43,532 bases of DNA from a virus. Positions within the stretch are counted from its first letter, which is position 1. Each line of letters opens with the position of its first letter. The translations under genes were made by a program, and so were the position numbers. The notes beneath the pieces were generated by a model. That model was not told the origin of the DNA. It worked only from the letters and a program-made list of their open reading frames with translations, and did no database searches. Location of the stretch: the IMG/VR virus record IMGVR_UViG_3300033127_000097, positions 1 to 43,532 of that record; one strand, given 5' to 3'. Positions 1 through 43,532 of this stretch are shown one piece after another.

Positions 1-33
1 AGCCCACCGACCTAAGCCGATGAGCAACGCGCT
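1..33. repeat. Terminal direct repeat, identical to 43500-43532 (circular assembly overlap or terminal redundancy)
   Basis: agcccaccgacctaagccgatgagcaacgcgct occurs at both ends of the window. Minus-strand genes and a conserved intergenic element read straight through the junction. Confidence 0.9.
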
Positions 34-160
34 AGTACCTAACCGAGATGAGCCAGAGAAGAGCGTTCGTGACGCGCTTCACCTCGTCGTCGGTGGTCCA
101 CATCGAGACACGGGCCTCGGCTTCGCACTTGATCACATCGCCCTTCGTGATGTCAGTCAT
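32..160 (-). CDS. Small hypothetical protein (42 aa)
   Basis: The ATG at 160 overlaps the stop of the upstream ORF (153-155). Peptide MTDITKGDVIKCEAEARVSMWTTDDEVKRV.... The TAG stop at 32-34 is the first triplet of the conserved intercistronic element. Confidence 0.35.
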   Translation of the reverse strand: MTDITKGDVIKCEAEARVSMWTTDDEVKRVTNALLWLISVRY

Positions 161-572
161 CGAGGCTCCCCTCGCGGACGATGCGCTCCTTAACCTTCCC
201 GCCGTGTTCGAACCTCTGCTTCGAGACCGTGAGGATTTCAACGTCGGGAGATCGCCAGTAGCGCCGGATCGAATAGGCGACCACGGTCCGGGCGAGGCCA
301 TCGAAGTCACGGGTCGTCTTACCGATGACATGGTCGATGTCGCCGTTCGATTCGGCGGCGAGGTCGTCGAGCTTCGGCCAGCGGTGCATCATTCCGGGAA
401 CGCCGAGATCGAGGTAAACCTCCCAGACGCCGAAGTAGCCATCCGGCACGATGTCGGGCTCTGTTGAGTCATTCGAGTAGACGAGCGAGCGGGCCTCCTC
501 GGCAAGGCGAGCATTGTTGTCGTTCAGTGGGGTGACCTTGATTCGGTGCTCTTCAGGCATACCAACGCCCAT
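153..572 (-). CDS. Hypothetical protein (139 aa), first gene of the long leftward operon
   Basis: ATG at 572 preceded by AAGG on the minus strand, with an alternative ATG at 560. No family recognised. Confidence 0.5.
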   Translation of the reverse strand: MGVGMPEEHRIKVTPLNDNNARLAEEARSLVYSNDSTEPDIVPDGYFGVWEVYLDLGVPGMMHRWPKLDDLAAESNGDIDHVIGKTTRDFDGLARTVVAYSIRRYWRSPDVEILTVSKQRFEHGGKVKERIVREGSLDD

Positions 573-624
573 CGATCGCCTTAGCTATCCAACTATGCAT
601 ATGTACCTGTTCCTTATGTCTTAC

Positions 625-661
625 CTATAAGTGGCTAATGCCACTATAGGGGAAATGTCAA
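625..661 (-). promoter_or_regulatory. Candidate leftward promoter -35 (TTGACA) with an adjacent palindromic operator-like site
   Basis: The minus strand reads TTGACA at 661-656. A near-perfect 25-bp palindrome ctataagtggctaatgccactatag (625-649, core AGTGGC-TAAT-GCCACT) lies just downstream. No convincing -10 hexamer was found. Confidence 0.3.
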
Positions 662-894
662 GCTGTCACGTAGTCCAAACGAATCAATTAGCTCGAGTCC
701 CCTAGGTCATATGAATCAATTGGAATAGTGACAATGAACTATCGACAAGGTGTGTGATTTGTGTATATGGAATGTCCAAAGGGGAGGGGGTAGTGCCGAC
801 TAGGGGCCGGCGACATGATGATAGATCGTCAGGCGCAAATTTGCATCGTTCTGTTTTCTTGACGTGAAGATACAACGAAAGGAGCCCCGCCACG

Positions 895-937
895 TGAAAC
901 ACAAAGAGCCCCGCCACCTGTAAAGGCGACGGGGCTC
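895..937 (-). terminator. Rho-independent terminator after the 958..1578 gene
   Basis: The minus-strand RNA has hairpin gagccccgtcgc / gtggcggggctc (937-906) followed by tttgtgttt. It lies 20 nt downstream of the stop at 958. Confidence 0.6.
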
Positions 938-957
938 CTGTTAATTAAGCGTTCGCC

Positions 958-1578
958 TCACTGGCCATAACCAAACTGGCCAGGTGGCTGCTGCTGCTGT
1001 GGCGGCTGTGGCGGCTGCACAGGTGCAGACTGCGCAGGTGGCTGCTGCATCGGCTGCGCAGGCTGCTGAGGTGCAGGCTGTGGATGCATCGGCTGTGCAA
1101 CCGGCTGCGGCGCAGGCTGCGGGTGCATCGGCTGCGCTGGTGCCTGCTGAACTGTCGACGGTGGTGCCTGTGGCGCCCCTGGAGGCGACCACGGACGGTC
1201 TGGCTCATTGTCGTCAGTGACGAATTGCTCGAGCTCAGGTGGCAGATCGCCGACCCACGCAAGTCGCTTGTACTTCTGACCACCACCACCTTCCACGAGG
1301 CTGTCCAGAAGGCGAACTCGCTGCCCGACAAGTGCCGTGCAAACGCCTGCAATGAAGTTCGCTGCCGGACTGTTGACCGAACCGATGTCGATCTTGCCCT
1401 TGTCCTGGTGCTTTCCGTGCTCCGGCGTGTAGTACAGCCAGATGTACTTACCTCGCTCCACCTGAACACCGGTGATAGTGCGAGAGTAGGTGTAGCGGGC
1501 GCCCGCTTCACGAACTCTCGATTCCCATTCTCCATATTCCCCGGCCATTCCAGCCTGAATCTGTTGCAATGTGTACAT
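958..1578 (-). CDS. Hypothetical protein with a repetitive Pro/Gln-rich C-terminal tail (206 aa)
   Basis: ATG at 1578 preceded by a purine-rich RBS (aaggaaaaggaatagga). The C-terminal ~80 aa are PQ-rich with repeated AQPMHPQPAPQ units. No fold recognised for the N-terminal domain. Confidence 0.6.
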   Translation of the reverse strand: MYTLQQIQAGMAGEYGEWESRVREAGARYTYSRTITGVQVERGKYIWLYYTPEHGKHQDKGKIDIGSVNSPAANFIAGVCTALVGQRVRLLDSLVEGGGGQKYKRLAWVGDLPPELEQFVTDDNEPDRPWSPPGAPQAPPSTVQQAPAQPMHPQPAPQPVAQPMHPQPAPQQPAQPMQQPPAQSAPVQPPQPPQQQQPPGQFGYGQ

Positions 1579-1604
1579 TTCCTATTCCTTTTCCTTTTCT
1601 GTTC

Positions 1605-2075
1605 TCATTGTTGAGATAGTCCGAACTGCTGCATGTGCTTTGTGCAGTAGTTCCCAGCAAGCTCGATGAGCTCGCAACCGAAATCGTCGCCGCAATCCTG
1701 ACGGTGCTTCGTGCAGAATCTCGTCGTGCAGTCGCGCACCCGCCTCTTGCCGCAGTCGAGCGAGAGATCTGGTGCGGGCTCAGAAGGTCGAATGGCCGGC
1801 TCGCCCTCGAGTATCCGCTCCACCGTGATTGACATCGCATAGTCGCCCGTCGCACGCCTGTACGGGCTGAGCGCTCCCTCAATGGAGATCCAGTCGCCCT
1901 GTTGGTACCTGGCGAGACTCCTGCCCTCTGCGTCAGTGGCCGATATGGGGATGTTCCCGAACTCCCACTTCGTGTGTGGAGTGAGTGTCTTCACCATCGC
2001 CTGAGTCCACGGATGACCCACGATGGGGTCTCGAAACAGCCTGCCGCATAAGTAGACTTTGGCCTGATATTCCAA
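1605..2075 (-). CDS. OB-fold, SSB-like protein with a Cys-rich C-terminal tail (start shortened to TTG 2075)
   Basis: VYLCGRLFRDP...GDWISIEGAL resembles the SSB OB-fold pattern, and the tail carries 8 Cys. Hand-counted third-position GC is 16/20 at 1861-1920 but only 11/20 at 2101-2340. I therefore start at TTG 2075, which has AAGGA 7 nt upstream, rather than ATG 2441. Confidence 0.45.
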   Translation of the reverse strand: MEYQAKVYLCGRLFRDPIVGHPWTQAMVKTLTPHTKWEFGNIPISATDAEGRSLARYQQGDWISIEGALSPYRRATGDYAMSITVERILEGEPAIRPSEPAPDLSLDCGKRRVRDCTTRFCTKHRQDCGDDFGCELIELAGNYCTKHMQQFGLSQQ

Positions 2076-2101
2076 TAGATTGTCCTTAGCTAATTGTGTA
2101 T

Positions 2102-2139
2102 GAACGCCCGTCGAAAGCTGACCAGCTCGGCGGGCGTTC
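2102..2139. promoter_or_regulatory. Long GC-rich hairpin in a non-coding region
   Basis: The arms gaacgcccg...cgggcgttc are perfect 9-bp repeats, extended by an inner agctg/cagct pairing. On the plus strand it is followed by ttcttgcgtttta. On the minus strand it lies 27 nt upstream of the TTG start at 2075. Confidence 0.5.
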
Positions 2140-2463
2140 TTGCGTTTTAGCGCAAGTCGCCGATCTTTCGCAACTCGTGCTCGCCCGGCGCGCCCCACCG
2201 CTGCTACAACTGACCGCTGCAGGTGGCATTGGCAACCACTCTGCGTGAGCTTGACATGGTGCAGTAGACTGTACCCTTGCAACTTCATCCTTCCCAGATA
2301 TGGGGAGTAACTCTTTTCTGCGCTTTGCTTGGATAGCCCAAAACCCAAAATACGAAATGGGGGTTGGGCGAGCCCGTAAGGGGGCTTCAGAGGGGAGTAA
2401 GTGCTCCAGAGGTGATAAGGGGATGACGTAAAAGTCTCCATGCCGACTGGTCCCTGTTATATC

Positions 2464-2496
2464 TTGACCACCTCTATGCCCATTTTTAAGTAGGAG
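2464..2496 (+). promoter_or_regulatory. Candidate rightward promoter and RBS for the 2500 gene
   Basis: TTGACC (2464-2469), then a 16-17 nt spacer, then TTAAGT/TAAGTA, then AGGAG (2492-2496) and the ATG at 2500. The -10 match is weak. Confidence 0.3.
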
Positions 2497-2499
2497 CAC

Positions 2500-2889
2500 A
2501 TGGACTTCACTGTGATCGATACCGACGACCTGGAACCGCCGAAGCTCGAGACCGAGCCCAAAGAGGAGATCAGGCTTCCGCCACGCCAACGAGACGGATT
2601 GCTCGTTCGGCCAGATCCGGCGTCATCGAGCCTCGAGGAGTGCATCGAGACGATCCGAATCCTCGAAGACGAAATGAACCATTGGGAGAAACCTGATGCC
2701 GGCATCGTTCGCGAGCTGCGCGTGTGGCGCCAGCATCGCCTCGAGCTTGAGGATCGAGTGAGCCACGAGCAGGCTGGCCTGTTCTTCCCGAGCGGAATGA
2801 GTAGGCAGGAGATCATCGACGAGCTGGAGCGGCTCCTCGAAGTGGCGAAGTCACTCCCAGACCAGCTCTACGGGCTGATGTCTTCGTAG
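2500..2889 (+). CDS. Hypothetical acidic protein (129 aa)
   Basis: ATG with an AGGAG RBS. No family recognised. The 3' end overlaps the convergent HNH gene by 22 nt. Confidence 0.6.
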   Translation: MDFTVIDTDDLEPPKLETEPKEEIRLPPRQRDGLLVRPDPASSSLEECIETIRILEDEMNHWEKPDAGIVRELRVWRQHRLELEDRVSHEQAGLFFPSGMSRQEIIDELERLLEVAKSLPDQLYGLMSS

Positions 2890-3530
2890 ACATGTTCCCC
2901 GAGAAGTCGGGGGAGGATCTCGGACTCCCAAACAGAGCGCTTTCGACGCCTAGCGTTCTCGGCACCTGATACTTCTTCAAGGTGGGCAGGATTACAGCAG
3001 ACCCGGTTCCGGCACAGGTGGTCAATCGTGGTCTCGCGGTCGATTGGTGAGACCATCTTGCCGTATACCACTCGATGCACGAGCTTTCCTCGCAGGAGGC
3101 CGTAACCCGCGGTATTCAGCGCTCCCATGTAGAACCAGCAGCCGGTCTTACTGTCCCATTCCACGGATTGGAGAATCTGGAGCAGGATTGGTCTGCCGTC
3201 CTCGATTTCAGTTACTCCGGTACGCCTCACCCGCATGTAGTGCACCTTGCAGTAGCCCTTTGTGTGGGCTGGTTCCATGCAATCCGGTGCCTGACAGAAG
3301 GGCTTGATCTTGTAATCAGGTTCGTTAGGGCCCCTGAGCTTCGGGTTTGGGTTGCCCCGATATTGGGCTTGGTAGTGCCCCCTACACATGCCCTTCACGT
3401 GGGCAGTCCTACGGCATCCGTCAATTTTGCAAGCTATGTACTTCCTCATAAAAAACCACAAGTACCGCGGTGTGTAATTTTTTTCCAGTTGACGGTCGTG
3501 AAAAATCAACGATTTCGATACTGGTGTCAC
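2868..3530 (-). CDS. HNH homing endonuclease
   Basis: C-terminal TIDHLCRNRVCCNPAHLE is an HNH_3-type motif. Two duplicated Cys/His modules are present: CKIDGCRRTAHVKGMCRGHY and CQAPDCMEPAHTKGYCKVHY. The GTG start at 3530 has AAGGGG upstream. It is the only reverse-oriented gene within the plus-strand block. Confidence 0.85.
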   Translation of the reverse strand: MTPVSKSLIFHDRQLEKNYTPRYLWFFMRKYIACKIDGCRRTAHVKGMCRGHYQAQYRGNPNPKLRGPNEPDYKIKPFCQAPDCMEPAHTKGYCKVHYMRVRRTGVTEIEDGRPILLQILQSVEWDSKTGCWFYMGALNTAGYGLLRGKLVHRVVYGKMVSPIDRETTIDHLCRNRVCCNPAHLEEVSGAENARRRKRSVWESEILPRLLGEHVYEDISP

Positions 3531-3579
3531 ACCACCCCTTGCGGATAAGTAGAAGCTCTCTATTTGGAGGAACCATCAC

Positions 3580-4299
3580 ATGAGCACGCAAGGCGGTCTG
3601 GCCGTCAGCAAGACACTGGTCTCGGACAACGAGATCCTTCCTGGTGAGGAAGCGATCTGGGAACTCACCTTCGACAACTCGACCACCGAGCCCATCGAGG
3701 TCATGGTTTTCGACGCCCTCAACGCGTACACGATGGAGTCGTTCGCATGGTCAGCGGTGACCATCGGCCCCGGCAACGTCACTGGCAGCTCCGGCGCAGG
3801 CGTCGACCTCATCGACGAGACCATCACCATCGATCCGTTCACCCGGTACCGCTACACCATCATCGGCACCTCGCTGAGCCCGATGCGCGGCACCATGACC
3901 AACTGCGCGCGCTGGTGCACGGCAGACGACGAGTTCCCGCAGTACATCGCCTCCGAGGCGGTCTACGTCGGAATGCTCGAAGTCGACGCTTGCCTGGACC
4001 ACAACAGCCATGACCTCAACACGGCGCTCTACCAGTTGCTTCCAAAGCGTGGTCGCGCATCGAAGTTGTTTGACTTCATCGAAGCCGGCTATGACCTCGT
4101 CGACGTCCTCGAGCATGTCGCTAAGGACATCATGGGCAATGACTCCAACGCGAAGCCGTTCAACCCGGACTACGCCGGGTTCGCCGAGGCCGCTGCAGCT
4201 CAAGCCGAGCTCGAGGCTGCCGAAGCTGCTGCCGAAGCCGCAATGGAAGCTGCCATCGCTGCAGCTGAAGCTGCCGAAGCTGCGGACGCGGTGAACTAA
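3580..4299 (+). CDS. Hypothetical virion-associated protein with an Ig/DUF11-like N-terminus and an Ala/Glu-rich C-terminal helix
   Basis: A GGAGG RBS precedes the ATG. The N-terminal part reads VSKTLVSDNEILPGEEAIWELTFDNSTTEPIEVMVFDAL, which looks like a beta-sandwich pattern. The C-terminus is AEAAAEAAMEAAIAAAEAAEAA. It is coupled (TAATG) to the fibre gene. Confidence 0.6.
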   Translation: MSTQGGLAVSKTLVSDNEILPGEEAIWELTFDNSTTEPIEVMVFDALNAYTMESFAWSAVTIGPGNVTGSSGAGVDLIDETITIDPFTRYRYTIIGTSLSPMRGTMTNCARWCTADDEFPQYIASEAVYVGMLEVDACLDHNSHDLNTALYQLLPKRGRASKLFDFIEAGYDLVDVLEHVAKDIMGNDSNAKPFNPDYAGFAEAAAAQAELEAAEAAAEAAMEAAIAAAEAAEAADAVN

Positions 4300-7200
4300 T
4301 GAGTCTTGATCCCTCACTTCACCAAGGCGCGATCGACTTCATCAACTGCCTCAACAAGCAGGTTGGTGAGGGATCGACTCTCGCGCAATCCATCGCATAC
4401 CTCCTCGAGAACTCGACGATCGTTCGCGACTGCATCCCAGATGCAGGTGCTGGCGGCATCGATCTCGACGGAGGTCCGTACTCGGTCACGTTTAACACGC
4501 CCAACGAGGGCGACATCGTGCTCACCGACATCACGTCGGGCGAGTCGGCGACCATCGAGATCCTGCCGTTGCTACAGAGCCTCATCGACAACATCGACTT
4601 CACGATCCTTGAGCCAGGCCAGTGCGAAGCGATCTTCCAGTGCATTCTGGACAACGGCACCGAAGCGCAATGGAACCAGCTCATCGACATCTTGTGCGCC
4701 ATCGAGGCTCCACCGGCTCCCGCCGGCATCGTCGGAGCGAGTGGCACGCTCCCCAACGGCGTGGACTACACGCTGTCGGTTGTCGGCCCTGGCTCCTTGA
4801 TTCAGTCGCCGTCCGGCGCGAGTCAGTGGGACCAGAACTCGATTCTCGAGATCCAGTTCTCTGAACCTGTCGACTTCGAGACGGTTACCCCAACAGACCT
4901 TTCCGGGCTGAACCCTGCCGTTCAGCAGTGGCACACGAGCGGAGGCGTGTCTTCGGGCATCACCACCGACTCGGCAGTCGTGCCCACGTACACGCCAGGA
5001 GCCGTCGATATCACCAGCAAGCTCGCGTTGGGCGTTGGGTCGGCGACCGACAACGGCTCGACCGGCGCGACTGGCGTTGCCGCGACCGACGACTGGGGAA
5101 CGCTCCTGTTCTTCGGCGTGACGTCGGTACAGATCCAGGGTGTGAGCACCGAGCTGATGCAGTTCCAGGTGACCATCGACGGAGGCAAAGCTCTTGCAGC
5201 CTGCCTGTTCGACGGTCTCACCGGTCCCGATTGCGTGACGCTGTTCAACTGCATCATCGAGAACGGCAGTCCGGCCCAGTTCACCGAGTTCATCGAGCAG
5301 GTCAACTGGTCACAGATGAGCGAAGAGGTCTGCACGGGCATCTTCCAGTGCATCATCCAAGAAGGCTTCACCACGCAGTTCAACGAGTTCCTCAACAAGA
5401 TGGACTTCTCTGAGCTGTCGACTGAGAACTGCCGAGCGATCTTCCAGTGCATCATCGACCTTCGAGATGAAGCGCTCACCAACGCGTTCTTCCAGACGTT
5501 CAACTTCAACCAGTTGACCAACGCTCAGGTGGTCGACATCCGAGACATGATCGGCCCGTTGTTCACGGTCAACGCTGGAACAACCGCAGATGCCGCCGAC
5601 GACGCGCTTGGTACTGCCGAGGTGACCTTCGGCGACATCGTTCACTTCTGGTCACCCGATGGCACTTTGCTGTTCGGAGTCACCGAAGGTTCGGCGATTG
5701 TCGCGGCAACGCTCAACCCGACTGTGCTGACCGGCATCCAGCACACAACCATCACCAACATCGACCTTCAGCCGACTGTGAACCCCAACGAGTTCACGGT
5801 CGAGATCGAATGGACCGATGGCGACGGCAACGCCCAGACCACGACCGATCCAACGCCAGTTACTTTCGGCTTCACGCTGACCGACAACACGTTGGCCGAC
5901 TACCTGGCCGCAGATCCAGCAGTGGACATCAATGTTCGTCAGACCTCGGCATTGTCGCTTCGTGAGGTCCTCCGGGTCCACGAAGGTGGCGGCAGCAACG
6001 TCGCCCTCGGTGTTAACTCAGGCATCGGGAACACTGGTTCAAACACACTGTTCTCCGGAAGCGCCGCGGGCCAGGGCAACACGGCCAACTCGGTTACGGG
6101 CATCGGCGTCAACGCACTGCGCGACTCGGTCAATTCGCAAGGCGGCTTCGCTCATGGCGTCAACGCCGCCCGCGATGCCAACTTGCTGTCGAACTTCCTG
6201 GCCGTTGGCCAGCGAGCGCTTCGTGGAGCGGGTGGCAACGCAAAGACCGCCCTTGGCGACTCGGCTGGCCAGAACTCGTCTGGAGACCATCAGGTCTTCC
6301 TTGGCGATGCGGCTGGTCAGTTCAACAGTGGCTTCAACGTGTTTGCCGCTGGACGGCAGGCAGCCCGTGGGAACGCCGGCTCCTCGGTGCTCGCACTGGG
6401 AGAGCTGGCAGGCTCCAGCAACGCAGTAAGCGGTGCGGTCATTCTCGGTGCAGCCGAGTTCCCGACCTACGCTGATCATGCCACTGCGTATGCAGCGCTG
6501 CCTGCCCCTTCAGCCAACGGCGTCTACGTCTACCGCATCGTCGGTGACGGCCGGGTTTACTGGCGGAGCACCAGCGTTGCCGACACGGCCAGCGGAGCCG
6601 GAACCGACGATCAGAACGCAACCGAAGTTCCGATCACTGACCCCAGCGACATCTTCACTGCCACCACGGTTGAGGGTGCGCTGGCAGAGCTGTTCAATCT
6701 CGTCAACGGTCTCCCTCCGGAGACCGATTCAGACGTGCAGACGGCTACGGCTCCGTTCACGACAACCAACGGCGTTGCCGTACTCGCTGGCGGCACGTTC
6801 GTTCAGCTCGACAATGGAGAGACTTGGGCCAGCCCGATCCCAACGGCTTCCCTGATCTCCATCGTGGACGCCAACGGCTACCTCGATGCCACCAACGTCG
6901 AGGATGCGCTGGCCGAGCTTGCAGCTCCATGCCCGCCTGTCCCCGGACTCGGTGTGTTGTCTGCGCTGTTCCAAGATTCGGGTGTGCTCCCCAATGGCGT
7001 GACCTACACGGCCACGTTCAGCAACGGAGTGACCTACCGGGCTTCGGACGGCACGATCGACTGGCCAGGCGGCACCGTCACGTTCGACTTCTCGGCTCCG
7101 GTCGACATGATCATTGCCGGTCAGTCGACGGCTCCGTTCACTCGGATCTCGCTTGGCAGCGCTGAGGTCATCTCGACCAACGGCGACCCGATGACGTACT

Positions 7201-7787
7201 ACCCCGGTGGCGTCGACGCTGGACTCGTTGGCAGCGGCACTCAGCAGCTGACCGATGGAACCAGCGTTTCGGCTGCGTCCGATTGGGGAACGATCTACAT
7301 TCCGAACACCACTCAGGTGACCTACTTGGCGGCGAACAACGAAGAGGCACGTTTCTTTGCCTCCCCGTTGTCGGTCCCTGTGGCACCTGAAGCGTCGGCG
7401 TGCGATCAGATTCAGGCAATGGCTATCGGCCTTCAGGAGCGCATCGGTCTCAACGAGGCTGTCGTCGCGACGGTTCAGCCGAAGTACCGCCTGATCCCTT
7501 CCACGACGTTCGTGGTTGAGCGGGACGACCTCTCGGTTGTCAACTCAATGATCCAGATCAATGGCACGTCGGTCATGGACCCGATTCCAGTTGGCACCTT
7601 CTTGGGTGCTGACGCGGGCAAGTCCGTGACCTTGCTGAACAACACTGGTGGCCCATTGACGGTCACTGCCGATCCAGGCGTGACGTTGTTCTCCAACGGA
7701 CTTTTGACCTTCGCTCAAGGAGAGTCAATCGAGCTTTGGGCGAACAACAACGACGACACCGTCATCGTGCTCGGAGGCACGTCGTAA
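4299..7787 (+). CDS. Large tail fibre / receptor-binding protein (1162 aa)
   Basis: A degenerate GxxNTxxG-type repeat block (about 5985-6460) resembles those of phage fibres and YadA-like heads. VE(G/D)ALAEL motifs occur twice, and there are internal duplicated modules. The N-terminal ~50 aa are paralogous to the next gene. Confidence 0.7.
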   Translation: MSLDPSLHQGAIDFINCLNKQVGEGSTLAQSIAYLLENSTIVRDCIPDAGAGGIDLDGGPYSVTFNTPNEGDIVLTDITSGESATIEILPLLQSLIDNIDFTILEPGQCEAIFQCILDNGTEAQWNQLIDILCAIEAPPAPAGIVGASGTLPNGVDYTLSVVGPGSLIQSPSGASQWDQNSILEIQFSEPVDFETVTPTDLSGLNPAVQQWHTSGGVSSGITTDSAVVPTYTPGAVDITSKLALGVGSATDNGSTGATGVAATDDWGTLLFFGVTSVQIQGVSTELMQFQVTIDGGKALAACLFDGLTGPDCVTLFNCIIENGSPAQFTEFIEQVNWSQMSEEVCTGIFQCIIQEGFTTQFNEFLNKMDFSELSTENCRAIFQCIIDLRDEALTNAFFQTFNFNQLTNAQVVDIRDMIGPLFTVNAGTTADAADDALGTAEVTFGDIVHFWSPDGTLLFGVTEGSAIVAATLNPTVLTGIQHTTITNIDLQPTVNPNEFTVEIEWTDGDGNAQTTTDPTPVTFGFTLTDNTLADYLAADPAVDINVRQTSALSLREVLRVHEGGGSNVALGVNSGIGNTGSNTLFSGSAAGQGNTANSVTGIGVNALRDSVNSQGGFAHGVNAARDANLLSNFLAVGQRALRGAGGNAKTALGDSAGQNSSGDHQVFLGDAAGQFNSGFNVFAAGRQAARGNAGSSVLALGELAGSSNAVSGAVILGAAEFPTYADHATAYAALPAPSANGVYVYRIVGDGRVYWRSTSVADTASGAGTDDQNATEVPITDPSDIFTATTVEGALAELFNLVNGLPPETDSDVQTATAPFTTTNGVAVLAGGTFVQLDNGETWASPIPTASLISIVDANGYLDATNVEDALAELAAPCPPVPGLGVLSALFQDSGVLPNGVTYTATFSNGVTYRASDGTIDWPGGTVTFDFSAPVDMIIAGQSTAPFTRISLGSAEVISTNGDPMTYYPGGVDAGLVGSGTQQLTDGTSVSAASDWGTIYIPNTTQVTYLAANNEEARFFASPLSVPVAPEASACDQIQAMAIGLQERIGLNEAVVATVQPKYRLIPSTTFVVERDDLSVVNSMIQINGTSVMDPIPVGTFLGADAGKSVTLLNNTGGPLTVTADPGVTLFSNGLLTFAQGESIELWANNNDDTVIVLGGTS

Positions 7788-9521
7788 ATGCCACTTGACC
7801 TCGCGTCCGAGCAGGACGCGATCGACTTCATCAATTCCCTTAACTGCACGGTGCCTGCAGGTTCGACTTTCGCGCAAGCGGTGGCGTACCTCATGCAGAC
7901 ACCTGGCATCGCTCAAGAGTGCCTACTCGAGGCGTTATCGGAAGTTGGGTTCGTCGGCCCCCCCGGCCCGGCTGGACCGCAGGGCCCGTCCGGCGACGAC
8001 GGCTTAGACGGCGCTCAGGGTCCGGTTGGCCCCGAAGGTCCGATTGGACCTGAGGGGCCTACGGGTCCAACCGGAGCAGACGGCCCGATTGGACCCGTCG
8101 GTCCACAGGGTGATCCTGGCCCACAGGGGCCAGCTGGTCCAGCTGGAGTCGATGGAGCTGACGGAGCTGATGGTGCCGATGGCGCTCAAGGAATCCAGGG
8201 GCCGCAAGGCCCAATCGGTCCAGCTGGCCCGGCCGGCGCAGATGGAGTCGACGGTCAGGACGGTGCCGATGGTGCTGATGGCGTTGACGGCGCAGATGGC
8301 CCGATTGGGCCAGCAGGGCCTGCCGGTGCGGACGGGGCAGATGGAGTGGACGGCGCTGACGGCGCAGATGGCGCTGTTGGCCCGCAGGGGCCAATAGGAC
8401 CGGCTGGCCCGCAAGGCCCAGCAGGAGCAGATGGAGCAGATGGAGCAGATGGAGCGCAGGGGCCTCAAGGTATTCCTGGCAGCGATGGTGCTGACGGGGT
8501 TGATGGCGCCGATGGCGCGACGGGCCCGCAAGGGCCACAAGGAGATCCCGGCGTGGCTGGACCCGTCGGTCCCCAAGGCCCAGCTGGAGCGGACGGGGCT
8601 GACGGAGCTGACGGGGCCGATGGAGTGGACGGGGCTGTTGGACCTCAGGGACCAGTAGGGCCGCAGGGTCCGGTTGGTCCGGAGGGCCCAGCACCCACAC
8701 TGAATACCACCGACCTCGTGCTCGAACGGACCTTCGCGGGCCAGATCGACGTTGACGCTCAGAATGTGAACGTTGGCGGCAACGTCATCACGGTCTCCGG
8801 TGGCACCTTCGACACGGGCTGGAGTCAGATTCCAGGGGGCTCACTTCAGTACGCCGGCGAGCCAGATCGCATCGAGATCACAGCGATGGTCGTCAACGAT
8901 GCACAGGCCACCAATCAGCGCATGGCGCCTGGCGTGAACTTGGAGAAGTCCAACAATGGTGGGCCTTTCGCTTTGGTTCCGGCAGCGCGGTCTCGCACTG
9001 GCTACATCCGGCTTCTTAACGGGCACCAGACATCCAGCAACCATGTGTCGTGGACCGACATGAACCCTGGCCTCAACCCGACCTACCGACTGGTAGCTGT
9101 GCAGGCAGGGGTTGGCGGGAACGTGCAGAGCGTTGGGGGCCACTTCACTGGTATCGCAACAGAACGAGAAACCGTCACGGTCTACGTGCCGCCGTCAGGG
9201 GCAACGTCGAGCGGGGTGCCCGCAGGCAACGACGTGGTGAATAACTTCGCCTCCGATCAGTTCAACTTCCAGCTTCAAGTCCAGAACGTCACCGCGGGCA
9301 CGCTCGACGTTGAGACCATCTGGAATAATCGTCCGTACAGCACGATTCCGAGCCTGGTTCTTCCAACTGGATGGAGCCACTCGGTCGTGCCGGACGGAGC
9401 GCTGTTTGACCATGTGTTTACGGGGCCCGCCCCATCATTCCAAAACATCACCATTAGCGGAGGCCAGACGGTCCCCGCTGGCGATGCCGACAACTCACAG
9501 ATTGAGAATTACATCGTATGA
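7788..9521 (+). CDS. Collagen-like fibre protein (577 aa)
   Basis: About 80 uninterrupted G-X-Y triplets are followed by a ~280-aa globular C-terminal domain. The N-terminal 50 aa ([19 protein letters not shown]...) are paralogous to the 4299 gene. Confidence 0.85.
7956..8688 (+). repeat. Collagen G-X-Y triplet repeat region (9-nt periodic [10 protein letters not shown]-type units)
   Basis: Gly occupies every third codon throughout, with many near-identical ggagcagat / ggagctgac units. Confidence 0.9.
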
Positions 9522-10357
9522 CCTGGCATAACCCGCCTCAGACATTCCAGAAGGGCCACCTCAATGAGGTGGAGTACCCGCTATCCAGTCTGCCCCTCGT
9601 TTCCGATGGGGCAGAAATGGTCATGTTGGGGGAGAACCTATACGAGGCGCCGGCGCCCACAATGCCCGGCGACGACGGCTTTCAGGCTGAGCTCGATGAG
9701 GTCATGCGCGTCCGCAACGACGTGCTCAACGGCGTCTGGCCTACGTGGTTTTTTCAGGACCACGGCATGTCGGCAACGCCGCCGTCGACCTTCAAGCAGG
9801 TCGGCGTGCACGTCGGTGACCCCGAGGCTGCAGCGGGTCTCGTCCACATGGACGATCCGATGGACCTCGGCGTGCTCATGCGCAACTACCTGCTCGGACT
9901 CATCCAGCGCCCGGAGGGCCAGCACGGCATGTTCCTCGAGAACATCCCTGGCTTCAACGCCAAGCTGGCCACGGCAGTTAATGATGCGCTGCTGGCGGCA
10001 GCTGAAACCAAGCAGTTCTTCGGGCGACCACGTCCCGAGGAGATGCTCTGCTTCAATATGACGCACTACCCCGAGGGTTGCCCCAAGCATCCCGCGTATC
10101 CTGCCGGTCACGGCGCTGCGGCTGGAGCGACCTTTGCAGTACTGGAGAGCCACTTCGCTGCTCATCTCAGCAGCAACCTGCTGGAGTATGTGCGGGACGC
10201 CTGCCTTCAATTCTCAATTTACAGAGTATTGGCAGGCGTCCACTTCGCTGACGATTGTCAAATTGGATTCTTGCTTGGGTACGCCGCGGCCAACGGCCTG
10301 GCATCCGTAACTGAAGCTGCCGAGAAGGCCGGATGGGGCGAGAGGTATGTGGGTTAA
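9518..10357 (+). CDS. Soluble PAP2-superfamily enzyme (acid phosphatase / vanadium haloperoxidase-like)
   Basis: All three PAP2 motifs are present: K165-x6-R172-P173 (KQFFGRPRP), P195-A-G-H198 (HPAYPAGH) and R236-x5-H242-x3-D246 ([11 protein letters not shown]). No obvious hydrophobic TM segments. ATGA-coupled to the collagen-like gene. Confidence 0.7.
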
Positions 10358-10580
10358 TGTCATCTCGCTCACAACGCCACTGGTGCTCGCCCTGTTGGGC
10401 GCCGGATGGACGTTTGTGAGGTGGAACGGAACGATGGATAAGCGGGTAAGCCATCTTGAACAGCGAGCAGAACACCTGGAGGAGCAAGTCGATGAACTGA
10501 AGGGCTCCAACGAGGAGAACTTCAGACGACTGGAAACGAAGCTGGATCGAATCATCGACCACCTTCTGAAAGGGACGTAA
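10347..10580 (+). CDS. Small membrane-anchored coiled-coil protein (77 aa)
   Basis: The N-terminal segment VISLTTPLVLALLGAGWTFV is hydrophobic. It is followed by a heptad-like acidic helix (HLEQRAEHLEEQVDELK...). It overlaps both flanking genes. Confidence 0.6.
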   Translation: MWVNVISLTTPLVLALLGAGWTFVRWNGTMDKRVSHLEQRAEHLEEQVDELKGSNEENFRRLETKLDRIIDHLLKGT

Positions 10581-11146
10581 TGGCAATCAGACCTGATGAA
10601 CCAACGTGCGATGAGCTGGCCGAAAAGGAACTCTGCGAGCACGAGGAGTGCTACGGCACATTCTGCCGGCAGCCGAACATGACCAACTTGATCGAAGCGT
10701 TCTGGCCAGATAGTCACGAACGTGCACTCGAGGCGGCGGATCTGATTTGGCTTCTGAGTTTGCCCGACAAGTTCCGCACCAACGGTGCCGAGATGGTTCA
10801 CGGTTGCGGCACTGATTCAAAGGGCTGCTGCGAGCTCGTAAGGAGTGGTCGTGAGGACCCGAACCAATGCCCGAACCGGAGCTACGGAGTGGACCTCGTG
10901 GCTGTGCTGCGCGCAGCCGTCCACGCAATGTCCATGCAGCGCATTCCAACCACGGGCCTCGCTCACCCCGATTGGGACAACCCCGAGTGGGGAATCGCTG
11001 ATGGCACTGTCCTGGTCTGGGATTCGGAGGCATTGCCCGACTGCGAACTCGTGGACGACCGCGAACCCTCTGTTCGCGGGGCATTCGTCTTGACTGACAT
11101 CAACGCGCTGATCACCCAGCGCCTCACTGAAGAAGGATTGATCTAA
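10580..11146 (+). CDS. Hypothetical Cys-rich protein (188 aa)
   Basis: TAATG coupling at both ends. It has 10 Cys, including CDELAEKELCEHEECYGTFC and GCGTDSKGCC. No family recognised. Confidence 0.6.
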   Translation: MAIRPDEPTCDELAEKELCEHEECYGTFCRQPNMTNLIEAFWPDSHERALEAADLIWLLSLPDKFRTNGAEMVHGCGTDSKGCCELVRSGREDPNQCPNRSYGVDLVAVLRAAVHAMSMQRIPTTGLAHPDWDNPEWGIADGTVLVWDSEALPDCELVDDREPSVRGAFVLTDINALITQRLTEEGLI

Positions 11147-12477
11147 TGGCACTGCCGCAACGTTGCGTCACTGACGTGCAAGACAAGGATGGAGTGTCCC
11201 TGCATCGAGGGGTGGACTCTCGTGAAGTGCGGGGCGTTCAGCGCTCACTCACGTACCCGGACGACACTTGTCCCGGTGAAGGCGATCTCGTCATTGCGGG
11301 CGTGGAGGACCAGTTCGGCGTCGAGTACGCCACCAATGGGCCGAACACTGTCATCCCTCGACCCGACCAGTTCATTGTCGACCTTGTTGCCGACGACGCG
11401 GTTCGGATCCGTCGATTCGACCCGAACGGAGTGCTCCTCGGCACGTGGATCGAAACCGATGCGCAGGTGTCGGGAAACGTCAACGACGGCTGGACCATTG
11501 TTGACGATGGCGGGGACGTCATCATCATCCCCGGACCAGAGGCTCAACCTGACATCGAGGACCAGTTCGGCAACGCGTATGGGCGTGACGGTGACGGGAA
11601 CTGGATCATCCCTCGTCCGAACACGACGCAGATCTCGCAGGGCCCCGACGGCGAGCTTGTGGTTACCATTGTCGATCCGAACGGACTCGTGCTCGTCACG
11701 TACTCCGAGACTGATGCCGAGATCACCGAGAACGTCGATGGGTCGCTGACAATCGTCGACGATTCGGGGGACGTGTTCAACGTGCCTGCACCGGCTGCTG
11801 GGTCGCTGATCGAGAACAGCGCAGGGACGCTGTACCCGACGGCGCCCAACGGAAATCAAGTCATCGATGTGCCTCCAGCGATTACGCCGGGCACGCTGGT
11901 GTTTTTTCAGGACGCAGACCAGATCCCGGTCGACAACGTGGCCAACGACGGGCTGGAGTTCTCCGAGTGCTTCGATCTGTCCGGAGGCATCATCGACCTG
12001 GCGGACCCCATTTCGGCAGTAGACCAAGTGCTCGGCTTTCAAACGCTTGGGGCGTTTTCTGGCGCTGCGGTGGACGCGATCGTGGGCACCGAGCTGATCA
12101 ACATTGGCGGGAGCCTGACGAACAACACCGATAAGACGATGGTCTACGTGGTGACGTGGCGTTCCGGCAACGTGTCGATTCGGATGGGTAGCCCGCTGAC
12201 CGATCATTGGCTGGTGCAGTGCCGGATGGAGATGAACGGGAGCGACGTCCTCGGAGGTTTGGCGCCGAACAACCTGATTCAACCTCAGACGTCGGGGCCG
12301 TTCTTCCGCATCAACTTCTCGAGCCAGACCATCACTCGCGGGGTGATCGTCCCACCAGGCGGCTCGTTTAACGCAACGACGACGGTGGACTTTTTGCCTG
12401 CCGTGTACACCCCTGACGCGCAGAACATCTTGAACGTGCAGCGTTACCAGATTTCAGCGTTCGGCTTCCCGATCTAG
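11146..12477 (+). CDS. Fibre/spike-like protein with a tandem ~84-aa repeat (443 aa)
   Basis: The N-terminus MALPQRCVTDVQDKDG is paralogous to the 12826 gene. An internal repeat (EDQFG...IPRP...DPNG...TDA...TIVDDxGDV) occurs twice. Confidence 0.65.
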   Translation: MALPQRCVTDVQDKDGVSLHRGVDSREVRGVQRSLTYPDDTCPGEGDLVIAGVEDQFGVEYATNGPNTVIPRPDQFIVDLVADDAVRIRRFDPNGVLLGTWIETDAQVSGNVNDGWTIVDDGGDVIIIPGPEAQPDIEDQFGNAYGRDGDGNWIIPRPNTTQISQGPDGELVVTIVDPNGLVLVTYSETDAEITENVDGSLTIVDDSGDVFNVPAPAAGSLIENSAGTLYPTAPNGNQVIDVPPAITPGTLVFFQDADQIPVDNVANDGLEFSECFDLSGGIIDLADPISAVDQVLGFQTLGAFSGAAVDAIVGTELINIGGSLTNNTDKTMVYVVTWRSGNVSIRMGSPLTDHWLVQCRMEMNGSDVLGGLAPNNLIQPQTSGPFFRINFSSQTITRGVIVPPGGSFNATTTVDFLPAVYTPDAQNILNVQRYQISAFGFPI

Positions 12478-12485
12478 GAGGATCG

Positions 12486-12839
12486 ATGACTCACTACGCA
12501 ATCATTTGCACCTATCCCGAATACACGGACAATCGTGCCAAAGCCCTGGAGGGGCGCGATCAGGCTGTGGCTGAACTGACGTCGCAGCTCCGAGAGTCGG
12601 GGTCCGCGTTGCAGGCCATGATGGCCGACGACCTTGAGGCGCAGGTACTGCCTGAGCCTTTGACCGCTCAAGAGTTCAATGACCTTTACGGCGATGGGGT
12701 CATCGTGCGGTACGGGGAGATCGGCGGCATGTCTCGAGCGGAGATTGCTCAGCATCATTCGGTTCACACGGCTAAGGTTCGGCTTCTCGTTGAGAGCGAC
12801 CTTATGGAGCGTTTGGAGGCCCAGAATGGCACTGCCTAG
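12486..12839 (+). CDS. Hypothetical protein (117 aa) between the two paralogous fibre-like genes
   Basis: An AGGAGG RBS lies 5 nt upstream of the ATG. There is a possible HTH-like stretch (MSRAEIAQHHSVHTAKVRLLV). Function unknown. Confidence 0.6.
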   Translation: MTHYAIICTYPEYTDNRAKALEGRDQAVAELTSQLRESGSALQAMMADDLEAQVLPEPLTAQEFNDLYGDGVIVRYGEIGGMSRAEIAQHHSVHTAKVRLLVESDLMERLEAQNGTA

Positions 12840-13524
12840 CCGATGCATCACCGACGTGCAGGACACGGACGGCAACAGCTATCCACGGGACGCCGACGAC
12901 AACGGTGTCGTGATTCTTGACATCCCAGAGCAAGGCGTTACCGACGTGCTGCTCGAAGGGAGCAGCGTGGTCACCGGTGGCGTGGCGGAGCTTCCGGCGT
13001 ACCCGGTACTTCCGGCCGAGCACACCACACTGTCCACCCGTGGCGGCTTGATTGCTGTCAGCGGACAGACCGGGACCTTCGTGCCTCTTGACTTCTTGGT
13101 TTCCGCCATTGGGGCGCCAGTCGAGCAGGTCGCAAACAACACGGTCTCGATTCCCAATCCGTCGGCAGATCGAGTCATGCGATGCATCCTCCTGATCGGC
13201 GGATCGTGCGAAGTGTTCTTCCAGACCGAGAATCCGAACCGGATCTTCACTGAGTGGGAGTACAACCTGTCAGGACTTGTTGGCCCCGACCAGCAGATCT
13301 TTGGTCAGCAAGGCTTTGGTCTCGGCGAGGACGGTTTCGCAGACGGACTGCAGGCCAGTATCGACATCCCCGGGATGACGCCAACGTCAGCGGCGTTCGA
13401 CATCCCGGCAGGTGGAACGCTGGAGTTGGACATTTCGATCAATCAGGCGGTCCGGGTCTGGGATGGGGTCAGCGAGATGTCTGCGGTTCGCACGAATTTC
13501 CACGTGTTCGGGTCAACGGTTTAG
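12826..13524 (+). CDS. Second fibre/spike-like protein (232 aa)
   Basis: This uses the internal ATG of ORF 12679..13524. The N-terminus MALPSRCITDVQDTDG matches the 11146 gene at both protein and nucleotide level, so the start is set at 12826. Confidence 0.6.
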   Translation: MALPSRCITDVQDTDGNSYPRDADDNGVVILDIPEQGVTDVLLEGSSVVTGGVAELPAYPVLPAEHTTLSTRGGLIAVSGQTGTFVPLDFLVSAIGAPVEQVANNTVSIPNPSADRVMRCILLIGGSCEVFFQTENPNRIFTEWEYNLSGLVGPDQQIFGQQGFGLGEDGFADGLQASIDIPGMTPTSAAFDIPAGGTLELDISINQAVRVWDGVSEMSAVRTNFHVFGSTV

Positions 13525-13532
13525 GAGTCACC

Positions 13533-13724
13533 ATGCGCAAGTACAAGCAAGTCGACGGGGCTGTGCTCTACATTGATGGGCCAGGCACCGTTAAGGACGG
13601 GGTCATGTTGGAGGAGTCAGTTGTCGCGCGGTTGCCGGCGGTTAAGACGACTGCGGAGCAGCGGCTTGAAAGCAAGCTGCGGTCTGAAATCGGCAAGATC
13701 AACGAGCAATTGGAAGAAGAGTGA
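13533..13724 (+). CDS. Small hypothetical protein (63 aa)
   Basis: An AGGAG RBS lies 6 nt upstream of ATG 13533. The C-terminus is helical and charged. Confidence 0.5.
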   Translation: MRKYKQVDGAVLYIDGPGTVKDGVMLEESVVARLPAVKTTAEQRLESKLRSEIGKINEQLEEE

Positions 13725-13725
13725 A

Positions 13726-13944
13726 ATGAACTGGAATGACATCCTTGAGCGGGCCGGTTGGACTTTTGTCCAGGCGTTCGTCGGCACCTTTGGTGCGATC
13801 AGCTTGATCTCAGACTTGAGCGAGATCGCAGGGGCAGCTGACGCAGCTGCGGCTGCGGGTCTTTCTGCAGTTTTGAGCTTCGTGAAGACGGTCGCTCAGG
13901 AGCGGCTTGCTATCCCTGAGACGAGGGTGCCTCCAGGTGCCTGA
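13726..13944 (+). CDS. Holin (r1t-type-like, 72 aa)
   Basis: MNWNDILERAGWTFVQAFVGTFGAISL... has two hydrophobic segments. Its N-terminal pattern resembles r1t-family holins, and it sits immediately upstream of the amidase. Confidence 0.55.
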   Translation: MNWNDILERAGWTFVQAFVGTFGAISLISDLSEIAGAADAAAAAGLSAVLSFVKTVAQERLAIPETRVPPGA

Positions 13945-13951
13945 CGAGCTG

Positions 13952-14665
13952 ATGCCCGGCGTGCGGCACATGTTGCTGCCCGAGGCGTATCAGGAAACTC
14001 GTATTGATGACGATGACGTCGTACAGGTCATCGTTCACTCCTTCGCTGACGGTCCCGGCGCAACGAGAATGCGGGACTATCTGGCTCGTTCGGACGTGAA
14101 GGTCGAGTACACGTTCGGCGTGTACTCCGATGGCCGTATCGATCAGTGGGTGCCGGTGGGTTATGCCGCCGACGCGACGATTCACGCCAAGAACCATTCG
14201 GTTTCGATCGTCTTTGAGTCGGACTCCACGAGCTCAAGTAAGCCGTTCACCGAGGCGCAATGGGCTGCGCTGGTGAGGATCACGGTCTGGCTCCACCAGG
14301 AATGGGGCATCCCGCTGAAGCTGATCCCTCATGGCCAGCCGACCTCGCCGGGGTTGGGCTGGCATCGAATGTACATCGAGGGCAACAAGTCGGGGCTGGG
14401 CTATGCATCGAGCTACGACTTTCAGGGGGATCCGTCGTACTCGTGGTCGCTGTCCCGCGGCAAGACCTGCCCCGGCGATGCCCGCGTAAAGCAGCTCGAG
14501 GCGCATTGGGTGAACGATGTGCGCGCGGCGCTTCCGTTGCCTGAGTATTTGGCGGCAATGAAGGCCGATTGGCAGCTGGTGAAGAGGATCACGTGGATGC
14601 GTCCCGGCAAGCGTTTCAGGCGCATCCGGGCTATAGCAATCGAGAATCTCGATCGTTTCCCCTAG
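13952..14665 (+). CDS. Endolysin, N-acetylmuramoyl-L-alanine amidase (Amidase_2/PGRP-like)
   Basis: The motifs are VIVHSFA, NHSVSIVFES and GKTCPGDARV, the last being a typical Zn-amidase C-terminal motif. I chose the ATG at 13952. The ORF opens at TTG 13907, overlapping the holin. Confidence 0.75.
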   Translation: MPGVRHMLLPEAYQETRIDDDDVVQVIVHSFADGPGATRMRDYLARSDVKVEYTFGVYSDGRIDQWVPVGYAADATIHAKNHSVSIVFESDSTSSSKPFTEAQWAALVRITVWLHQEWGIPLKLIPHGQPTSPGLGWHRMYIEGNKSGLGYASSYDFQGDPSYSWSLSRGKTCPGDARVKQLEAHWVNDVRAALPLPEYLAAMKADWQLVKRITWMRPGKRFRRIRAIAIENLDRFP

Positions 14666-14674
14666 GATCTCGGC

Positions 14675-16228
14675 GTGGTAGCTACCCGCCTGGAGATGCT
14701 CCAGCAAGAAGTCGAATGGCGCAAGTGTGCAAGTTCGGTCGAGTACTTCTGCGAGAACTTCGCCTATATCGAGCATTCGGATCCGACGAAGGGTGCGATT
14801 AAGTTCAAGCTGAGACCTGAGCAGCGCGACGTTATGGAGACGTGGTCGCGGGGTCAGGACACGATCAGTTTGAAGGCCCGGCAGATTGGCTGGTCGACGT
14901 CAGTGTGCGTGTTCTCGCTGCACCGTGCGATCTTCTTTGCGCCATCGAGGATCTTGATGCTGTCCAAGAAGCAGGACGACGCACGGGATCTCGTGGACAA
15001 GTGCCGGTTCACGTACGAGCGGTTGCCTGAGTGGATGCGGGAGCGGTGCCGTCGCACCAATCGTTCGGTCGACTCGATGAAGTTTGACAACGACTCGAGG
15101 ATCGAGGGGCTGCCATCGAAGAAGGACCCTGCCCGTTCGAAGTCGGCGTCGATCATTGTCCTCGACGAGTGGGCGTTCTATGACGACCCGGAGAATGCGT
15201 GGGCGTCGATCGAGCCAGCGATGGATGTGGGTGGGCATTGCATCGCCTTGTCGACGGCTAATGGTGCCGGCAATTTCTTCCACCGGTTCTGGAAGCAGGC
15301 GGTGGCGGGGGTTAATGGTTTCAAGCCGCTCTTCTACTCGTGGCGGGTCGTACCTGAGCGGGACGACGAGTGGTACGAGAACAAGAGAATGAAGATGGAG
15401 CCTTGGGCGTTGGCTCAGGAGTATCCGAACAATCCTCGCGAGGCGTTCATCATCTCTGGCTCGCCGGCGTTTGACGTCGAAGCGCTGATGGCCACCGATC
15501 ACGAGGAGTATCAGCGTGGATGGCTGCACGAAGAGGCAGACATGATGAAGTTCACCGAGGCCCGCAACGGTGACGTGCACATCCTTGAACATCCGAGGGC
15601 GCATGGAACGTATGTGGTCGGCGCCGACGTCGCTGCCGGCAGGGCGACTGGCGATTTCAGTTGCGCACAAGTGCTCGACGTTGAAACTGGCAGGCAGGTT
15701 GCGCGCTGGCACGGCCACATCAACGTGGATCAGTACGCAGACGAGCTCTACCGGCTGGGTACCTACTACAACAGCGCCTTGATGGCACCCGAGCGAAACG
15801 GTGTTGGGGGTGAGCTGGTCAGGATCTTGCGGTCACGTGGCTACACGAACATCTATCGGGAGGCGAGGCGCACCCGCGGCCGCACCGATGTCGAGGAGAC
15901 GTACGGCTGGCTGACCACTGCAGGTTCGAAGTATGCGATCGTAATGGGCTTGACCGAGGCGATCCGTGACGGTTCGCTAGCGGTCACTCACGAGGCGACC
16001 CTCAATGAGTTGATGAGTTACCGGCACACGAAGAAGGGCACGTTTGAGGGCGACCCTAACGATGACGAGGTAATGGCGATCGGCATTGCGTGGCAAGTAC
16101 TGCCGCTGGCCAGGCCCTCGTGGTTTGATAGAGAAGATCGAAATGAGGACCGGGACCCATTTAGGGCCAGTGAAGTGTTCGGGACGAGTGCCCGACGTAC
16201 GACTAGGAAGCGGATTGGTGCAACATGA
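14675..16228 (+). CDS. terL: Terminase large subunit
   Basis: Walker A-like KARQIGWST, Walker B IIVLDEWAF and the nuclease-domain motif VGADVAAGRATGDFS are present. It is ATGA-coupled to the portal gene. GTG start at 14675, with an alternative ATG at 14696. Confidence 0.85.
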   Translation: MVATRLEMLQQEVEWRKCASSVEYFCENFAYIEHSDPTKGAIKFKLRPEQRDVMETWSRGQDTISLKARQIGWSTSVCVFSLHRAIFFAPSRILMLSKKQDDARDLVDKCRFTYERLPEWMRERCRRTNRSVDSMKFDNDSRIEGLPSKKDPARSKSASIIVLDEWAFYDDPENAWASIEPAMDVGGHCIALSTANGAGNFFHRFWKQAVAGVNGFKPLFYSWRVVPERDDEWYENKRMKMEPWALAQEYPNNPREAFIISGSPAFDVEALMATDHEEYQRGWLHEEADMMKFTEARNGDVHILEHPRAHGTYVVGADVAAGRATGDFSCAQVLDVETGRQVARWHGHINVDQYADELYRLGTYYNSALMAPERNGVGGELVRILRSRGYTNIYREARRTRGRTDVEETYGWLTTAGSKYAIVMGLTEAIRDGSLAVTHEATLNELMSYRHTKKGTFEGDPNDDEVMAIGIAWQVLPLARPSWFDREDRNEDRDPFRASEVFGTSARRTTRKRIGAT

Positions 16229-18156
16229 CCACACGACAGCAGCTTGAGAAGCTGCGCCAGTACCAAGCGGACTACAAGAACTCCAGGCAGTGGAGGGAGA
16301 AGTTCGAAGACAAGTGGCGCCTCATGATCGAGGTGTACTCGCATAGGGATCCGCTGTACTGCGGCAGCAATCTGAAGCGCGACCGGATTCAGGTGAACTA
16401 CGTGCACTCGACGGTCAACACGATTATGGATTCGACGCTGCATCGCCATCCGAAGATCACCGTCACTGCTCGTTCTGCGAACGTTTTCCGCAACTCGGTC
16501 ATTGCTGAGCACGTGTTGAATCAGCAGTGGCAGACCAAGGGGTGGCAGCGTCCGCATCGTCTTGCGTTCTTGGACAAGCTGCTCATTGGTCATGGCTGGA
16601 CGAAGATCACGTATCAGTTCACTCAAGAGGAGTGGGAGCTGTCCAGGGAGCAATTCGAGGCGGCGTTCGAGGAGAGCAAGGAAGCGATGTTGGCTTCGTT
16701 CCGTGCGGGCGAGCGTGCGTATCCGAAGGATGAGGAGATTAGGGAGAGCATCGAGCGCAAGGGCGTGTACACGTTGAAGGATCAGGCGCAGGTCGAGCGG
16801 GTCTCTCCGTTCGACATTTTCGTGGATGTGGCCGGTAAGGACATGGACACCATTGGGTGGATTGCTCAGCGGATCACGGTGAAGCGTCGTGACTTTGAGG
16901 CTGATGAGCGGTTCCCTGAGAAGTTCCGTGATTCACGTCGGACTCGTACTGGCAATGAGAGCGTGAGCGGCGCCGATGCCGGGATGACAATGCAGGAGGA
17001 CACCGTTATCGAGGCCGCGTTGAACGGGGTGTCGATCGACTTTGTTCACTACGTGGAGTTCTACGATATCCGTGAGGGGACGGTGTGCTGGTTCCTTGAG
17101 GAGGGTGGTGACGATTTCTTGATTGAGCCGGCACCGATGCCGTACGCGTTCGGTCAGCCTTTCGAGATGCAGCGGGGCACCGAGGTGCCGGATCGGTTCT
17201 ATCCGATTGGCGAGGTCGAGATCATTCTTGATCAGCAGCGTGAGCTCAACGAGCTGCGCACTGACATGTTGAACGACCGGAAGAAGGGTGCGCGCCAGTA
17301 CCTGTACAAGCCCGACAATGTCGGGCCTGAGTTCGAAGAGGCGATGAAGTCCGATGCTGATGAGCTTCTGATCCCGATTCCGAACGACGTCGAATTTGGG
17401 GATGTCATGGCGGAGTTGCCGTACCAGGCGAGGATCAGACCCGAGCTGTACGATCAGACTTCGCTCATCTTGCAGGACATTTTTCAGCTGACGGGCATTA
17501 CCGATTATCAGCGCGGTGGTGGTGCGTCGGCGAGAACGGCGACGCAGGTCGCGGTCGAGAACGATGCTTCTTTGGCGCGTCAGGGTCGACAGTTGAAGGC
17601 TCTCGAGGAAGCGATGGCGGCAACGGCTCGTAAGGCGCTGCAGTTGATGCAGCAGTTCATGTCTGAAAGTCAGGTGCTTCGCCTGTCGAATGTTGGCCAG
17701 CAGTTCGATGCCAATGGGCTGCAGGGTTTCGAGCAGAGGTATCACACTGTCTGGTTCGAATATGGACCGGAGGACATTGGCGGCGAGTTCGATGTGGCAA
17801 TCGAGGCTGGTTCGACTCGACCGATGAACGATTCGACGCGTGCGCAGTCTGCATTGCAGCTGATGAACGCCGTCATCCCGTTCCTGCAACTGCAGAGCAT
17901 CGATCCGGCACAGCTATTGGTCTACGTGCTTCGTGAGCTCGGAGTGCCGAACCCTGAGGCGTGGGTCAGGGAAGGTGTTGACCCACGTGGGTTGGGCGAG
18001 CAGAATGAGCCGAACTTGTCCATTCCGTCCGTTGCGGGCGGTGTTGGGCCAGTTGGGGCTAACGTATTGCCTGAACAACAACCCGGCCAGGGCTCCGGTC
18101 CCGGCCTCGATGCCGTCCGAGCCCAACTGGCCGGGCAGACAGGACTTGCACAATGA
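16225..18156 (+). CDS. Portal protein (643 aa)
   Basis: Called from size and position between terL and the scaffold gene, with coupling at both ends. Confidence 0.7.
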   Translation: MTTRQQLEKLRQYQADYKNSRQWREKFEDKWRLMIEVYSHRDPLYCGSNLKRDRIQVNYVHSTVNTIMDSTLHRHPKITVTARSANVFRNSVIAEHVLNQQWQTKGWQRPHRLAFLDKLLIGHGWTKITYQFTQEEWELSREQFEAAFEESKEAMLASFRAGERAYPKDEEIRESIERKGVYTLKDQAQVERVSPFDIFVDVAGKDMDTIGWIAQRITVKRRDFEADERFPEKFRDSRRTRTGNESVSGADAGMTMQEDTVIEAALNGVSIDFVHYVEFYDIREGTVCWFLEEGGDDFLIEPAPMPYAFGQPFEMQRGTEVPDRFYPIGEVEIILDQQRELNELRTDMLNDRKKGARQYLYKPDNVGPEFEEAMKSDADELLIPIPNDVEFGDVMAELPYQARIRPELYDQTSLILQDIFQLTGITDYQRGGGASARTATQVAVENDASLARQGRQLKALEEAMAATARKALQLMQQFMSESQVLRLSNVGQQFDANGLQGFEQRYHTVWFEYGPEDIGGEFDVAIEAGSTRPMNDSTRAQSALQLMNAVIPFLQLQSIDPAQLLVYVLRELGVPNPEAWVREGVDPRGLGEQNEPNLSIPSVAGGVGPVGANVLPEQQPGQGSGPGLDAVRAQLAGQTGLAQ

Positions 18157-18884
18157 ACATGATTGACCTCGAGAAGCACGGATCAATGCTCGTCCCGGTG
18201 AAGGGGTTCGAGAAGCCGTTGCCTCTGTCCGAAGTCGTTCGAGGTTTCTTGCGCAATTCCGATTACACAAACAAGACCGAAGCTCTCGCCGCCGATCGGC
18301 GTGAGCTCGCCTCGCGAGCTGAGAAGGTTGCGAAGTTGGAGAAATGGTTTGAACTCATTGACTCCGACCCGCAACGCGGCTTGCGAGATCTACAGCGTGC
18401 CTATGGCGTGAACCTTGATCCCGACACTGTCGACGGGGACATCGAGGAAGCGGACCCATTGGTCGCCTCACTTCAATCCCGAATTTCGGGGTTGGAAAAG
18501 CAGCTTGAGCAAAGCGTTGCGACCTCACAGGAGTCAGCCGCCGTTCAGCAGCTTCGCGATCAATTCCCTGACCTCGACGTGGAGAACGTCAAGGCGTACA
18601 TGCAGGCGAACAACATGGAATCTCACCGTCTCGTTGAGGCGGCGAAGCTCATGTCGTTCGACCGTATTTCTGAAGAGCAGGCGCTGCGTGCGGCTGAAGA
18701 TCAGAAGCGCCAAGAGCAGCTCGATGCTGTCGTAGCTCAGAAACAAGGTCTCCCTCCGGTTTCGCCGGGCGGTGCACCTACGCCATCGCCGGACCTGTTG
18801 CCGAATCTGGAACCTGAAACTCCCTCTTGGGATGAGGCCGTCTCGCTTGCCTTGCGTGACTTGGGCCAAACAGAAGTGATCTGA
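18153..18884 (+). CDS. Scaffolding protein (243 aa)
   Basis: An acidic protein that looks largely helical, located between the portal and major capsid genes. Confidence 0.5.
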   Translation: MNMIDLEKHGSMLVPVKGFEKPLPLSEVVRGFLRNSDYTNKTEALAADRRELASRAEKVAKLEKWFELIDSDPQRGLRDLQRAYGVNLDPDTVDGDIEEADPLVASLQSRISGLEKQLEQSVATSQESAAVQQLRDQFPDLDVENVKAYMQANNMESHRLVEAAKLMSFDRISEEQALRAAEDQKRQEQLDAVVAQKQGLPPVSPGGAPTPSPDLLPNLEPETPSWDEAVSLALRDLGQTEVI

Positions 18885-18915
18885 TTCTCGTTTGGCCCCT
18901 ACCAAGGAGGCCAAA

Positions 18916-19923
18916 ATGGCAAACCCAGATTTCGACACCATTGCAACGGCTACGTTGCAGCGGTTCGACCGCACCCTTTCCGACAACATCTTTCGTTCAA
19001 CTCCAACGTTGGACTTGATGCGTCGGCTGAAGGGAATCCACACCGGAGGTCGTTCCAACGTGAAGCCTCTCCTCATCGGAGAGAACAACACGTTCGACTG
19101 GTACGACGGATACGACGTCCTTCCCTGCAAGCCGCAGGAAGGCCTCACGTCTGCAGAGTTCAAGGACGCTATGGCTTCCGAGAGCATCTCAATCTGCGGT
19201 CGCGAGGAGCTCGAGAACCGTGGCACGCCACAGCTCATCTCTCTGCTTCGTGCGAAGACGCTTCAGGCGCAGCGCACCATGCAGAAGAAGATGAACTACA
19301 ACCTCATCAACTCTGGCGCCTACCAGCCTGGCCGCGGCATGACCGGCGGCAACGGCAAGGCAATCATCGGCATCGAGGGTCTCGTCAATTGGCGTCGCTA
19401 CCCCGAGCTCGGCGGTATCGATGCTTCTCGCCCTAACTGCGCTTTCTGGCGTAGCCGCATCGACGATGCAGGCTTCTGGGACGCGCAGCTCGCCGGCGAG
19501 GAGCCACCCGCTCCGGTTCCGCTGAAGCAGAGCGACCTTGAAGACATGATGGATTGTTTGACCGATGGCGGTGACGCCCCGGACTTCATCCTTATGTCCA
19601 AGACCCTTTACCAGGCGTACCGTTCGATGCTGCAGCCGCAGTACTTCACGACGCAACGCAACACCGGCGACATTCCGTTCGACAACCTCGAGCTCTTTGG
19701 GGCGACGGTGTTCTGGGATCACGACGTGGCTGAGGACACGATCTACTTCCTGAACAGCGACTACATCGAGTTCGAGTGCGAGAGCGGTCGCGACTTCGCC
19801 ACGACCGACTTCCGTGTCCCGACGAATCAGGACAGCAAGTGCGCGTTCCTGCTCTTTAAGGGGCAGGTATGTACAAATAATCGTTCAAAACATGGGATGA
19901 TCTGCAACCGTAGGCCCTGTTAA
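18916..19923 (+). CDS. Major capsid protein (335 aa)
   Basis: A strong AAGGAGG RBS lies 6 nt before ATG 18916, which is internal to ORF 18892. Position and size are typical of a capsid gene. Confidence 0.7.
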   Translation: MANPDFDTIATATLQRFDRTLSDNIFRSTPTLDLMRRLKGIHTGGRSNVKPLLIGENNTFDWYDGYDVLPCKPQEGLTSAEFKDAMASESISICGREELENRGTPQLISLLRAKTLQAQRTMQKKMNYNLINSGAYQPGRGMTGGNGKAIIGIEGLVNWRRYPELGGIDASRPNCAFWRSRIDDAGFWDAQLAGEEPPAPVPLKQSDLEDMMDCLTDGGDAPDFILMSKTLYQAYRSMLQPQYFTTQRNTGDIPFDNLELFGATVFWDHDVAEDTIYFLNSDYIEFECESGRDFATTDFRVPTNQDSKCAFLLFKGQVCTNNRSKHGMICNRRPC

Positions 19924-19935
19924 GGAGGTGACACG

Positions 19936-20334
19936 ATGAGCGCAGAAGTACTCGAATGCTGCTACGGCTCTGTCGTGCAGCACCGTGGTAAAGGACGTTG
20001 CGCCGCCGATCAAGGTGGCCGCACGATGGAAGTCAAGTTGGGCAACTTCGCCCGCACCGACGAGACCTACAACCTCGATGGCACCGACATTCCGGTGTTC
20101 GAGTTTGATCCGGATCTCATCGGAATGAACTGCGTCAACATGATCGACTGCATGGCATCGACGGATGTCTGCGGCGAGCAATTGCTGCCGGTCGGCGTTG
20201 GCGTTACCCACATCCGCTTCGTTGACCCCTATTGCGACCGAGGTCGAGTACTGCTCGCACTTTCGGATGCGACGGGGCCACTCGAAGAGGCACCCGATGG
20301 GCTGGAGCTTTGGCTTCGGTTCTACGGAAACTAG
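19936..20334 (+). CDS. Hypothetical Cys-rich head-associated protein (132 aa)
   Basis: AAGGAGG RBS, located directly after the capsid gene. It has 8 Cys. Confidence 0.55.
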   Translation: MSAEVLECCYGSVVQHRGKGRCAADQGGRTMEVKLGNFARTDETYNLDGTDIPVFEFDPDLIGMNCVNMIDCMASTDVCGEQLLPVGVGVTHIRFVDPYCDRGRVLLALSDATGPLEEAPDGLELWLRFYGN

Positions 20335-20532
20335 ATGGCTATCGGAACGTACGAGGTACCAACCCTCGACGACGACGGCTATCGCCCCGACCTTGATGCC
20401 TTCGGCACGCAGGAGGCTTTGGACGCAGCGCTGGAATACGCGCTGTGCCTGGAGCTCGACTGCACCGATCTCGTCAAGCTCTCAGCGGCATGGAGCCGAG
20501 TTCACGCTCTTGCAGTGTTGAACTCGCTCTAA
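20335..20532 (+). CDS. Small hypothetical protein (65 aa)
   Basis: The start abuts the upstream stop (TAGATG). Confidence 0.5.
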   Translation: MAIGTYEVPTLDDDGYRPDLDAFGTQEALDAALEYALCLELDCTDLVKLSAAWSRVHALAVLNSL

Positions 20533-20574
20533 GGGGCACCCGGACGCGGACCTCTACCGCCTAGCCACGACAGT

Positions 20575-20600
20575 GGAGGGGAAGGGAAACCTTCCCCTCC
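20575..20600 (+). terminator. Perfect 11-bp stem with a GAAA tetraloop after the head genes (attenuator, processing or stability element)
   Basis: ggaggggaagg-gaaa-ccttcccctcc lies in the only sizeable intergenic gap of the late block. No U-tract follows. Confidence 0.4.
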
Positions 20601-20619
20601 TGGCAGGAAGGACGACACA

Positions 20620-21417
20620 ATGTCGGGTATCGACTGGACCTACGGACAGGTCCGAAACTACGTGCAGGGTTCTGGCTGCACACGTGGCGACGATCGAATC
20701 GAAGTCATGATGATCGCATGCCTTCAGGAGATCTGGACAGAGGTGTGCGACGACCCGCACTACGCACACACCGAAACCGTTGACCTAGCCGCTGGCAACA
20801 GCGAGGTCGACATTGCCATTTTTGGTACCGTGTCCAGCGTCAAGATGAACTACGGCGATGGGCTGTGTCGCAAGCTCAGCCTTGCCACCGACATCCCAGA
20901 GTTCAAGTCCTGCGGCTGCAAGTCCACTGACGAGACGTGCGATCACGGCACCGGGACACCTGACGCATTCGAGATAATTGGCGACACGCTCACGGTGACG
21001 CCTACGCCCGACGAGGACGTGACCATCGAGCTGACGGGCTACAAGGAGGTGGACTGCACCCTGTTCGACGTGGTCGATGACGTGCGCGTGTGGCGCAGCG
21101 TCGACCTGCCCCAGCGTTACCAGACTCAACTGGCAAACCTCCTGCTCGCCAAGTTCTACGCGGAGGAGGGCAACTTTGCTGCGAGCACATTCTGGGAACA
21201 GAAAGTTTCGACCGGTCTCGTGTCGCTCCTCGACAAGCGCAACAACCGGTACTCCGACGATGGCGGCAAACCTAAACAGCGCGGCATCGAGCACAAGTTG
21301 ATCCGCCGGGGCAGCGACAAGGAGTGCCGCGAGTACGACGACTGCTGGAACCCCGGCATCGTTCAGCGCATCGAAACCACCGTCACGGTCGACTGCTATG
21401 GAGACCCTGTCGAATGA
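20620..21417 (+). CDS. Virion structural protein in the adaptor / tail tubular A position (265 aa)
   Basis: Called only from synteny with the T7-type order portal-scaffold-capsid-gp11-gp12. Cys-rich. Confidence 0.5.
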   Translation: MSGIDWTYGQVRNYVQGSGCTRGDDRIEVMMIACLQEIWTEVCDDPHYAHTETVDLAAGNSEVDIAIFGTVSSVKMNYGDGLCRKLSLATDIPEFKSCGCKSTDETCDHGTGTPDAFEIIGDTLTVTPTPDEDVTIELTGYKEVDCTLFDVVDDVRVWRSVDLPQRYQTQLANLLLAKFYAEEGNFAASTFWEQKVSTGLVSLLDKRNNRYSDDGGKPKQRGIEHKLIRRGSDKECREYDDCWNPGIVQRIETTVTVDCYGDPVE

Positions 21418-23276
21418 GCGACATCCAAGGATTGGTCTTCGGTGTTGGCACTCGAGAACCGGTCACATCTCAGCGCCCCATCTCTCGATTGCCGATCGCG
21501 AATTTCCTTGGCGGGTTGAACCTGGCGCGTGCCGACGCTCAGCTTTTCGACAACGAGTCGGGAGACATGTGCAACGTCGACGCTGGACTGTCTGGCGGAT
21601 TCTGCCGTCGGCATCCGGTGCGGCTGCACACCCGCGAAGACCTCGACGCCCAGATCGTGAGTCTTGGCCAGTGGCAGGACGTTGATGGCAACGCGATCCT
21701 CTACATGATCCTCGAGGACGGCACCGTCTGGTACACCGAAGGTGGAGCTCCGGCCGACGCCACGCCAACGCAAGCCTCGTGGGATGCTCCGAGCTCGGAG
21801 ATGATCCAGATTGGTTTCACTCAGTACTTCTATGGCACCGACCAGGATGCGGTCGCAGTGGAGGGCGGGCCGACCGGAACGGTCGGGACATTGCCGTGGC
21901 AAACGATCGATGCGCTGCCGGCGTTGAGCCCGGAGTGCGACGGCACGCTGATCGCTGTGGGTTGCGACGATTCCGGCAACCCAAACTTTGACGACGAACG
22001 GGAACTCGTGCGCGGCTTCCCTCGAGCAGAGTGCATCACTGTGCATTCAGACTTTGCGTGGGCTGCGAACGTTGTCGACCCCGACACCGGCGAGCGGCAC
22101 TGCAGCCGCATCTATCGCTCGTTCCCGCTTATCGATTCCAATATTGATGGCAGCGTTTGGGGCTCGTCGGAGTACATCGACGTCGATCCGTTCAACGGTG
22201 ACTGCATCACGGCACTGGTGTCATGCGGCCCGAACTTGTACGTGTTCAAGACGAACTCCGTGTACGTGATCCAGGGTTGGGATGATGCGACTGGCGGCTC
22301 TATCACTCCGGTGCAGATCTGCGCAGATGCCGGCACCATCTCGTGTTCGACCGCAGTGTGCTGCGATTGCTTCGTGTACTTCTGGGATCGTAATGCGGGC
22401 CTCATGAGGATCAATGGCACACAGGTTGAGACAGTGTTCTCGAAGCTGTTCCCACTGATTCAGAAGGGCTGCATCAGGCCTGACGGAATGCCGGCGTTGG
22501 GCTGCTGTAACGGACGGATACACGTTTCGGTTCCGGAGTTTGCCGTGACACCCGAAGACGAGGAGCAGGTGGCCCAGTTGCCTGCGAGCGCCAACACGAC
22601 CACGTATGTTCTGACTCCTGAGACGGAGACGTGGGTCAAGTACACCTACGGCATCGACCGCTACTTGCCGTGGAAGCCTCGTTCGGAGAAGCCTCGGTGT
22701 TTGGCTGCGAGCTCGGTGGGCGGCAACTTTAGTGTGGTCGAGATCGAGCGACCCGGGTACGAGAACTATGGGCTTGACGTCTTCAGTGTGGCCGGCGGCG
22801 GAACTCCCATCGAGAGCTTCTGGCGGTCGAAGTGGTTTGATGGCGGTTCGCCGTTCTCGCGCAAGGATTGGGGCAGGGTGTACATCCTCGCCCAAGCTTC
22901 TCCACCGGAGCGCACCAGCTTCGAACCGACGAGGGATTTCGACCTGGAGGTGACCTATCTCGGCGACTGGAACATTGGCCAGTCGATCGGGTTTGGAACG
23001 ATCGGTTTCTTCGACGATCTGGCTGACGATTCGGTGTCGGTCGATGACTTGGAAATCGTTGAGCTTGGAGGCGAAGCGACTCTAGTGTGTCCACCGGAGG
23101 CGGTGGTGAGCGATGCCACTTGCCCGATTACGAACAGCCGCAAGGAGAAGCAGTGCGGACCCGAACCGACAGCGAAGGCATGCTCCTTCCAAATTGTCAT
23201 TAAGGGTCCGGTCAATAAGCCCTGGTGCGTGTGCGCGCTGCTGCTATCGCTAAGCGAGGAGCCACTGAGACTATGA
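21414..23276 (+). CDS. Virion structural protein in the nozzle / tail tubular B position (620 aa)
   Basis: The ATG at 21414 is ATGA-coupled to the upstream stop. Called from size and position. It contains several Cys clusters (CSTAVCCDC, LGCCNG). Confidence 0.55.
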   Translation: MSDIQGLVFGVGTREPVTSQRPISRLPIANFLGGLNLARADAQLFDNESGDMCNVDAGLSGGFCRRHPVRLHTREDLDAQIVSLGQWQDVDGNAILYMILEDGTVWYTEGGAPADATPTQASWDAPSSEMIQIGFTQYFYGTDQDAVAVEGGPTGTVGTLPWQTIDALPALSPECDGTLIAVGCDDSGNPNFDDERELVRGFPRAECITVHSDFAWAANVVDPDTGERHCSRIYRSFPLIDSNIDGSVWGSSEYIDVDPFNGDCITALVSCGPNLYVFKTNSVYVIQGWDDATGGSITPVQICADAGTISCSTAVCCDCFVYFWDRNAGLMRINGTQVETVFSKLFPLIQKGCIRPDGMPALGCCNGRIHVSVPEFAVTPEDEEQVAQLPASANTTTYVLTPETETWVKYTYGIDRYLPWKPRSEKPRCLAASSVGGNFSVVEIERPGYENYGLDVFSVAGGGTPIESFWRSKWFDGGSPFSRKDWGRVYILAQASPPERTSFEPTRDFDLEVTYLGDWNIGQSIGFGTIGFFDDLADDSVSVDDLEIVELGGEATLVCPPEAVVSDATCPITNSRKEKQCGPEPTAKACSFQIVIKGPVNKPWCVCALLLSLSEEPLRL

Positions 23277-24148
23277 CGATGACACTTGATGAACTCGAGG
23301 ACCTCGCCGGGCATCTCGTCAGCTTGCCAGGTTCGTCGACGAGCATCGACAACGCCCTGCTCGCCGAGTACCGATCCAACGGTGGCACCCTGCAGGAGCG
23401 CTACAACTTGTTGGCGCAGATTTGGGCATCTGCAGGACAGACCGCTCAACGGCGGGCGCTCACCGGTTATGTGACCGAGTTTCCGTCAAGGACGCTGGTG
23501 AACATCGACTCCGATCCTTTGGCGCTGCCAGCTGACAGCCGGGTGTTTCTCAGCTACTCGAGGCCAGAGGTCAGACGTGAACATGACGTCGGAGGTGGCG
23601 GCGGCATCCCCGATCTTCCGGAAGGGTTCGGTTCGGGTTCGCCGACACCCGACATCGACCTGACTCCGAACTTCGGTTCGGGTTCGCCGACACCGGACAT
23701 CAATATCGCCGATGAGATTTTTCAGAACCAGCGAGATGAGCGCAACGAGGAGTTGCAGGCAGCGCTGGACGCTCTGCGCGAAAACGAGGGCGCCGACATC
23801 GCGGACTTGAACGCCCGCCTTTCAGCAGCGATCGAGGAGTACAACCTTCAGCTGCGAGAGCTGGACTTCGGGCTGGCGACCACGGGTCTCGACGGGCCGT
23901 TGTCTCAGACGCAGGGTGCGATTGGTTCTGGCTTCCGTCGCAGCCGACGCAACCAGGCTGTGACTGCTGCCGGTTTTGGTAGGCGTCGCCTGGAGCTGAG
24001 CCATCAAGAGACGTTGCGATCGATTAGTGCTGCACGACGTAATGTGACTAACGAGTATGAGCGGCAGCGCATCGAGGTGTTCGAACGGTTCGGCGGGCAG
24101 TTCGCAGATGCCAATGTGGAAGACGATTTTGAGGGTATTGGACAATGA
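23273..24148 (+). CDS. Internal virion / tail-associated protein (291 aa)
   Basis: ATGA-coupled start at 23273. It contains the tandem 15-aa repeat FGSGSPTPDI(D/N). Confidence 0.55.
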   Translation: MTMTLDELEDLAGHLVSLPGSSTSIDNALLAEYRSNGGTLQERYNLLAQIWASAGQTAQRRALTGYVTEFPSRTLVNIDSDPLALPADSRVFLSYSRPEVRREHDVGGGGGIPDLPEGFGSGSPTPDIDLTPNFGSGSPTPDINIADEIFQNQRDERNEELQAALDALRENEGADIADLNARLSAAIEEYNLQLRELDFGLATTGLDGPLSQTQGAIGSGFRRSRRNQAVTAAGFGRRRLELSHQETLRSISAARRNVTNEYERQRIEVFERFGGQFADANVEDDFEGIGQ

Positions 24149-24531
24149 GCGATCGACGAGTAATCCCCGGCAGCATCCCTGACGTTCCGACGTTCGGCGA
24201 CTCCAAAGAGAACAGGCTGCCGGGCATCCCGTTGCCGAGCCCTTCGGAGTACATCGATAAGTCGGGTGCGAGCAAGGGTGACATCGCACCGAAGCGCAAG
24301 CGCAAGTCTTCCAAGAGGCGCAACCGGTCGCTGCCAAACCAGAGTGGCGTGGCGGAGGCTCGGCGTCGCGCTGATCAGTTGCAGGCTGCGCTGATCTTGG
24401 CGCGTAATGGCCCCGGTCAGCCCGGTGCGTTTGACATCTCAGGCCAGTTCGGGGGCGCAGTGAATAACCAGCCCTTCCTAGATGAGGTGAACAATGCCCG
24501 TATTCAGCAGCAACAACAGCGACCTGCCTGA
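24145..24531 (+). CDS. Basic hypothetical virion protein (128 aa)
   Basis: ATGA-coupled. It has a KRKRKSSKRRNR basic patch. Confidence 0.5.
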   Translation: MSDRRVIPGSIPDVPTFGDSKENRLPGIPLPSPSEYIDKSGASKGDIAPKRKRKSSKRRNRSLPNQSGVAEARRRADQLQAALILARNGPGQPGAFDISGQFGGAVNNQPFLDEVNNARIQQQQQRPA

Positions 24532-25240
24532 CGCTCCAGCCGACGGCATAGTCAATGTCTTAACCCCCCTGCTCGCCCCCGGAACGGAGCGGCAATCGGC
24601 GACCGAGAACCCGGAGATCGTTGAGCTTCCGAGGACCGAGCTGAACCGTGCGGGCGTTCCGCAGAATCTTCTCGCACCGGTACCTGATCCGCCCGTCGCC
24701 GGCATCCCTACATTGGCGACGTCGACGACTGCGGCCGCGGCGGTTCTTGCGGGGATAGAGTCGTTTGCCAGCCGACCGTTACGTGCCTTGCGCACGGGGT
24801 TGTCGAGCTCGTCCGACGATGGCGGATTCAGCGTGGAGTCCGACATCGACGGGCTTCCCGAGTTTCAGGAGGCGATCGCTTTCTTGGAGTCGTCAGGGAA
24901 TGCCCGTGCTGTCGGCCCGCAGACCAGGTACGGCACAGCCAAGGGTCGTTACCAGTTCATCGATGCGACGTGGGAACGGGCTGCACGTTTGGTGCCAGGA
25001 GCTTCTCGGTACCCGACGGCGCTGTCCGCTCCGGCGTCGGTCCAAGATCAGGTGGCAACAGCATGGTTCACTAGCCTCTTTGAACGGTATGGGAGCTGGG
25101 AGCTGGTAGCGGTTGCCCATCATGCCGGCGAGGGTACAGCGAACAATTTTCAGCGGACCGGGCAGTTGAGCACGTCAGACGTTCTTGGAACTCAAACAAG
25201 TGATTATGCGCAGCGAGCTCTTAGGAGGGCATTCGGATGA
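24494..25240 (+). CDS. Internal virion protein with a lytic transglycosylase (SLT) domain
   Basis: FLESSGNARAV (catalytic Glu-Ser), GRYQFIDATW and AHHAGEG match the SLT domain pattern. Confidence 0.75.
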   Translation: MPVFSSNNSDLPDAPADGIVNVLTPLLAPGTERQSATENPEIVELPRTELNRAGVPQNLLAPVPDPPVAGIPTLATSTTAAAAVLAGIESFASRPLRALRTGLSSSSDDGGFSVESDIDGLPEFQEAIAFLESSGNARAVGPQTRYGTAKGRYQFIDATWERAARLVPGASRYPTALSAPASVQDQVATAWFTSLFERYGSWELVAVAHHAGEGTANNFQRTGQLSTSDVLGTQTSDYAQRALRRAFG

Positions 25241-26736
25241 GAGACATTTCAGATGGGCGATTCGGTGGGCTAGTTCCGCTGCAGCGTCTGGATCTGGTCA
25301 ACCAGCAAGTTGAAGTGCAGGAGGCCGAGGCTCAGCCTCCCGATATTCAACTTGAGGACATCGTTGCCGACGACGGTGGGATCAACCTTCCGGGCAGCGA
25401 CGGGCCGGTCAACGTGGAGGACCTAACCGATGAGCAGCTCGCGCAGCTGCAGGCTCTCTCTCAGCAGTTCGACCCGGACGTCATTCGTGCTGCCGGTCGC
25501 GCAAGGGTCTTGCCTGGTCCGGTGCAGGACTTTCTAGGGCTCAGCGATTCATCGAGGCTTGACGACCAGGCTGCGAGGCAGCTTCGGGACATCGCTACTG
25601 CCGAGGGGGAGAGACGCCAACAGGCTGCTGACCTGGCCGAGTTGGAACGTCAGCGTGATCTGCAAACGTACGGGGCTTCGTCCCCTCGCGTGCTCGGCAC
25701 CTCATTGCTTGAGGCGCAGGCGAACGTGTTCAACGCTTCGGCATTGACCGAGATCGACCGTATCCGCTCACGGGCGGAGGACTACTTCTCCACGCAGGAG
25801 CGGACGTTCGTGAACCGGTCCCGTTCTACCGAACGGCTTTTGCGTTCGGCGATCGCCGATACGCAGGCGTTCATGGACGCGAACTTTGGAGAAGGCTTCG
25901 ACCTGACTGACTCCGAGATCGCAGCGTTGCAGCAGGTCTATCGGGAGCGGCTGGATACGGTGCGGGAGCTGCGCACCGAGGCGGTCGATTCGCTTCGCAC
26001 GCTGCAAACTGCTGTGGAGGCAGGCGACTACAGCTTGTTGCCCGAGAACTTGCGACCGACCGAGCAGCAGATCTTTCAGCTCGAGCGGGAGAATCGCATC
26101 CGGGCGCGAGTCGAGAACGAGGTTGCTCCACAACTGCTCGACCTGATGCAGTCGACGTCGCTCGGCGACCGGTTCGTGGTGGAAGCAGTGCGCGCCCATA
26201 TGAATCCGAACATATCGACGACCAGGGCGGACGCTTACGTTGCACGCCTTTTCGGAATCCCCGATGGTCGACTGATCGATCAAGAGGCGAGCGCTGAGCG
26301 GCGACGGCTGATCTTGGAGCGTGCTGAGGCTGAGGGCCGAGAAGTCGATCCGAGCGAGCTGCTGGTGACTGGACCTCCGTTGTTTGACGAGCAGACGCAG
26401 GAGATCATGCATCAGCGGGTGCGTGATCTTGTCGGCTTGGTGATTGATGACGACGTGACGGTGAGCGGGGATGACCGGGTGACGTTCAATTATCTGGGTG
26501 AGGACCTGCTGTTCTTGTTGGACAACTTCGAACTGGGCATGCAGGGCAATTTCGATGAGGTGTTCGAGGAGCGCACTGGAGCGTTCCGTGGCCCGCAGGA
26601 CATTATTGCCAATCAGGCGAACGCTGCGACGGTGCGCAACAGCCCCGTCGACGAGGATGGCAACGCCTTGGTGGGCTTCATTGGGGATGAGGAGGATCTC
26701 ATCGATCCGTTCATAGTGTTGGGAGATTCAGAGTGA
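25237..26736 (+). CDS. Internal virion protein (499 aa)
   Basis: AGGAGGG RBS and ATGA coupling. Position is equivalent to T7 gp15. Confidence 0.6.
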   Translation: MRDISDGRFGGLVPLQRLDLVNQQVEVQEAEAQPPDIQLEDIVADDGGINLPGSDGPVNVEDLTDEQLAQLQALSQQFDPDVIRAAGRARVLPGPVQDFLGLSDSSRLDDQAARQLRDIATAEGERRQQAADLAELERQRDLQTYGASSPRVLGTSLLEAQANVFNASALTEIDRIRSRAEDYFSTQERTFVNRSRSTERLLRSAIADTQAFMDANFGEGFDLTDSEIAALQQVYRERLDTVRELRTEAVDSLRTLQTAVEAGDYSLLPENLRPTEQQIFQLERENRIRARVENEVAPQLLDLMQSTSLGDRFVVEAVRAHMNPNISTTRADAYVARLFGIPDGRLIDQEASAERRRLILERAEAEGREVDPSELLVTGPPLFDEQTQEIMHQRVRDLVGLVIDDDVTVSGDDRVTFNYLGEDLLFLLDNFELGMQGNFDEVFEERTGAFRGPQDIIANQANAATVRNSPVDEDGNALVGFIGDEEDLIDPFIVLGDSE

Positions 26737-29700
26737 CGTTCACTAATCCGAGTGGGGCTGGCGGCACTGGTCTCAGCCGTGACGAGGACACGCAGCGTCA
26801 GATTTCCACGACTCGCAATCGGTTGCGTCGTGTGCTGGGCACTGCAACGTTGAGCGACGCACAGCGTCGCGAGGCTGAAACTGCATTGGAGCGGTTGGAG
26901 GCTTTCGAGCTGGGCAGCGAAGATCCGGCGCGGCTTAACCCGTTCCTTTCGGGGCTGCTGTCAACGGTGGCTGTCCCAAATCAGCTGCTGGGCGGTCTCT
27001 CCGGTGTCGTCAGCGAAACGGTCGACTTCTTTCAGGGTGAGGGCTTCGACTTCGACGACCTGTTCGAGGACGTTACCGGCGTGTCGTCTACCGGACTCGG
27101 CTTCTGGGATCAGGTTGCTGTTGGCGCGCAGTTTGTTTCCCCTTGGGTGTACGTGCCGGGGCAGGGTCAGGGTGGTTGGCGTGGCCGAGACATCAGCTTG
27201 CAGGGGACGTTCGCCGAACCGCTCGAGGGAACGGGGGCGGTTGGTTCTCTGGCCGGGTTTGTCCTCGACGTTGGTCTCGATCCGCTCAACTATCTCGGTG
27301 GCGCTGGGCTTTACGCAAACGCTGCTCGTCGCGGCGCGACACTTACCCGCAATGGTTCGAGACTGATGACCAATTCGGTGAACCGTTCGACGTGGGCGAT
27401 CGAGTTCAACCGTGTGGCGAACACGCTGATCGACGCGGGGGACATCGATGAGGCACGCAAACTGCAGCAGATCGCCCACCGGATCGGCGTCGACGGGATC
27501 CAGGGCTCTCGTCTTACGATGAACGAGGAGCTCCTCGAGGTGTACGAGCAGTACGCCCACTTGGGTCGAACTTTCAAAGTTCCGTTCGGCGAAGCACGCC
27601 AGCTTCCAGAGATCGCTGGCTTCCTTGGCTTGAGCGCTGACATCTTGCCTAACCGCGTACGCCAGCTTTCGCCTCGACGGGTCGGGGAGCGTGTTGGCGG
27701 GCGGTTCATGCGGTTCCGTCAGGACGGCCGACGGTTCGCCAACGCTGCACGTGCAGCGGACGAAGCAGGTGACGTGGAGATCTTCGCCAGGTATCTGGAC
27801 AGTTTCGCTGCGAAGTCACGTTCACGGGCGACTGCCGGCAGGTTTGCTGCGGCGACTCAGGCTGTGCTGCGAGAGCGGCTGCCTGACGTTGAGGTGTCTC
27901 GCCGGGGTCGGCCAACGTTGCGTGGCGAAATCCAGCTGCAGAGGTTGAATCGCCCCGGCTTCGGCACGGCAGTGCGTGACGCTATCGAGGCGGGCGCCGA
28001 CGAGGTGGAGTTCGAAGGCGTGACCGAGTCGATCACTTGGGTCCGCGACATGTTTGGGGAACTGAGGTCGCTCTTGGGGGAGAACGACATTGTTGTGGGC
28101 GAGGTCGAGAACTTTTTCCCTCGCGTCCTTGACGCCGACTTCTTGAAGCAGCAGTCCGACGAGTGGTTGGGGGCGCCGGTTGAGGCGCGTTCGAGGCTGC
28201 GCGAGCAACGCAAGTACGCGCCCGGCATGCCGATCGGGTTTGATCCTCGAGACGGATCAATGCTCGTGCTGCGAGACGGGTCGATCGAAGAGGTCGATGA
28301 GATGTTTCGCATCATGGGCGAGGAGTTCGCTGACCCGTTCGAGGGTCGCCTGATCTCGACGTTGGAATCGTACCTGCGCGGCCTGCAGGGCATGGTCGAG
28401 CGTGAGGCGCTCTACCGCGAACTCGGAGCGGTTGGCGCTTTACGTTCCGCTGATTCGCTGTCGGGCCAGTCGGTGCCTCAGCTCCTGGCGAACACGGCCA
28501 AGCTGCGCATCTTTGAGGGCGCTGAGGTTCAGGCTGTCCTGGCGAAGATCTTGCCTGATGTGCGTCTCGCTGAAGTTTCCCGTATCGGTGCAGGCCCAGT
28601 GCGGGAGACGATCGCCAACCTTCGTGTGCGTCGCATGCAGCTCCGTGAGGAGGCTGTGGGTCGCATCCCGCTGCGCGAGGAGTATCGAGCCCAGTTGAGC
28701 GGCATCAGCAACCAGCGTCGACGCCGAGCGAACCGGGAAACGAAGCGGGTTATCGACGAGTACGGGATTGGCCTGAAGGCATCGAGTTCGCTGCGCGCCC
28801 AAATCGACGAGATCGACTCACTGGCATCTGAGCTGTCGGACGATGCGACCACGCTGACGTCGCGTGAGCGGCTCGCTGGCGAGCGGCAACGTCTGGTCGA
28901 CGAGCTAGCAGAGGTCGACGAGGCGCTCGAGTACTCGGAGCGCTTCGCTCAGGCTGCGCTGAGAGACGCCGACGACGAACTGTTCGACGAGTACTTCGAA
29001 GTCACCACGCAGCTGTCAGAGCTCGAGGGGCTGGATTTGCGCGGGTTGAGCACCCGCGTCATCGATGACATCTCGGGTGATCTGCGCAAGGTGGCGAAAC
29101 TGCCCGGTTCGAGAGCTTCACGTGAGGCTGCTGTGCGCAGCGGGAACTTCCGGACGTCTGTTATGACTGCCCTGTCGAACTCGTCGGTCAGCGAGTTGGT
29201 GACCACGGTGCGGCAGTTGGCCGGCGAGGCCGACTTGTCGCCTCGCGACCTTGAGGTGTTGCGTCCTGTGCTCACGACGTTGGAGACGATGGTCCGGTTC
29301 GATTCGACATCGCTTCGCTCAATGCTCGACGACCCGCAGGGCGCGATGGACATGTTGACGTATCGGTCTCGGCAGATGTTCGATCGCAGTGAGGCGTTGC
29401 GCGCTTCTGCCGTGCGCAACGGCGACAGGGCTAAGGCCGACATGGCGTATCAGGGGCATCGTCTGGCTGAGGCGGCGAACATGATTGTTCGCGAGGCGCT
29501 GCAGTTCAAGCGACAGATCGATGACTTGCCGCTCGACGACCCACGGATTCGTGAGCTCCAAATCCAGTATCAGTCTCGGATGGTGTATGCGCAGGAGGCT
29601 GCGCTGCATTCGGAGCTGGCTTCGATGGGTACCCCGTTCAGCGGTGACCGGTTCCTGAAGTTTGTGGACAACATGACTGAAAGCCAGTGGGACAAGATCG

Positions 29701-31349
29701 CGACGACGATGATGCGTGACGCGTCTGCGCTGTTCAACATTCCTGGCACGGATTTCATGGCGTTTTCGAGCGAGATTGCCGATCTGGCTTCCCTGCGCCC
29801 GAAGATGCATCCGTTGCATGCGACTCGCCCGGTGCAGGTAATGAGGTCGATGCGTTCGTTCTTTGCCCGGCAGGCGCTGCTGACTCCTTCGTTCTCGTGG
29901 CGCAACACGTATTCGGCTGCTCACATGAACTACGTGGTCAGCGGGTTGTGGCGCAAGAGGGACTACGACACCGGTGAACGCATGCTGCGTGCAGTGCGTG
30001 CCGAGGTGTTCGACGGGGACAGCACCCTGATCGACGCACTCCCCGAAATTGAACGTGAGATCGCCCGGCAGGTGTACGAGTTCATCGAGCCTCGGCAGGG
30101 TCGTATCGCTGACCGTCTCGAGAACGTGCGTGGTGTAGGTGGGCGAGACCAATCCCGTGCAGGCGGGGCGTCGTCGATCGCACGCAACGTGTACTTCAAT
30201 CGTCTCGACGATTGGGCTGAGTCCCTCGATCTTGGTTGGGCGAACATCGGTGCCCGGCGCAGGTTCTTCAACGGCGAGCGGATTGCGGCAGACGCATATG
30301 GGACTGAGGAGTTCATGCGGTTCACGCAGGCCAGCCACTCGATGCTGCATAATGGGCTGACTGCTGACTCGGCGTGGGACCTCGTGGTGCGTACACACTT
30401 CGACTACGGCGACCTCGGTGCGACCGACCGGCTGCTGCGCGACACGATGTTCCCGTTCTGGACGTTCATGTCTCGCAACCTGCCATTGCAGATCGAGATG
30501 CTCGCTAAGCGTCCGCAGGCATACAACAACCTGCTGGCGTGGCAGGAGCAGACCTATGCTCGCAACGATGACGGCGGTGTGAAGCCCGACTATCACAGCG
30601 AGACGTTGCACTACACCATCCCTGAGGACGTCTGGCTGCTCCATGGTGACACTCGCGTGCCGTTTCTGGGGCAGATAGGTGCAATCACCCCTGATCTCGC
30701 TGTGAACGACGTGCTGAGGCGTACAGGGGATCTCTCAACGCTGCTCGGACTGGAGAACGGGGCGTCGTTGGCGGATCTTGCCGACCCTGACATCATCACG
30801 TCGGGCAAGTTCTTCAACCTTGGCGGCGTCGATCCGGATGCGCTGGTTACGTTCACGTTGGGTGAGACGTCACCGTGGACAAAGGTTTGGTTCGAGTTGC
30901 GTGGCGACGAGGATCTGTTCAGCGGACGCCGGCTAACCGGCACCGAGATCCCTATAACTGACGAGCTGCCATTCGGCGGCAATTCGGTAACTCAGGTGTT
31001 GGGTGTGGGGCTGGCAGCTATCGGGTGGGCTGAACGTCAACCGGTGGACGCTGCCGGGGCTGACCCTGACGACACTCGCTGGTACTTCGACGCTCACGCC
31101 AACCAGGTGTTGCGGAACTTTATGCCACTCCTGAATCGCGCATCGCGAATCTCGAATGCCGACGAGGCTGACACTGAGGCCGAGCTGGAGCGGCAGCGGC
31201 AGGCTCAGCTTGCGTCGGCTATCAGCTTCATCTTCGGTGGCGTGCGCACCAACCGTAGCAACGAGGACCTGATCGCCGCTTACCAGCTAAGCGACCAGGC
31301 CGCAGCGCTACTTGAGGAGCTCGAGCACCACGACGTTCCTAGGAACTGA
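26733..31349 (+). CDS. Giant internal virion / ejection protein (1538 aa)
   Basis: GTGA-coupled start. It is the last and largest gene of the late block, equivalent in position to T7 gp16. No catalytic motif recognised. Confidence 0.65.
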   Translation: MTFTNPSGAGGTGLSRDEDTQRQISTTRNRLRRVLGTATLSDAQRREAETALERLEAFELGSEDPARLNPFLSGLLSTVAVPNQLLGGLSGVVSETVDFFQGEGFDFDDLFEDVTGVSSTGLGFWDQVAVGAQFVSPWVYVPGQGQGGWRGRDISLQGTFAEPLEGTGAVGSLAGFVLDVGLDPLNYLGGAGLYANAARRGATLTRNGSRLMTNSVNRSTWAIEFNRVANTLIDAGDIDEARKLQQIAHRIGVDGIQGSRLTMNEELLEVYEQYAHLGRTFKVPFGEARQLPEIAGFLGLSADILPNRVRQLSPRRVGERVGGRFMRFRQDGRRFANAARAADEAGDVEIFARYLDSFAAKSRSRATAGRFAAATQAVLRERLPDVEVSRRGRPTLRGEIQLQRLNRPGFGTAVRDAIEAGADEVEFEGVTESITWVRDMFGELRSLLGENDIVVGEVENFFPRVLDADFLKQQSDEWLGAPVEARSRLREQRKYAPGMPIGFDPRDGSMLVLRDGSIEEVDEMFRIMGEEFADPFEGRLISTLESYLRGLQGMVEREALYRELGAVGALRSADSLSGQSVPQLLANTAKLRIFEGAEVQAVLAKILPDVRLAEVSRIGAGPVRETIANLRVRRMQLREEAVGRIPLREEYRAQLSGISNQRRRRANRETKRVIDEYGIGLKASSSLRAQIDEIDSLASELSDDATTLTSRERLAGERQRLVDELAEVDEALEYSERFAQAALRDADDELFDEYFEVTTQLSELEGLDLRGLSTRVIDDISGDLRKVAKLPGSRASREAAVRSGNFRTSVMTALSNSSVSELVTTVRQLAGEADLSPRDLEVLRPVLTTLETMVRFDSTSLRSMLDDPQGAMDMLTYRSRQMFDRSEALRASAVRNGDRAKADMAYQGHRLAEAANMIVREALQFKRQIDDLPLDDPRIRELQIQYQSRMVYAQEAALHSELASMGTPFSGDRFLKFVDNMTESQWDKIATTMMRDASALFNIPGTDFMAFSSEIADLASLRPKMHPLHATRPVQVMRSMRSFFARQALLTPSFSWRNTYSAAHMNYVVSGLWRKRDYDTGERMLRAVRAEVFDGDSTLIDALPEIEREIARQVYEFIEPRQGRIADRLENVRGVGGRDQSRAGGASSIARNVYFNRLDDWAESLDLGWANIGARRRFFNGERIAADAYGTEEFMRFTQASHSMLHNGLTADSAWDLVVRTHFDYGDLGATDRLLRDTMFPFWTFMSRNLPLQIEMLAKRPQAYNNLLAWQEQTYARNDDGGVKPDYHSETLHYTIPEDVWLLHGDTRVPFLGQIGAITPDLAVNDVLRRTGDLSTLLGLENGASLADLADPDIITSGKFFNLGGVDPDALVTFTLGETSPWTKVWFELRGDEDLFSGRRLTGTEIPITDELPFGGNSVTQVLGVGLAAIGWAERQPVDAAGADPDDTRWYFDAHANQVLRNFMPLLNRASRISNADEADTEAELERQRQAQLASAISFIFGGVRTNRSNEDLIAAYQLSDQAAALLEELEHHDVPRN

Positions 31350-31701
31350 CCTTGCGTGGCTTAGGGGTGAGTGCGTCCTGCCAAATTTTCTCAGGTGGAC
31401 GAACGAGTGTAATAGCGCCTGTCCATTCGGGGGCCCACTGATTGACGGTGAACTCGTCTCTGTCGGGATAGTGGAATAGCACGAATGGCTCATCCCGGTC
31501 CCGCATCCAGGTGAGGAACATACGCAGCCATGGTGGCCACGGACTGCCGGCGGCAATAACATCGCAGTCCAGCAACCACTGGTAGGCGAGCAGGACACGC
31601 TTGTACTCCGGCGGCAGCCCCCGACCCGGCCCGACGTCGATGCCACCTTTGGCCATGCGAAACACCTGCGCCGCGTTCGGCATGCTGCCTGTGTAGCTCA
31701 A
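31339..31701 (-). CDS. Hypothetical Trp-rich protein (120 aa), last gene of the leftward operon
   Basis: The TTG start at 31701 overlaps the upstream TGA, with an alternative ATG at 31683. The 3' end overlaps the convergent giant gene by 11 nt. Confidence 0.5.
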   Translation of the reverse strand: MSYTGSMPNAAQVFRMAKGGIDVGPGRGLPPEYKRVLLAYQWLLDCDVIAAGSPWPPWLRMFLTWMRDRDEPFVLFHYPDRDEFTVNQWAPEWTGAITLVRPPEKIWQDALTPKPRKVSS

Positions 31702-33140
31702 CGTCCTGCCAGTCTCGTGAGCACCTTGGCCAAGATGCCAACGATTGCGGTGGGCGTGAAGTCTCTGAGTAGATCGAAGATGATGTCAATCTCGATGGGC
31801 TCGAACTCCTCCTCCGGCTCGTCTGGCTCCTCCGGCTCGTCTGGCTCCAGCATCTTGTCGAGGGATCGGGAGAAGTCAAGGCTGCCGTTGCAATGCATCA
31901 CCCCAAGATGCGAGTCCTCCAGGTTCGAAACCGGGGTGCCGCAGTTCGGGTAGGTGGCGTCGGATACCAGCTGACCATTGGTGCGGCTGACCGCCGCGAC
32001 CACGTCCCCCTTCTCGTGCACGGTCAGCACCTCGAAGAACACGTTCCGATCCCTGTTCATCACGTCATCGCCATCGTTAACGAAGCCCACTTCGATGTCG
32101 GTGCTGTACTCGAGGCCGAACCACGTGAATTTGGAGCCTGCCCGGCGAGCGATCATGCGACGTGCACATGGCTCTCCGTCAACGGCAAGCTCAAGTTCCT
32201 CTGAACCGGTGGCGCCACTAGCTGAGACACTGACGTCCATTGGCCCGTGTCCGCACACGACACCGTTCGGGACGTCGACCGGATACGCGGACTCGCGCAT
32301 TGGGTTCGCATCGTAGACCGCCATGTCGGCGTAGGTCAGTGTCGACTTCGTAGTGGGCTGCCACTCGGCAGTGTTGCCTCCCCAGTAGCTCTGGAAGAGC
32401 AGCGTGTCGATCTGCTGTTCAGCGTTTGGGCCGAGCCAAGCGAAGTCCATGCCGTCGCCATTGAAGAGCCTGCCATCCAAACGCAACACCACGTGGTCGT
32501 CGACCCACGCCTCGAAAAACTGGTTCTCACCCACGCCATAGCCAAGCGTCAAGGTGAACCATTCCCCGAGCGGGACATGCCAGAGACCCTCATCCCCAAT
32601 GCGTCCCATTTCGATGCCGTTGTTACGTCCGTCGTATTGGTACGGGTAAGGGTTGTCGATGCCCTCCTTGCGGAAATTGATCTGCCGTCCGTAACGGAGG
32701 TCGTCACGCACAGCGAGCTCGTAGTCGTAGGCGTACACGCCAATGGTGAAGGCGTCAGCCGGCTCCCAACTCCTACCTGCAGTGTTCACGCCTCGCCACA
32801 TGAGACGTCCGGAGAATCCGAACTCGTCGTGGTTGCCGCCGGTGTGCGGGCCGTTGACCTGACCGTTGCGCCCCGTCGACCCAAGACCCGGCATCTTGCC
32901 GCCCACCGAGTGGGCCTTGAGGTTCTTGCCGAAGTCAAAGTCCTTGGGGAAGAAGCACGAGTACTGCAGCCATAGCTCTTGGTGTCCTTCGGGAAGTGGC
33001 ACTTCGGCGCCTGAGGCGTTGTAGTCGTTGGGGACCGTGGTGTAGGTCATCGTCCCCTCGTCAGAGAAATCCCACTTAGCGAGATCGTTCCAGCGATGAT
33101 CGGGTGCGGGCCCGTTGAATTCGCGAATCGTGTTAGCCAT
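31698..33140 (-). CDS. Polysaccharide lyase (PL14 / Polysacc_lyase-like) with a C-terminal carbohydrate-binding-like module
   Basis: FDFGKN...VGGKMPGLGS...FGFSGRLMWRG...IGVYAYDY resembles the GGKLPGL...FSxRLMWR...Y.Y signature. The C-terminal part contains FVNDGDDVMNRDRNVFFEV, which looks CBM-like. This is followed by a PDEPEEPDEPEEE linker and an amphipathic tail. Strong AAGGAGAG RBS. Confidence 0.6.
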   Translation of the reverse strand: MANTIREFNGPAPDHRWNDLAKWDFSDEGTMTYTTVPNDYNASGAEVPLPEGHQELWLQYSCFFPKDFDFGKNLKAHSVGGKMPGLGSTGRNGQVNGPHTGGNHDEFGFSGRLMWRGVNTAGRSWEPADAFTIGVYAYDYELAVRDDLRYGRQINFRKEGIDNPYPYQYDGRNNGIEMGRIGDEGLWHVPLGEWFTLTLGYGVGENQFFEAWVDDHVVLRLDGRLFNGDGMDFAWLGPNAEQQIDTLLFQSYWGGNTAEWQPTTKSTLTYADMAVYDANPMRESAYPVDVPNGVVCGHGPMDVSVSASGATGSEELELAVDGEPCARRMIARRAGSKFTWFGLEYSTDIEVGFVNDGDDVMNRDRNVFFEVLTVHEKGDVVAAVSRTNGQLVSDATYPNCGTPVSNLEDSHLGVMHCNGSLDFSRSLDKMLEPDEPEEPDEPEEEFEPIEIDIIFDLLRDFTPTAIVGILAKVLTRLAGR

Positions 33141-33414
33141 TTACTCTCTCCTTGACCTTCTCGGTTGCCTGCTTCATGCGGGATTCGACAATCTCATGGC
33201 CGAACGTGACCAGCTCTCTGCCGGTGAACCTGACGGTCACCGCGACTTCGTCGCGATTGACTGGCATCTCCACATGTATGACTCGGTACTTGTTGAGGCT
33301 GTCCATGATCGTGTGACGGAGCGTCTTCAAGGTGTCTGCTACAGCCTCCTCCCATTCACCTTCGGGAGTGTTCCGCAGCCTCTCTTCAAGGACTTTGAAA
33401 TCGATCTCAATCAT
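33133..33414 (-). CDS. Hypothetical protein (93 aa)
   Basis: The internal ATG at 33414 overlaps the upstream stop by 8 nt. Confidence 0.5.
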   Translation of the reverse strand: MIEIDFKVLEERLRNTPEGEWEEAVADTLKTLRHTIMDSLNKYRVIHVEMPVNRDEVAVTVRFTGRELVTFGHEIVESRMKQATEKVKERVNG

Positions 33415-33706
33415 GCTTCTCGGCCCCCTCAGCTGTGTCTGGGATCTCCTCGGTGAACACCATCTCCAAATAGGCAGCAACGTCTTCGCCGCTCATGCCC
33501 ATGTCTCGGCACAGCTTGGTGAGCATGACCTCTACGACCTCGAGTCGCACCATGAGCTCGCCGACAGCATGCGTCAGCTGTTCCTTTGGTGAAGAGCCGA
33601 TCATGCGCTTGTCGGCAATCTGCTTCATGAAGGCTTCTCGGTCGAGCTCGCCCGGTTCAAGCGGGCGCATCTTGCCGAGGTCGGGAATGTTCATTGGCCC
33701 AGTCAT
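33407..33706 (-). CDS. Hypothetical protein (99 aa)
   Basis: ATG with an AAAGGA RBS. Confidence 0.55.
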   Translation of the reverse strand: MTGPMNIPDLGKMRPLEPGELDREAFMKQIADKRMIGSSPKEQLTHAVGELMVRLEVVEVMLTKLCRDMGMSGEDVAAYLEMVFTEEIPDTAEGAEKHD

Positions 33707-33717
33707 GGGTTCCTTTC

Positions 33718-34068
33718 TCAGAACAGTGGGTTAACCCACCGGTACTTCGTGCCACACGGCATGAGTTCGTAGAAGCCATCGAAGGTTTTCGATAGCCAGA
33801 TGTCAGGGAGCGGGCCGAGGTCCTCGCCAGCGATCTTCTGACCGTTGACTTTGCGGTCGCTGAATTTGCGACGGACGACGCATTTGGCCCACGGTCCCCC
33901 GATCATCATTGCCCCATCGGTGGGCTGGCATCCGACCCGCCTGCGGGAGGTTGCGTGGTACTCTTCGCGCCATCGTGTGCGGCCAGGAATTCCAGAAACC
34001 GTCACAGTCTTCCCCGTCGATACGTCGAATAGTCGATTCGTCGTAGGGCAATACCGAAGGGTCAGCAT
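33718..34068 (-). CDS. Hypothetical protein (116 aa)
   Basis: GAGGAG lies 10 nt upstream of ATG 34068. Third-position GC is 16/20 in this frame at 33901-33960. See the finding on the frame ambiguity at its 5' side. Confidence 0.45.
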   Translation of the reverse strand: MLTLRYCPTTNRLFDVSTGKTVTVSGIPGRTRWREEYHATSRRRVGCQPTDGAMMIGGPWAKCVVRRKFSDRKVNGQKIAGEDLGPLPDIWLSKTFDGFYELMPCGTKYRWVNPLF

Positions 34069-34140
34069 CGGCAGCGTTCTCCTCGTCGTCCGAGCCGATC
34101 AGCCAATAGGCGATCAGCATTGCGGGAACCGCTAGCCACT

Positions 34141-34281
34141 TCACAAGGTTCGCCACAGGTAGACAGCAATGAGTAGCCATATGGCGATGCTCGCTGCGCT
34201 CATCACGACAACCAGAGCGCGTTGAATCCGCTCAATCTGCCTTGTCCGACGTCGCAGTTCTTCCCACGGATCTTCTGGCAT
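34141..34281 (-). CDS. Small single-pass membrane protein (46 aa, absent from the ORF track)
   Basis: GGAG RBS then ATG at 34281. Peptide MPEDPWEELRRRTRQIERIQRALVVVMSAASIAIWLLIAVYLWRTL. Confidence 0.45.
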   Translation of the reverse strand: MPEDPWEELRRRTRQIERIQRALVVVMSAASIAIWLLIAVYLWRTL

Positions 34282-34289
34282 TTCTGCTC

Positions 34290-34883
34290 CTACCTGTTTC
34301 TCCAGCATGTCCATGCTCCGAGCCCTTGCTCGGCTTCGACGATTGCTGACTGTGCTCCATTTAATACCGGGTTGGTGATCCAGTCGTCAAATTCCAGCCC
34401 AAACGTCGCATTGAATGTCGATCTCCACGATGGCCGATGGACCTGTGCTCGCCCCCAACTGTGGCCAAGTGTTCGATCGCCGTGTGCCTCATGCGGTTCG
34501 GCAACACCTCCGCTCTCGCACGGCAAGATCACCGTCGCGAACGCTGCCTCATTGGTGCCACCCATTGCCCGGTAGCCGGCGAACCACAGCTCATCCAACT
34601 GTGTCAACGTCAACTGCTCATCCTGCAGCCGCTCCTCGAGGCGGTCGATGATCCGGTTCTTCGCATAGTTGCGCCTCGCCAGCGTGTCCTTCCAGGCACG
34701 CAGCTTGTCACGCTGCTCGGTCACCAACTCGAGGCGAGCAGTGAGTGCGGTGACCTGTGCTTCAAGTTCAGCATCTCGAACCTCCCGCACGATCACCTCG
34801 TGCTCCACCGGTGCAGGAGCCGACATCACGGCCACACTCAGCGCCAAACTCAACGCCCCCACGATTCCACTCAGTCTTCCCAT
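34290..34883 (-). CDS. Secreted Rpf-like transglycosylase with signal peptide and coiled coil (197 aa)
   Basis: The GGAGG RBS sets the start at 34883. Signal-like N-terminus MGRLSGIVGALSLALSVAVMSAPAP, followed by a coiled coil. The C-terminal CESGG...SWGRAQV...SW...GLGAWTCW resembles the transglycosylase-like (Rpf) domain. Confidence 0.6.
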   Translation of the reverse strand: MGRLSGIVGALSLALSVAVMSAPAPVEHEVIVREVRDAELEAQVTALTARLELVTEQRDKLRAWKDTLARRNYAKNRIIDRLEERLQDEQLTLTQLDELWFAGYRAMGGTNEAAFATVILPCESGGVAEPHEAHGDRTLGHSWGRAQVHRPSWRSTFNATFGLEFDDWITNPVLNGAQSAIVEAEQGLGAWTCWRNR

Positions 34884-35152
34884 AGCTCTGCCTCCAAAAA
34901 TTCTGCGCGCAACTCCGTACGGATGCGCCTCTTCGCCCTTACCCACTGCTGCCGCACGGCAGTCTCGGTCGTACCTGTCTCCTCGGCGATTTCGGACCAT
35001 CGCCTTCCAGCTGCACGATAGTCAAGCAGCTGAAGATCGCGAGGCGGCAGGTTGCGCATGGCCTTCACAATGAACTGTGAGAGCTGCTCTCCTGCCGCCT
35101 CGATTACTTGCTCACGCTCCTGGCTCAGTGCCAGCAGGTCCGGATCTGTCAT
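34871..35152 (-). CDS. Sigma-70 region-4-like HTH protein (93 aa)
   Basis: LPPRDLQLLDYRAAGRRWSEIAEETGTTETAVRQQWVRAKRRIR matches the sigma70_r4 / LuxR-type HTH pattern. No region 2 is present. The start is uncertain (35152 or 35188). Confidence 0.55.
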   Translation of the reverse strand: MTDPDLLALSQEREQVIEAAGEQLSQFIVKAMRNLPPRDLQLLDYRAAGRRWSEIAEETGTTETAVRQQWVRAKRRIRTELRAEFLEAELWED

Positions 35153-35471
35153 CGATGGCCTCCACGATGGCAGCGAACGTGGCGACATCCATCGTCACCC
35201 ATTGCGCTGCCGGGTCGGCCACATTCTTACGCTTGTGAACCACAACCGGTAGCTCATCTTGCCCTGCCTGCTCAACGGCCTGACCCCACCACTCAGGCAG
35301 CGCCAATTTGGCGTGGTTCTTTATCTCGATGGCGAACCCGCCAACGACAGCGTCGGCCCCGCTAAAGCCCGATGCCGCCGGATTCGGGATCGTCCGGTTC
35401 AGAGTCTTGGACAGGTGGTTCCGGATCACCCTCTCGAACTTGGCCCCCTTCTCCCTCTGCATCTTGCCCAT
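35112..35471 (-). CDS. Holliday junction resolvase-like PD-(D/E)XK nuclease (Hjc-type)
   Basis: KGAKFERVIRNHL...GADAVVGGFAIEIKNH carries the Hjc-type D...E-x-K pattern. Third-position GC is 18/20 in this frame at 35401-35460. Confidence 0.6.
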   Translation of the reverse strand: MGKMQREKGAKFERVIRNHLSKTLNRTIPNPAASGFSGADAVVGGFAIEIKNHAKLALPEWWGQAVEQAGQDELPVVVHKRKNVADPAAQWVTMDVATFAAIVEAIDDRSGPAGTEPGA

Positions 35472-35862
35472 CGAGTTCTCCTTCCGGCTCGGTCATCTCG
35501 CTCACGTCGCGTTCGCCCTCTGCGACGCTGACTTGATGGTCTTGACTACCGTCACCCTTCGCCTTGAAGCGCTTCATGCCGTGCTGATAGCGCGGCGACT
35601 GCATACGCATCTTGACCGCACGCACCCGAAGGATCTGGTGCGGGTAGTAGACGTAACCCTTGCTGACCAGCTGAGCAATGACCCAGTGTGTCATCTTCGC
35701 AGTCTGCGGATCGATGTCGAAACGCGGCGGACCCTCATAGTTGTCGACCAGGGTCATCTCGAACCCGTTGTCGTAGAACTCCAAGGTGACCTGAAGCCCC
35801 TCACTTATGGGAACTTCAGGCGGCTCAAACTCCGCCCCGTTCTCAATGAATATCTTGTGCAT
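35362..35862 (-). CDS. Hypothetical protein (166 aa) whose acidic tail overlaps the resolvase gene
   Basis: A strong AGGAGGAAAG RBS precedes ATG 35862. The frame stays open 110 nt into the next gene. Confidence 0.55.
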   Translation of the reverse strand: MHKIFIENGAEFEPPEVPISEGLQVTLEFYDNGFEMTLVDNYEGPPRFDIDPQTAKMTHWVIAQLVSKGYVYYPHQILRVRAVKMRMQSPRYQHGMKRFKAKGDGSQDHQVSVAEGERDVSEMTEPEGELDGQDAEGEGGQVREGDPEPPVQDSEPDDPESGGIGL

Positions 35863-36823
35863 TACTTTCCTCCTTGGCCTCAGCAAAGGCCCTATCGATC
35901 ATCGACCGGCACACGTCCAACGAAATGAAATCCGGCTTCTGGTCAAGTTGATTCTCCCAAACAGAGACCATCAGAGCGTGCGCCTCATCAAGGTTGTACT
36001 GCGGGTGCGCTGCCAAGAAGTTGGCAAGGTTCCACAGATTGTTGTTCCGACCATCGACCATCCCACCCTCGTGGTAGATCATCTGCCCCTTCACGATGTT
36101 GTGCGCGTCCTGAGTCGCACTAGAAACCTTGACCCTCTTGCCCTCAATCTTCACCTCGCGTCGGGGCGGCGGCTTCTCGTGATATCTCTCAGCCAGCTCT
36201 CGCACTCGAGCTGACGAAACCTGATGCGCTTCGGCGTAGTCAAGGAACTGTTCGAATGAAAGAATCCTGCCGTCGTCGTCGACGCACACCATCCGGTTAT
36301 GCGGCACCCATTTGGCATGATACGGCAGACGTACATAGTTGCCGAGGTTCTTTGAATGGTCAGTGCCGACACGTTGCTTTGGGTTGATCTCCTGACACTC
36401 CAGCGCAGCAGCCTCGTCAACGAGCAGGAGTGCCTTACGCAAGGTGTCCGCCGGCACCGGCAGGTCAAGGAACAGCCACACGTGTCGGCCTTCGCCTGAC
36501 CTCGAGATCTCAATGACGCCATTGAGGCCAGCCCGACGCAGACAGGTCAGTGCGTACTGAGCGTCGACGGCGGGGTCTCCTCGCTTCGAATCGAAATCGA
36601 AGCATCCCCACCATGAATTGCCGTCCTCATCGGCGGCGTAACATCCGACCCCCTCGGCGGTCGGGTCCGTCAGGTGCGCCTGCAGGTGGCCAGGCAGCTG
36701 CCTTGGCTCGATCACAACACTACGCTCACGCCCCTTGAGCTTGGGCTCCGACAACCCAATCCGGTGCTCACGGTTCACGAACAGCCGATAGAACCGCTTG
36801 TAGTTCTCATTCAGCTTGTCCAT
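35843..36823 (-). CDS. Primase-polymerase (AEP family) with a PriCT-like C-terminal domain
   Basis: WWGCFDFDSK (metal-binding DxD) and SRSGEGRHVWLF (sGxGxH) are present. The C-terminal GRNNNLWNLANFL resembles a PriCT domain. AAGGAG RBS. Confidence 0.65.
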   Translation of the reverse strand: MDKLNENYKRFYRLFVNREHRIGLSEPKLKGRERSVVIEPRQLPGHLQAHLTDPTAEGVGCYAADEDGNSWWGCFDFDSKRGDPAVDAQYALTCLRRAGLNGVIEISRSGEGRHVWLFLDLPVPADTLRKALLLVDEAAALECQEINPKQRVGTDHSKNLGNYVRLPYHAKWVPHNRMVCVDDDGRILSFEQFLDYAEAHQVSSARVRELAERYHEKPPPRREVKIEGKRVKVSSATQDAHNIVKGQMIYHEGGMVDGRNNNLWNLANFLAAHPQYNLDEAHALMVSVWENQLDQKPDFISLDVCRSMIDRAFAEAKEESNAQDIH

Positions 36824-37784
36824 CGAAGTCTCCTTCCATTGGGTGCATCATCTCTTGCACCAGCGGCCACGGCTTCATAGCCACCGTTGACGCTTCCCCA
36901 ATGCGATGCACATGAGGGCAAAGGCTCAAGTTGTTCCACTGCTTCAACGCCTTCTCCTTGCTTACCGGGCCACCGAGGTAGGCCCGACCCTGTTTGGCCT
37001 TCATGATGTTGAACAGGATCTCATTGTCCTCATGCGTGCGATCACTAAAGCGCCACACACCAATCGCGCAGCCATCGATCGCTGCCTCGCCTCCCCCGAA
37101 CAATTCGTTGAGATCTGGAGCCGACGGTCGAGTACTACTAGGGCGGCGCAGCTGCGAGATCAGACACCAAACCGACTTCTTGAACTGGCGACACAGCCTC
37201 TTGTGCTCCCGCATATGCACCAGACCGGACACGTTGGAGTCGCCGCCCTCAATCTCAAGGCAGCCAATGTAATCGAACACGATGAGCTCGGCCGGCGCTC
37301 CCCACATGCGCTCCGCCTGATCCACCACAGATGCCACGTCGTCAATGCTCGCCCCGAGCAGGTCGGTATTAGGGATGTGTAACTGCGGGAACCTATCCAT
37401 CACCGTGGTCTCAAGACTCTTCGGCGTGTACTGCGACATCGGATGCTTGAACTCCCGCTTGAGATCAAACGTGCGACGCTTCAACACTGAGGCTGCCAGA
37501 TCAAACATAACGCTCGAGCGATCTTCGTCGGCATGCAGGTAAAGGATTCGCCGGTCGTGGTTCCTTTGAATCATGGTCCTGGTGAGCAACGTCTTGCCGT
37601 GACCAGTGCGGCCGGCAATGACGTTAAGCACACCAGGATGCATGCCTCCCTCAAGGAACTCGTCAAGGAACGGAACGCCAACCGGAAGCGGGTCGCCTTG
37701 CCGTAGCAGCTCCTCGAACTCGCGACGATACGGGCCGTTGCCCTCCCGAATGATCGAGTCGAACTTGTCGAACTTCGAACTCAC
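36807..37784 (-). CDS. DnaB-family / RecA-fold replicative helicase (325 aa)
   Basis: Walker A AGRTGHGKT and Walker B ELIVFDYIG are present, with DnaB C-terminal-domain-like spacing. GTGA-coupled GTG start. Confidence 0.7.
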   Translation of the reverse strand: MSSKFDKFDSIIREGNGPYRREFEELLRQGDPLPVGVPFLDEFLEGGMHPGVLNVIAGRTGHGKTLLTRTMIQRNHDRRILYLHADEDRSSVMFDLAASVLKRRTFDLKREFKHPMSQYTPKSLETTVMDRFPQLHIPNTDLLGASIDDVASVVDQAERMWGAPAELIVFDYIGCLEIEGGDSNVSGLVHMREHKRLCRQFKKSVWCLISQLRRPSSTRPSAPDLNELFGGGEAAIDGCAIGVWRFSDRTHEDNEILFNIMKAKQGRAYLGGPVSKEKALKQWNNLSLCPHVHRIGEASTVAMKPWPLVQEMMHPMEGDFDGQAE

Positions 37785-38479
37785 GTCGGCTTATTGATCC
37801 CAGCTTCCACCAGGTGAAGGTTGGCGACAGCCCATGCCGGTGGAGGTCCGAACTTACTGTGCAAGTAGAGGGTCTGTGGACGCGGCGAGCCCAGCACGCC
37901 CTTCTCAGGAAACCGCTCGTGGCTCACAGCTTTGAAGTCGGGGGCGTCTGTCGACTTGAGGGCGCTGCGAAGATCAATCCAGGCGTCGGGCTCTGTCAGC
38001 AGCATGTACCAGCACTGGTCGACCCAGTCGTTGAGCTCTTCTGGTGGCGGCAGCGGCACTCCCGGCTGACCAGTCTGCAGATCCGGCTCGCCGCTCGGAG
38101 GTACGACATGGTTGCCCAGATGATTCGCCGCCGCCTGCTGAGCAGGTGACGCTGCAGTCGCGAGCGACTGGTCAACCACCGTAGGCATCGTCGCCGGCGG
38201 CGCTGGTATCGGCTGTGGTGGTGCAGCCACCGGTGCGGCGCCAGGGAAGATTTCGACCACCGTCTTCGTGACAGGGTCCTGATTGAACGCCAGCCCAAGT
38301 TCGGTGAAGATCAGTGCCTTAATCTCCCGGTACTGCTCACGGGCAGCCTCGATGGCATCATCAGTTGACGAGCTCAGCGGCACCGAGTAGCGAACAGTTA
38401 TGCCGGCGCTGGCCTTACCGTTCACTTCGACGTCGACCTGCCGTGCGAAGTTGACCTCGAATTCCATTTCATCACTCAT
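37781..38479 (-). CDS. Hypothetical two-domain protein with a Pro-rich linker (232 aa)
   Basis: I chose the internal ATG at 38479, which has a GGAG RBS and overlaps the upstream stop by 8 nt. Confidence 0.55.
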   Translation of the reverse strand: MSDEMEFEVNFARQVDVEVNGKASAGITVRYSVPLSSSTDDAIEAAREQYREIKALIFTELGLAFNQDPVTKTVVEIFPGAAPVAAPPQPIPAPPATMPTVVDQSLATAASPAQQAAANHLGNHVVPPSGEPDLQTGQPGVPLPPPEELNDWVDQCWYMLLTEPDAWIDLRSALKSTDAPDFKAVSHERFPEKGVLGSPRPQTLYLHSKFGPPPAWAVANLHLVEAGINKPT

Positions 38480-38807
38480 TGGGCTCTCCAGTGATCGGGT
38501 TCGGGGCCATCTCCGGCTCGTTCTCATCGGCAGCAGGCTCATAGTTGACGTCAAGACGCAGCCACATCACGCCGTCCGACACGCGCGCCTCGAACTCGCC
38601 GGGCTCAGTGCCAGTCAGTCGACCCGCATTGATGCGGGACGCCAGGCTCGACATGCGGCCACGTGCCTCGTCGGTTTCACCTCGCAACGCAACCCAGTCA
38701 CCCTTCTCCTTCCGGGCCATGTCGAGCAGGGGTGTGTAGTCAGTACGCTTGCGTTTCGCCGGCGGGTCCGGCACTTTGCCTCCCGTCAGGATTGAGAACT
38801 CACTCAT
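38472..38807 (-). CDS. Hypothetical protein (111 aa)
   Basis: ATG at 38807, with an alternative GTG at 38816. It overlaps the nuclease gene stop. Confidence 0.5.
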   Translation of the reverse strand: MSEFSILTGGKVPDPPAKRKRTDYTPLLDMARKEKGDWVALRGETDEARGRMSSLASRINAGRLTGTEPGEFEARVSDGVMWLRLDVNYEPAADENEPEMAPNPITGEPNE

Positions 38808-39636
38808 CTGTTTCACCTTTCCGCATCCAATCGATGCTGTACTTGCGATTCGCGTGATGCTCGCCCATGCATTTGCCAGCGGCGAACGTCTCGCACCACT
38901 TCGGAGAGCAATGCCAGTCGGTTGGCCTCATTGGCCAACGCGGCAGCTCAGCCTCGATAAGGAACGCCAACGACAACGCCTGCGTCACCACCCCATCGAA
39001 GTCACCCTGGTCTCTCGTGACCGTGGCCATTTCCATCGGGTCGCCGCTCTTGGGGAAACGCACGTACGTGAACTCAGGGATCTCTCCGGTGGCTTCACGT
39101 ATGGCCATTGCGTAGATCGTTGGCTGCAGCGAGTACCGCTGCATCTTCCAATGATTCTCCTTGTAGGACTCGGCTGACGTCTTCCAGTCCCACAGCATGC
39201 CGGGCGTGTGATAATCGGGCGTCCCCTGGAACATGATCGTGCGAAATTGATCCTCGTAGGCGACGAAACGGAATGGCTTCTCAATATCGCCGCCGAGAGG
39301 GAAGTGGTGACGCTTGCTCCAGAACGTGGCGACAGTCTTGCGCACGATGAACACTGCCTGGTGAACGTTCTCCACCTGGAGCATGCGGATCTCATGCCAA
39401 TGTTCTTGCACGTACTGCACTGCGATGTCGACGAGCTCGGCCTCGGTCTTGTTGCCGTCAGCCTTTAGGTACTCCTCGATCGACAGGTGTGTGGCCGTAC
39501 CGATGAGCGTCGCGTCGCTGCCCTCAGAGAGCGGCGGGCGCGTGCGCAGCTTTTCGGGACACATGCGTGCCTCGTTCAGATCCGACTGGTGAAAGACGTG
39601 CGTCCAATAGCCGTTACTGTCTTGCGTAGATCTCAT
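38800..39636 (-). CDS. Cas4/RecB-family PD-(D/E)XK exonuclease with a Cys cluster
   Basis: GTPDY...LWDWKTS (D...D-x-K) and QPTIYAMA (QxxxY) are present. An N-terminal Cys (RMCPEK) plus C-terminal CSPKWCETFAAGKC suggest an Fe-S cluster. I chose the ATG at 39636. Confidence 0.7.
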   Translation of the reverse strand: MRSTQDSNGYWTHVFHQSDLNEARMCPEKLRTRPPLSEGSDATLIGTATHLSIEEYLKADGNKTEAELVDIAVQYVQEHWHEIRMLQVENVHQAVFIVRKTVATFWSKRHHFPLGGDIEKPFRFVAYEDQFRTIMFQGTPDYHTPGMLWDWKTSAESYKENHWKMQRYSLQPTIYAMAIREATGEIPEFTYVRFPKSGDPMEMATVTRDQGDFDGVVTQALSLAFLIEAELPRWPMRPTDWHCSPKWCETFAAGKCMGEHHANRKYSIDWMRKGETDE

Positions 39637-39702
39637 TGGTACCTGTTTGCTGATTGCTGGCGTCAGCAACCTAGCAACGTGCAGCGCGATTGCAAAACGG
39701 AG

Positions 39703-39757
39703 GAGACCCACCCTCAGGCGGCAGCGGCGCATTGCCTTATGCCTGAGAGCGGGTCTC
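39703..39757 (-). terminator. 16-bp hairpin (two G-U pairs on the minus-strand RNA) followed by CUCCGUUUUGC
   Basis: The minus strand reads gagacccgctctcagg, a 23-nt loop, then cctgagggtgggtctc. On the plus strand the same positions are A-C mismatches. Confidence 0.4.
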
Positions 39758-39831
39758 GGCGACAGGCGAATCGGCGGAAATTCGTACCTGTCAAGATCAA
39801 GCAGTACCGCGTCCTGCGATCACTGCCAAGT

Positions 39832-40092
39832 TCAGCCCCGCAATTTCTTGAACCTCTTCAAGACATCGTTCACCACACCTGAAGGGATGCCCCAATGAAG
39901 ACGCGCCTCCTCCAGGCGAGCAGGAGTGTCGGCGTGAAGCTCCAAGATGGCGTCGGTCATCTGACTTCGAGCCAACGTCAGGTCACGGTACGCAAGCCCC
40001 AGCCTGGTGCGTGCGTCAGCTTCCGAACGAGACGATGTCTCCGGAATCTCCCGAAGTTCCTGACGTCTCGGATACTCCATGTGCTCGGCCAT
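39832..40092 (-). CDS. Hypothetical protein (86 aa)
   Basis: A GGAGAGGGAAG RBS precedes ATG 40092. Confidence 0.5.
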   Translation of the reverse strand: MAEHMEYPRRQELREIPETSSRSEADARTRLGLAYRDLTLARSQMTDAILELHADTPARLEEARLHWGIPSGVVNDVLKRFKKLRG

Positions 40093-40546
40093 TGCTTCCC
40101 TCTCCGACGATTCCCATAGCGATCTCCCGACACAAGTCTAGAAACAGCGCCACCGGCAAATCCTTGGGTGCGACCTCCACCCTTGACACTGCCTGCTGAA
40201 CGGCAAGCTCCACGTCGGCTACGCTCAACGCAGACGGCGCGGGTCCCTCTTCACTCGCCCGAGGTTGGGGCTCGCGCCGTCGCAGATCCTCGATCGCTGA
40301 CACGATGTCGTCAGCCGATCCGCTGTCAGGCTCCAACGCCTCCACGATCCGTGCCCGGACCGTGTGCTGATAGCCGACCTCAGCCATCACCGCCTGACAC
40401 GACGCGTACAGCTCGTTCTCCTCGGCCTTCTGGTTCGCCGACGACATCGCCTGAAAAACTTCGATCCAAGATTCCCTGTCCAAGAACTCAAAGAATCTCA
40501 CTTGAGGGTTGATGCGCGTGTCGTCGTCTGCCGGTATCGGGATCAT
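40016..40546 (-). CDS. Hypothetical acidic protein (176 aa)
   Basis: I chose the ATG at 40546 (MIPIPADDD...). The 3' end overlaps the next gene by 77 nt. Confidence 0.5.
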   Translation of the reverse strand: MIPIPADDDTRINPQVRFFEFLDRESWIEVFQAMSSANQKAEENELYASCQAVMAEVGYQHTVRARIVEALEPDSGSADDIVSAIEDLRRREPQPRASEEGPAPSALSVADVELAVQQAVSRVEVAPKDLPVALFLDLCREIAMGIVGEGSNGRAHGVSETSGTSGDSGDIVSFGS

Positions 40547-40623
40547 GGCCAAGACCCTAGGACGCGGCGAACCGCCAGCCAACCGAGAAGGAAACAGGTA
40601 CGAAACCCCTCGATGGCTGACGG

Positions 40624-40640
40624 TTCAAAGTCCCTTTGAA
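40624..40640. promoter_or_regulatory. 17-bp perfect palindrome TTCAAAG-TCC-CTTTGAA (operator-like)
   Basis: It lies in the 96-bp intergenic gap upstream of the 40546 gene. A further half-site CCCTTTGA is repeated at 40658-40665. Confidence 0.3.
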
Positions 40641-40678
40641 TGTGCGTTCGGCGGGGACCCTTTGAGGCTAGGCCGTCA

Positions 40679-40963
40679 CTACCCTCCGTGCAAACGCTCG
40701 AAAAGCATTCCTTTCAGCAAAGACAAGCCTTGCACTAGCGTCCCCACGCCCCGAGGGGTGAGAACATACTTGACGCCAGACTCGGCCAGCATTTGGACCT
40801 GGTCGTCGGTCATGCCGTAACTGATGATGCCTCCCGCTTCCACCAGCACCTCGTCGGGTATCAGGGTCAATTGGACCTCGAACGTCTCCGGAGAGGTGTC
40901 AACAATCTCCACGGCCACAGCCGAGATCGCGATCGGCTCCTCCTCGATCAGCTCGTCGCTCAT
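40679..40963 (-). CDS. Hypothetical acidic protein (94 aa)
   Basis: ATGA-coupled to the ku stop. Confidence 0.5.
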   Translation of the reverse strand: MSDELIEEEPIAISAVAVEIVDTSPETFEVQLTLIPDEVLVEAGGIISYGMTDDQVQMLAESGVKYVLTPRGVGTLVQGLSLLKGMLFERLHGG

Positions 40964-41730
40964 GCCGCGCCCTTGGCTTGAGCGATCTGCGCCTCGAGCT
41001 GTGCCATCAGATCCCCCGGCGACGACTCGGCCTCAACCTCCTCGACCACCGGCTCCTTGCCCTCGAGCTTCCGGGCGAGCATTGAGAGCAGCGCATCTCG
41101 ATGAGTGTTCTCGAAGCTGGCATGCTCCCACTCGATCGTCATGCCCATCACCATGTCGTCAGCCATCTCGAGCATCTGGTCGGTTGGCTCCGGCCACGAC
41201 TGCACAGCCGGCTCCCGAACCTCGTCGAACCAGTACAGCTCATGCACGTAGACCCTGGTCGTCGTTGCCCGCAAGACGACGAGGCGCTCGTGCCCGGCCT
41301 TGACGTAGCTGCCCACGCCAACAAGTCCACGGTCTTCGAGCACACGCGCCAGAAGGGTCAGCCCAAGCTCGCCACCCTCACCAGGACCAACTTGATGGGC
41401 ACTCGTGTACAGCGAAGGGTCGATCTCGTGTTTGGGCACGAAGCCAACGAGTTCGATATGCGACGTCTTCAGCGGCTGCACAAGAGCGATCTCATCGGCG
41501 GTCACGTCGACCGTTGAACCGTCGCCGAACTCGTAACGCTTCATCACGTCGGCCTTGCGATCGAGCTCGTCGCCGGTGACCGATGAGACGTACGGCATCC
41601 GGATCCTCTCGCCCGTTGCCTTCTCGATTGTCGAGAACGAAACCTTGTCTTCTCGTGCGTCCACATACATTTTGATGGGGACGTTAAGCATGCCCAGAGA
41701 GATACTCCCGGTCCATGTTGCGCGTGGCAT
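40960..41730 (-). CDS. ku: Ku-like DNA end-binding protein (257 aa)
   Basis: The N-terminus MPRATWTGSISLGMLNVPIKMY aligns by eye with bacterial Ku (MRAIWTGSIAFGLVNVPVKVY). Length and the following blocks (ELVGFVP, DPSLY) are also typical. Start set at ATG 41730, which has an RBS. Confidence 0.9.
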   Translation of the reverse strand: MPRATWTGSISLGMLNVPIKMYVDAREDKVSFSTIEKATGERIRMPYVSSVTGDELDRKADVMKRYEFGDGSTVDVTADEIALVQPLKTSHIELVGFVPKHEIDPSLYTSAHQVGPGEGGELGLTLLARVLEDRGLVGVGSYVKAGHERLVVLRATTTRVYVHELYWFDEVREPAVQSWPEPTDQMLEMADDMVMGMTIEWEHASFENTHRDALLSMLARKLEGKEPVVEEVEAESSPGDLMAQLEAQIAQAKGAA

Positions 41731-41750
41731 TTCATTACCTCTTTCTGTTT

Positions 41751-41806
41751 GGGGTGCAAGTCGCACCGCGAAGCCCACCGACTGCAAGCCGATGGGCAAC
41801 GCGCTA
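41751..41806 (-). promoter_or_regulatory. Conserved intercistronic RNA module, copy A (long hairpin + GGTGC-N5-GCACC hairpin)
   Basis: About 90% identical to copy B. It begins at the TAG stop of the upstream gene and ends about 20 nt before the ku RBS. Confidence 0.6.
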
Positions 41807-42076
41807 CGACTCGATTGGCAACGATTCACCTTGATCCACGTACTTGATGTAAAGATCGTGGTGTCTATCCCCTTGGTCGTCGTCGCCGGTGGCGTGCCCA
41901 TCCAGCCATAGCCTGCGAACATCATCGTCGATGACAGCCATTAGGCGTAGCATCGGTTCGATTTCTGAGCACGCCATCTTTGGGCCAATATCAGCAGCCA
42001 ACCATGGTTCATTCATTGCCTTCACAAACTCGTACGCGGCAGCAACGATCAGTGCCTCATTGTTAGCGCCGCTCAC
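41804..42076 (-). CDS. Hypothetical protein (90 aa)
   Basis: The GTG at 42076 is GTGA-coupled to the clamp-like gene stop. This is the C-terminal part of ORF 41804..42355. Confidence 0.45.
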   Translation of the reverse strand: MSGANNEALIVAAAYEFVKAMNEPWLAADIGPKMACSEIEPMLRLMAVIDDDVRRLWLDGHATGDDDQGDRHHDLYIKYVDQGESLPIES

Positions 42077-42804
42077 CTGGACAGCTCCTTGCCGCGGTCC
42101 ACGTAATCCAGAATCGAGTCCATGTCCTTCATTGCCATCGGCATGGCCAAACCCTCGGTGCGACCGATGCGAAACGAGATCGGGTCTCTCACGCCCGTCT
42201 GACGAAACACGACGGGCGCATCGATCTCGTCCTGTGCAGGCGTAAGCGCTGTGCCGCCGTCCATCTTGGCCAAACGTCCAAGCATCCGCGGCGAAAGCAT
42301 GAAACCCTCTGCCGACCCTTCCTTGTGGTAGCTCCTCGTGAACAGGCTGCGCCACATTGGGAAGTTATCGACATCACCAAGCTGCGCACGATCGAACGAC
42401 GGAGCGACACCCTTATAACCCTCGTCACCCTTGGCCCATGACTCGACACCGATCCAGTCGGCCTCCACAATCACCTTCACCGGCTGGTCACGTTCGGCCC
42501 TCTTCGGCTTGAGCATCTTCACCAGCTTCTCGACATCGATGGCATGAAGGCCGAACGTTTGACGGCCAGCCGGCTGCGGACCACTGCTCGCTACCTTTAG
42601 CCAGTGATCGGCTTCGCCGACCACGGTCACCGTCATCAGATAGCTGTCGGTCGAAACCACAACCCAATCGCCGGACTTGCTGTTGATGACGAACAACGCC
42701 ACGTCAAGCGCCGCGCGCACGCCACGATCTCGCTTAGGCGGCAGCGACTGCAACGCGTTGTGAAGTGCCCGATGGACATCCTCACGTGTACCTGTTAATT
42801 CCAT
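42073..42804 (-). CDS. DnaN-like sliding clamp-related protein (243 aa)
   Basis: WVVVSTDSYLM, DNFPMWRSLF and FMLSPRMLGRLAK resemble the beta-clamp blocks (atDg.RLa, FPdY..vi, f.n..yL.d.lk). It is shorter than a cellular DnaN. Confidence 0.5.
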   Translation of the reverse strand: MELTGTREDVHRALHNALQSLPPKRDRGVRAALDVALFVINSKSGDWVVVSTDSYLMTVTVVGEADHWLKVASSGPQPAGRQTFGLHAIDVEKLVKMLKPKRAERDQPVKVIVEADWIGVESWAKGDEGYKGVAPSFDRAQLGDVDNFPMWRSLFTRSYHKEGSAEGFMLSPRMLGRLAKMDGGTALTPAQDEIDAPVVFRQTGVRDPISFRIGRTEGLAMPMAMKDMDSILDYVDRGKELSR

Positions 42805-42822
42805 GATTGCCTTTCATATTTG

Positions 42823-42902
42823 GGGTGCCAGATGCACCCGAAAGCGCTCCGTCTCGGCCGGTCGGATGGGGCTATGAGGAGACGGAGCGCAATCGGCTAT
42901 AG
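42823..42902 (-). promoter_or_regulatory. Intercistronic RNA module, copy C (12-bp hairpin + GGGTGC-N5-GCACCC hairpin)
   Basis: On the minus strand gcgctccgtctc / gagacggagcgc forms the stem (42890-42844). It is followed by tttc, the short hairpin (42839-42823), ccaaatatgaaagg and the ATG at 42804. Confidence 0.5.
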
Positions 42903-43268
42903 CTAGCTCTTACCCCAACCGCTGACGAGCTCGTCAGCAAGCTCACGCGCTGCAAAGTGTCCCCTGGAGTGGCTGCGCCCGACACTCACCCAATCACCTA
43001 GCGTCTCGCTCCACACGTTGCACTCAGCGTCAGAGGTCAATCCGCTATTGCTGAGCTTGACGCCAGTTACGGTCTCTTCATTGAACGTGATAGCGAGACC
43101 GAAAATCCGTTCAAGCTCAGGCGATGGCCGATCATTCTCAGCCTCGGCGATGTCTTGAAGCGCATACTCCAAGACCAGCTTCAAGTTCAGACCCTTCTCA
43201 GCGGCATCCTTAACCATCGCGCTGATGTGCATAGCCGAGAGCGTCCCCTCATCGATGTACTCACCCAT
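42903..43268 (-). CDS. Hypothetical protein (121 aa)
   Basis: The internal ATG at 43268 overlaps the upstream stop by 8 nt. Confidence 0.5.
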   Translation of the reverse strand: MGEYIDEGTLSAMHISAMVKDAAEKGLNLKLVLEYALQDIAEAENDRPSPELERIFGLAITFNEETVTGVKLSNSGLTSDAECNVWSETLGDWVSVGRSHSRGHFAARELADELVSGWGKS

Positions 43269-43371
43269 TGGACCGAGCCTCAAACTCGAAGAACTCCATC
43301 GTCTCGTCGTCGAAAAAGTGGTGACCAATGGAGCTATTAAGACGCTCCAAGTCGTCGAATGTGTATCTCAT
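43261..43371 (-). CDS. Very small ORF (36 aa), possibly the N-terminal fragment of a split gene
   Basis: GAAGGA RBS then ATG at 43371. Peptide MRYTFDDLERLNSSIGHHFFDDETMEFFEFEARSNG. Confidence 0.3.
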   Translation of the reverse strand: MRYTFDDLERLNSSIGHHFFDDETMEFFEFEARSNG

Positions 43372-43478
43372 ATTTGTTTCCTTCTGTCGTTGGTGGATCG
43401 GATACCACCGCGAGCGCTCACCATTGAAGACCAACGGTGAGCGACGCGCTAGAGCCGATCGGTCCCCTAGTTGCAGTA

Positions 43479-43532
43479 GGGTGCTAGGTCGCACCGCGAA
43501 GCCCACCGACCTAAGCCGATGAGCAACGCGCT
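43479..43532 (-). promoter_or_regulatory. Conserved intercistronic RNA module, copy B (continues into 1-34 across the junction)
   Basis: Same architecture as copy A. It begins at the TAG stop (32-34) of the 32..160 gene. Confidence 0.6.
43500..43532. repeat. Terminal direct repeat, identical to 1-33
   Basis: Exact 33-nt match to the start of the window. Confidence 0.9.

Follow-up and report, generated by a model that had tools for sequence, protein, structure and literature searches.

The gene at positions 9518..10357 of the window, by which we mean the whole 43,532-nucleotide stretch of viral DNA analysed, encodes a folded, soluble, single-domain enzyme of the PAP2 (histidine phosphatase/haloperoxidase) superfamily. 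It belongs to an undescribed family that is carried nearly exclusively by uncultivated tailed phages and that descends from the catalytic half of bacterial vanadium-bromoperoxidase-like (VBPO-like) proteins, its nearest relatives. In the window, this mini-PAP2 gene is part of a translationally coupled late chain together with receptor-binding fibres and a small membrane-anchored coiled-coil protein; all genes and motifs of the window described below lie, like this gene, on the plus strand.

A soluble enzyme with the PAP2 fold

The open frame encodes 279 amino acids, of which aa 158-264 match PF01569 (PAP2) at 41.6 bits (E=1.2e-10), where the gathering cut-off is 27.2, placing the match well outside chance. 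The AlphaFold2 model is all-helical (pLDDT 92.8, pTM 0.92), and Foldseek pairs it at probability 1.0 with more than 40 PAP2-fold chains, including vanadium haloperoxidases and class A acid phosphatases. The initial annotation, made from the letters of the DNA alone, had proposed a PAP2-type enzyme free of the hydrophobic helices of membrane lipid-phosphate phosphatases, and both statements hold. The highest Kyte-Doolittle mean over 19 residues is 1.14, so that the protein has no transmembrane (TM) helix; no hydrophobic signal-like stretch is seen at its N-terminus, and by hydropathy the multiple TM helices of PgpB/LpxE/BcrC-type lipid phosphate phosphatases are absent. An assembly artefact is excluded by the occurrence of the identical protein on two separately assembled contigs (44.3 and 44.4 kb), and the GC, GC3 and codon usage of the gene, being those of the adjoining structural genes, indicate that it is native to the genome. 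A precomputed 'faint' match to PF22778 (VCPO_2nd) did not appear in a direct scan at E≤1.

The family comprises at least 150 representative proteins with a full length of about 250-300 aa, nearly all of them on uncultivated phage contigs. Its members have no signal peptide or TM segment of their own, and PF01569 also matches 31 of the 34 that were aligned. In three members the enzyme is fused to a metzincin protease and in a fourth it adjoins one, these metzincins being likewise without signal peptides; in one fusion (P0095) a TM segment with an acidic N-flank and a basic C-flank precedes the PAP2 domain. A metzincin partner was considered for the window as well and rejected, since no HExxH metzincin ORF is present there. 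There is no PHROG family for the window protein, and just one of 34 family members gives a marginal PHROG match (E=0.007). The gene has no match in 50,697 GenBank phage records by megablast or tblastn, PADLOC and NCBIfam searches with the protein and its family returned no helpful assignment, and pattern scans of IMG/VR and of metagenome and genome collections recovered few full-length members. The literature search found no report of a phage PAP2 enzyme or haloperoxidase, and together with the PHROG and GenBank results this leaves such an enzyme without an established role in phages, in agreement with the earlier remark on virions and adsorption modules. The terminase of the window phage has its best GenBank phage match at 37.6%, to an uncultured phage.

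Active site and its conservation

The complete PAP2 signature that had been read from the DNA is present, with its three motifs at exactly the coordinates given then (nt 10010-10255). Conservation was assessed in 171 family sequences, a set of representatives in which most pairs share less than 50% identity. Motif 1, KQFFGRPRP (10010..10036; aa 165-173, with K165, R172 and P173), retains its Lys in 170 and its Arg in all 171 of them, and hhalign places these residues on K339 and R347 of bacterial VBPO-like proteins. In motif 2, HPAYPAGH (10088..10111; aa 191-198, with H191 and P195-A196-G197-H198), both His residues are found in 171 of 171 sequences and A196 in 144, while Ser occupies the A196 position in only 5. 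A 21-residue segment at this motif is a near match to AFPEGSPMHPSYGAGHATVAGA of the solved Acaryochloris marina bromoperoxidase, in which the Ser of the PSGH motif is also replaced by Ala (GAGH). Motif 3, R236-x5-H242-x3-D246 (10223..10255; aa 236-246), keeps Arg in 168 and His in 170 of the 171 sequences and Asp in merely 123. The K/R/H/R/H pentad is complete in 167, and this oxyanion-binding pentad, together with the additional invariant His, is under strong purifying selection.

In vanadium haloperoxidases (VHPOs), the second shell of the halide/peroxide pocket includes an aromatic residue at the third position ahead of the Lys and a His or Phe at the seventh ahead of the catalytic His. The former position is Phe in 152 of the 171 family sequences and Ala in the window protein; the latter is H191, which would correspond to the second-shell His of algal bromoperoxidases. 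A family-specific motif, VHMDD (9839..9853; V109-D113), contains the near-invariant D112 (170/171) and M111 (159/171) as well as V109 (165/171), and hhalign sets it opposite YVHWD of the VBPO-like proteins. In alignments with the VBPO-like proteins and the solved enzymes, all catalytic residues of the phage protein line up residue by residue, from which K165, R172, H198, R236 and H242 would be expected to meet in a single pocket.

Relationship to haloperoxidases and phosphatases

In a search of 5.8 billion proteins, the closest relatives outside the family were bacterial VHPO-like proteins. When the family was compared by hhalign with VBPO-like proteins of roughly 500 aa, examples of which are P0208-P0210 (about 480-540 aa) and an alphaproteobacterial ORF in locus L014, the probability was 99.4 (E=3e-21) across 167 columns, with every catalytic residue aligned. 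The phage protein is homologous to their catalytic half: the aligned span covers columns 250-484 of the 513 in the VBPO-like profile, and the N-terminal half has no counterpart in the phage protein. Both groups share K-x6/7-RP, a YPEGCPxHPxYPxGH block that includes the His seven before the catalytic His, and R-x5-H-x3-D. The phage protein, however, is half as large, lacks the N-terminal helical bundle and two inter-motif insertions, has its own conserved 95-residue N-terminal region (FQKG..YPL, VHMD), is encoded in phage late modules and carries no export signal, in contrast to P0209 with its twin-arginine-type leader. Vanadium bromo- and iodoperoxidases also provide the best PDB sequence matches and the top Foldseek matches, the solved relatives being those of A. 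marina (5lpc/8q21), Corallina (1up8/7qvw) and Zobellia (4cit). All vanadate-binding residues of VHPOs (Lys, Arg, (Ser)-Gly-His, Arg, His) are found in the phage protein, with Ala for Ser, but their two-helical-bundle architecture of 450-650 aa is not.

Class A acid phosphatases (Salmonella PhoN 2a96, Escherichia blattae 1d2t/1iw8, PhoC 9qci, Pseudomonas 7f17) resemble the phage protein in fold, with Foldseek TM-scores of 0.62-0.64 normalised to the phosphatase, and the family profile reaches them at E of about 1e-6. Like the phage protein they are soluble and consist of one all-helical PAP2 domain of similar size (about 25-30 kDa) with the same catalytic motifs, but they are secreted to the periplasm via a signal peptide, which the phage protein and its family lack, and their motif 2 reads GSYPSGH instead of HPxYPAGH. 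The NCBIfam PhoC model does not match the window protein and matches 4 of 34 family members weakly (best E=2.5e-5), and no acid phosphatase was recovered from the 5.8 billion proteins at E≤1e-8. The membrane PAP2 lipid phosphatases (PgpB, LpxE/LpxF, BcrC, YodM) share the catalytic motifs, and LpxE 6ebu, YodM 5jki and a SepP-type undecaprenyl-diphosphatase appear as weak sequence matches. Enzymes of the PgpB/LpxE type are six-helix membrane proteins with a periplasmic active site, whereas the phage enzyme is soluble and, in some of the phages, accompanied by a distinct single-pass membrane protein that is predicted to keep it on the cytoplasmic side. The placement nearer the soluble acid-phosphatase/VHPO branch, as first suggested, is borne out by the PDB, Foldseek and profile-profile comparisons, which that branch leads, LpxE and PgpB being marginal. 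The sole viral matches in a BFVD fold search were giant-virus PAP2 proteins (Hokovirus, Yasminevirus, Klosneuvirus; E 4e-6 to 7e-3), which come from eukaryotic viruses, are 480-640 aa long and, at 14-19% identity, fall outside the phage family.

A late gene chain with fibres and a membrane protein

Upstream of the PAP2 gene stand a fibre gene and a fibre-like gene. The nearer one (7788..9521) encodes a collagen-like tail fibre with 83 uninterrupted G-X-Y triplets (Pfam Collagen E=1.9e-38; PHROG tail-fibre families to E=3e-63), and the farther one (4299..7787) a fibre-like protein of 1162 aa whose first 45 residues recur in the collagen-like fibre (51% identity across aa 1-45) and which has homologues among the large proteins encoded ahead of the PAP2 gene at other loci (cluster 1). 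The stop of the collagen-like gene and the PAP2 start form an ATGA overlap, GTATGACC. On the other side, a 77-aa partner candidate (10347..10580) begins within the PAP2 gene, overlapping its end by 11 nt. It consists of an N-terminal TM helix (Kyte-Doolittle 1.74-1.88 at residues 1-19) with no Lys or Arg ahead of it and three behind, followed by a charged coiled-coil tail, and it has a weak holin PHROG match (E=7e-4). Both couplings had been noted in the initial annotation and are confirmed; the co-expression with receptor-binding proteins proposed there is supported by the translational coupling of the PAP2 gene inside their chain.

The chain continues with a Cys-containing protein of 188 aa (10580..11146; cluster 4), which matches nothing in Pfam, PHROG, PADLOC or GenBank phages and is kept behind the TM/coiled-coil gene in a syntenic phage (L001). 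It is followed by a fibre-like protein of 443 aa (11146..12477), the first of a second pair with a common N-terminus: its MALPQRCVTDVQDKDG matches the N-terminus of a 232-aa paralogue (12826..13524, start as in the source gene call; homologue in L001, cluster 5), a common anchor seen by local alignment. An Amidase_2 endolysin (13907..14665; Pfam E=1.9e-10, PHROG endolysin) is encoded 3.5 kb 3' of the PAP2 gene, directly ahead of the large terminase. All genes from 4299 to 12477 abut or overlap, and no sigma-70-like promoter or strong terminator was found in 4299-11146. The ATGA and 11-nt overlaps, the abutting genes and the block free of promoter and terminator are the grounds for regarding the PAP2 gene as co-expressed late. 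Lysogenic conversion was considered and rejected, as no integrase is present among the window ORFs scanned and the PAP2 gene has no promoter of its own.

Recurrence of the context at other loci

Of 19 phage contexts, 9-10 have fibre or adhesin genes directly 5' of the PAP2 gene, an enrichment with a binomial p of about 0.003 when a base rate of 0.2 is assumed; the position recurs through the family without being universal. Exceptions include L030, where the gene is part of a lambda-like head module, L028, where it lies on the opposite strand in an early region, and L011, a cellular contig with housekeeping genes around the PAP2 gene; at L029 the gene is near a methylase. The fibres 5' of the PAP2 gene in L001, L025 and L026 have a common C-terminal domain (38-55% identity), and Cys-rich or endonuclease-like genes frequently flank the PAP2 gene. 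That the enzyme always accompanies collagen-like fibres, as in a cross-linking role, was considered and rejected: a collagen-like ORF is present within 2.1 kb upstream in only 4 of 17 loci, and the link is therefore no family rule.

In seven loci the PAP2 gene is start/stop-coupled, in either gene order, to a gene for a small membrane-anchored coiled-coil protein. Applied to the 174 ORFs lying up to 7 kb from the PAP2 gene in 12 loci, a filter for such proteins (at most 150 aa, a TM segment, at least 23% charged residues), set after the proteins had been inspected, picked out seven, all of them immediate start/stop-overlapping neighbours of the PAP2 gene, five downstream and two upstream. Among seven further loci, none had an ORF passing the strict filter immediately beside the PAP2 gene; such an ORF occurred within 1.5 kb in two, and a different TM protein adjoined in one. 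Given the perfect split in the first 12 loci and the adjacency not reproduced in these seven, the partner is treated here as characteristic of only part of the family. A lone N-terminal TM segment, preceded by no Lys or Arg and followed by 2-4, is seen in three partners; another is tail-anchored, and a further two have two TM segments each. From the charge patterns of the partners and of P0095, the coiled coil or the PAP2 domain is predicted to lie on the cytoplasmic side; the positive-inside rule is of limited reliability in phage proteins with a single pass, and lambda Rz would come out wrong. A spanin identity for the TM/coiled-coil neighbour was rejected, there being no embedded or following lipoprotein (o-spanin) ORF and the predicted topology being opposite to that of an i-spanin. 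Membership of a lysis cassette by proximity was rejected too, because only about 5 of 17 loci have an endolysin-type gene within 4.5 kb of the PAP2 gene, a frequency close to chance. The recurrence of a membrane-anchored partner speaks for action at the infected cell's membrane no less than for a role in the virion.

Possible functions

We tentatively put forward a late-made histidine phosphatase, tethered to the membrane and acting on lipid-linked envelope phosphate, as the explanation that fits best, though one with a good chance of being wrong; its substrate, location and purpose are what we infer. It draws on the PAP2 identity, the conserved active site, the late co-expression, the adjoining membrane protein with its predicted topology and the lack of a signal peptide or TM segment in the family. 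In this scheme His242 would act as the nucleophile on a phosphate monoester or terminal pyrophosphate, giving a phospho-histidine, with His198 protonating the leaving group and Lys165, Arg172 and Arg236 binding the phosphate. The small bitopic protein would serve as an anchor that keeps the soluble catalytic subunit at the cytoplasmic face of the infected cell's inner membrane, where a lipid-linked envelope component or precursor could be dephosphorylated, candidates being polyprenyl (pyro)phosphate, lipid A/core intermediates and phosphatidate-type lipids. The substrates of most characterised PAP2 enzymes are lipid phosphates, which speaks for this explanation, and if it is right the substrate class would be that of the PgpB/LpxE-type enzymes. 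The recurrent position beside receptor-binding genes suggests that the target is tied to the envelope structure recognised by the fibres; the supply of receptor glycan might, for example, be cut late in infection. A precedent for a non-virion function at such a position is given by T5 Llp, HK97 gp15 and phi80 Cor, superinfection-exclusion factors that are small membrane proteins encoded within tail-gene clusters: they are non-structural, lie beside receptor-binding genes and act on the envelope, but are neither enzymes nor paired with one, and no homology to the window proteins was detected. To our knowledge, the lipid PAP2 enzymes all face the periplasm, so that a cytoplasm-facing one would be without precedent. 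The incomplete conservation of the motif 3 charge-relay Asp and the haloperoxidase-like rather than phosphatase character of the closest relatives also speak against a tethered phosphatase. The fibre coupling, the common fibre C-terminal domain and the signal-less metzincin fusions are fitted about equally by a virion-borne or lysis-released exo-enzyme.

Such an exo-enzyme, a fibre-associated or lysis-released phosphatase acting from outside on the surface of the next host, would remove phosphate from LPS lipid A/core or from a phosphorylated polysaccharide, and could thereby expose or destroy a receptor or loosen the outer membrane at the site of tail penetration. We consider it unlikely. Its case is built on the recurrent position directly behind fibre, adhesin or collagen-like genes, the ATGA coupling in the window, the shared fibre C-terminal domain, which looks like a host-range cassette moving with the enzyme, and the metzincin fusions and adjacency, which would suit a multi-enzyme module attacking the envelope; one member (L030), moreover, sits in a head-gene cluster, where virion proteins are encoded. 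Yet no homologue occurs in PHROG structural families or cultured phages, leaving it with no proteomic support, the protein has no recognisable domain for fibre anchoring, an integral membrane protein would be an unusual part of a tailed-phage virion, and L028 and L011 are plainly non-structural contexts. A further, rather improbable explanation is an accessory enzyme of a lysis cassette: the TM/coiled-coil neighbour would be of holin type, and the enzyme, which lacks a signal peptide, would enter the periplasm via holin lesions like a canonical endolysin and aid envelope disruption by attacking a phosphate-containing component there. The weak holin matches of the 77-aa protein fit this, as do the gene orders PAP2, TM/coiled-coil, Amidase_2 endolysin in L025 and muramidase, TM/coiled-coil, 196-aa gene, PAP2 in L027, and the position of a weak relative of the 77-aa protein between a tail fibre and an M15 peptidase in Roseobacter phage CRP-831. 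Against it stand the chance-level frequency of endolysin-type genes and the lack of an o-spanin-like lipoprotein gene beside the TM/coiled-coil genes; the window and L001, furthermore, have another small membrane-protein gene directly ahead of the endolysin, with fibre genes between that pair and the PAP2 gene. We know of no phosphate ester in Gram-negative envelopes whose hydrolysis causes lysis.

A change of chemistry is entailed by a minimal vanadate-dependent haloperoxidase, in which His242 would carry vanadate and H2O2 would be used to convert bromide or iodide into hypohalous acid extracellularly, either on the virion or following lysis, for surface damage, inactivation of signal molecules or protein cross-linking. 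The nearest relatives outside the family, the leading PDB and Foldseek matches, the invariant H191 and the Ala shared with A. marina bromoperoxidase all favour it, but the N-terminal helical bundle that all known VHPOs have is missing entirely, the window protein has Ala in place of the aromatic residue before the Lys, there is no export signal although vanadate/H2O2 chemistry is extracellular, and the literature searched contains no phage haloperoxidase. Phosphatases use the same residues, and apo-VHPOs are phosphatases. We regard this activity as very unlikely, and just as little credence is given to its most specific form, a single-bundle enzyme of about 30 kDa that a tailed phage would make together with its fibres and that would generate hypohalous acid at the bacterial surface; on the model of peroxidasin and collagen IV, it might serve to cross-link the collagen-like fibres of the phage itself. 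Equally remote appears a general metabolic or 'moron' phosphatase for phosphate scavenging or for hydrolysis of nucleotides or sugar phosphates, with no specific link to fibres or membrane and a position that is simply where accessory genes tend to insert. The varied contexts (L030, L028, L029, L011) and the flanking Cys-rich and endonuclease-like genes, which hint at mobile cassettes, are in line with it, and class A acid phosphatases have broad specificity; the tight translational coupling in a late chain, the fully adapted codon usage and the significant enrichment beside fibre genes and a specific class of membrane protein are not, and an unregulated broad cytoplasmic phosphatase would drain nucleotides that the phage needs.

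Implications for phage biology

The enzymes encoded within receptor-binding modules are as a rule glycan depolymerases, esterases or peptidoglycan hydrolases. A conserved enzyme with a phosphate/vanadate site in such a module would point to a chemistry on the host envelope that has not been described for phages. Should the cytoplasm-facing, membrane-tethered phosphatase prove true, it would be the first PAP2 enzyme so oriented and a new form of viral interference with lipid-linked envelope precursors. An enzyme acting from the virion would represent a new class of receptor-modifying enzymes with possible use against LPS or capsule, and a haloperoxidase, at half the size of any other, would be the smallest known and of biocatalytic interest. 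The size of the family, its invariant residues and the confident model make these possibilities directly testable with recombinant protein.

A soluble PAP2 protein in a late gene block

The uninterrupted 279-aa reading frame at 9518-10357 (+) encodes a member of the PAP2 superfamily, as judged by HMM score, motifs and fold. The three catalytic motifs reported in the initial annotation lie exactly where they had been placed: KQFFGRPRP at aa 165-173 (nt 10010-10036, +), HPAYPAGH at aa 191-198 (nt 10088-10111, +) and the third motif, which carries R236 and H242, at aa 236-246 (nt 10223-10255, +). The Pfam PAP2 search that it had proposed returned a score of 41.6 bits (E=1.2e-10), well above the gathering cut-off of 27.2. 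Its remark that hydrophobic membrane helices are lacking also holds, since the top 19-residue hydropathy mean of 1.14 indicates no transmembrane (TM) helix; by hydropathy, there is no signal-like N-terminus either.

The surroundings of the gene are likewise as first described. An ATGA overlap joins its start codon to the stop codon of the gene before it, the following gene begins 11 nt ahead of the PAP2 stop, and the upstream gene does encode a collagen-like fibre, with a Pfam Collagen match (E=1.9e-38), matches to PHROG tail-fibre families and 83 unbroken G-X-Y triplets. Genes abut or overlap throughout 4299-12477, and no promoter-like site or strong terminator was found in 4299-11146. In GC, GC3 and codon usage the PAP2 gene resembles the structural genes of the window, and two contigs of about 44 kb, assembled independently of each other, encode an identical protein. 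In the public gene calls the collagen-like gene (7788-9521) is broken up into three short ORFs of 123, 75 and 267 aa, none of them in the 577-aa frame that Pfam and the PHROGs support.

The window spans an almost complete genome, that of an uncultivated tailed phage for which no cultured relative was found, the best GenBank match of its terminase being 37.6%. The plus-strand late block opens with two fibres, one of 1162 aa and the collagen-like one of 577 aa, which have their first 45 residues in common at 51% identity (4299-4433 and 7788-7922). These are followed by the PAP2 protein, a 77-aa TM/coiled-coil protein (10347-10580), a 188-aa Cys-containing protein and then two proteins of 443 and 232 aa that have in common the N-terminal module MALP.RC.TDVQD.DG. 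(encoded at 11146-11230 and 12826-12910). By this gene order, the PAP2 gene is flanked by two pairs of receptor-binding-type proteins, and the short common N-termini within each pair suggest two attachment sites, each possibly occupied by alternative receptor-binding proteins. The block continues with an Amidase_2 endolysin, large terminase, SU10-type portal, scaffold, major capsid protein and a 1538-aa protein. Replication genes (primase, DnaB-like helicase, exonuclease and Ku) form a minus-strand block, in which the Ku70/Ku80 beta-barrel homologue lies at 40960-41925 (-; Pfam Ku E=2.4e-27), and an HNH endonuclease gene (2868-3530, -; E=7.5e-10) sits directly upstream of the late block. Directly past the end of the late block, distant from the fibre genes, a 480-aa polysaccharide lyase family 14 protein is encoded (31698-33140, -; PL14 E=2e-13), with a weaker CBM60 carbohydrate-binding match that falls below threshold (24.5 bits where 28.2 are required; E=4e-5); this protein is likely a depolymerase. 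A faint PL14 match was also seen in a 969-aa protein of L002, one of the loci (L numbers) at which PAP2 family members occur on other contigs.

Fold, relatives and conservation

AlphaFold2, run on a 34-sequence alignment, returned a model with pLDDT 92.8 and pTM 0.92, in which the core is all-helical and an N-terminal arm (residues 1-54) is non-helical but confidently placed. Foldseek searches of the PDB found nothing but PAP2-fold enzymes at probability 1.0, with vanadium iodo- and bromoperoxidases at the top and class A acid phosphatases next (TM-score 0.62-0.64, normalised to the phosphatase), and searching the PDB by sequence and by profile gave a concordant picture. One 21-residue segment is nearly identical to AFPEGSPMHPSYGAGHATVAGA of the A. 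marina bromoperoxidase. In a search of 5.8 billion proteins, the first matches outside the family were bacterial proteins of about 500 aa resembling vanadium bromoperoxidases (VBPO-like), and no acid phosphatase appeared at E<=1e-8. Profile-profile comparison with four VBPO-like proteins gave a probability of 99.4 (E=3e-21, 167 columns) with all catalytic residues aligned. The phage family covers the C-terminal half alone of these proteins, their N-terminal bundle and two insertions between the motifs being absent from it; it therefore looks like the VBPO-like catalytic half cut to acid-phosphatase size.

Within the superfamily, the protein departs in defining traits from each of three narrower classes. 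Class A acid phosphatases have a signal peptide and match their family model, both of which are absent here; vanadium haloperoxidases differ in that the phage protein has a one-bundle architecture, and membrane lipid phosphatases are defined by TM helices, of which it has none. No counterpart was found in PHROG, GenBank phages or BFVD phage structures, and our literature search found no paper describing this phage family.

A word-indexed search recovered 35 relatives, all metagenomic (223-306 aa, 30-55% identity), all but one of them at least 249 aa long. When 1.84 billion representatives were searched exhaustively with a profile, 3584 proteins matched at E 1e-3 or better, 613 at 1e-10 or better and 165 at 1e-30 or better; among the best 150 matches listed, nearly all align from end to end and are proteins of 240-310 aa. 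The catalytic pentad is complete in 167 of 171 family sequences (K165 in 170, R172 and H198 in all 171, R236 in 168 and H242 in 170), and its residues are predicted, from homology, to converge on one pocket. H191 is invariant (171/171), and D112 (170), P189 (168) and M111 (159) are nearly so. The Ser of PSGH is replaced by Ala in 144 of the 171 sequences, and the motif-3 Asp is kept in only 123. The members themselves carry neither a signal peptide nor a TM segment. Such a pattern marks an active enzyme kept by purifying selection rather than a decayed domain. Outside the three classical motifs, a VHMD motif (aa 109-113 of the window protein, nt 9842-9856) is nearly invariant; hhalign sets it opposite YVHWD of the VBPO-like proteins, where the conserved positions differ (Y and H).

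Gene neighbourhoods across the family

Contexts were compared at 19 phage loci and one cellular locus. The PAP2 gene immediately follows large fibre, adhesin or collagen-like genes at 9-10 of the 19 phage loci (binomial p ~0.003, for an assumed base rate of 20%). The upstream fibres of three otherwise unrelated phages (L001 8411-9649, L025 7375-8529 and L026 9209-9859) have a C-terminal domain of 120-190 aa in common, at 38-55% identity, which could be a receptor-binding tip travelling with the enzyme. Exceptions include a position directly after the capsid gene in a lambda-like head module (L030), a solitary gene on the opposite strand of an early region (L028), a gene flanked by methylase and tail genes (L029) and one two genes downstream of a muramidase (L027). 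At L011 (9920-10861), on a 230-kb contig binned as Gracilibacteria, the neighbours are PNPase, prfB, leucyl aminopeptidase and argG; this full-length member is the sole one in a clearly cellular context among the loci examined, and an upstream GTG start would give it a hydrophobic, signal-like N-terminus.

Cys-rich proteins are frequently encoded downstream of the PAP2 gene or of its TM partner (window 10580-11146; L001 11123-11719; L026 11138-11488; L029 8797-9192; L031 9050-9673; L004 10888-11757). Homology among them is detectable only between the window and L001 copies; the L004 protein has an Endonuclease_7 domain and that of L031 repeated CRCDECR motifs.

Three family members (P0062, P0151 and P0095) are putative fusions to metzincins (M10, M10/astacin and M43), and at L002 (10743-11558) an M10 gene overlaps the end of the PAP2 gene. 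Because domain order varies among these cases, the associations appear to have arisen independently; the window holds no metzincin. In P0095 a TM helix separates the PAP2 and metzincin domains, and the protein carries a lipoprotein-type leader as well.

A small membrane protein as putative partner

A filter for ORFs of at most 150 aa that contain a TM segment and in which 23% or more of the residues are charged, thresholds chosen after the proteins had been seen, picks 7 of the 174 ORFs within 7 kb of the PAP2 gene at the first 12 loci. All seven are direct neighbours of that gene, five downstream and two upstream; a gap of 3 nt separates the two genes at L007, and the other six pairs overlap start to stop. 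At seven later loci no such ORF is directly adjacent, one lies within 1.5 kb in two, and a different TM protein adjoins the PAP2 gene in one. Because adjacency is absent there, we take the partner to be real within one part of the family, to which the window belongs.

The partners of the window, L001 and L025 have a single N-terminal helix with no K/R before it and two to four after it; that of L026 is tail-anchored, and those of L006 and L007 have two helices. In the P0095 fusion, the helix ahead of the PAP2 domain is flanked by acidic residues at its N-terminal and basic ones at its C-terminal end. All these arrangements put the coiled coils of the partners, or the PAP2 domain of P0095, on the cytoplasmic side, a suggestion and nothing firmer, since the positive-inside rule predicts poorly for proteins of this kind.

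Possible functions

The fold, the conserved catalytic residues, the late, coupled expression context and the recurrent neighbours are established features from which we infer chemistry, substrate, location and purpose. Because the active-site residues are common to phosphatases and haloperoxidases, sequence is unable to separate the two. A vanadate-dependent haloperoxidase would be in line with the VBPO-like ancestry of the family and its invariant H191, but the N-terminal bundle of a classical haloperoxidase is missing, there is no export signal and an Ala stands three residues before the Lys, so that we hold this chemistry to be very unlikely. An unspecific accessory phosphatase appears just as improbable.

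A role as a holin-dependent lysis accessory is slightly less improbable than these, though still unlikely. An endolysin-type gene lies within 4.5 kb of the PAP2 gene at about 5 of 17 loci, which is near chance, and no o-spanin-like lipoprotein ORF was found beside the partner genes. In Roseobacter phage CRP-831, a weak relative of the 77-aa protein is encoded with a tail fibre on one side and an M15 peptidase on the other, a position by which the partner may still be read as a lysis protein. An exo-enzyme, virion-borne or released at lysis, that acts on the surface of the next host is unlikely, if to a lesser degree.

We tentatively prefer, as a possibility short of an even chance, a histidine phosphatase tethered at the infected cell's inner membrane. 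In this phage the 77-aa protein would provide the tether, and the enzyme held there would act on lipid-linked envelope phosphate. The PAP2 protein of the window belongs to a phage-borne mini-PAP2 family with a distinctive gene context.

Follow-up and report, generated by a model that had tools for sequence, protein, structure and literature searches.

The closest described counterpart of the protein analyzed here is Tgl, a secreted lytic transglycosylase of Staphylococcus phages of the Kayvirus group, which the published account presents as a further endolysin that acts upon membrane depolarization and whose gene, according to the same account, can be transcribed like an early gene (PMC7150955). 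As far as that source describes Tgl, the two enzymes have in common that they are phage encoded, carry a Sec signal peptide (predicted here) and a lysozyme-superfamily domain, are homologous to wall enzymes of the host, and are encoded apart from the major endolysin (PMC7150955). However, no sequence relationship between them is detectable, and the putative enzyme of this study differs in having a long predicted coiled-coil stalk. The locations also differ: tgl is described as lying a few genes from lysK, whereas the gene studied here lies in a replication operon about 20 kb from the lysis cassette (PMC7150955). Two features of the Tgl-like class were found, namely, a gene set apart from the holin-endolysin cassette and the existence of homologous wall enzymes in hosts.

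Phages are also known to export muralytic enzymes through Sec ahead of lysis in the form of signal-peptide and SAR endolysins, such as Lys44 of fOg44 and Lyz of P1. These are the main endolysins of their lysis cassettes, in contrast to the present gene, which is located in the early region of a phage with a separate holin-amidase cassette. The preliminary description of this DNA had presented a free, exported Rpf-like protein from a non-structural operon as a departure from what was known, but for exported muralytic enzymes encoded outside the late genes, Kayvirus Tgl, as reported, is a published precedent (PMC7150955). The locus introduces no new principle: its fold, its route of export, and the concept of a secreted lysin with an accessory role had all been described before. 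It contributes an actinobacterial case to the few known phages in which a wall enzyme is exported from an early operon, and it prompts the question of which function these enzymes have ahead of lysis.

The window (the whole 43,532-nucleotide stretch of viral DNA that was analyzed) encodes the following wall-related proteins and immediate neighbors of the enzyme gene:

34871..35152, minus strand: sigma-70 region-4-only HTH protein, 93 aa; ATG at 35152, GGAGG 6 nt 5' of the start
34290..34883, minus strand: lysozyme-like protein with predicted export, 197 aa (whole gene including the stop codon); ATG at 34883, GGAGG 7 nt 5' of the start
34141..34281, minus strand: single-pass membrane protein, 46 aa; ATG at 34281, AGGAG 5 nt 5' of the start
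13573-13944: holin, in the lysis cassette beside the terminase gene
13907-14665: Amidase_2 endolysin, in the lysis cassette
24494-25240: SLT-domain protein of the structural module (virion)

The 197-aa protein is thus the third muralytic-type protein of this phage, as had been proposed, distinct from both the lysis cassette (13573-14665) and the virion SLT protein; comparison with the latter by hhalign detected no relation (0.2%). All three minus-strand genes have reading frames at the coordinates listed and a Shine-Dalgarno site before each. Successive genes overlap or abut from a PDDEXK gene through the membrane protein gene, which begins within 8 nt downstream of the lysozyme-like gene, and a scan of this cluster found no promoter- or terminator-like sites inside it. 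The lysozyme-like gene is therefore placed in the replication operon, among replication genes. GC content at third codon positions is 0.65 for the sigma region-4 gene, 0.68 for the lysozyme-like gene, and 0.57 for the membrane protein gene, with neighboring genes at 0.68-0.76. A public gene caller agreed with the 197-aa call (34290..34883) and chose an alternative start at 34308 for the membrane protein, giving 55 aa. A longer, 236-aa version of the lysozyme-like protein starting at 35000 was rejected: this start has no ribosome-binding site, the codon-position GC of the extension is atypical, and the sigma region-4 gene would be overlapped by 130 nt. The ORF at 33803-34180 was judged noncoding, with a third-position GC of 0.59 versus 0.69 for the overlapping ORF at 33718-34068.

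According to structural modeling and sequence features, the 197-aa preprotein has three parts, a signal peptide, a helical stalk of ~63 residues, and a 105-aa C-terminal domain with a lysozyme fold. These parts, and the residues discussed below, map as follows:

34821..34883, minus strand: predicted Sec signal peptide, residues 1-21 (MGRLSGIVGALSLALSVAVMS), from hydropathy and the layout in homologues
34620..34808, minus strand: extended alpha-helical stalk (residues 26-88), probably a coiled coil, from AlphaFold and heptad register
34293..34610, minus strand: lysozyme-like catalytic domain, residues 92-197, from AlphaFold, Foldseek, and profile matches
34515..34520, minus strand: C122-E123, with E123 the predicted catalytic general acid and C122 the predicted disulfide partner of C193
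34458..34463, minus strand: H141-S142, at the place of an Asp-Asp pair in >90% of the family; S142 aligns with the catalytic Asp52 of C-type lysozyme
34305-34307, minus strand: C193, the second Cys, with a predicted disulfide to C122

The N terminus consists of MGR followed by a hydrophobic stretch of ~17 residues, with a mean Kyte-Doolittle hydropathy of 1.97 over 19 residues. A short charged n-region and an h-region that begins at residues 5-12 are common to each of the 19 phage-type homologues that were inspected, and several of them have a clear AxA site. A signal peptide is predicted from hydropathy, the charge/-3,-1 rule, and this matching N-terminal layout in the 19 homologues; the n/h/c layout fits, and cleavage is likely to occur after A18 or S21. 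The signal-peptide-like N terminus noted in the preliminary description is thereby borne out, and the coiled coil noted there is probable. AlphaFold models residues 26-88 as one single helix (pLDDT 84-96 at residues 31-70), in which the best heptad register places hydrophobic residues at 67% of a/d positions. Family members also match coiled-coil Pfam models, and the stalk of the window protein carries a motif common to phage homologues, W-x3-L-x4-Y-x3-R, which is found at loci L001, L030, L031, and L033. EnvC, MED4, and similar proteins were rejected as relatives, given that coiled-coil matches dominated the comparison of the full-length profile with the PDB and were regarded as compositional.

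The identity of the C-terminal domain emerged from its structure and its relatives. When scanned directly against Pfam, PHROGs, NCBIfam, and PADLOC, the 197-aa protein gave nothing beyond coiled-coil noise, and phmmer with the full-length protein found no match in the PDB. The full-length AlphaFold model had a pLDDT of 72 and was poor at residues 120-150, and its Foldseek matches were meaningless. A model of the domain alone, built with a deeper alignment of 50 sequences (A4), reached a pLDDT of 96.9 and a pTM of 0.90 and has the fold of lysozymes and lytic transglycosylases. Every top Foldseek match of this model was a lysozyme-like protein. In the PDB these were MltE (the top match) and insect C-type lysozymes, with probabilities of 0.96-0.97 and TM-scores normalized to the query (TMq) of 0.55-0.63, with RpfB at probabilities of 0.75-0.82 and TMq of 0.43-0.50. 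In the viral library BFVD, phage SLT/LT_GEWL proteins ranked at the top (probability 1.0, TMq up to 0.73). The Foldseek E-values were weak despite these high probabilities (0.08-0.2 against the PDB and 3e-3 against BFVD).

Profile searches led to the same group of enzymes. The first homologue search yielded 20 relatives, the core family, and an exhaustive search with a profile of the C-terminal domain retrieved 113 proteins among 1.84 billion representatives. Among the 69 distant ones, the Pfam model SLT was matched by 36, SLT_3 by 33 (best 1e-19), Transglycosylas by 19, and C-type lysozyme by 11. Solved C-type lysozymes were matched at an E value of 0.015 by the core profile and 7e-11 by the expanded profile, whose alignment covers Glu35, Asp52, and the AW..WRNR tail. 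By hhalign, hen lysozyme scored 94.6% (E 7.3e-8) and the RpfB catalytic domain 89.8% (E 1.8e-6). The domain is thus significantly similar, by profile and structure, to several families of the lysozyme-like clan (Lys, SLT, SLT_3, and Transglycosylas). The window protein itself matches no curated family; its homology to known enzymes is transitive, through intermediates, and within the clan its distances to C-type lysozyme, SLT, SLT_3, and Rpf are roughly equal.

The preliminary description had assigned the domain to the resuscitation-promoting factor (Rpf) type, a claim that stands at the level of the superfamily, as seen in the hhalign score of RpfB, but not at the level of the family. The motifs on which it drew are present, including C122, E123, and C193 of the CESGG...GAWTCW pattern, and the Cys-Glu...AW-x-Cys arrangement is shared with Rpf, as in RpfB. 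Compared with Rpf (PF06737; RpfB structures 4emn and 3eo5), the window protein likewise has its catalytic Glu right after a Cys, a second Cys in GAW-x(1-2)-C, and a G-x-x-Q-x4-W motif at equal spacing; both are exported (predicted here) and occur in Actinomycetota. In contrast, the window domain is larger (~105 residues versus ~75-80, a difference of ~25-30) and has two additional helices at its N terminus, and Rpf lacks the lysozyme-type Asp pair that most members of the present family carry. The HMM search that had been suggested for an Rpf domain matched neither PF06737 nor any other model in the 197-aa protein, and at E<=1 PF06737 was matched by neither this protein nor any of the 20 core homologues. 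Rpf is not the closest relationship, as C-type lysozyme and MltE score better by both profile and structure.

C-type lysozyme (GH22, PF00062; Musca 2fbd and the human enzyme) gave the best match to a solved structure by sequence profile, with TMq of 0.61-0.63. The two families share ES at the position of Glu35, TDDWG-x-QIN in the family versus TDYG-x-QIN in lysozyme at Asp52, and QGL-AWTCWRNR in the family versus QGIRAWVAWRNR in lysozyme. They differ in that C-type lysozymes have 8 cysteines versus 2 here, the window family is bacterial and phage borne, and the catalytic pair Glu35 plus Asp52 is incomplete in the window protein, which has E123 but Ser142. The window protein had no match to PF00062 at the gathering score; three close intermediates (P0058, P0059, and P0061) had sub-threshold matches, the best of which reached 21.7 bits versus a cutoff of 27. 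With SLT and SLT_3 (PF01464 and PF18896; MltE), the domain shares the fold and the Glu-Ser catalytic motif, and the nearest intermediates match these models. In the domain model, a Glu-Ser at the end of the predicted catalytic helix accords with the SLT/GH23 pattern of a lysozyme-like fold. The window protein itself had no match to SLT or SLT_3 at the gathering score, and only 2 of the 20 core members matched SLT, at an E value of 0.02. We conclude that the enzyme is not a true Rpf factor but a member of a new lysozyme-like family representing a known kind of phage tool.

Conservation within the family centers on the predicted active site. The Glu, the G-x-x-Q, an Asn, and a Trp are invariant in 50/50 sequences of alignment A4, and C122, E123, and C193 are invariant across the core family. 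E123 corresponds in the alignments to Glu35 in lysozyme and to the CE in RpfB, and the three residues together align with CE...AWPVC of RpfB; the sequence pattern makes a C122-C193 disulfide likely. In the domain model, this Glu (E32 in domain numbering) ends helix 21-33. The window protein deviates at D141 and D142, which are nearly invariant in alignment A1: it has H141-S142 within a loop, GDxxxGxS[WLH]GRAQ, that is 3 residues longer. The same change is seen in P0002, P0045, P0046, and P0049, all from phage contexts, which in a neighbor-joining tree share one section with two TDDW members, P0037 and P0044. T[DN]DWG is kept in all 21 genome copies, and the Asp pair is retained in other phage-type homologues. 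With both near-invariant Asp residues gone from the subclade of the window protein, a conserved Ser there instead, and the catalytic Glu kept, hydrolytic activity could be low or altered. Glu-only enzymes of the lysozyme fold, such as lytic transglycosylases, are active, and loss of the Asp52 equivalent favors, as far as residue conservation is a guide, a Glu-only, transglycosylase-like chemistry. This natural Asp-to-Ser variant lends itself directly to distinguishing hydrolase from transglycosylase chemistry.

The relatives of the enzyme indicate that the phage probably infects Acidimicrobiales bacteria. Of the 21 genome loci of the family, 20 are in Acidimicrobiales or Acidimicrobiia MAGs, and distant MAGs share the chromosomal order GntR - gene - LysR - NrfD/Fer4. 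In the host form, a cytoplasmic tail with the conserved sequence M-x-SYDSVT is combined with a TM segment, the coil, and the lysozyme-like domain; by sequence comparison it is a syntenic chromosomal gene of Acidimicrobiales whose product is predicted to be membrane anchored and which appears to be vertically inherited. The phage form keeps the coil and the domain, with a signal peptide in place of the host anchor, and is more divergent. It occurs in at least seven phage contexts, in early regions, beside Gam/ERF, WhiB, integrase/cI-like, and PDDEXK or HNH genes; some copies are in temperate phages next to regulators, and none adjoins a holin, an endolysin, or a lysis cassette. The family is uncatalogued in Pfam, NCBIfam, and PHROGs. 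Neither megablast and tblastn against 50,697 GenBank phages nor a pattern scan of IMG/VR found a relative. Of note, the family mixes C-type lysozyme and Rpf hallmarks on a minimal lysozyme fold common to Acidimicrobiales chromosomes and phages, and it can serve as a host-linkage marker for metagenomic phages that are otherwise unassignable.

The explanation that we judge best as a whole, and in which we place confidence evenly balanced with doubt, is that the gene is an early-region phage version of this host-shared lysozyme-like family and encodes an exported, Tgl-like accessory lysin. It accommodates the fold, the conserved catalytic Glu, the export-type N terminus, the homology to host proteins, and the recurrent early-region position; the substrate, chemistry, timing, and role in lysis are what we infer. 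The lysozyme-like gene would be cotranscribed with the replication genes, and the signal peptide would direct the enzyme to the wall, where it would cleave the glycan strands of peptidoglycan, either by lytic transglycosylase or by muramidase action. So pre-positioned, it would most likely act as an accessory lysin that complements the holin-dependent amidase, as Kayvirus Tgl does. A role other than lysis, such as wall remodeling or exclusion, would be at least as compatible with the consistent distance of the gene from lysis genes, which is also seen in temperate phages, where it lies next to regulators. Alternatively, the phage protein may be a soluble mimic of the membrane-anchored host homologue that takes over early remodeling of the host wall for a purpose other than lysis. 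Possible effects are a loosened or rebuilt wall, changed growth or septation, or contact with partners of the host enzyme by way of the helical stalk that both forms share. The syntenic, vertically inherited host form, the exchange of its anchor for a signal peptide around an unchanged coil-and-domain plan, the constant early or regulatory position of phage copies, temperate phages included, and the conservation among them of W-x3-L-x4-Y in the stalk would all suit such a mimic. Even so, no conserved partner gene was found adjoining either the host or the phage form at the loci compared, and the phage sequences are highly divergent and paraphyletic in a rough tree, so that precise mimicry is not evident; we consider this possible but on balance unlikely. 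A related view, which we hold to be rather improbable, is that the family is the Acidimicrobiales counterpart of Rpf, a lineage-specific enzyme of wall remodeling that is anchored in the membrane and governs growth or division, and that secreted early-region phage copies reprogram or reactivate hosts as opposed to lysing them. If this were true, phages of slow-growing, mostly uncultured bacteria would have repeatedly kept a re-engineered copy with a signal peptide and an altered active-site loop.

The accessory-lysin explanation must also be weighed against a true endolysin of the signal-peptide or SAR type that acts independently of the holin, with the downstream membrane protein as its dedicated holin, pinholin, or regulator. 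SAR domains are typically rich in Gly, Ala, and Ser, and by inspection these residues make up 10 of 19 in the N-terminal hydrophobic segment; a single-pass membrane protein with a charged cytoplasmic N terminus also follows within 8 nt. That a canonical holin and amidase cassette already lies beside the terminase gene, that the membrane protein is an orphan conserved beside the enzyme at no other phage locus, and that ordinary, cleavable signal peptides with AxA sites are predicted for other phage homologues make this idea distinctly improbable. Loss of both near-invariant Asp residues, with the conserved Ser and longer loop of the subclade, would likewise be expected of a catalytically impaired binding protein that masks peptidoglycan, for example, against superinfecting phages or host autolysins. 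Such a pseudoenzyme is very unlikely, as the protein keeps its catalytic Glu together with every other invariant residue, Glu-only enzymes of this fold are active, and other phage-type homologues keep the Asp pair. Less credible again is an Rpf-like growth factor that, by releasing muropeptides or nicking the wall, would let slow or dormant hosts regrow and so aid phage replication. The CE-x-GG and AW-x-C pattern and the hhalign match to RpfB point in this direction, as do the likely hosts, which are Actinomycetota, the phylum with known Rpf proteins (PMC1084345). The absence of PF06737 matches throughout the core family, the closer profile and structural relationship to C-type lysozyme and MltE, and the ~105-residue domain with its extra N-terminal helices argue against it, and resuscitation of dormant hosts by this enzyme is pure speculation.

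Both neighbors of the enzyme gene were correctly recognized beforehand, as a sigma region-4-only HTH protein upstream and a small single-pass membrane protein downstream, but the proposal that the three genes form a functional cluster was not supported. The flanking genes at the seven phage loci carrying the enzyme showed no homology between loci, and tblastn of all window ORFs against related loci found only the enzyme in common, plus its antisense shadow ORF, so that conservation of the three genes as a module was rejected. The two proteins are operon neighbors, not demonstrated partners of the enzyme. The membrane protein combines a charged N terminus (RRRTRQIERIQR) with a predicted TM segment that spans residues 22-43 (34153-34218) and has a hydropathy of 2.64 over 19 residues; 5.8 billion sequences contained no homologue besides itself, and it is thus an orphan. 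The 93-aa protein passes Pfam Sigma70_r4_2 (PF08281; E 6e-7, 29.4 bits versus a cutoff of 25.7), with its HTH core at residues 29-78 (34919-35068). Of the 165 positions in the ECF sigma model TIGR02937, only 95-165 are matched, at 33.9 bits, below the cutoff of 42.9. Region 2 of sigma-70 provides core binding and -10 recognition; this region was not found in the 93-aa protein, which was rejected as a sigma factor and is instead classed as an HTH protein that has the sigma-4 fold. An unrelated gene separates the sigma region-4 gene from the enzyme gene in the closest relative, and one homologue of the 93-aa protein, with 54% identity, is present at the same position in the related phage contig L037.

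The enzyme encoded at 34290-34883 (minus strand) begins with MGR and a hydrophobic stretch, continues as a single long predicted helix with heptad-like hydrophobic spacing (residues 26-88), and ends in a domain (residues 92-197) carrying the motifs LPCESGG, WGRAQ, NPVLNG, and GAWTCWRNR. Pfam, PHROGs, NCBIfam, and PADLOC models returned only coiled-coil noise. A first search found 20 homologues, all without Pfam annotation, whose alignment showed strong conservation across a domain of about 103 residues. When 1.84 billion representatives were searched exhaustively with a profile, 113 proteins emerged; among the 69 distant ones, 36 matched Pfam SLT, 33 SLT_3 (best 1e-19), 19 the Rpf-type Transglycosylas model, and 11 the C-type lysozyme model. 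Five residues were invariant in a 50-sequence alignment covering the range from the core family of 20 to the distant proteins: the CES Glu, both the Gly and the Gln in G-x-x-Q, one Asn, and one Trp. The profile of this alignment matched solved C-type lysozymes (E 7e-11) over Glu35, the Asp52 strand, and the C-terminal AW..WRNR, and the core-family profile alone placed exclusively C-type lysozymes at its top ranks (E 0.015-0.1).

Comparisons by hhalign gave 94.6% for hen lysozyme and 89.8% for the RpfB catalytic domain, the RpfB query having been verified through a 177-bit match to PDB 4emn over its full length. With the domain only and a deeper alignment, AlphaFold reached pLDDT 96.9 and pTM 0.90, and all top Foldseek matches to this model were lysozyme-like proteins: phage SLT/LT_GEWL proteins (probability 1.0, query-normalized TM-score of at most 0.73), MltE and insect C-type lysozymes (0.96-0.97, TM-score 0.55-0.63), and RpfB (0.75-0.82). 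Since the Foldseek E-values are modest, no single hit carries the assignment, which stands on the agreement of several kinds of evidence. The catalytic domain is a divergent lysozyme-superfamily domain, roughly equally far from GH22 lysozyme, SLT/SLT_3, and Rpf, and the C-terminal domain is thus predicted, from profiles and the structural model, to be muralytic as first proposed. The preliminary description had also called the enzyme Rpf type. The Cys-Glu...AW/Cys motif behind that proposal was a real lead, as in both Rpf and this family the catalytic Glu is immediately preceded by one Cys, and another closely follows the C-terminal AW; no curated model matches, however, and the enzyme lies outside Pfam's definition of the Rpf family.

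The family has a host form and a phage form. Among species-representative genomes, 20 of 21 loci fell in Acidimicrobiales/Acidimicrobiia MAGs. The exception (JBLIMK010000031.1) is a cell-type homologue in a MAG labelled Verrucomicrobiales, likely a binning error and less likely a transfer. The chromosomal neighborhood GntR - gene - LysR - NrfD/Fer4 - molybdopterin is conserved across distant MAGs; the chromosomal form is therefore a host gene passed on vertically. In host forms, a conserved N-terminal M-x-SYDSVT motif is present and 12-32 residues precede the TM segment, which is followed by ...SAAQ, a variable spacer, the coil, and the domain. The M-x-S-Y-D-S-V-T (cytoplasmic) and ...S-A-A-Q motifs are common to host copies P0004-P0033 (loci L003-L025) and missing from phage copies, which suggests, from sequence, that the host enzyme is anchored or regulated. 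The other set, about 190-225 aa long and more divergent, begins directly with a typical predicted signal peptide, and every member with an inspectable contig has a phage-like context.

Phage contexts of homologue-bearing loci
L001: Gam/ERF/WhiB
L030: Gam/ERF/terminase
L031: PDDEXK_15
L032: HNH/HTH/methylase
L033, L034: integrase, cI-like repressors, WhiB
L035, L036: phage-like context

In all inspected phage contexts the gene occupies an early or regulatory region, with no holin, endolysin, or tail gene beside it. In metagenome ERZ23488462, family members occur both on a contig from a host and on one from a phage; the family was not found in GenBank phages, PHROGs, or an IMG/VR pattern scan.

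The active site also varies within the family. In more than 90% of members the G-x-x-Q strand is preceded by T-D-D-W-G, whose second Asp aligns with lysozyme Asp52, and this Asp pair is kept in all 21 genome copies. The enzyme of the window has G-H-S-W-G instead, in a loop three residues longer, and keeps the Glu and all other invariant residues. Four other proteins share the Ser-for-Asp change; all five come from phage contexts and fall in one section of a neighbor-joining tree, along with the Asp-retaining phage-type homologues P0037 and P0044. The family ties Acidimicrobiales to their phages, with a lineage-specific active-site change. Glu-only, lytic-transglycosylase-like chemistry or a weakened hydrolase may be expected of the window enzyme.

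The window looks like a complete phage genome of ~60% GC. Its plus strand holds chiefly virion, packaging, and lysis genes, and a long minus-strand run encodes replication genes (DnaB-like helicase, AEP primase, PDDEXK_15 nuclease).

Selected genes of the window
13573-13944, plus strand: holin
13907-14665, plus strand: Amidase_2 endolysin
at 14675, plus strand: terminase
at 16225, plus strand: P22-like portal
24494-25240, plus strand: SLT-domain protein
34141-34281, minus strand: membrane ORF, 46 aa, AGGAG upstream
34290-34883, minus strand: enzyme gene, 197 aa, GGAGG upstream
34871-35152, minus strand: sigma-r4 gene, 93 aa, GGAGG upstream

The last three are consecutive inside the replication run, each with a good ribosome-binding site; an alternative start at 34308, picked by the public gene caller, lengthens the membrane ORF to 55 aa. 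The PDDEXK and sigma-r4 genes overlap by 41 nt and the sigma-r4 and enzyme genes by 13 nt, the membrane ORF follows after 8 nt, and a scan found no promoter- or terminator-like sites between these four genes; one long transcript with the replication genes is therefore predicted.

The sigma-r4 product exceeds the Pfam Sigma70_r4_2 cut-off (29.4 bits versus 25.7) and spans just the final 70 positions of the ECF sigma model. It is, as initially described, a region-4-only HTH protein with a sigma-4 fold, not a sigma factor. Its one homologue (54% identity) lies in a related phage contig (L037/L038), syntenic from helicase to sigma-r4 gene and about 45-68% identical in amino acids to the replication module at 34883-40068. 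There, an extra unrelated 116-aa gene separates the sigma-r4 gene from the enzyme homologue, a truncated ORF whose signal peptide and first helix are enzyme-like. Thus, sigma-r4/enzyme adjacency is explained by the common ancestry of two related phages rather than by recurrent pairing. The membrane ORF product (charged N-terminus, one strongly hydrophobic segment, mean Kyte-Doolittle hydropathy 2.64) matched only itself among 5.8 billion sequences. Flanking proteins of the seven phage loci show no similarity to one another, and of all window genes the enzyme gene alone is common to them; the three-gene cluster described earlier is not supported as a unit. Phage early regions often encode small TM proteins, and mutually non-homologous ones occur one to three genes from the enzyme gene in several phage loci; they could be chance neighbors or analogous partners.

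Small membrane proteins near the enzyme gene
L033: 5831-6004
L001: 5147-5524
L030: 3573-3767
L032: 6110-6466

We propose that the pre-protein would be exported via Sec, with signal peptide cleavage probably around residue 18-21, that the helical stalk probably oligomerizes, and that the catalytic domain would cut peptidoglycan glycan strands through Glu123. Because it is made together with replication genes, the enzyme would reach the wall long before the holin is triggered. By analogy, it may serve as an accessory lysin, a role to which we give about an even chance. The closest documented analogue is Kayvirus Tgl, described (PMC7150955) as a Sec-secreted phage transglycosylase, kin to host autolysins, whose transcription an early-type promoter can drive and which lyses cells only on membrane depolarization, together with the main endolysin.

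The main alternative is that the enzyme remodels the wall early or mimics the host homologue; this reading is equally consistent with a location that is always early and next to regulators, and is possible, if on the unlikely side. Rpf-like resuscitation, suggested by the shared Cys-Glu arrangement, is improbable for an enzyme outside that family. A dedicated SAR-endolysin/holin pair of enzyme and small membrane protein, adjacent here and with an orphan partner, is very unlikely, and there is little chance that the enzyme, its Glu retained, is a pseudo-enzyme. The lysozyme fold, the export route, and the accessory-lysin concept are already known, so the enzyme does not represent a new category; what is uncatalogued is its family, with a distinctive architecture and motifs that form an Rpf/C-type-lysozyme hybrid.

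Several further features surround the enzyme gene. A perfect 12-nt inverted repeat (arms 35040-35051 and 35091-35102) lies within the sigma-r4 coding region at 35030-35112 (minus strand), with a predicted RNA fold of -39.6 kcal/mol (z = -5.1 versus shuffles). This hairpin sequence is single copy in the window and not kept in the related phage L037, and could be either coincidental or a processing or regulatory element preceding the enzyme gene. The plus-strand ORF 34177-34572 was rejected as a gene: its tblastn matches in all related loci mirror the conserved domain on the minus strand. The membrane ORF is followed downstream by two mutually overlapping minus-strand ORFs, 33803-34180 (125 aa, hydrophobic start with hydropathy 1.74, flat codon-position GC profile, GC3 0.59) and 33718-34068 (116 aa, GC3 0.69, the one publicly called); ~72 nt between 34068 and 34141 fall outside assigned genes. 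The leftward operon's final large gene (31698-33140, minus strand) specifies a product of 480 aa in which a Polysaccharide lyase 14 domain (E 2e-13) is accompanied by a sub-threshold CBM60-like module (24.5 bits versus 28.2), an acidic repeat, and a hydrophobic tail at the C-terminus. It is possibly a capsule/exopolysaccharide depolymerase encoded outside the structural module, and phage contig L030 likewise has a protein with a faint CBM60 match.

Follow-up and report, generated by a model that had tools for sequence, protein, structure and literature searches.

A bacterial-type Ku without a phage-encoded ligase, conserved in a lineage of podovirus-like phages

What does a Ku protein do for a phage that encodes no ligase to work with it? 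The question is raised by a 43,532-nt window (the whole stretch analysed here, IMG/VR record IMGVR_UViG_3300033127_000097), which represents an almost complete, circularly assembled podovirus-like genome of ~44 kb with SU10/P22-like head genes. The Ku gene lies on the minus strand at 40960–41730 (256 aa from an ATG start, stop codon included), exactly where the original prediction from sequence had placed it. Its reading frame can be extended mechanically to 41925, but every homologue begins MPRATW or MARATW, so the start at 41730 is the right one.

The identity of the protein is clear from several independent profiles. Ku is the sole domain found (PF02735, E=1.3e-27, 97.3 bits against a cut-off of 25; residues 12–189, profile positions 2–190 of 190), and the same Pfam scan gave no match to the Mu Gam family PF07352. 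The NCBIfam equivalog TIGR02772 Ku_bact is matched almost end to end and above its cut-off (E=5.5e-53, 180.1 bits against 150, profile positions 1–258 of 259), as is PHROG 4873, ‘Ku-like DNA end binding’ (E=7.9e-39), and the Mycobacterium tuberculosis Ku structure 8v53 aligns end to end (E=2e-29, residues 1–250). The architecture is the prokaryotic single-domain one (~250–300 aa, without vWA or SAP domains), comprising a Ku70/80 beta-barrel core (~residues 3–190), a helical region and a minimal C-terminal arm. At the level of sequence, these matches confirm a bona fide, full-length bacterial-type Ku, as predicted, and homology predicts a homodimeric ring threading onto dsDNA ends. To call the N-terminal block almost identical to bacterial Ku, as had been done, is an overstatement: 13 of its 20 residues are identical to M. 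tuberculosis Ku, with overall identity of ~33%.

Ku belongs to a leftward (early, pre-replicative) transcription unit, just upstream of a nuclease–helicase–primase module. A Shine-Dalgarno sequence read from the DNA, AAGAGG (41738–41743, minus strand), stands 7 nt before the Ku ATG, and is preceded by a copy of the repeated intercistronic element module A (41744–41810, minus strand; repeat families D5 and D6, pattern searches). Repeat and pattern searches thus agree with the earlier placement of module A directly upstream of Ku (41744–41806). This copy begins at the stop codon of the upstream gene and folds as a long hairpin (−40.1 kcal/mol, z=−4.6), the 3' part of which consists of a small hairpin, GGTGC-N5-GCACC, followed by CCAAACAGAAAG. 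The small hairpin and its tail also precede Ku in the related contig L020, and in the related contig L004 with a compensatory stem change. Scans for sigma-70 promoters and intrinsic terminators around Ku stayed at chance level, and a reading of the 1538-aa protein as a virion RNA polymerase, with the hairpins as N4-like promoters, found no support in PDB or Pfam.

The search for a ligase partner was negative by every method applied. Pfam identified none in ~60 ORFs, covering every plausible gene, nor in a rescan of ORFans at E≤5. In phmmer searches of six-frame ORFs of at least 30 aa, a Ku-adjacent LigD probe reached E=2.8 at best and a Ku-adjacent 277-aa ligase probe E=0.012, on a collagen-repeat frame, while for a third probe, an RNA ligase, there was none among the matches listed. 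The only occurrences of the KxDGxR ligase motif are in an HNH zinc finger and an off-frame stretch of 56 aa, and precomputed Pfam matches for the available parts of the related contigs L004, L016, L017 and L020 include no ligase. At the sensitivity available (Pfam, motif and phmmer), the claim that the window holds no ligase therefore stands: no ATP-dependent ligase, whether LigD or minimal, was found alongside Ku in the operon or elsewhere in the genome. Outside this lineage, the nearest Ku relatives, P0014 (36% identity; contig JGI 3300047160) and P0018 (34%; L023, JGI 3300062768), each lie one or two genes from a ~280-aa ATP-dependent ligase on mobile-element-like (phage- or integrative-element-like) contigs. 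A ligase partner is thus detectable when present, and its adjacency to these nearest relatives suggests that this branch of Ku is used for joining. The lineage of the window differs from these pairs in having no such ligase. Dependence on a host NHEJ ligase and pure end protection are not separated by these data, and both remain leading readings.

Ku is conserved across a five-member metagenomic phage lineage formed by the window, L004, L016, L017 and L020, at 39–59% identity. In the window, L004, L017 and L020 it keeps the same orientation upstream of a fixed series of genes encoding a 176-aa protein, a PDDEXK_1 nuclease, 111-aa and 232-aa proteins, a DnaB-like helicase and an AEP primase-polymerase; the L016 sequence stops right after the 176-aa homologue and shows only the first two genes of this order. 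The genes immediately flanking Ku are variable. Two more distant relatives have the module without Ku, as judged from all of MW202803 and, for L022, from 2 kb of sequence preceding the module, so Ku is dispensable for the replication module; neither has a known family at the equivalent position. That pattern of loss or gain is what a passenger gene, acquired recently and contributing nothing to the phage life cycle, might leave, yet we consider such an origin very improbable. Ku is intact and full length in five diverged genomes, its divergence is similar to that of the neighbouring nuclease (48–50% identity), and it is preceded by a conserved upstream element and ribosome-binding site. Nor is there a close cellular donor: among 185,579 bacterial and archaeal species genomes, identity to Ku was at most 31% over any substantial stretch, and for this reason cellular Ku proteins give no clue to a donor, prophage or host.

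The start of a 94-aa ORF (40679–40963, minus strand; ORF list) overlaps the Ku stop by 4 nt (ATGA), an arrangement that suggests translational coupling. This ORF has no Pfam or PHROG match and no BLASTP match in L004, L016 or L017, although in each of these, too, the Ku stop is overlapped by a small gene. The 176-aa protein, acidic and predicted to be all-helical (40016–40546, minus strand; 33–51% to L004, L017 and L016 by BLASTP), is kept downstream of Ku in all Ku-bearing relatives; since it is also present in Ku-less L022, it belongs with the nuclease module. AlphaFold modelled this family with low confidence (pLDDT 56), and Foldseek gave no match. The nuclease itself is a PD-(D/E)XK (Cas4/RecB-like) exonuclease of 278 aa (38800–39636, minus strand; PF12705, E=1.7e-10; PHROG exonuclease families), with 48–50% identity to its counterparts in L004 and L017 by BLASTP. 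Between nuclease and helicase lie two conserved proteins: one of 111 aa (38472–38807, minus strand; PHROG 2660, of unknown function), 38–43% identical to L004 and L017 (BLASTP) and without a Pfam match, and one of 232 aa (37781–38479, minus strand), 49–52% to L004 and L017 (BLASTP) and without Pfam, PHROG or PDB sequence matches.

The module ends with a DnaB/RecA-fold helicase-like protein of 325 aa (36807–37784, minus strand; PF03796, E=4e-9; weak NCBIfam DnaB/KaiC matches; 55–63% identity in relatives) and, adjoining it, an AEP-type primase-polymerase of 326 aa (35843–36823, minus strand; PF22548 AEP-TOTE, E=1.6e-19; 55–67% identity in relatives). The genome had been said to lack a polymerase, which is correct for family A, B and C domains but overlooks this AEP enzyme and its DnaB-like helicase; no other polymerase-like enzyme is encoded, and phmmer found no similarity between the AEP protein and the LigD polymerase domain. 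The ‘clamp-like’ gene proposed two genes upstream of Ku finds no support as a clamp. That gene encodes a 243-aa ORFan (42073–42804, minus strand) outside the conserved Ku module, with no clamp match in Pfam or PHROG even at E≤5, only a weak RusA-like PHROG match (E=0.004), noise in a PDB sequence search and no homologue but itself among 5.8 billion proteins. It has no counterpart in related phages, shows no similarity to the DUF932 protein that takes its place in L004, and yielded an unusable single-sequence AlphaFold model (pLDDT 33); the genome as a whole produced no clamp.

The constant position of Ku upstream of this module, always in the same orientation in the window, L004, L017 and L020, invites a reading of Ku as an accessory of phage recombination or replication. 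Ku would then mark or hold ends for the PD-(D/E)XK exonuclease, the 176-, 111- and 232-aa proteins and the helicase–primase, and its role might be, for example, to govern resection or to initiate replication that is recombination-dependent or end-primed; the partner of its conserved C-terminal arm could be a phage protein rather than LigD. We think this improbable, as L022 and MW202803 have the module but no Ku, the genes immediately beside Ku vary, and the phage AEP is unlike the LigD polymerase domain, the normal contact of Ku. Nor did an annealase or another known partner of Ku emerge: neither Pfam nor PHROG recognised an annealase or recombinase (Erf, RecT, Rad52 or Sak4 type) in the genome. 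A lambda-Red-like gam–exo–bet reading of Ku and the nuclease was likewise not supported, no annealase or SSB being recognisable in the 94-, 176-, 111- and 232-aa proteins.

Conservation of the C-terminal arm offers a more direct view of function. The arm (SSPGDLMAQLEAQIAQAK, residues ~236–253) is followed by just three residues (GAA). Within it, GDLMAQLEAQIA aligns with M. tuberculosis SDLLAKLEASVK, the conserved motif of the minimal region being DLxxxLxxS; D250 and L251 of the M. tuberculosis protein are kept, D247 is replaced by S and S258 by Q. The stretch SPxDLMAQLEASIAAAK is nearly invariant in the five phage Ku proteins, despite overall identities of 39–59%, and no stretch outside the core is better conserved. 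[quoted passage not shown] A protein acting purely as a cap would accordingly have little need of the arm. The basic extended tail is missing from all five lineage proteins, each of which ends within 10 aa of the arm. K/R-rich tails are present in eight of eight more distant Ku homologues, including P0005 and P0006 on phage-like contigs; of the ligase-adjacent relatives, P0018 is short-tailed and P0014 has a ~20-aa Lys-rich tail, in contrast to the tailless window Ku. Such tails vary from 1 to 155 aa in bacterial Ku and are typical of it rather than strictly defining.

The original prediction had pointed to the mycobacteriophages Omega and Corndog and to Mu Gam, and these are the right comparisons. 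Omega (gp206) and Corndog (gp87) are mycobacteriophages of clusters J and O with their own Ku (Pitcher et al. 2006, Mol Cell 23:743). As that study is cited, the phage Ku proteins tested work with host LigD, and the phages are reported to use the ligase of the host (Pitcher 2006); for a phage Ku, going without a phage ligase is thus not unusual. Omega and Corndog resemble the window in having a single-domain bacterial-type Ku and no phage ligase, with Ku in a non-structural, leftward-transcribed region, and Omega gp206 falls in the same PHROG as the window Ku at ~31% identity. They differ in being 70–110 kb siphoviruses of Mycobacterium with 4-base 3' overhangs, whereas the window is a ~44-kb podovirus-like genome with a T4-like terminase. 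Omega gp206 also has a ~45-aa extended tail with an RGRIP motif, which we take to be Lsr2-like, whereas the window Ku stops three residues past the arm. The requirement for host LigD was demonstrated for Omega and Corndog and may extend to the window Ku by analogy. Cellular NHEJ Ku proteins (M. tuberculosis 8v53/9i91, B. subtilis YkoV) align over the full length and share the core and minimal arm; the window protein differs from them in being virus-carried, without an adjacent or genome-encoded LigD and without the basic extended tail.

Phage Ku of the bacterial type has so far been documented only in actinobacteriophages. We found it in 53 of 50,697 phage records, all Mycobacterium phages, plus one unannotated faecal fragment, and the 11 viral Ku proteins in OrthoDB are all from actinophages. 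Mycobacteria and Streptomyces carry LigD, and the confinement of Ku to phages of such hosts suggests that its benefit to a phage depends on host NHEJ. What is new in the window is a Ku conserved in a podovirus-like lineage unrelated to mycobacteriophages, with a nearly invariant arm and with mobile-element relatives that have a small ligase.

The ends on which this Ku might act can be approached through packaging. The large terminase is of the T4-like type (14675–16228, plus strand; PF03237 Terminase_6N), with best tblastn matches in MW202803 (37.6%) and then in T4-like and jumbo myoviruses (28–32%), and the genome assembled as a circle in two samples, with overlaps of 33 nt and 141 nt. Terminase type and circular assemblies lean towards headful packaging of terminally redundant DNA, though they do not in themselves establish the ends. 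The original prediction saw in Ku a hint of linear virion DNA; tailed phages in general package linear DNA, so this says little, and the features above point to a headful mode, unlike the 4-base cohesive ends on which the mycobacteriophage model is founded. Logan contig breakpoints, considered as physical genome ends, were rejected; they coincide with ~78-nt module A direct repeats that are longer than the assembler k-mer.

Relatives of the capsid infect Bradyrhizobium, Rhizobium, Stenotrophomonas and Myxococcus (Proteobacteria plus Myxococcus); among these genera, records of Ku exist for B. japonicum and R. leguminosarum. A marine macroalgal surface sample is the source of at least one relative. 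tRNA and Rfam scans of the genome were empty, cultured phages contained no near-identical DNA, and searches with Ku or AEP peptide patterns returned no IMG/VR relatives. The endolysin has a single phage relative, in a Brevibacterium phage; with 29% identity, this match is too distant to point to a host.

Our best explanation, to which we assign a little less than an even chance, is that Ku rings, once loaded on the ends of phage DNA, have these joined by a LigD-type ligase of the host. Ku would load onto the ends of the linear DNA of the phage, whether those of the injected genome or those created by host nucleases or replication, and hold them together; through the minimal C-terminal arm, an ATP-dependent ligase of the LigD type would be brought in from the host to seal them, giving recombination-independent circularisation or re-joining of the phage genome. 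As long as Ku is bound, nucleases of the RecBCD/AddAB type would also be denied access to the ends. This would amount to the Omega/Corndog mechanism transferred to an unrelated podovirus-like lineage that is probably headful-packaging; we infer the recruitment of a host ligase, the choice of ends joined and the presence of LigD in the host. The equivalog-level, full-length match to NHEJ Ku, the conserved arm and the activity of tested phage Ku proteins with LigD argue for joining, as does the inclusion of Bradyrhizobium and Rhizobium, genera with species in which Ku is recorded, among the hosts of capsid relatives. With no annealase or recombinase recognised, the phage has no evident route of its own to circularise terminally redundant DNA. 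Against joining, headful, terminally redundant DNA needs it less than 4-base cohesive ends do, the main direct LigD binder of M. tuberculosis Ku is absent from all five proteins, and the module relatives MW202803 and L022 do without Ku. NHEJ is, moreover, only sporadically distributed across bacteria (PMC7719229), which weighs against joining together with the marine macroalgal origin of at least one relative.

Mu Gam shields linear DNA from RecBCD. Gam (PF07352), a phage DNA-end-binding protein called ‘Ku-like’ in the literature, is a possible functional analogue of the window Ku, although it is a much more diverged and shorter relative. Ku could similarly be a stand-alone cap that blocks RecBCD/AddAB loading on injected, replicating or concatemeric DNA with neither ligation nor host NHEJ, and might also block end-sensing defence systems. 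We rate this somewhat less probable than host-assisted joining, and at odds below even. It is consistent with the lack of any ligase in the genome and with the position of Ku ahead of the replication genes in the early unit, end-protection genes being expected among phage early genes. Given the T4-like terminase and the circular assemblies, the DNA should have many free ends that are non-cohesive and need no cos joining; many bacteria are without NHEJ; and the basic extended tail, the main contributor to direct LigD binding by M. tuberculosis Ku, is missing here. A further metagenomic phage-like contig, L006, has Ku among the anti-defence-type genes ArdA and Acb5, and Ku without LigD is thought to bar recombination or resection machinery from ends (PMC7719229, discussion). 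The near-invariant arm, however, goes unexplained if the ring alone matters; a generally useful cap should be widespread in phages of all hosts rather than confined to Mycobacterium phages among 50,697 records; and the Ku-less relatives have no known anti-RecBCD gene at the Ku position that would indicate functional replacement.

One form of end protection would accommodate the arm. It is conceivable, if rather doubtful, that this podovirus-like lineage, probably of Gram-negative and possibly marine hosts, has domesticated Ku as a ligase-independent cap and re-used the arm for a partner other than LigD, which would be a phage protein, a host nuclease or a defence factor. If so, the lineage would represent a second, independent origin of the ‘Gam’ strategy, and Ku would be usable in hosts without NHEJ. 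The single phage Ku mechanism tested is tied to 4-base cohesive ends and mycobacterial LigD, and a ligase-less Ku conserved in small podovirus-like phages, unrelated to the mycobacteriophages and equipped with a headful-type terminase, extends the phenomenon. The lineage is thereby a natural system in which to ask if the basic task of phage Ku is to recruit a ligase or to protect ends, for which the invariant arm provides a precise handle for mutagenesis. The pairs of Ku and minimal ligase on mobile elements suggest that portable two-gene end-joining modules are circulating, which bears on the horizontal spread of NHEJ. In a cluster look-up, ten near relatives of the window Ku were all located on short metagenomic contigs.

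The Ku gene lies on the minus strand at 40960-41730, with 256 codons, an ATG start and an AAGAGG ribosome-binding site 7 nt upstream. Its open reading frame (ORF) can be extended mechanically to 41925; the shorter coordinates of the original prediction are correct because all Ku orthologues start at MPRATW or MARATW and the extension crosses a conserved intergenic element. The protein matched Pfam PF02735 across the entire 190-position profile (E=1.3e-27), the NCBIfam equivalog TIGR02772 ‘non-homologous end joining protein Ku’ over positions 1-258 of 259 (E=5.5e-53, scoring 180 bits where the curated cut-off is 150), PHROG 4873 ‘Ku-like DNA end binding’ (E=7.9e-39) and the M. tuberculosis Ku structures 8v53 and 9i91 over residues 1-250 (E about 1e-29). 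These matches bear out the predicted assignment, and by every available sequence test the protein is a bacterial Ku. The N-terminal block, its most recognisable stretch, was overstated as almost identical to bacterial Ku: 13 of 20 residues are identical to M. tuberculosis Ku, and overall identity is about a third.

The window is a podovirus-like phage genome. Structural genes occupy the plus strand at about 3.6-31.3 kb, an arm encoding a T4-type large terminase, a P22/SU10-like portal, an SU10-like major capsid protein and adaptor, an SLT-domain internal protein, a 1538-aa protein, a collagen-like fibre, a PAP2 protein and an amidase; non-structural genes fill the minus strand at 31.3-43.5 kb, running on into 1-3.5 kb. 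Because the first and last 33 nt are identical (1-33 and 43500-43532) and a 44,375-bp ENA contig with the same Ku (L001) spans the junction, the window is an essentially complete, circularly assembled genome. From the coordinates, the full circle measures 44,234 bp (44,375 minus a 141-nt k-mer overlap). Comparison of the window ends with L001 7497-8198 shows that the window is missing ~735 bp of the ENA contig between two ~78-nt direct repeats of an intercistronic element, module A. This segment contains only 52-aa and 131-aa ORFs without a Pfam match; either recombination between the repeats deleted it naturally, or the assembly took a short-cut. The collagen-repeat fibre (7788-9521, plus) and PAP2-family phosphatase-like gene (9518-10357, plus) of the structural arm, and a polysaccharide lyase 14 with a CBM60 module (31698-33140, minus) ending the leftward non-structural unit, may have receptor-, capsule- or envelope-related functions and are potential host clues.

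Pfam scans of about 60 ORFs, comprising all plausible genes and many in alternative frames, with the ten largest ORFans rescanned at E<=5, showed no DNA ligase (ATP- or NAD-dependent), RNA ligase or LigD domain. When all stop-to-stop ORFs of at least 30 aa in six frames were searched using phmmer, a LigD-like protein adjoining a bacterial Ku (L014) gave a best E of 2.8, a 277-aa ligase adjoining a mobile-element Ku (L023) gave 0.012 (10 bits) in a collagen-repeat frame, and the RNA ligase of a distant relative gave none among the matches listed. The KxDGxR ligase motif occurred only in an HNH zinc finger and a 56-aa off-frame stretch. At the sensitivity of profile searches, the original view that the genome has no ligase or LigD therefore stands. 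This absence, which covers one complete genome and parts of four relatives' contigs, is real and not a detection failure, because partner ligases of the nearest Ku relatives outside the phage lineage were readily detected. Two mobile-element-like contigs encode a ~280-aa ATP-dependent DNA ligase one or two genes from Ku: P0014 (36% identity; JGI 3300047160) has Ku, a 74-aa gene and a ligase with DNA_ligase_A_M and OB_2 domains, and P0018 (34% identity; L023 1244-4891) has DUF3560, Ku, DUF3987 and a ligase, with a tyrosine integrase further on. These arrangements look like portable two-gene end-joining modules, and a partner ligase is common in this Ku branch.

Two further predictions concerned replication genes. 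The supposed lack of a polymerase holds for families A, B and C and fails for an AEP primase-polymerase at 35843-36823 (PF22548, E=1.6e-19), whose gene overlaps that of a DnaB-like helicase. The proposal of a clamp-like gene near Ku was not borne out: the 243-aa product matched no family, found only itself among 5.8 billion proteins, had no counterpart in related phages and yielded an unusable structure model. The idea probably echoes Corndog, in which a beta clamp lies near Ku.

Alignment to M. tuberculosis Ku includes the ‘minimal C-terminus’ (window GDLMAQLEAQIA versus SDLLAKLEASVK), with D250 and L251 kept. SPxDLMAQLEASIAAAK is almost invariant in the five phage orthologues, preceded by a freely varying linker, and all five proteins end within 10 residues past it, whereas more distant Ku homologues have K/R-rich extended tails (8 of 8). 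Omega gp206 (L009 2998-3846), unlike the window lineage, carries a tail of ~45 aa that includes an RGRIP motif (…IRTWAKAQGFKISARGRIPKDIVDKYEGAMA); this extension presumably resembles the C-terminal DNA-binding domain of Lsr2. The minimal region is conserved among bacteria and is enough for LigD interaction in B. subtilis and P. aeruginosa and for stimulating ligation in M. tuberculosis, whereas the extended tail, 1-155 aa long, restricts DNA binding and, in M. tuberculosis, adds to direct LigD binding (PMC9638933). Judged against that description of both regions, the phage proteins, with the arm kept and the extended tail absent, look like natural ‘Ku-min’ proteins.

In a tblastn search of 50,697 sequenced phages, the only relatives of this Ku came from Omega-like Mycobacterium phages (32.5% identity or less) and from a single unannotated faecal fragment; a 2025 survey counted 11 viral Ku proteins, all from actinophages. 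An exhaustive HMMER scan of metagenomic protein collections returned 5,992 relatives, of which P0012 and P0013 (both 40% identity) came closest beyond the query's own cluster, and a word-indexed search of metagenomic proteins returned P0002 (59%). No close cellular donor was present among 185,579 species genomes. Elsewhere, one short metagenomic contig (L018 588-2203) carries two adjoining Ku genes (262 and 274 aa, one 35% identical to the window Ku) that may form a heterodimeric prokaryotic Ku. A phage-like contig of 65% G+C (L006 5660-12016; also L007) encodes a Ku with a basic tail (29% identity) among small genes including ArdA anti-restriction, Acb5 and a pyrimidine-dimer excision enzyme, a neighbourhood that looks like an early or anti-defence type.

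The five Ku-bearing related genomes, the window included, have G+C contents of 57-60%; L020 was found via a neighbouring 176-aa protein family and the other relatives via Ku, and L004 came from a marine macroalgal surface sample. Their shared order runs from Ku through a handful of variable small genes to the 176-aa family, a PD-(D/E)XK nuclease, proteins of 111 aa and then 232 aa, the DnaB-like helicase and the AEP primase; L016, a short contig, stops right after the 176-aa homologue. Across the lineage, identity is 39-59% for Ku and 48-50% for the nuclease; this about equal divergence implies comparable constraint on Ku, whose conservation makes a functionless passenger gene very unlikely. 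No Ku was found in the 2 kb upstream of the module covered by contig L022, nor in MW202803 (‘Podoviridae sp.’, complete, 42 kb), which has the same nuclease-helicase-primase module, is, judging by terminase and portal, the window's nearest relative in the cultured database, and matches the window in its head and replication modules. With five related genomes bearing Ku and two more distant module-bearing relatives lacking it, Ku is an accessory gene, acquired once and then retained in a sub-lineage. Its fixed synteny with the module would suit a Ku serving the phage's own nuclease-helicase-primase machinery, but the module also occurs without Ku, and we consider this role improbable. One gene of MW202803 (L019), at 20569-21669, specifies an OB-domain RNA ligase (PF09414, E=1e-15) that has no window counterpart. 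The 176-aa protein (window 40016-40546, minus) is acidic and predicted to be all-helical. It matched nothing at family level, in the PDB or by Foldseek, and a search of 5.8 billion proteins found just six members; its gene lies upstream of the nuclease in 6 of 6 related contigs, including the Ku-less L022, although in some of these one or two small ORFs intervene.

The identity of Ku, the lack of a phage ligase and the conservation of Ku and its C-terminal arm in the lineage are firmly established. From homology we infer a Ku ring on DNA ends. In the reading that we rank slightly first, at a little short of an even chance, Ku would bind DNA ends and a host ligase would join them. This is favoured by the pairing of the nearest Ku relatives with ligases and by the lack of a recognisable annealase or recombinase in the genome to circularise terminally redundant DNA. 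Bacterial-type Ku in sequenced phages is confined to phages of actinobacterial hosts, and such hosts carry LigD, so the benefit of Ku apparently depends on a host pathway. Cultured capsid relatives, a weak host indicator at 24-30% identity, infect Bradyrhizobium, Rhizobium, Stenotrophomonas, Myxococcus, Ruegeria and Brucella, and records of Ku exist for B. japonicum and R. leguminosarum at least. A stand-alone, Gam-like end cap is a less probable but still credible role: the T4-like terminase and circular assemblies suggest headful packaging and many non-cohesive ends, the extended C-terminal tail is missing, Ku lies in the early operon, and NHEJ is sporadic across bacteria (PMC7719229). The invariant arm, a further reason for ranking joining first, is hard to explain for a mere cap, because the M. 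tuberculosis C-terminus limits DNA binding; this functional argument from C-terminal conservation draws on three model bacteria. Host-dependent joining and capping share end binding as a first step and are not mutually exclusive.

As a phage gene, the window Ku groups with Omega gp206 and Corndog gp87, which likewise lack a phage ligase. Those phages have 4-base cohesive ends and depend on host LigD, whereas the indirect evidence on the ends of the window genome leans the other way. The protein falls outside the Mu Gam family (Pfam); it probably works like, and by sequence is, bacterial Ku. A known gene in a known ligase-less arrangement is now found in a new virus lineage, probably with different genome ends from Omega and Corndog and probably with a non-actinobacterial host.

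Copies of module A lie ahead of Ku, the 243-aa gene and a 121-aa gene on the minus strand of the window (41744-41810, 42819-42854 and 43476-43532 continuing into 1-33) and at L001 7443-7520 and 8177-8254; two Logan contigs (L002 and L003) break at this ~78-nt repeat. When folded as RNA, the copy ahead of Ku forms a long hairpin (-40.1 kcal/mol, z=-4.6), and its 3' part, just ahead of the ribosome-binding site, holds a small hairpin, GGTGC-N5-7-GCACC, followed by CCAAA(A)CAGAAAG. Ahead of its Ku, L020 has this small hairpin and tail too, L004 has them with compensatory changes in the stem (GGTGTC/GACACC), and L017 has another strong hairpin in that position. Possible roles of module A are promoter, processing site and stability element.

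Follow-up and report, generated by a model that had tools for sequence, protein, structure and literature searches.

Four structured intercistronic RNA modules in the leftward early operon of an uncultured podovirus-like phage

A novel, uncultured podovirus-like phage has four copies of a two-part RNA module (A, B, C, and D) between the small early genes of its leftward polycistronic mRNA, with all four copies encoded on the minus strand within 1.8 kb. Read as minus-strand RNA, the modules have a common plan, i.e. a stop codon, a 4-bp lower stem, a U-rich internal loop, a 10-12-bp upper stem, and a short hairpin. The internal loop is UU/UU in modules A, B, and C, and U/CU in module D. The short hairpin has the form GUGN...NCAC, with 4-5 bp and a loop of 4-8 nt, and is joined to the lower stem by a 0-nt junction. 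Modules A, C, and D lead directly into an A-rich leader and the ribosome binding site (RBS), and module B is followed by copy D. The modules represent a new structured RNA motif that is not in Rfam and shares its plan with known T7-type signals. They are most likely RNA-level processing or stability elements, because their layout mirrors that of the RNase III signals of T7.

The analyzed stretch of 43,532 nucleotides (the window) is a circular phage assembly of 43,499 bp, in which bases 1-33 exactly repeat bases 43500-43532 as an assembly overlap. An earlier note on this DNA had listed three copies, and these are indeed present at 41753-41806 (A), 42824-42905 (C), and 43480-43532 plus base 34 (B). 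We count four: copy D (43393-43451) had been missed, as had the terminal overlap and the conservation of the UU/UU internal loop. The region described as about 110 nt of further structured leader after B turned out to be this fourth copy, with the same layout and different, compensating stems. The view that B runs on into bases 1-34 has to be corrected, as bases 1-33 duplicate 43500-43532 and only base 34 adds to the module. Modules A, B, and C start at the TAG stop codon of a leftward gene, or a few nt after it.

All module coordinates refer to the minus strand. In module A, the stop codon TAG (41806-41804) is followed by the lower stem CGCG (41803-41800 with 41770-41767), the U·U internal loop (41799-41798/41772-41771), an upper stem of 11 bp including two G·U pairs (41797-41787 with 41783-41773) with its loop (41786-41784), and the short hairpin GGUGC-GACUU-GCACC (41767-41753). 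Module C has its TAG at 42905-42903, the lower stem CCGA (42896-42893) paired with UCGG (42841-42838), UU at 42892-42891 and 42843-42842, an upper stem of 12 bp (42890-42879 with 42855-42844) closed by a 23-nt loop, and the short hairpin at 42838-42824. The TAG of module B is formed by base 34 and bases 43532-43531; it precedes the lower stem (43530-43527 with 43498-43495), the UU/UU loop (43526-43525/43500-43499), an upper stem of 10 bp with three G·U pairs (43524-43515 with 43510-43501), the loop (43514-43511), and the short hairpin (43495-43480).

Module D opens with a relic TAG (43451-43449) at which no open reading frame ends. Its lower stem is CGCG (43448-43445 with 43412-43409), its internal loop consists of U (43444) opposite CU (43414-43413), and its upper stem (43443-43433 with 43425-43415) carries a loop at 43432-43426. 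The short hairpin GUGG-UAUCCGAU-CCAC (43408-43393) is followed by CAACGACAGAAGGA and an ATG at 43371. The stems of D differ from those of the other copies in a compensating manner (CGCUCACCGUU/AAUGGUGAGCG and GUGG/CCAC). The spacer between B and D (43452-43479) includes the palindrome CCGAUCGG and is the site of a small hairpin, CCCUA-N7-UAGGG (43481-43465). The tandem arrangement of B and D resembles a scar left behind by the loss of a gene cassette.

The genes described here are likewise on the minus strand. The stop codon of a 42-aa gene (32-160) opens module B. Two genes lie between modules D and C (42903-43371), i.e. a 36-aa open reading frame (43261-43371), which matches the N-terminus of DUF7447 below the cutoff, and an overlapping gene of 121 aa (42903-43268). 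Two small early genes separate modules C and A (41804-42804), encoding proteins of 243 aa (42073-42804) and 90 aa (41804-42076); a homologue search with the former returned only itself. Relatives do not share the small genes that flank the modules. Downstream of module A, a gene for a Ku-like DNA end-binding protein (40960-41730) is the first to be conserved with them. Its leader and RBS (41731-41752, CCAAACAGAAAGAGGUAAUGAA) are directly 3′ of module A, with the ATG at 41730, and the leader motif CCAAAACAGAAAG / CUAAACAGAGGAG recurs 5′ of Ku in the relatives L133 and L123. Together with the genes for a nuclease, a helicase, and the primase, Ku belongs to the essential replication genes, which are located downstream of all four modules and for which no new promoter was detected. 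A canonical intrinsic terminator on the minus strand (904-939), with a 16-bp GC-rich stem followed by UUUGUGUUU, is situated upstream of the promoter region that probably drives the module-bearing operon. A comparison of bases 36000-43499 with cultured phages gave no DNA similarity match. A search of GTDB genomes with a primase alignment gave no match either and therefore yielded no prophage or host clue.

It had been proposed that base pairing works only on the minus strand. A strand asymmetry is indeed seen for modules A and B. The minus-strand RNA of module A folds with −36.7 kcal/mol (z −4.2), compared to −24.2 kcal/mol (z −0.7) for the plus strand, and the respective values for module B are −36.1 (z −2.8) and −22.5 (z −0.2). 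The asymmetry does not extend to modules C and D, which are perfectly Watson-Crick paired and fold on both strands. Overall, the stems are GC-rich and highly stable, from −33 to −43 kcal/mol. The combination of a long and a short hairpin is predicted for A and B when other flanks are included in the fold, whereas the minimum-energy structure of the isolated modules can lengthen the lower stem at the cost of the short hairpin. Modules A and B are about 90% identical, and their difference in the stem (C versus U) preserves pairing as previously noted, changing G-C to G-U. One more G-C to G-U change is found in copy B1 of L120, a natural variant.

Considering all stems, 131 pairs were evaluated and all are canonical, with 120 Watson-Crick pairs, 11 G·U pairs, and no A·C pair on the transcribed strand. 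Compensatory changes were observed in 14 of the 17 compared pairs, with every cell paired, which was reached by 0 of 500 shuffles; these covariation statistics are inflated, because the alignment (stem-only and normalised, with loops as placeholders) was adjusted manually to the structure and because the instances from the relatives L130 and L133 were chosen with a pairing-based descriptor. In the short hairpin, GUG/CAC never changes and the fourth pair covaries (C-G, G-C, A-U), while the loops differ (GACUU, GACCUA, AUCUG, UAUCCGAU, GAUU, UACACGC). The UU/UU loop is retained between a lower stem of 4 bp and an upper stem of 9-12 bp, while all stem sequences turn over. The 11:0 ratio of G·U to A·C, the compensatory changes, and the architecture shared with L130 and L133 agree with the earlier proposal of a conserved intercistronic module that acts at the RNA level.

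MAFFT alignments of the modules misaligned the divergent stems, and a covariance model was therefore dropped in favor of an explicit structural descriptor. In its strict form, the descriptor has four matches in the window, all on the minus strand and within 1.8 kb. For comparison, 2.1 Mb of unrelated viral strand sequence contain seven matches, and only one if UU/UU is required. A background set of 1.07 Mb was taken from a scan of IMG/VR for the exact pattern CGCGGTGC-N4-8-GCACCCC, which has more than 119 matches there, all of them single and at chance level. The simpler pattern GGTGC-N5/6-GCACC occurs four times in the window, against 0.41 occurrences expected, and three of the four belong to modules. 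Searches of Rfam with the window and with L123 gave no match at gathering score, and for bases 41700-43532 only chance-level matches were obtained, with E values of at least 1.6.

The earlier note had suggested looking for the modules in related genomes. The primase led to two distant relatives, L130 (51% identity in the primase) and L133 (module upstream of Ku), which have the same architecture with unrelated stem sequences, i.e. a lower stem, UU/UU, an upper stem, and an abutting GUG hairpin. Three others, L123, L132, and L136, carry different hairpins at equivalent positions, namely a T-loop minihelix, a hairpin of 15 bp, and hairpins that are either interrupted (21 bp) or double (6 bp). 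Searches of IMG/VR with the 243-aa protein, Ku, the helicase, and a primase alignment gave no relatives, and a metagenome scan with the primase alignment yielded relatives at about 30% identity only, which were left out of further comparisons. The phage or its relatives are present in the DNA assemblies ERZ27234785, ERZ23486806, SRR8814430, and JGI 3300001264.

The minihelices of L123 consist of contiguous tRNA acceptor stems and T-arms, with G1-C72, the T-loop UUCGAUU, and a subsequent A-C. Three are present in L123, and none in the window or in the 2.1 Mb of background. A search of IMG/VR with this pattern gave no match, and one chance match fell within a coding region of a Synechococcus MAG. 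An origin from tRNA fragments of the attP type was rejected, given the three copies, the covarying T-stems, and the separate 5′ acceptor strands. The tRNA searches with ARAGORN revealed nothing significant.

A longer population variant of the phage (L120, L121) contains a cassette of 735 bp that is bounded by two B copies. The direct repeat that flanks this cassette has a length of 77 nt and comprises the last 22 nt of the 42-aa gene as well as module B. The repeated modules may thus double as homology patches, between which small non-conserved genes would be gained and lost. In this respect they resemble the promoter-early stem-loops (PeSLs) of T4-type phages, which are also repeats located between stop codons and Shine-Dalgarno sequences, form stem-loops with G·T pairs, and are clustered in a hypervariable part of the genome that contains small early orphan genes, and for which close genomes differ by cassettes between two copies (PMC2839356, PMC4122927). 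However, a strong sigma-70 promoter is what defines a PeSL, and the stem-loops of these elements are terminators (PMC2839356, PMC4122927). The modules conserve RNA structure rather than promoter sequence, and a sigma-70-like promoter, the hallmark of PeSLs, was rejected after a promoter scan had found none in any of the four.

Three possible roles had been put forward, i.e. U-tract-less terminators or attenuators, RNase III-type processing sites, and binding sites for a phage regulator. We consider RNase III-type processing to be the best fit among them, as the T7 sites fold to the same plan. Our tentative reading, to which we give somewhat less than even weight, is that the modules are cis-acting RNA "punctuation" of the leftward early mRNA. 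RNase III, an enzyme dimer, accommodates about 20-22 bp of double-helical RNA, internal loops confine its cleavage to one strand and thus leave stabilizing 3′ hairpins, and the majority of T7 transcripts contain sites of this kind (PMC3867540, PMC6212723). We folded the T7 sites R0.3, R0.5, R1, R1.1, and R1.3, and found an upper stem of 9-13 bp, an internal loop, and a short lower stem, which starts in the stop codon in the case of R0.5. Like the modules, the T7 signals are intercistronic elements of a polycistronic phage transcript that are located between the stop codon of a gene and the next RBS, contain G·U pairs in addition to the three structural parts, and occur as several paralogous copies per operon. 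In contrast, sequence similarity is missing, and the T7 upper stem AAGGUC...GGCCUU is absent from the modules. Their stems are GC-rich and wholly divergent between copies, their internal loop is a symmetric UU/UU instead of an asymmetric 4x5 loop, their lower stem has 4 bp, they have an extra, abutting GUG hairpin, and their cleavage is only predicted.

According to this reading, the short GUGN/NCAC hairpin, which abuts the 3′ strand of the lower stem, could stack on the latter and form a rod of about 19-23 layers, or roughly two helical turns, with the U·U loop near its center. RNase III of the host, an endonuclease specific for double strands, would dock on the rod and nick it at or beside the U·U loop. 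On the upstream cistron, the long hairpin would remain and cap the 3′ end against exonucleases, and the downstream cistron would begin with the short hairpin, which would cap its 5′ end ahead of the A-rich leader and the RBS. In this way, the operon would give rise to individual messages, each with a stability and translation of its own. The short lower stem of only 4 bp speaks against RNase III, as do the symmetric internal loop and the missing sequence similarity to the T7 signals; furthermore, the long hairpin by itself has 16-18 layers, and the two-turn length of 19-23 layers is attained only if coaxial stacking of the short hairpin is assumed.

In addition, a generic requirement for a stable hairpin could be sufficient, because L123, L132, and L136 carry other hairpin types. 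The modules might thus be passive structural insulators that do not involve an endonuclease and block 3′-to-5′ exonucleases, and that also keep the untranslated spacer folded and thereby exclude the loading of Rho or RNase E, or uncouple the translation of neighboring cistrons. This alternative is unlikely, though far from negligible. It is compatible with the very stable, GC-rich stems, with the location immediately 3′ of stop codons, and with the constant position of hairpins whose type changes between relatives. Such insulators would resemble REP elements or the intercistronic stabilizer hairpins of bacterial operons, which are also stable, GC-rich, and placed after the stop codon, and which can protect the upstream mRNA. 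However, REPs are sequence families that occur genome-wide in both orientations, whereas the modules are operon-specific, have a single orientation, and consist of two parts with a conserved internal loop. Moreover, a purely thermodynamic role leaves unexplained why the UU/UU loop is retained amid changing stems, why GUG/CAC is invariant, and why no nucleotide ever separates the lower stem from the short hairpin.

A broader possibility is that the phage clade uses interchangeable RNA marks after the stop codons of early orphan genes, which are read by host nucleases of tRNA and rRNA processing and also serve as joints for cassette recombination. One kind of mark would be the two-turn U·U helices for RNase III in the window phage, L130, and L133, and the other would be the tRNA acceptor/T-arm minihelices for RNase P and/or RNase Z in L123. 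The similarity of these minihelices, at equivalent positions, to tRNA punctuation, t-elements, and mascRNA-type signals (PMC1920247, PMC11143913) suggests that the family as a whole might mark processing sites. In contrast to such tRNA-like elements, the window modules lack a T-loop (UUCRANN) and are not 12-bp minihelices with a 7-bp acceptor and a 5-bp T-stem. We regard the system of interchangeable marks as improbable on present evidence.

It is very doubtful that the modules are bound by an RNA-binding protein of the phage or the host that reads the GUG hairpin together with the U·U loop, e.g. a regulator of translation, an antiterminator (boxB/N or put type), or a Cas6/Csy4-type endonuclease specific for hairpins. 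The non-Watson-Crick UU/UU and the invariant GUG/CAC within otherwise variable stems would be in line with recognition by a protein, and so would the short hairpin, which lies immediately 5′ of the RBS and has about the size of boxB and Cas6f hairpins (4-5 bp, loop of 4-8 nt). Nevertheless, lambda nut (boxA/boxB) and HK022 put have a conserved loop and one site just past each early promoter, whereas the loops of the short hairpins differ in sequence and in length (4-8 nt), four to five copies are present per operon instead of a single site at each promoter, and neither a boxA-like element nor a candidate RNA-binding protein was found.

Only a slim probability remains for a role at the DNA level or a selfish origin, i.e. 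repressor operators, hairpins for single-strand DNA replication or recombination, or spreading REP/MITE-like repeats. The near identity of A and B and the cassette indel flanked by two B copies could be read in this way, the GGTGC/GCACC palindrome resembles an operator, and DNA hairpins also tolerate G·T pairs. The proposal of a regulator binding this palindrome is disfavored as far as a DNA operator is concerned, because the variable spacing of 4-8 nt and the covarying fourth pair of the half-sites fit a hairpin rather than the binding site of a dimer. In addition, the transcribed strand has 11 G·U and no A·C pairs, all copies have a single orientation and fit exactly between stop codon and RBS, and recent transposition would not yield an architecture that is kept in distant relatives without sequence identity. 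Cluster K mycobacteriophages offer a parallel, the SAS/ESAS elements, in which an inverted repeat and a conserved element are located just 5′ of the start codons of a subset of non-structural genes in one orientation (PMC3203893). The 17-bp inverted repeats of ESAS and the 13-bp SAS (GGGATAGGAGCCC) are, however, conserved in sequence (PMC3203893) and absent from the modules, in which the stems vary freely and conservation is limited to the architecture, the UU/UU loop, and GUG/CAC.

It is scarcely probable that the modules are U-tract-less terminators or attenuators at which a partial stop or pause of RNA polymerase grades expression along the operon: they are GC-rich hairpins, as intrinsic terminators are, and directly follow stop codons, and PeSL stem-loops of T4-type phages do work as terminators or attenuators (PMC2839356), but this role is disfavored because every module lacks a T-run on both strands (CGCGGUG... 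and CCCAAAC... follow the stems) and because textbook hairpin and U-tract terminators are used elsewhere (939-904 in the window and sites in L123, L130, and L132); furthermore, a terminator scan reported no module, and the essential replication genes, with no new promoter detected for them, are located downstream of all four.

The modules are distinguished by a tandem U·U loop in the center of a putative composite helix of about two turns, and by an architecture that persists across phages without shared stem sequence. If they are RNase III sites, T7-style punctuation of mRNAs would also be used by uncultured podovirus-like phages that form an unrelated group, and a compact, portable insulator of cistrons would become available for synthetic operons. 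The hypervariable orphan genes and the natural two-copy cassette indel tie RNA processing signals to modular gene shuffling, as has been proposed for PeSLs. The tRNA-like minihelices of L123 hint that different host nucleases may be recruitable to the same job, and a system of interchangeable marks, if true, would be the bacteriophage counterpart of mitochondrial tRNA punctuation.

Four modules, i.e. intercistronic RNA elements of two hairpins, lie on the minus strand of the window within 1.8 kb: A (41753-41806), C (42824-42905), D (43393-43451), and B (43480-43532 plus base 34). The repeats A, B, and C had been described in an earlier note and were confirmed there, whereas the ~110 nt of further structured leader reported after B turned out to be the fourth module, D. 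The run of B into bases 1-34 reflects a circular-assembly overlap: the first 33 bases duplicate 43500-43532 exactly, which leaves a true length of 43,499 bp for the genome, with right-end features resuming at base 34. On the transcribed strand of all copies, the stop codon sits 0-6 nt before the lower stem; A, B, and C each begin at, or a few nt past, the TAG of a leftward gene. The modules consist of a lower stem of 4 bp (CGCG/CGCG or CCGA/UCGG), an internal loop (UU/UU in A, B, and C, U/CU in D), an upper stem of 10-12 bp with an apical loop of 3-23 nt, and a short hairpin, GUGN-loop(5-8)-NCAC, which abuts the lower stem with a 0-nt spacer. The short hairpin of A, C, and D leads into a tail, CCCAAA or CAAC, and a purine-rich RBS; after B comes copy D. 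The stems of D (TAG-CGCG-U-[11-13 bp]-CU-CGCG-GUGG...CCAC-CAACGACAGAAGGA-AUG) differ from those of A, yet remain paired. No ORF ends at its TAG, which gives D the look of a module that has lost the gene upstream of it.

As minus-strand RNA, A and B fold with −36.7 kcal/mol (z −4.2) and −36.1 kcal/mol (z −2.8), respectively, whereas their plus strands fold no better than shuffled sequence, in agreement with the minus-strand-only pairing noticed earlier for these copies. The stem of C is perfectly Watson-Crick and folds on either strand. A strict structural descriptor was written from the module anatomy, and the window and 2.1 Mb of unrelated viral strand sequence were scanned with it. Four matches were found in the window, all on the minus strand and within 1.8 kb, and seven in the background, only one of which had UU/UU. 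A looser descriptor yielded 0.13 matches per randomised window. The Rfam search with the window modules matched no family, and none of the modules in the window itself is tRNA-like.

Relatives were recovered via Ku and a primase profile. They form a small metagenomic clade (L123, L130/131, L132, L133-135, L136, and L137), across which the replication genes are syntenic with 37-67% identity. Conservation among these relatives does not extend to the small genes upstream of Ku, and no homologue at all was found of the 243-aa gene between C and A. Two relatives contain the full module with unrelated stems, L130 (TAG-ACCU-UU-CGUCAGAACUC-GUC-GAGUUCUGGCG-UU-AGGU-GUGAC-GAUU-GUCAC) and, upstream of Ku, L133 (CGGG-UU-GGACUGGGG-(17 nt)-CCCCAGUCC-UU-CCCG-GUGC-UACACGC-GCAC-CCCAAAACAGAAAG). 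Of the 131 stem pairs in the seven instances, 120 are Watson-Crick and 11 are G·U, with zero A·C and zero other mismatches. In a stem-only normalised alignment, 100% of the cells are paired and both sides have changed at 14 of the 17 pairs, a level of pairing and covariation reached by 0 of 500 shuffles; as the alignment was fitted by hand and two of the seven instances were found by the pairing-based descriptor, these numbers describe the pattern and are no proof. The GUG/CAC of the short hairpin is invariant in all seven, and its fourth pair covaries. The modules are a real, structured, strand-specific family of RNA elements, and we are largely confident that they function at the RNA level.

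Hairpins of other kinds occupy the equivalent sites in further relatives: one of 15 bp in L132, and an interrupted one of 21 bp plus two of 6 bp, as a pair, in L136. In L123, these sites hold three minihelices in which a tRNA acceptor stem and T-arm are contiguous, GGUCGGU-AGCGG-UUCGAUU-CCGCU-ACUGCCC-A; they are intercistronic (971-1005, 1219-1253, and 2220-2254) and have the T-loop UUCGAUU/UUCGACU, G1-C72, A73, and C74. The background scan contained no minihelix of this type. Their Rfam matches, to mascRNA and the tmRNA T-arm, are weak, and they are possible substrates of RNase P or RNase Z. After every one of them comes a conserved hairpin, CCUAGCUNNACGGCURGG-CAAC, that L130 shares (3293-3314). 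A different, long hairpin of ~20 bp with several G·U pairs follows the gene downstream of Ku (window 40544-40681, minus), and relatives have a hairpin with a conserved pyrimidine loop, GUUCUUUCCUGUCC, at the same place (L132 ~5735-5790, L133 ~2745-2800). Because a U-tract lies 3′ of the corresponding hairpin in L132 and L123, the window hairpin probably represents a terminator or attenuator from which the U-tract has been lost.

The phage genome has a G+C content of 59.8%; no DNA match to cultured phages was found, and several public assemblies also contain this phage. A T4-type terminase, a P22/SU10-like portal, and an SU10-like capsid protein are encoded on the plus strand within ~3.6 to 31.3 kb, and the leftward, module-bearing operon continues on the minus strand into Ku, a PD-(D/E)XK nuclease, a DnaB-like helicase, and an AEP primase. 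The regulated promoter/operator of this operon probably lies in a 390-bp non-coding region (570-960, minus), in which a textbook terminator at 939-904 precedes an AT-richer stretch containing TTGACA and a palindrome of 27 bp, CCTATAGTGGCATTAGCCACTTATAGG. A 36-aa ORF (43261-43371) and the next gene (42903-43268), both on the minus strand, overlap in ATGGGTGA and may be one split or frameshifted gene; the match of the ORF to DUF7447 is below the cutoff (22.4 versus 24.1 bits) and covers the first 28 positions of the 89-aa profile. Downstream of the primase, the clade has a conserved ~100-aa protein (window 34871-35188, minus; L130 11638-11913; L137 5218-5508) that may be a phage-encoded transcription factor for late genes; the L130 and L137 copies match sigma-70 region 4 of Pfam weakly, the window ORF resembles it by eye only. 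Four tandem 39-nt repeats (986-1150) inside the minus-strand ORF ~945-1578 indicate a repetitive Ala/Pro/Gln-rich segment, and a long run of 9-nt-period repeats of the type GGN GNN GNN (7947-8689, plus, in ORF 7788-9521) indicates a predicted collagen-like Gly-X-Y domain, which probably belongs to a tail fibre. A 480-aa protein (31698-33140, minus) combines a polysaccharide lyase family 14 domain with a CBM60 module, and L130 has a cellulase at the equivalent position. Both are probably virion-associated depolymerases, a hint that the host has a polysaccharide capsule or is associated with algae.

For comparison, we folded the T7 intergenic regions with R0.3, R0.5, R1, R1.1, and R1.3, the positions of which we took to be those of Dunn and Studier (1983). 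Like the modules, the T7 sites have an upper stem (9-13 bp), an internal loop, and a short lower stem, which in R0.5 begins in the stop codon. Of the roles suggested earlier, RNase III-type processing, with a putative mechanism, fits the modules best. RNase III takes ~22 bp of helix, internal loops confine its cleavage to one strand and leave behind a stabilising 3′ hairpin, and most T7 transcripts bear such a site (PMC3867540, PMC6212723). The invariant 0-nt junction of the modules allows the short hairpin to stack on the lower stem; assuming that it does, a composite rod of 19-23 layers would form, and the U·U pair would lie close to the middle of it, at the point where RNase III cuts. A nick at this loop would leave the upstream message with the long hairpin as a 3′ cap and the downstream message with the GUG hairpin as a 5′ cap. 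We propose this specific mechanism tentatively.

The main rival, that the modules form a passive barrier to decay or Rho, appears rather unlikely, and reading by a dedicated RNA-binding protein is improbable. Repeats acting at the DNA level or selfishly are slightly less probable still; a DNA operator at the GGTGC/GCACC palindrome, as once envisaged, is disfavoured, as its halves covary and lie at spacings of 4-8 nt. U-less attenuators, like the U-tract-less terminators of the earlier note, are the least probable reading, and intrinsic terminators were rejected, as the modules have no T-run and genuine U-tract terminators exist at window 939-904 (minus) and in relatives.

A longer population variant, in assemblies L120 and L121 (contigs of 44,375 and 44,289 bp), is 100% identical to the window across >7 kb and has an extra 735-bp cassette. 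It comprises a short ORF and two small genes, one of 131 aa and one of 52 aa that is paralogous to window 500-635. The cassette and its flanks (L120 4516-5327) correspond to the window 55 / 43478 junction. The flanks are a 77-nt direct repeat of the last 22 coding nt and module B, and the first of the two B copies in L120 has a further G-C to G-U change. This indel, the orphan module D, and the non-conserved genes between modules suggest that the modules double as homology joints at which cassettes are gained and lost, like the PeSLs of T4-type phages. The definition of PeSLs includes a sigma-70 promoter (PMC2839356); the modules contain none and strictly speaking fall outside it.

The modules most likely belong to the known class of intercistronic processing and stability signals, as a new variant with a putative mechanism. 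If the tRNA-like variant of L123 and the U·U helices were alternative punctuation marks that recruit nucleases, the finding would be considerably more significant.
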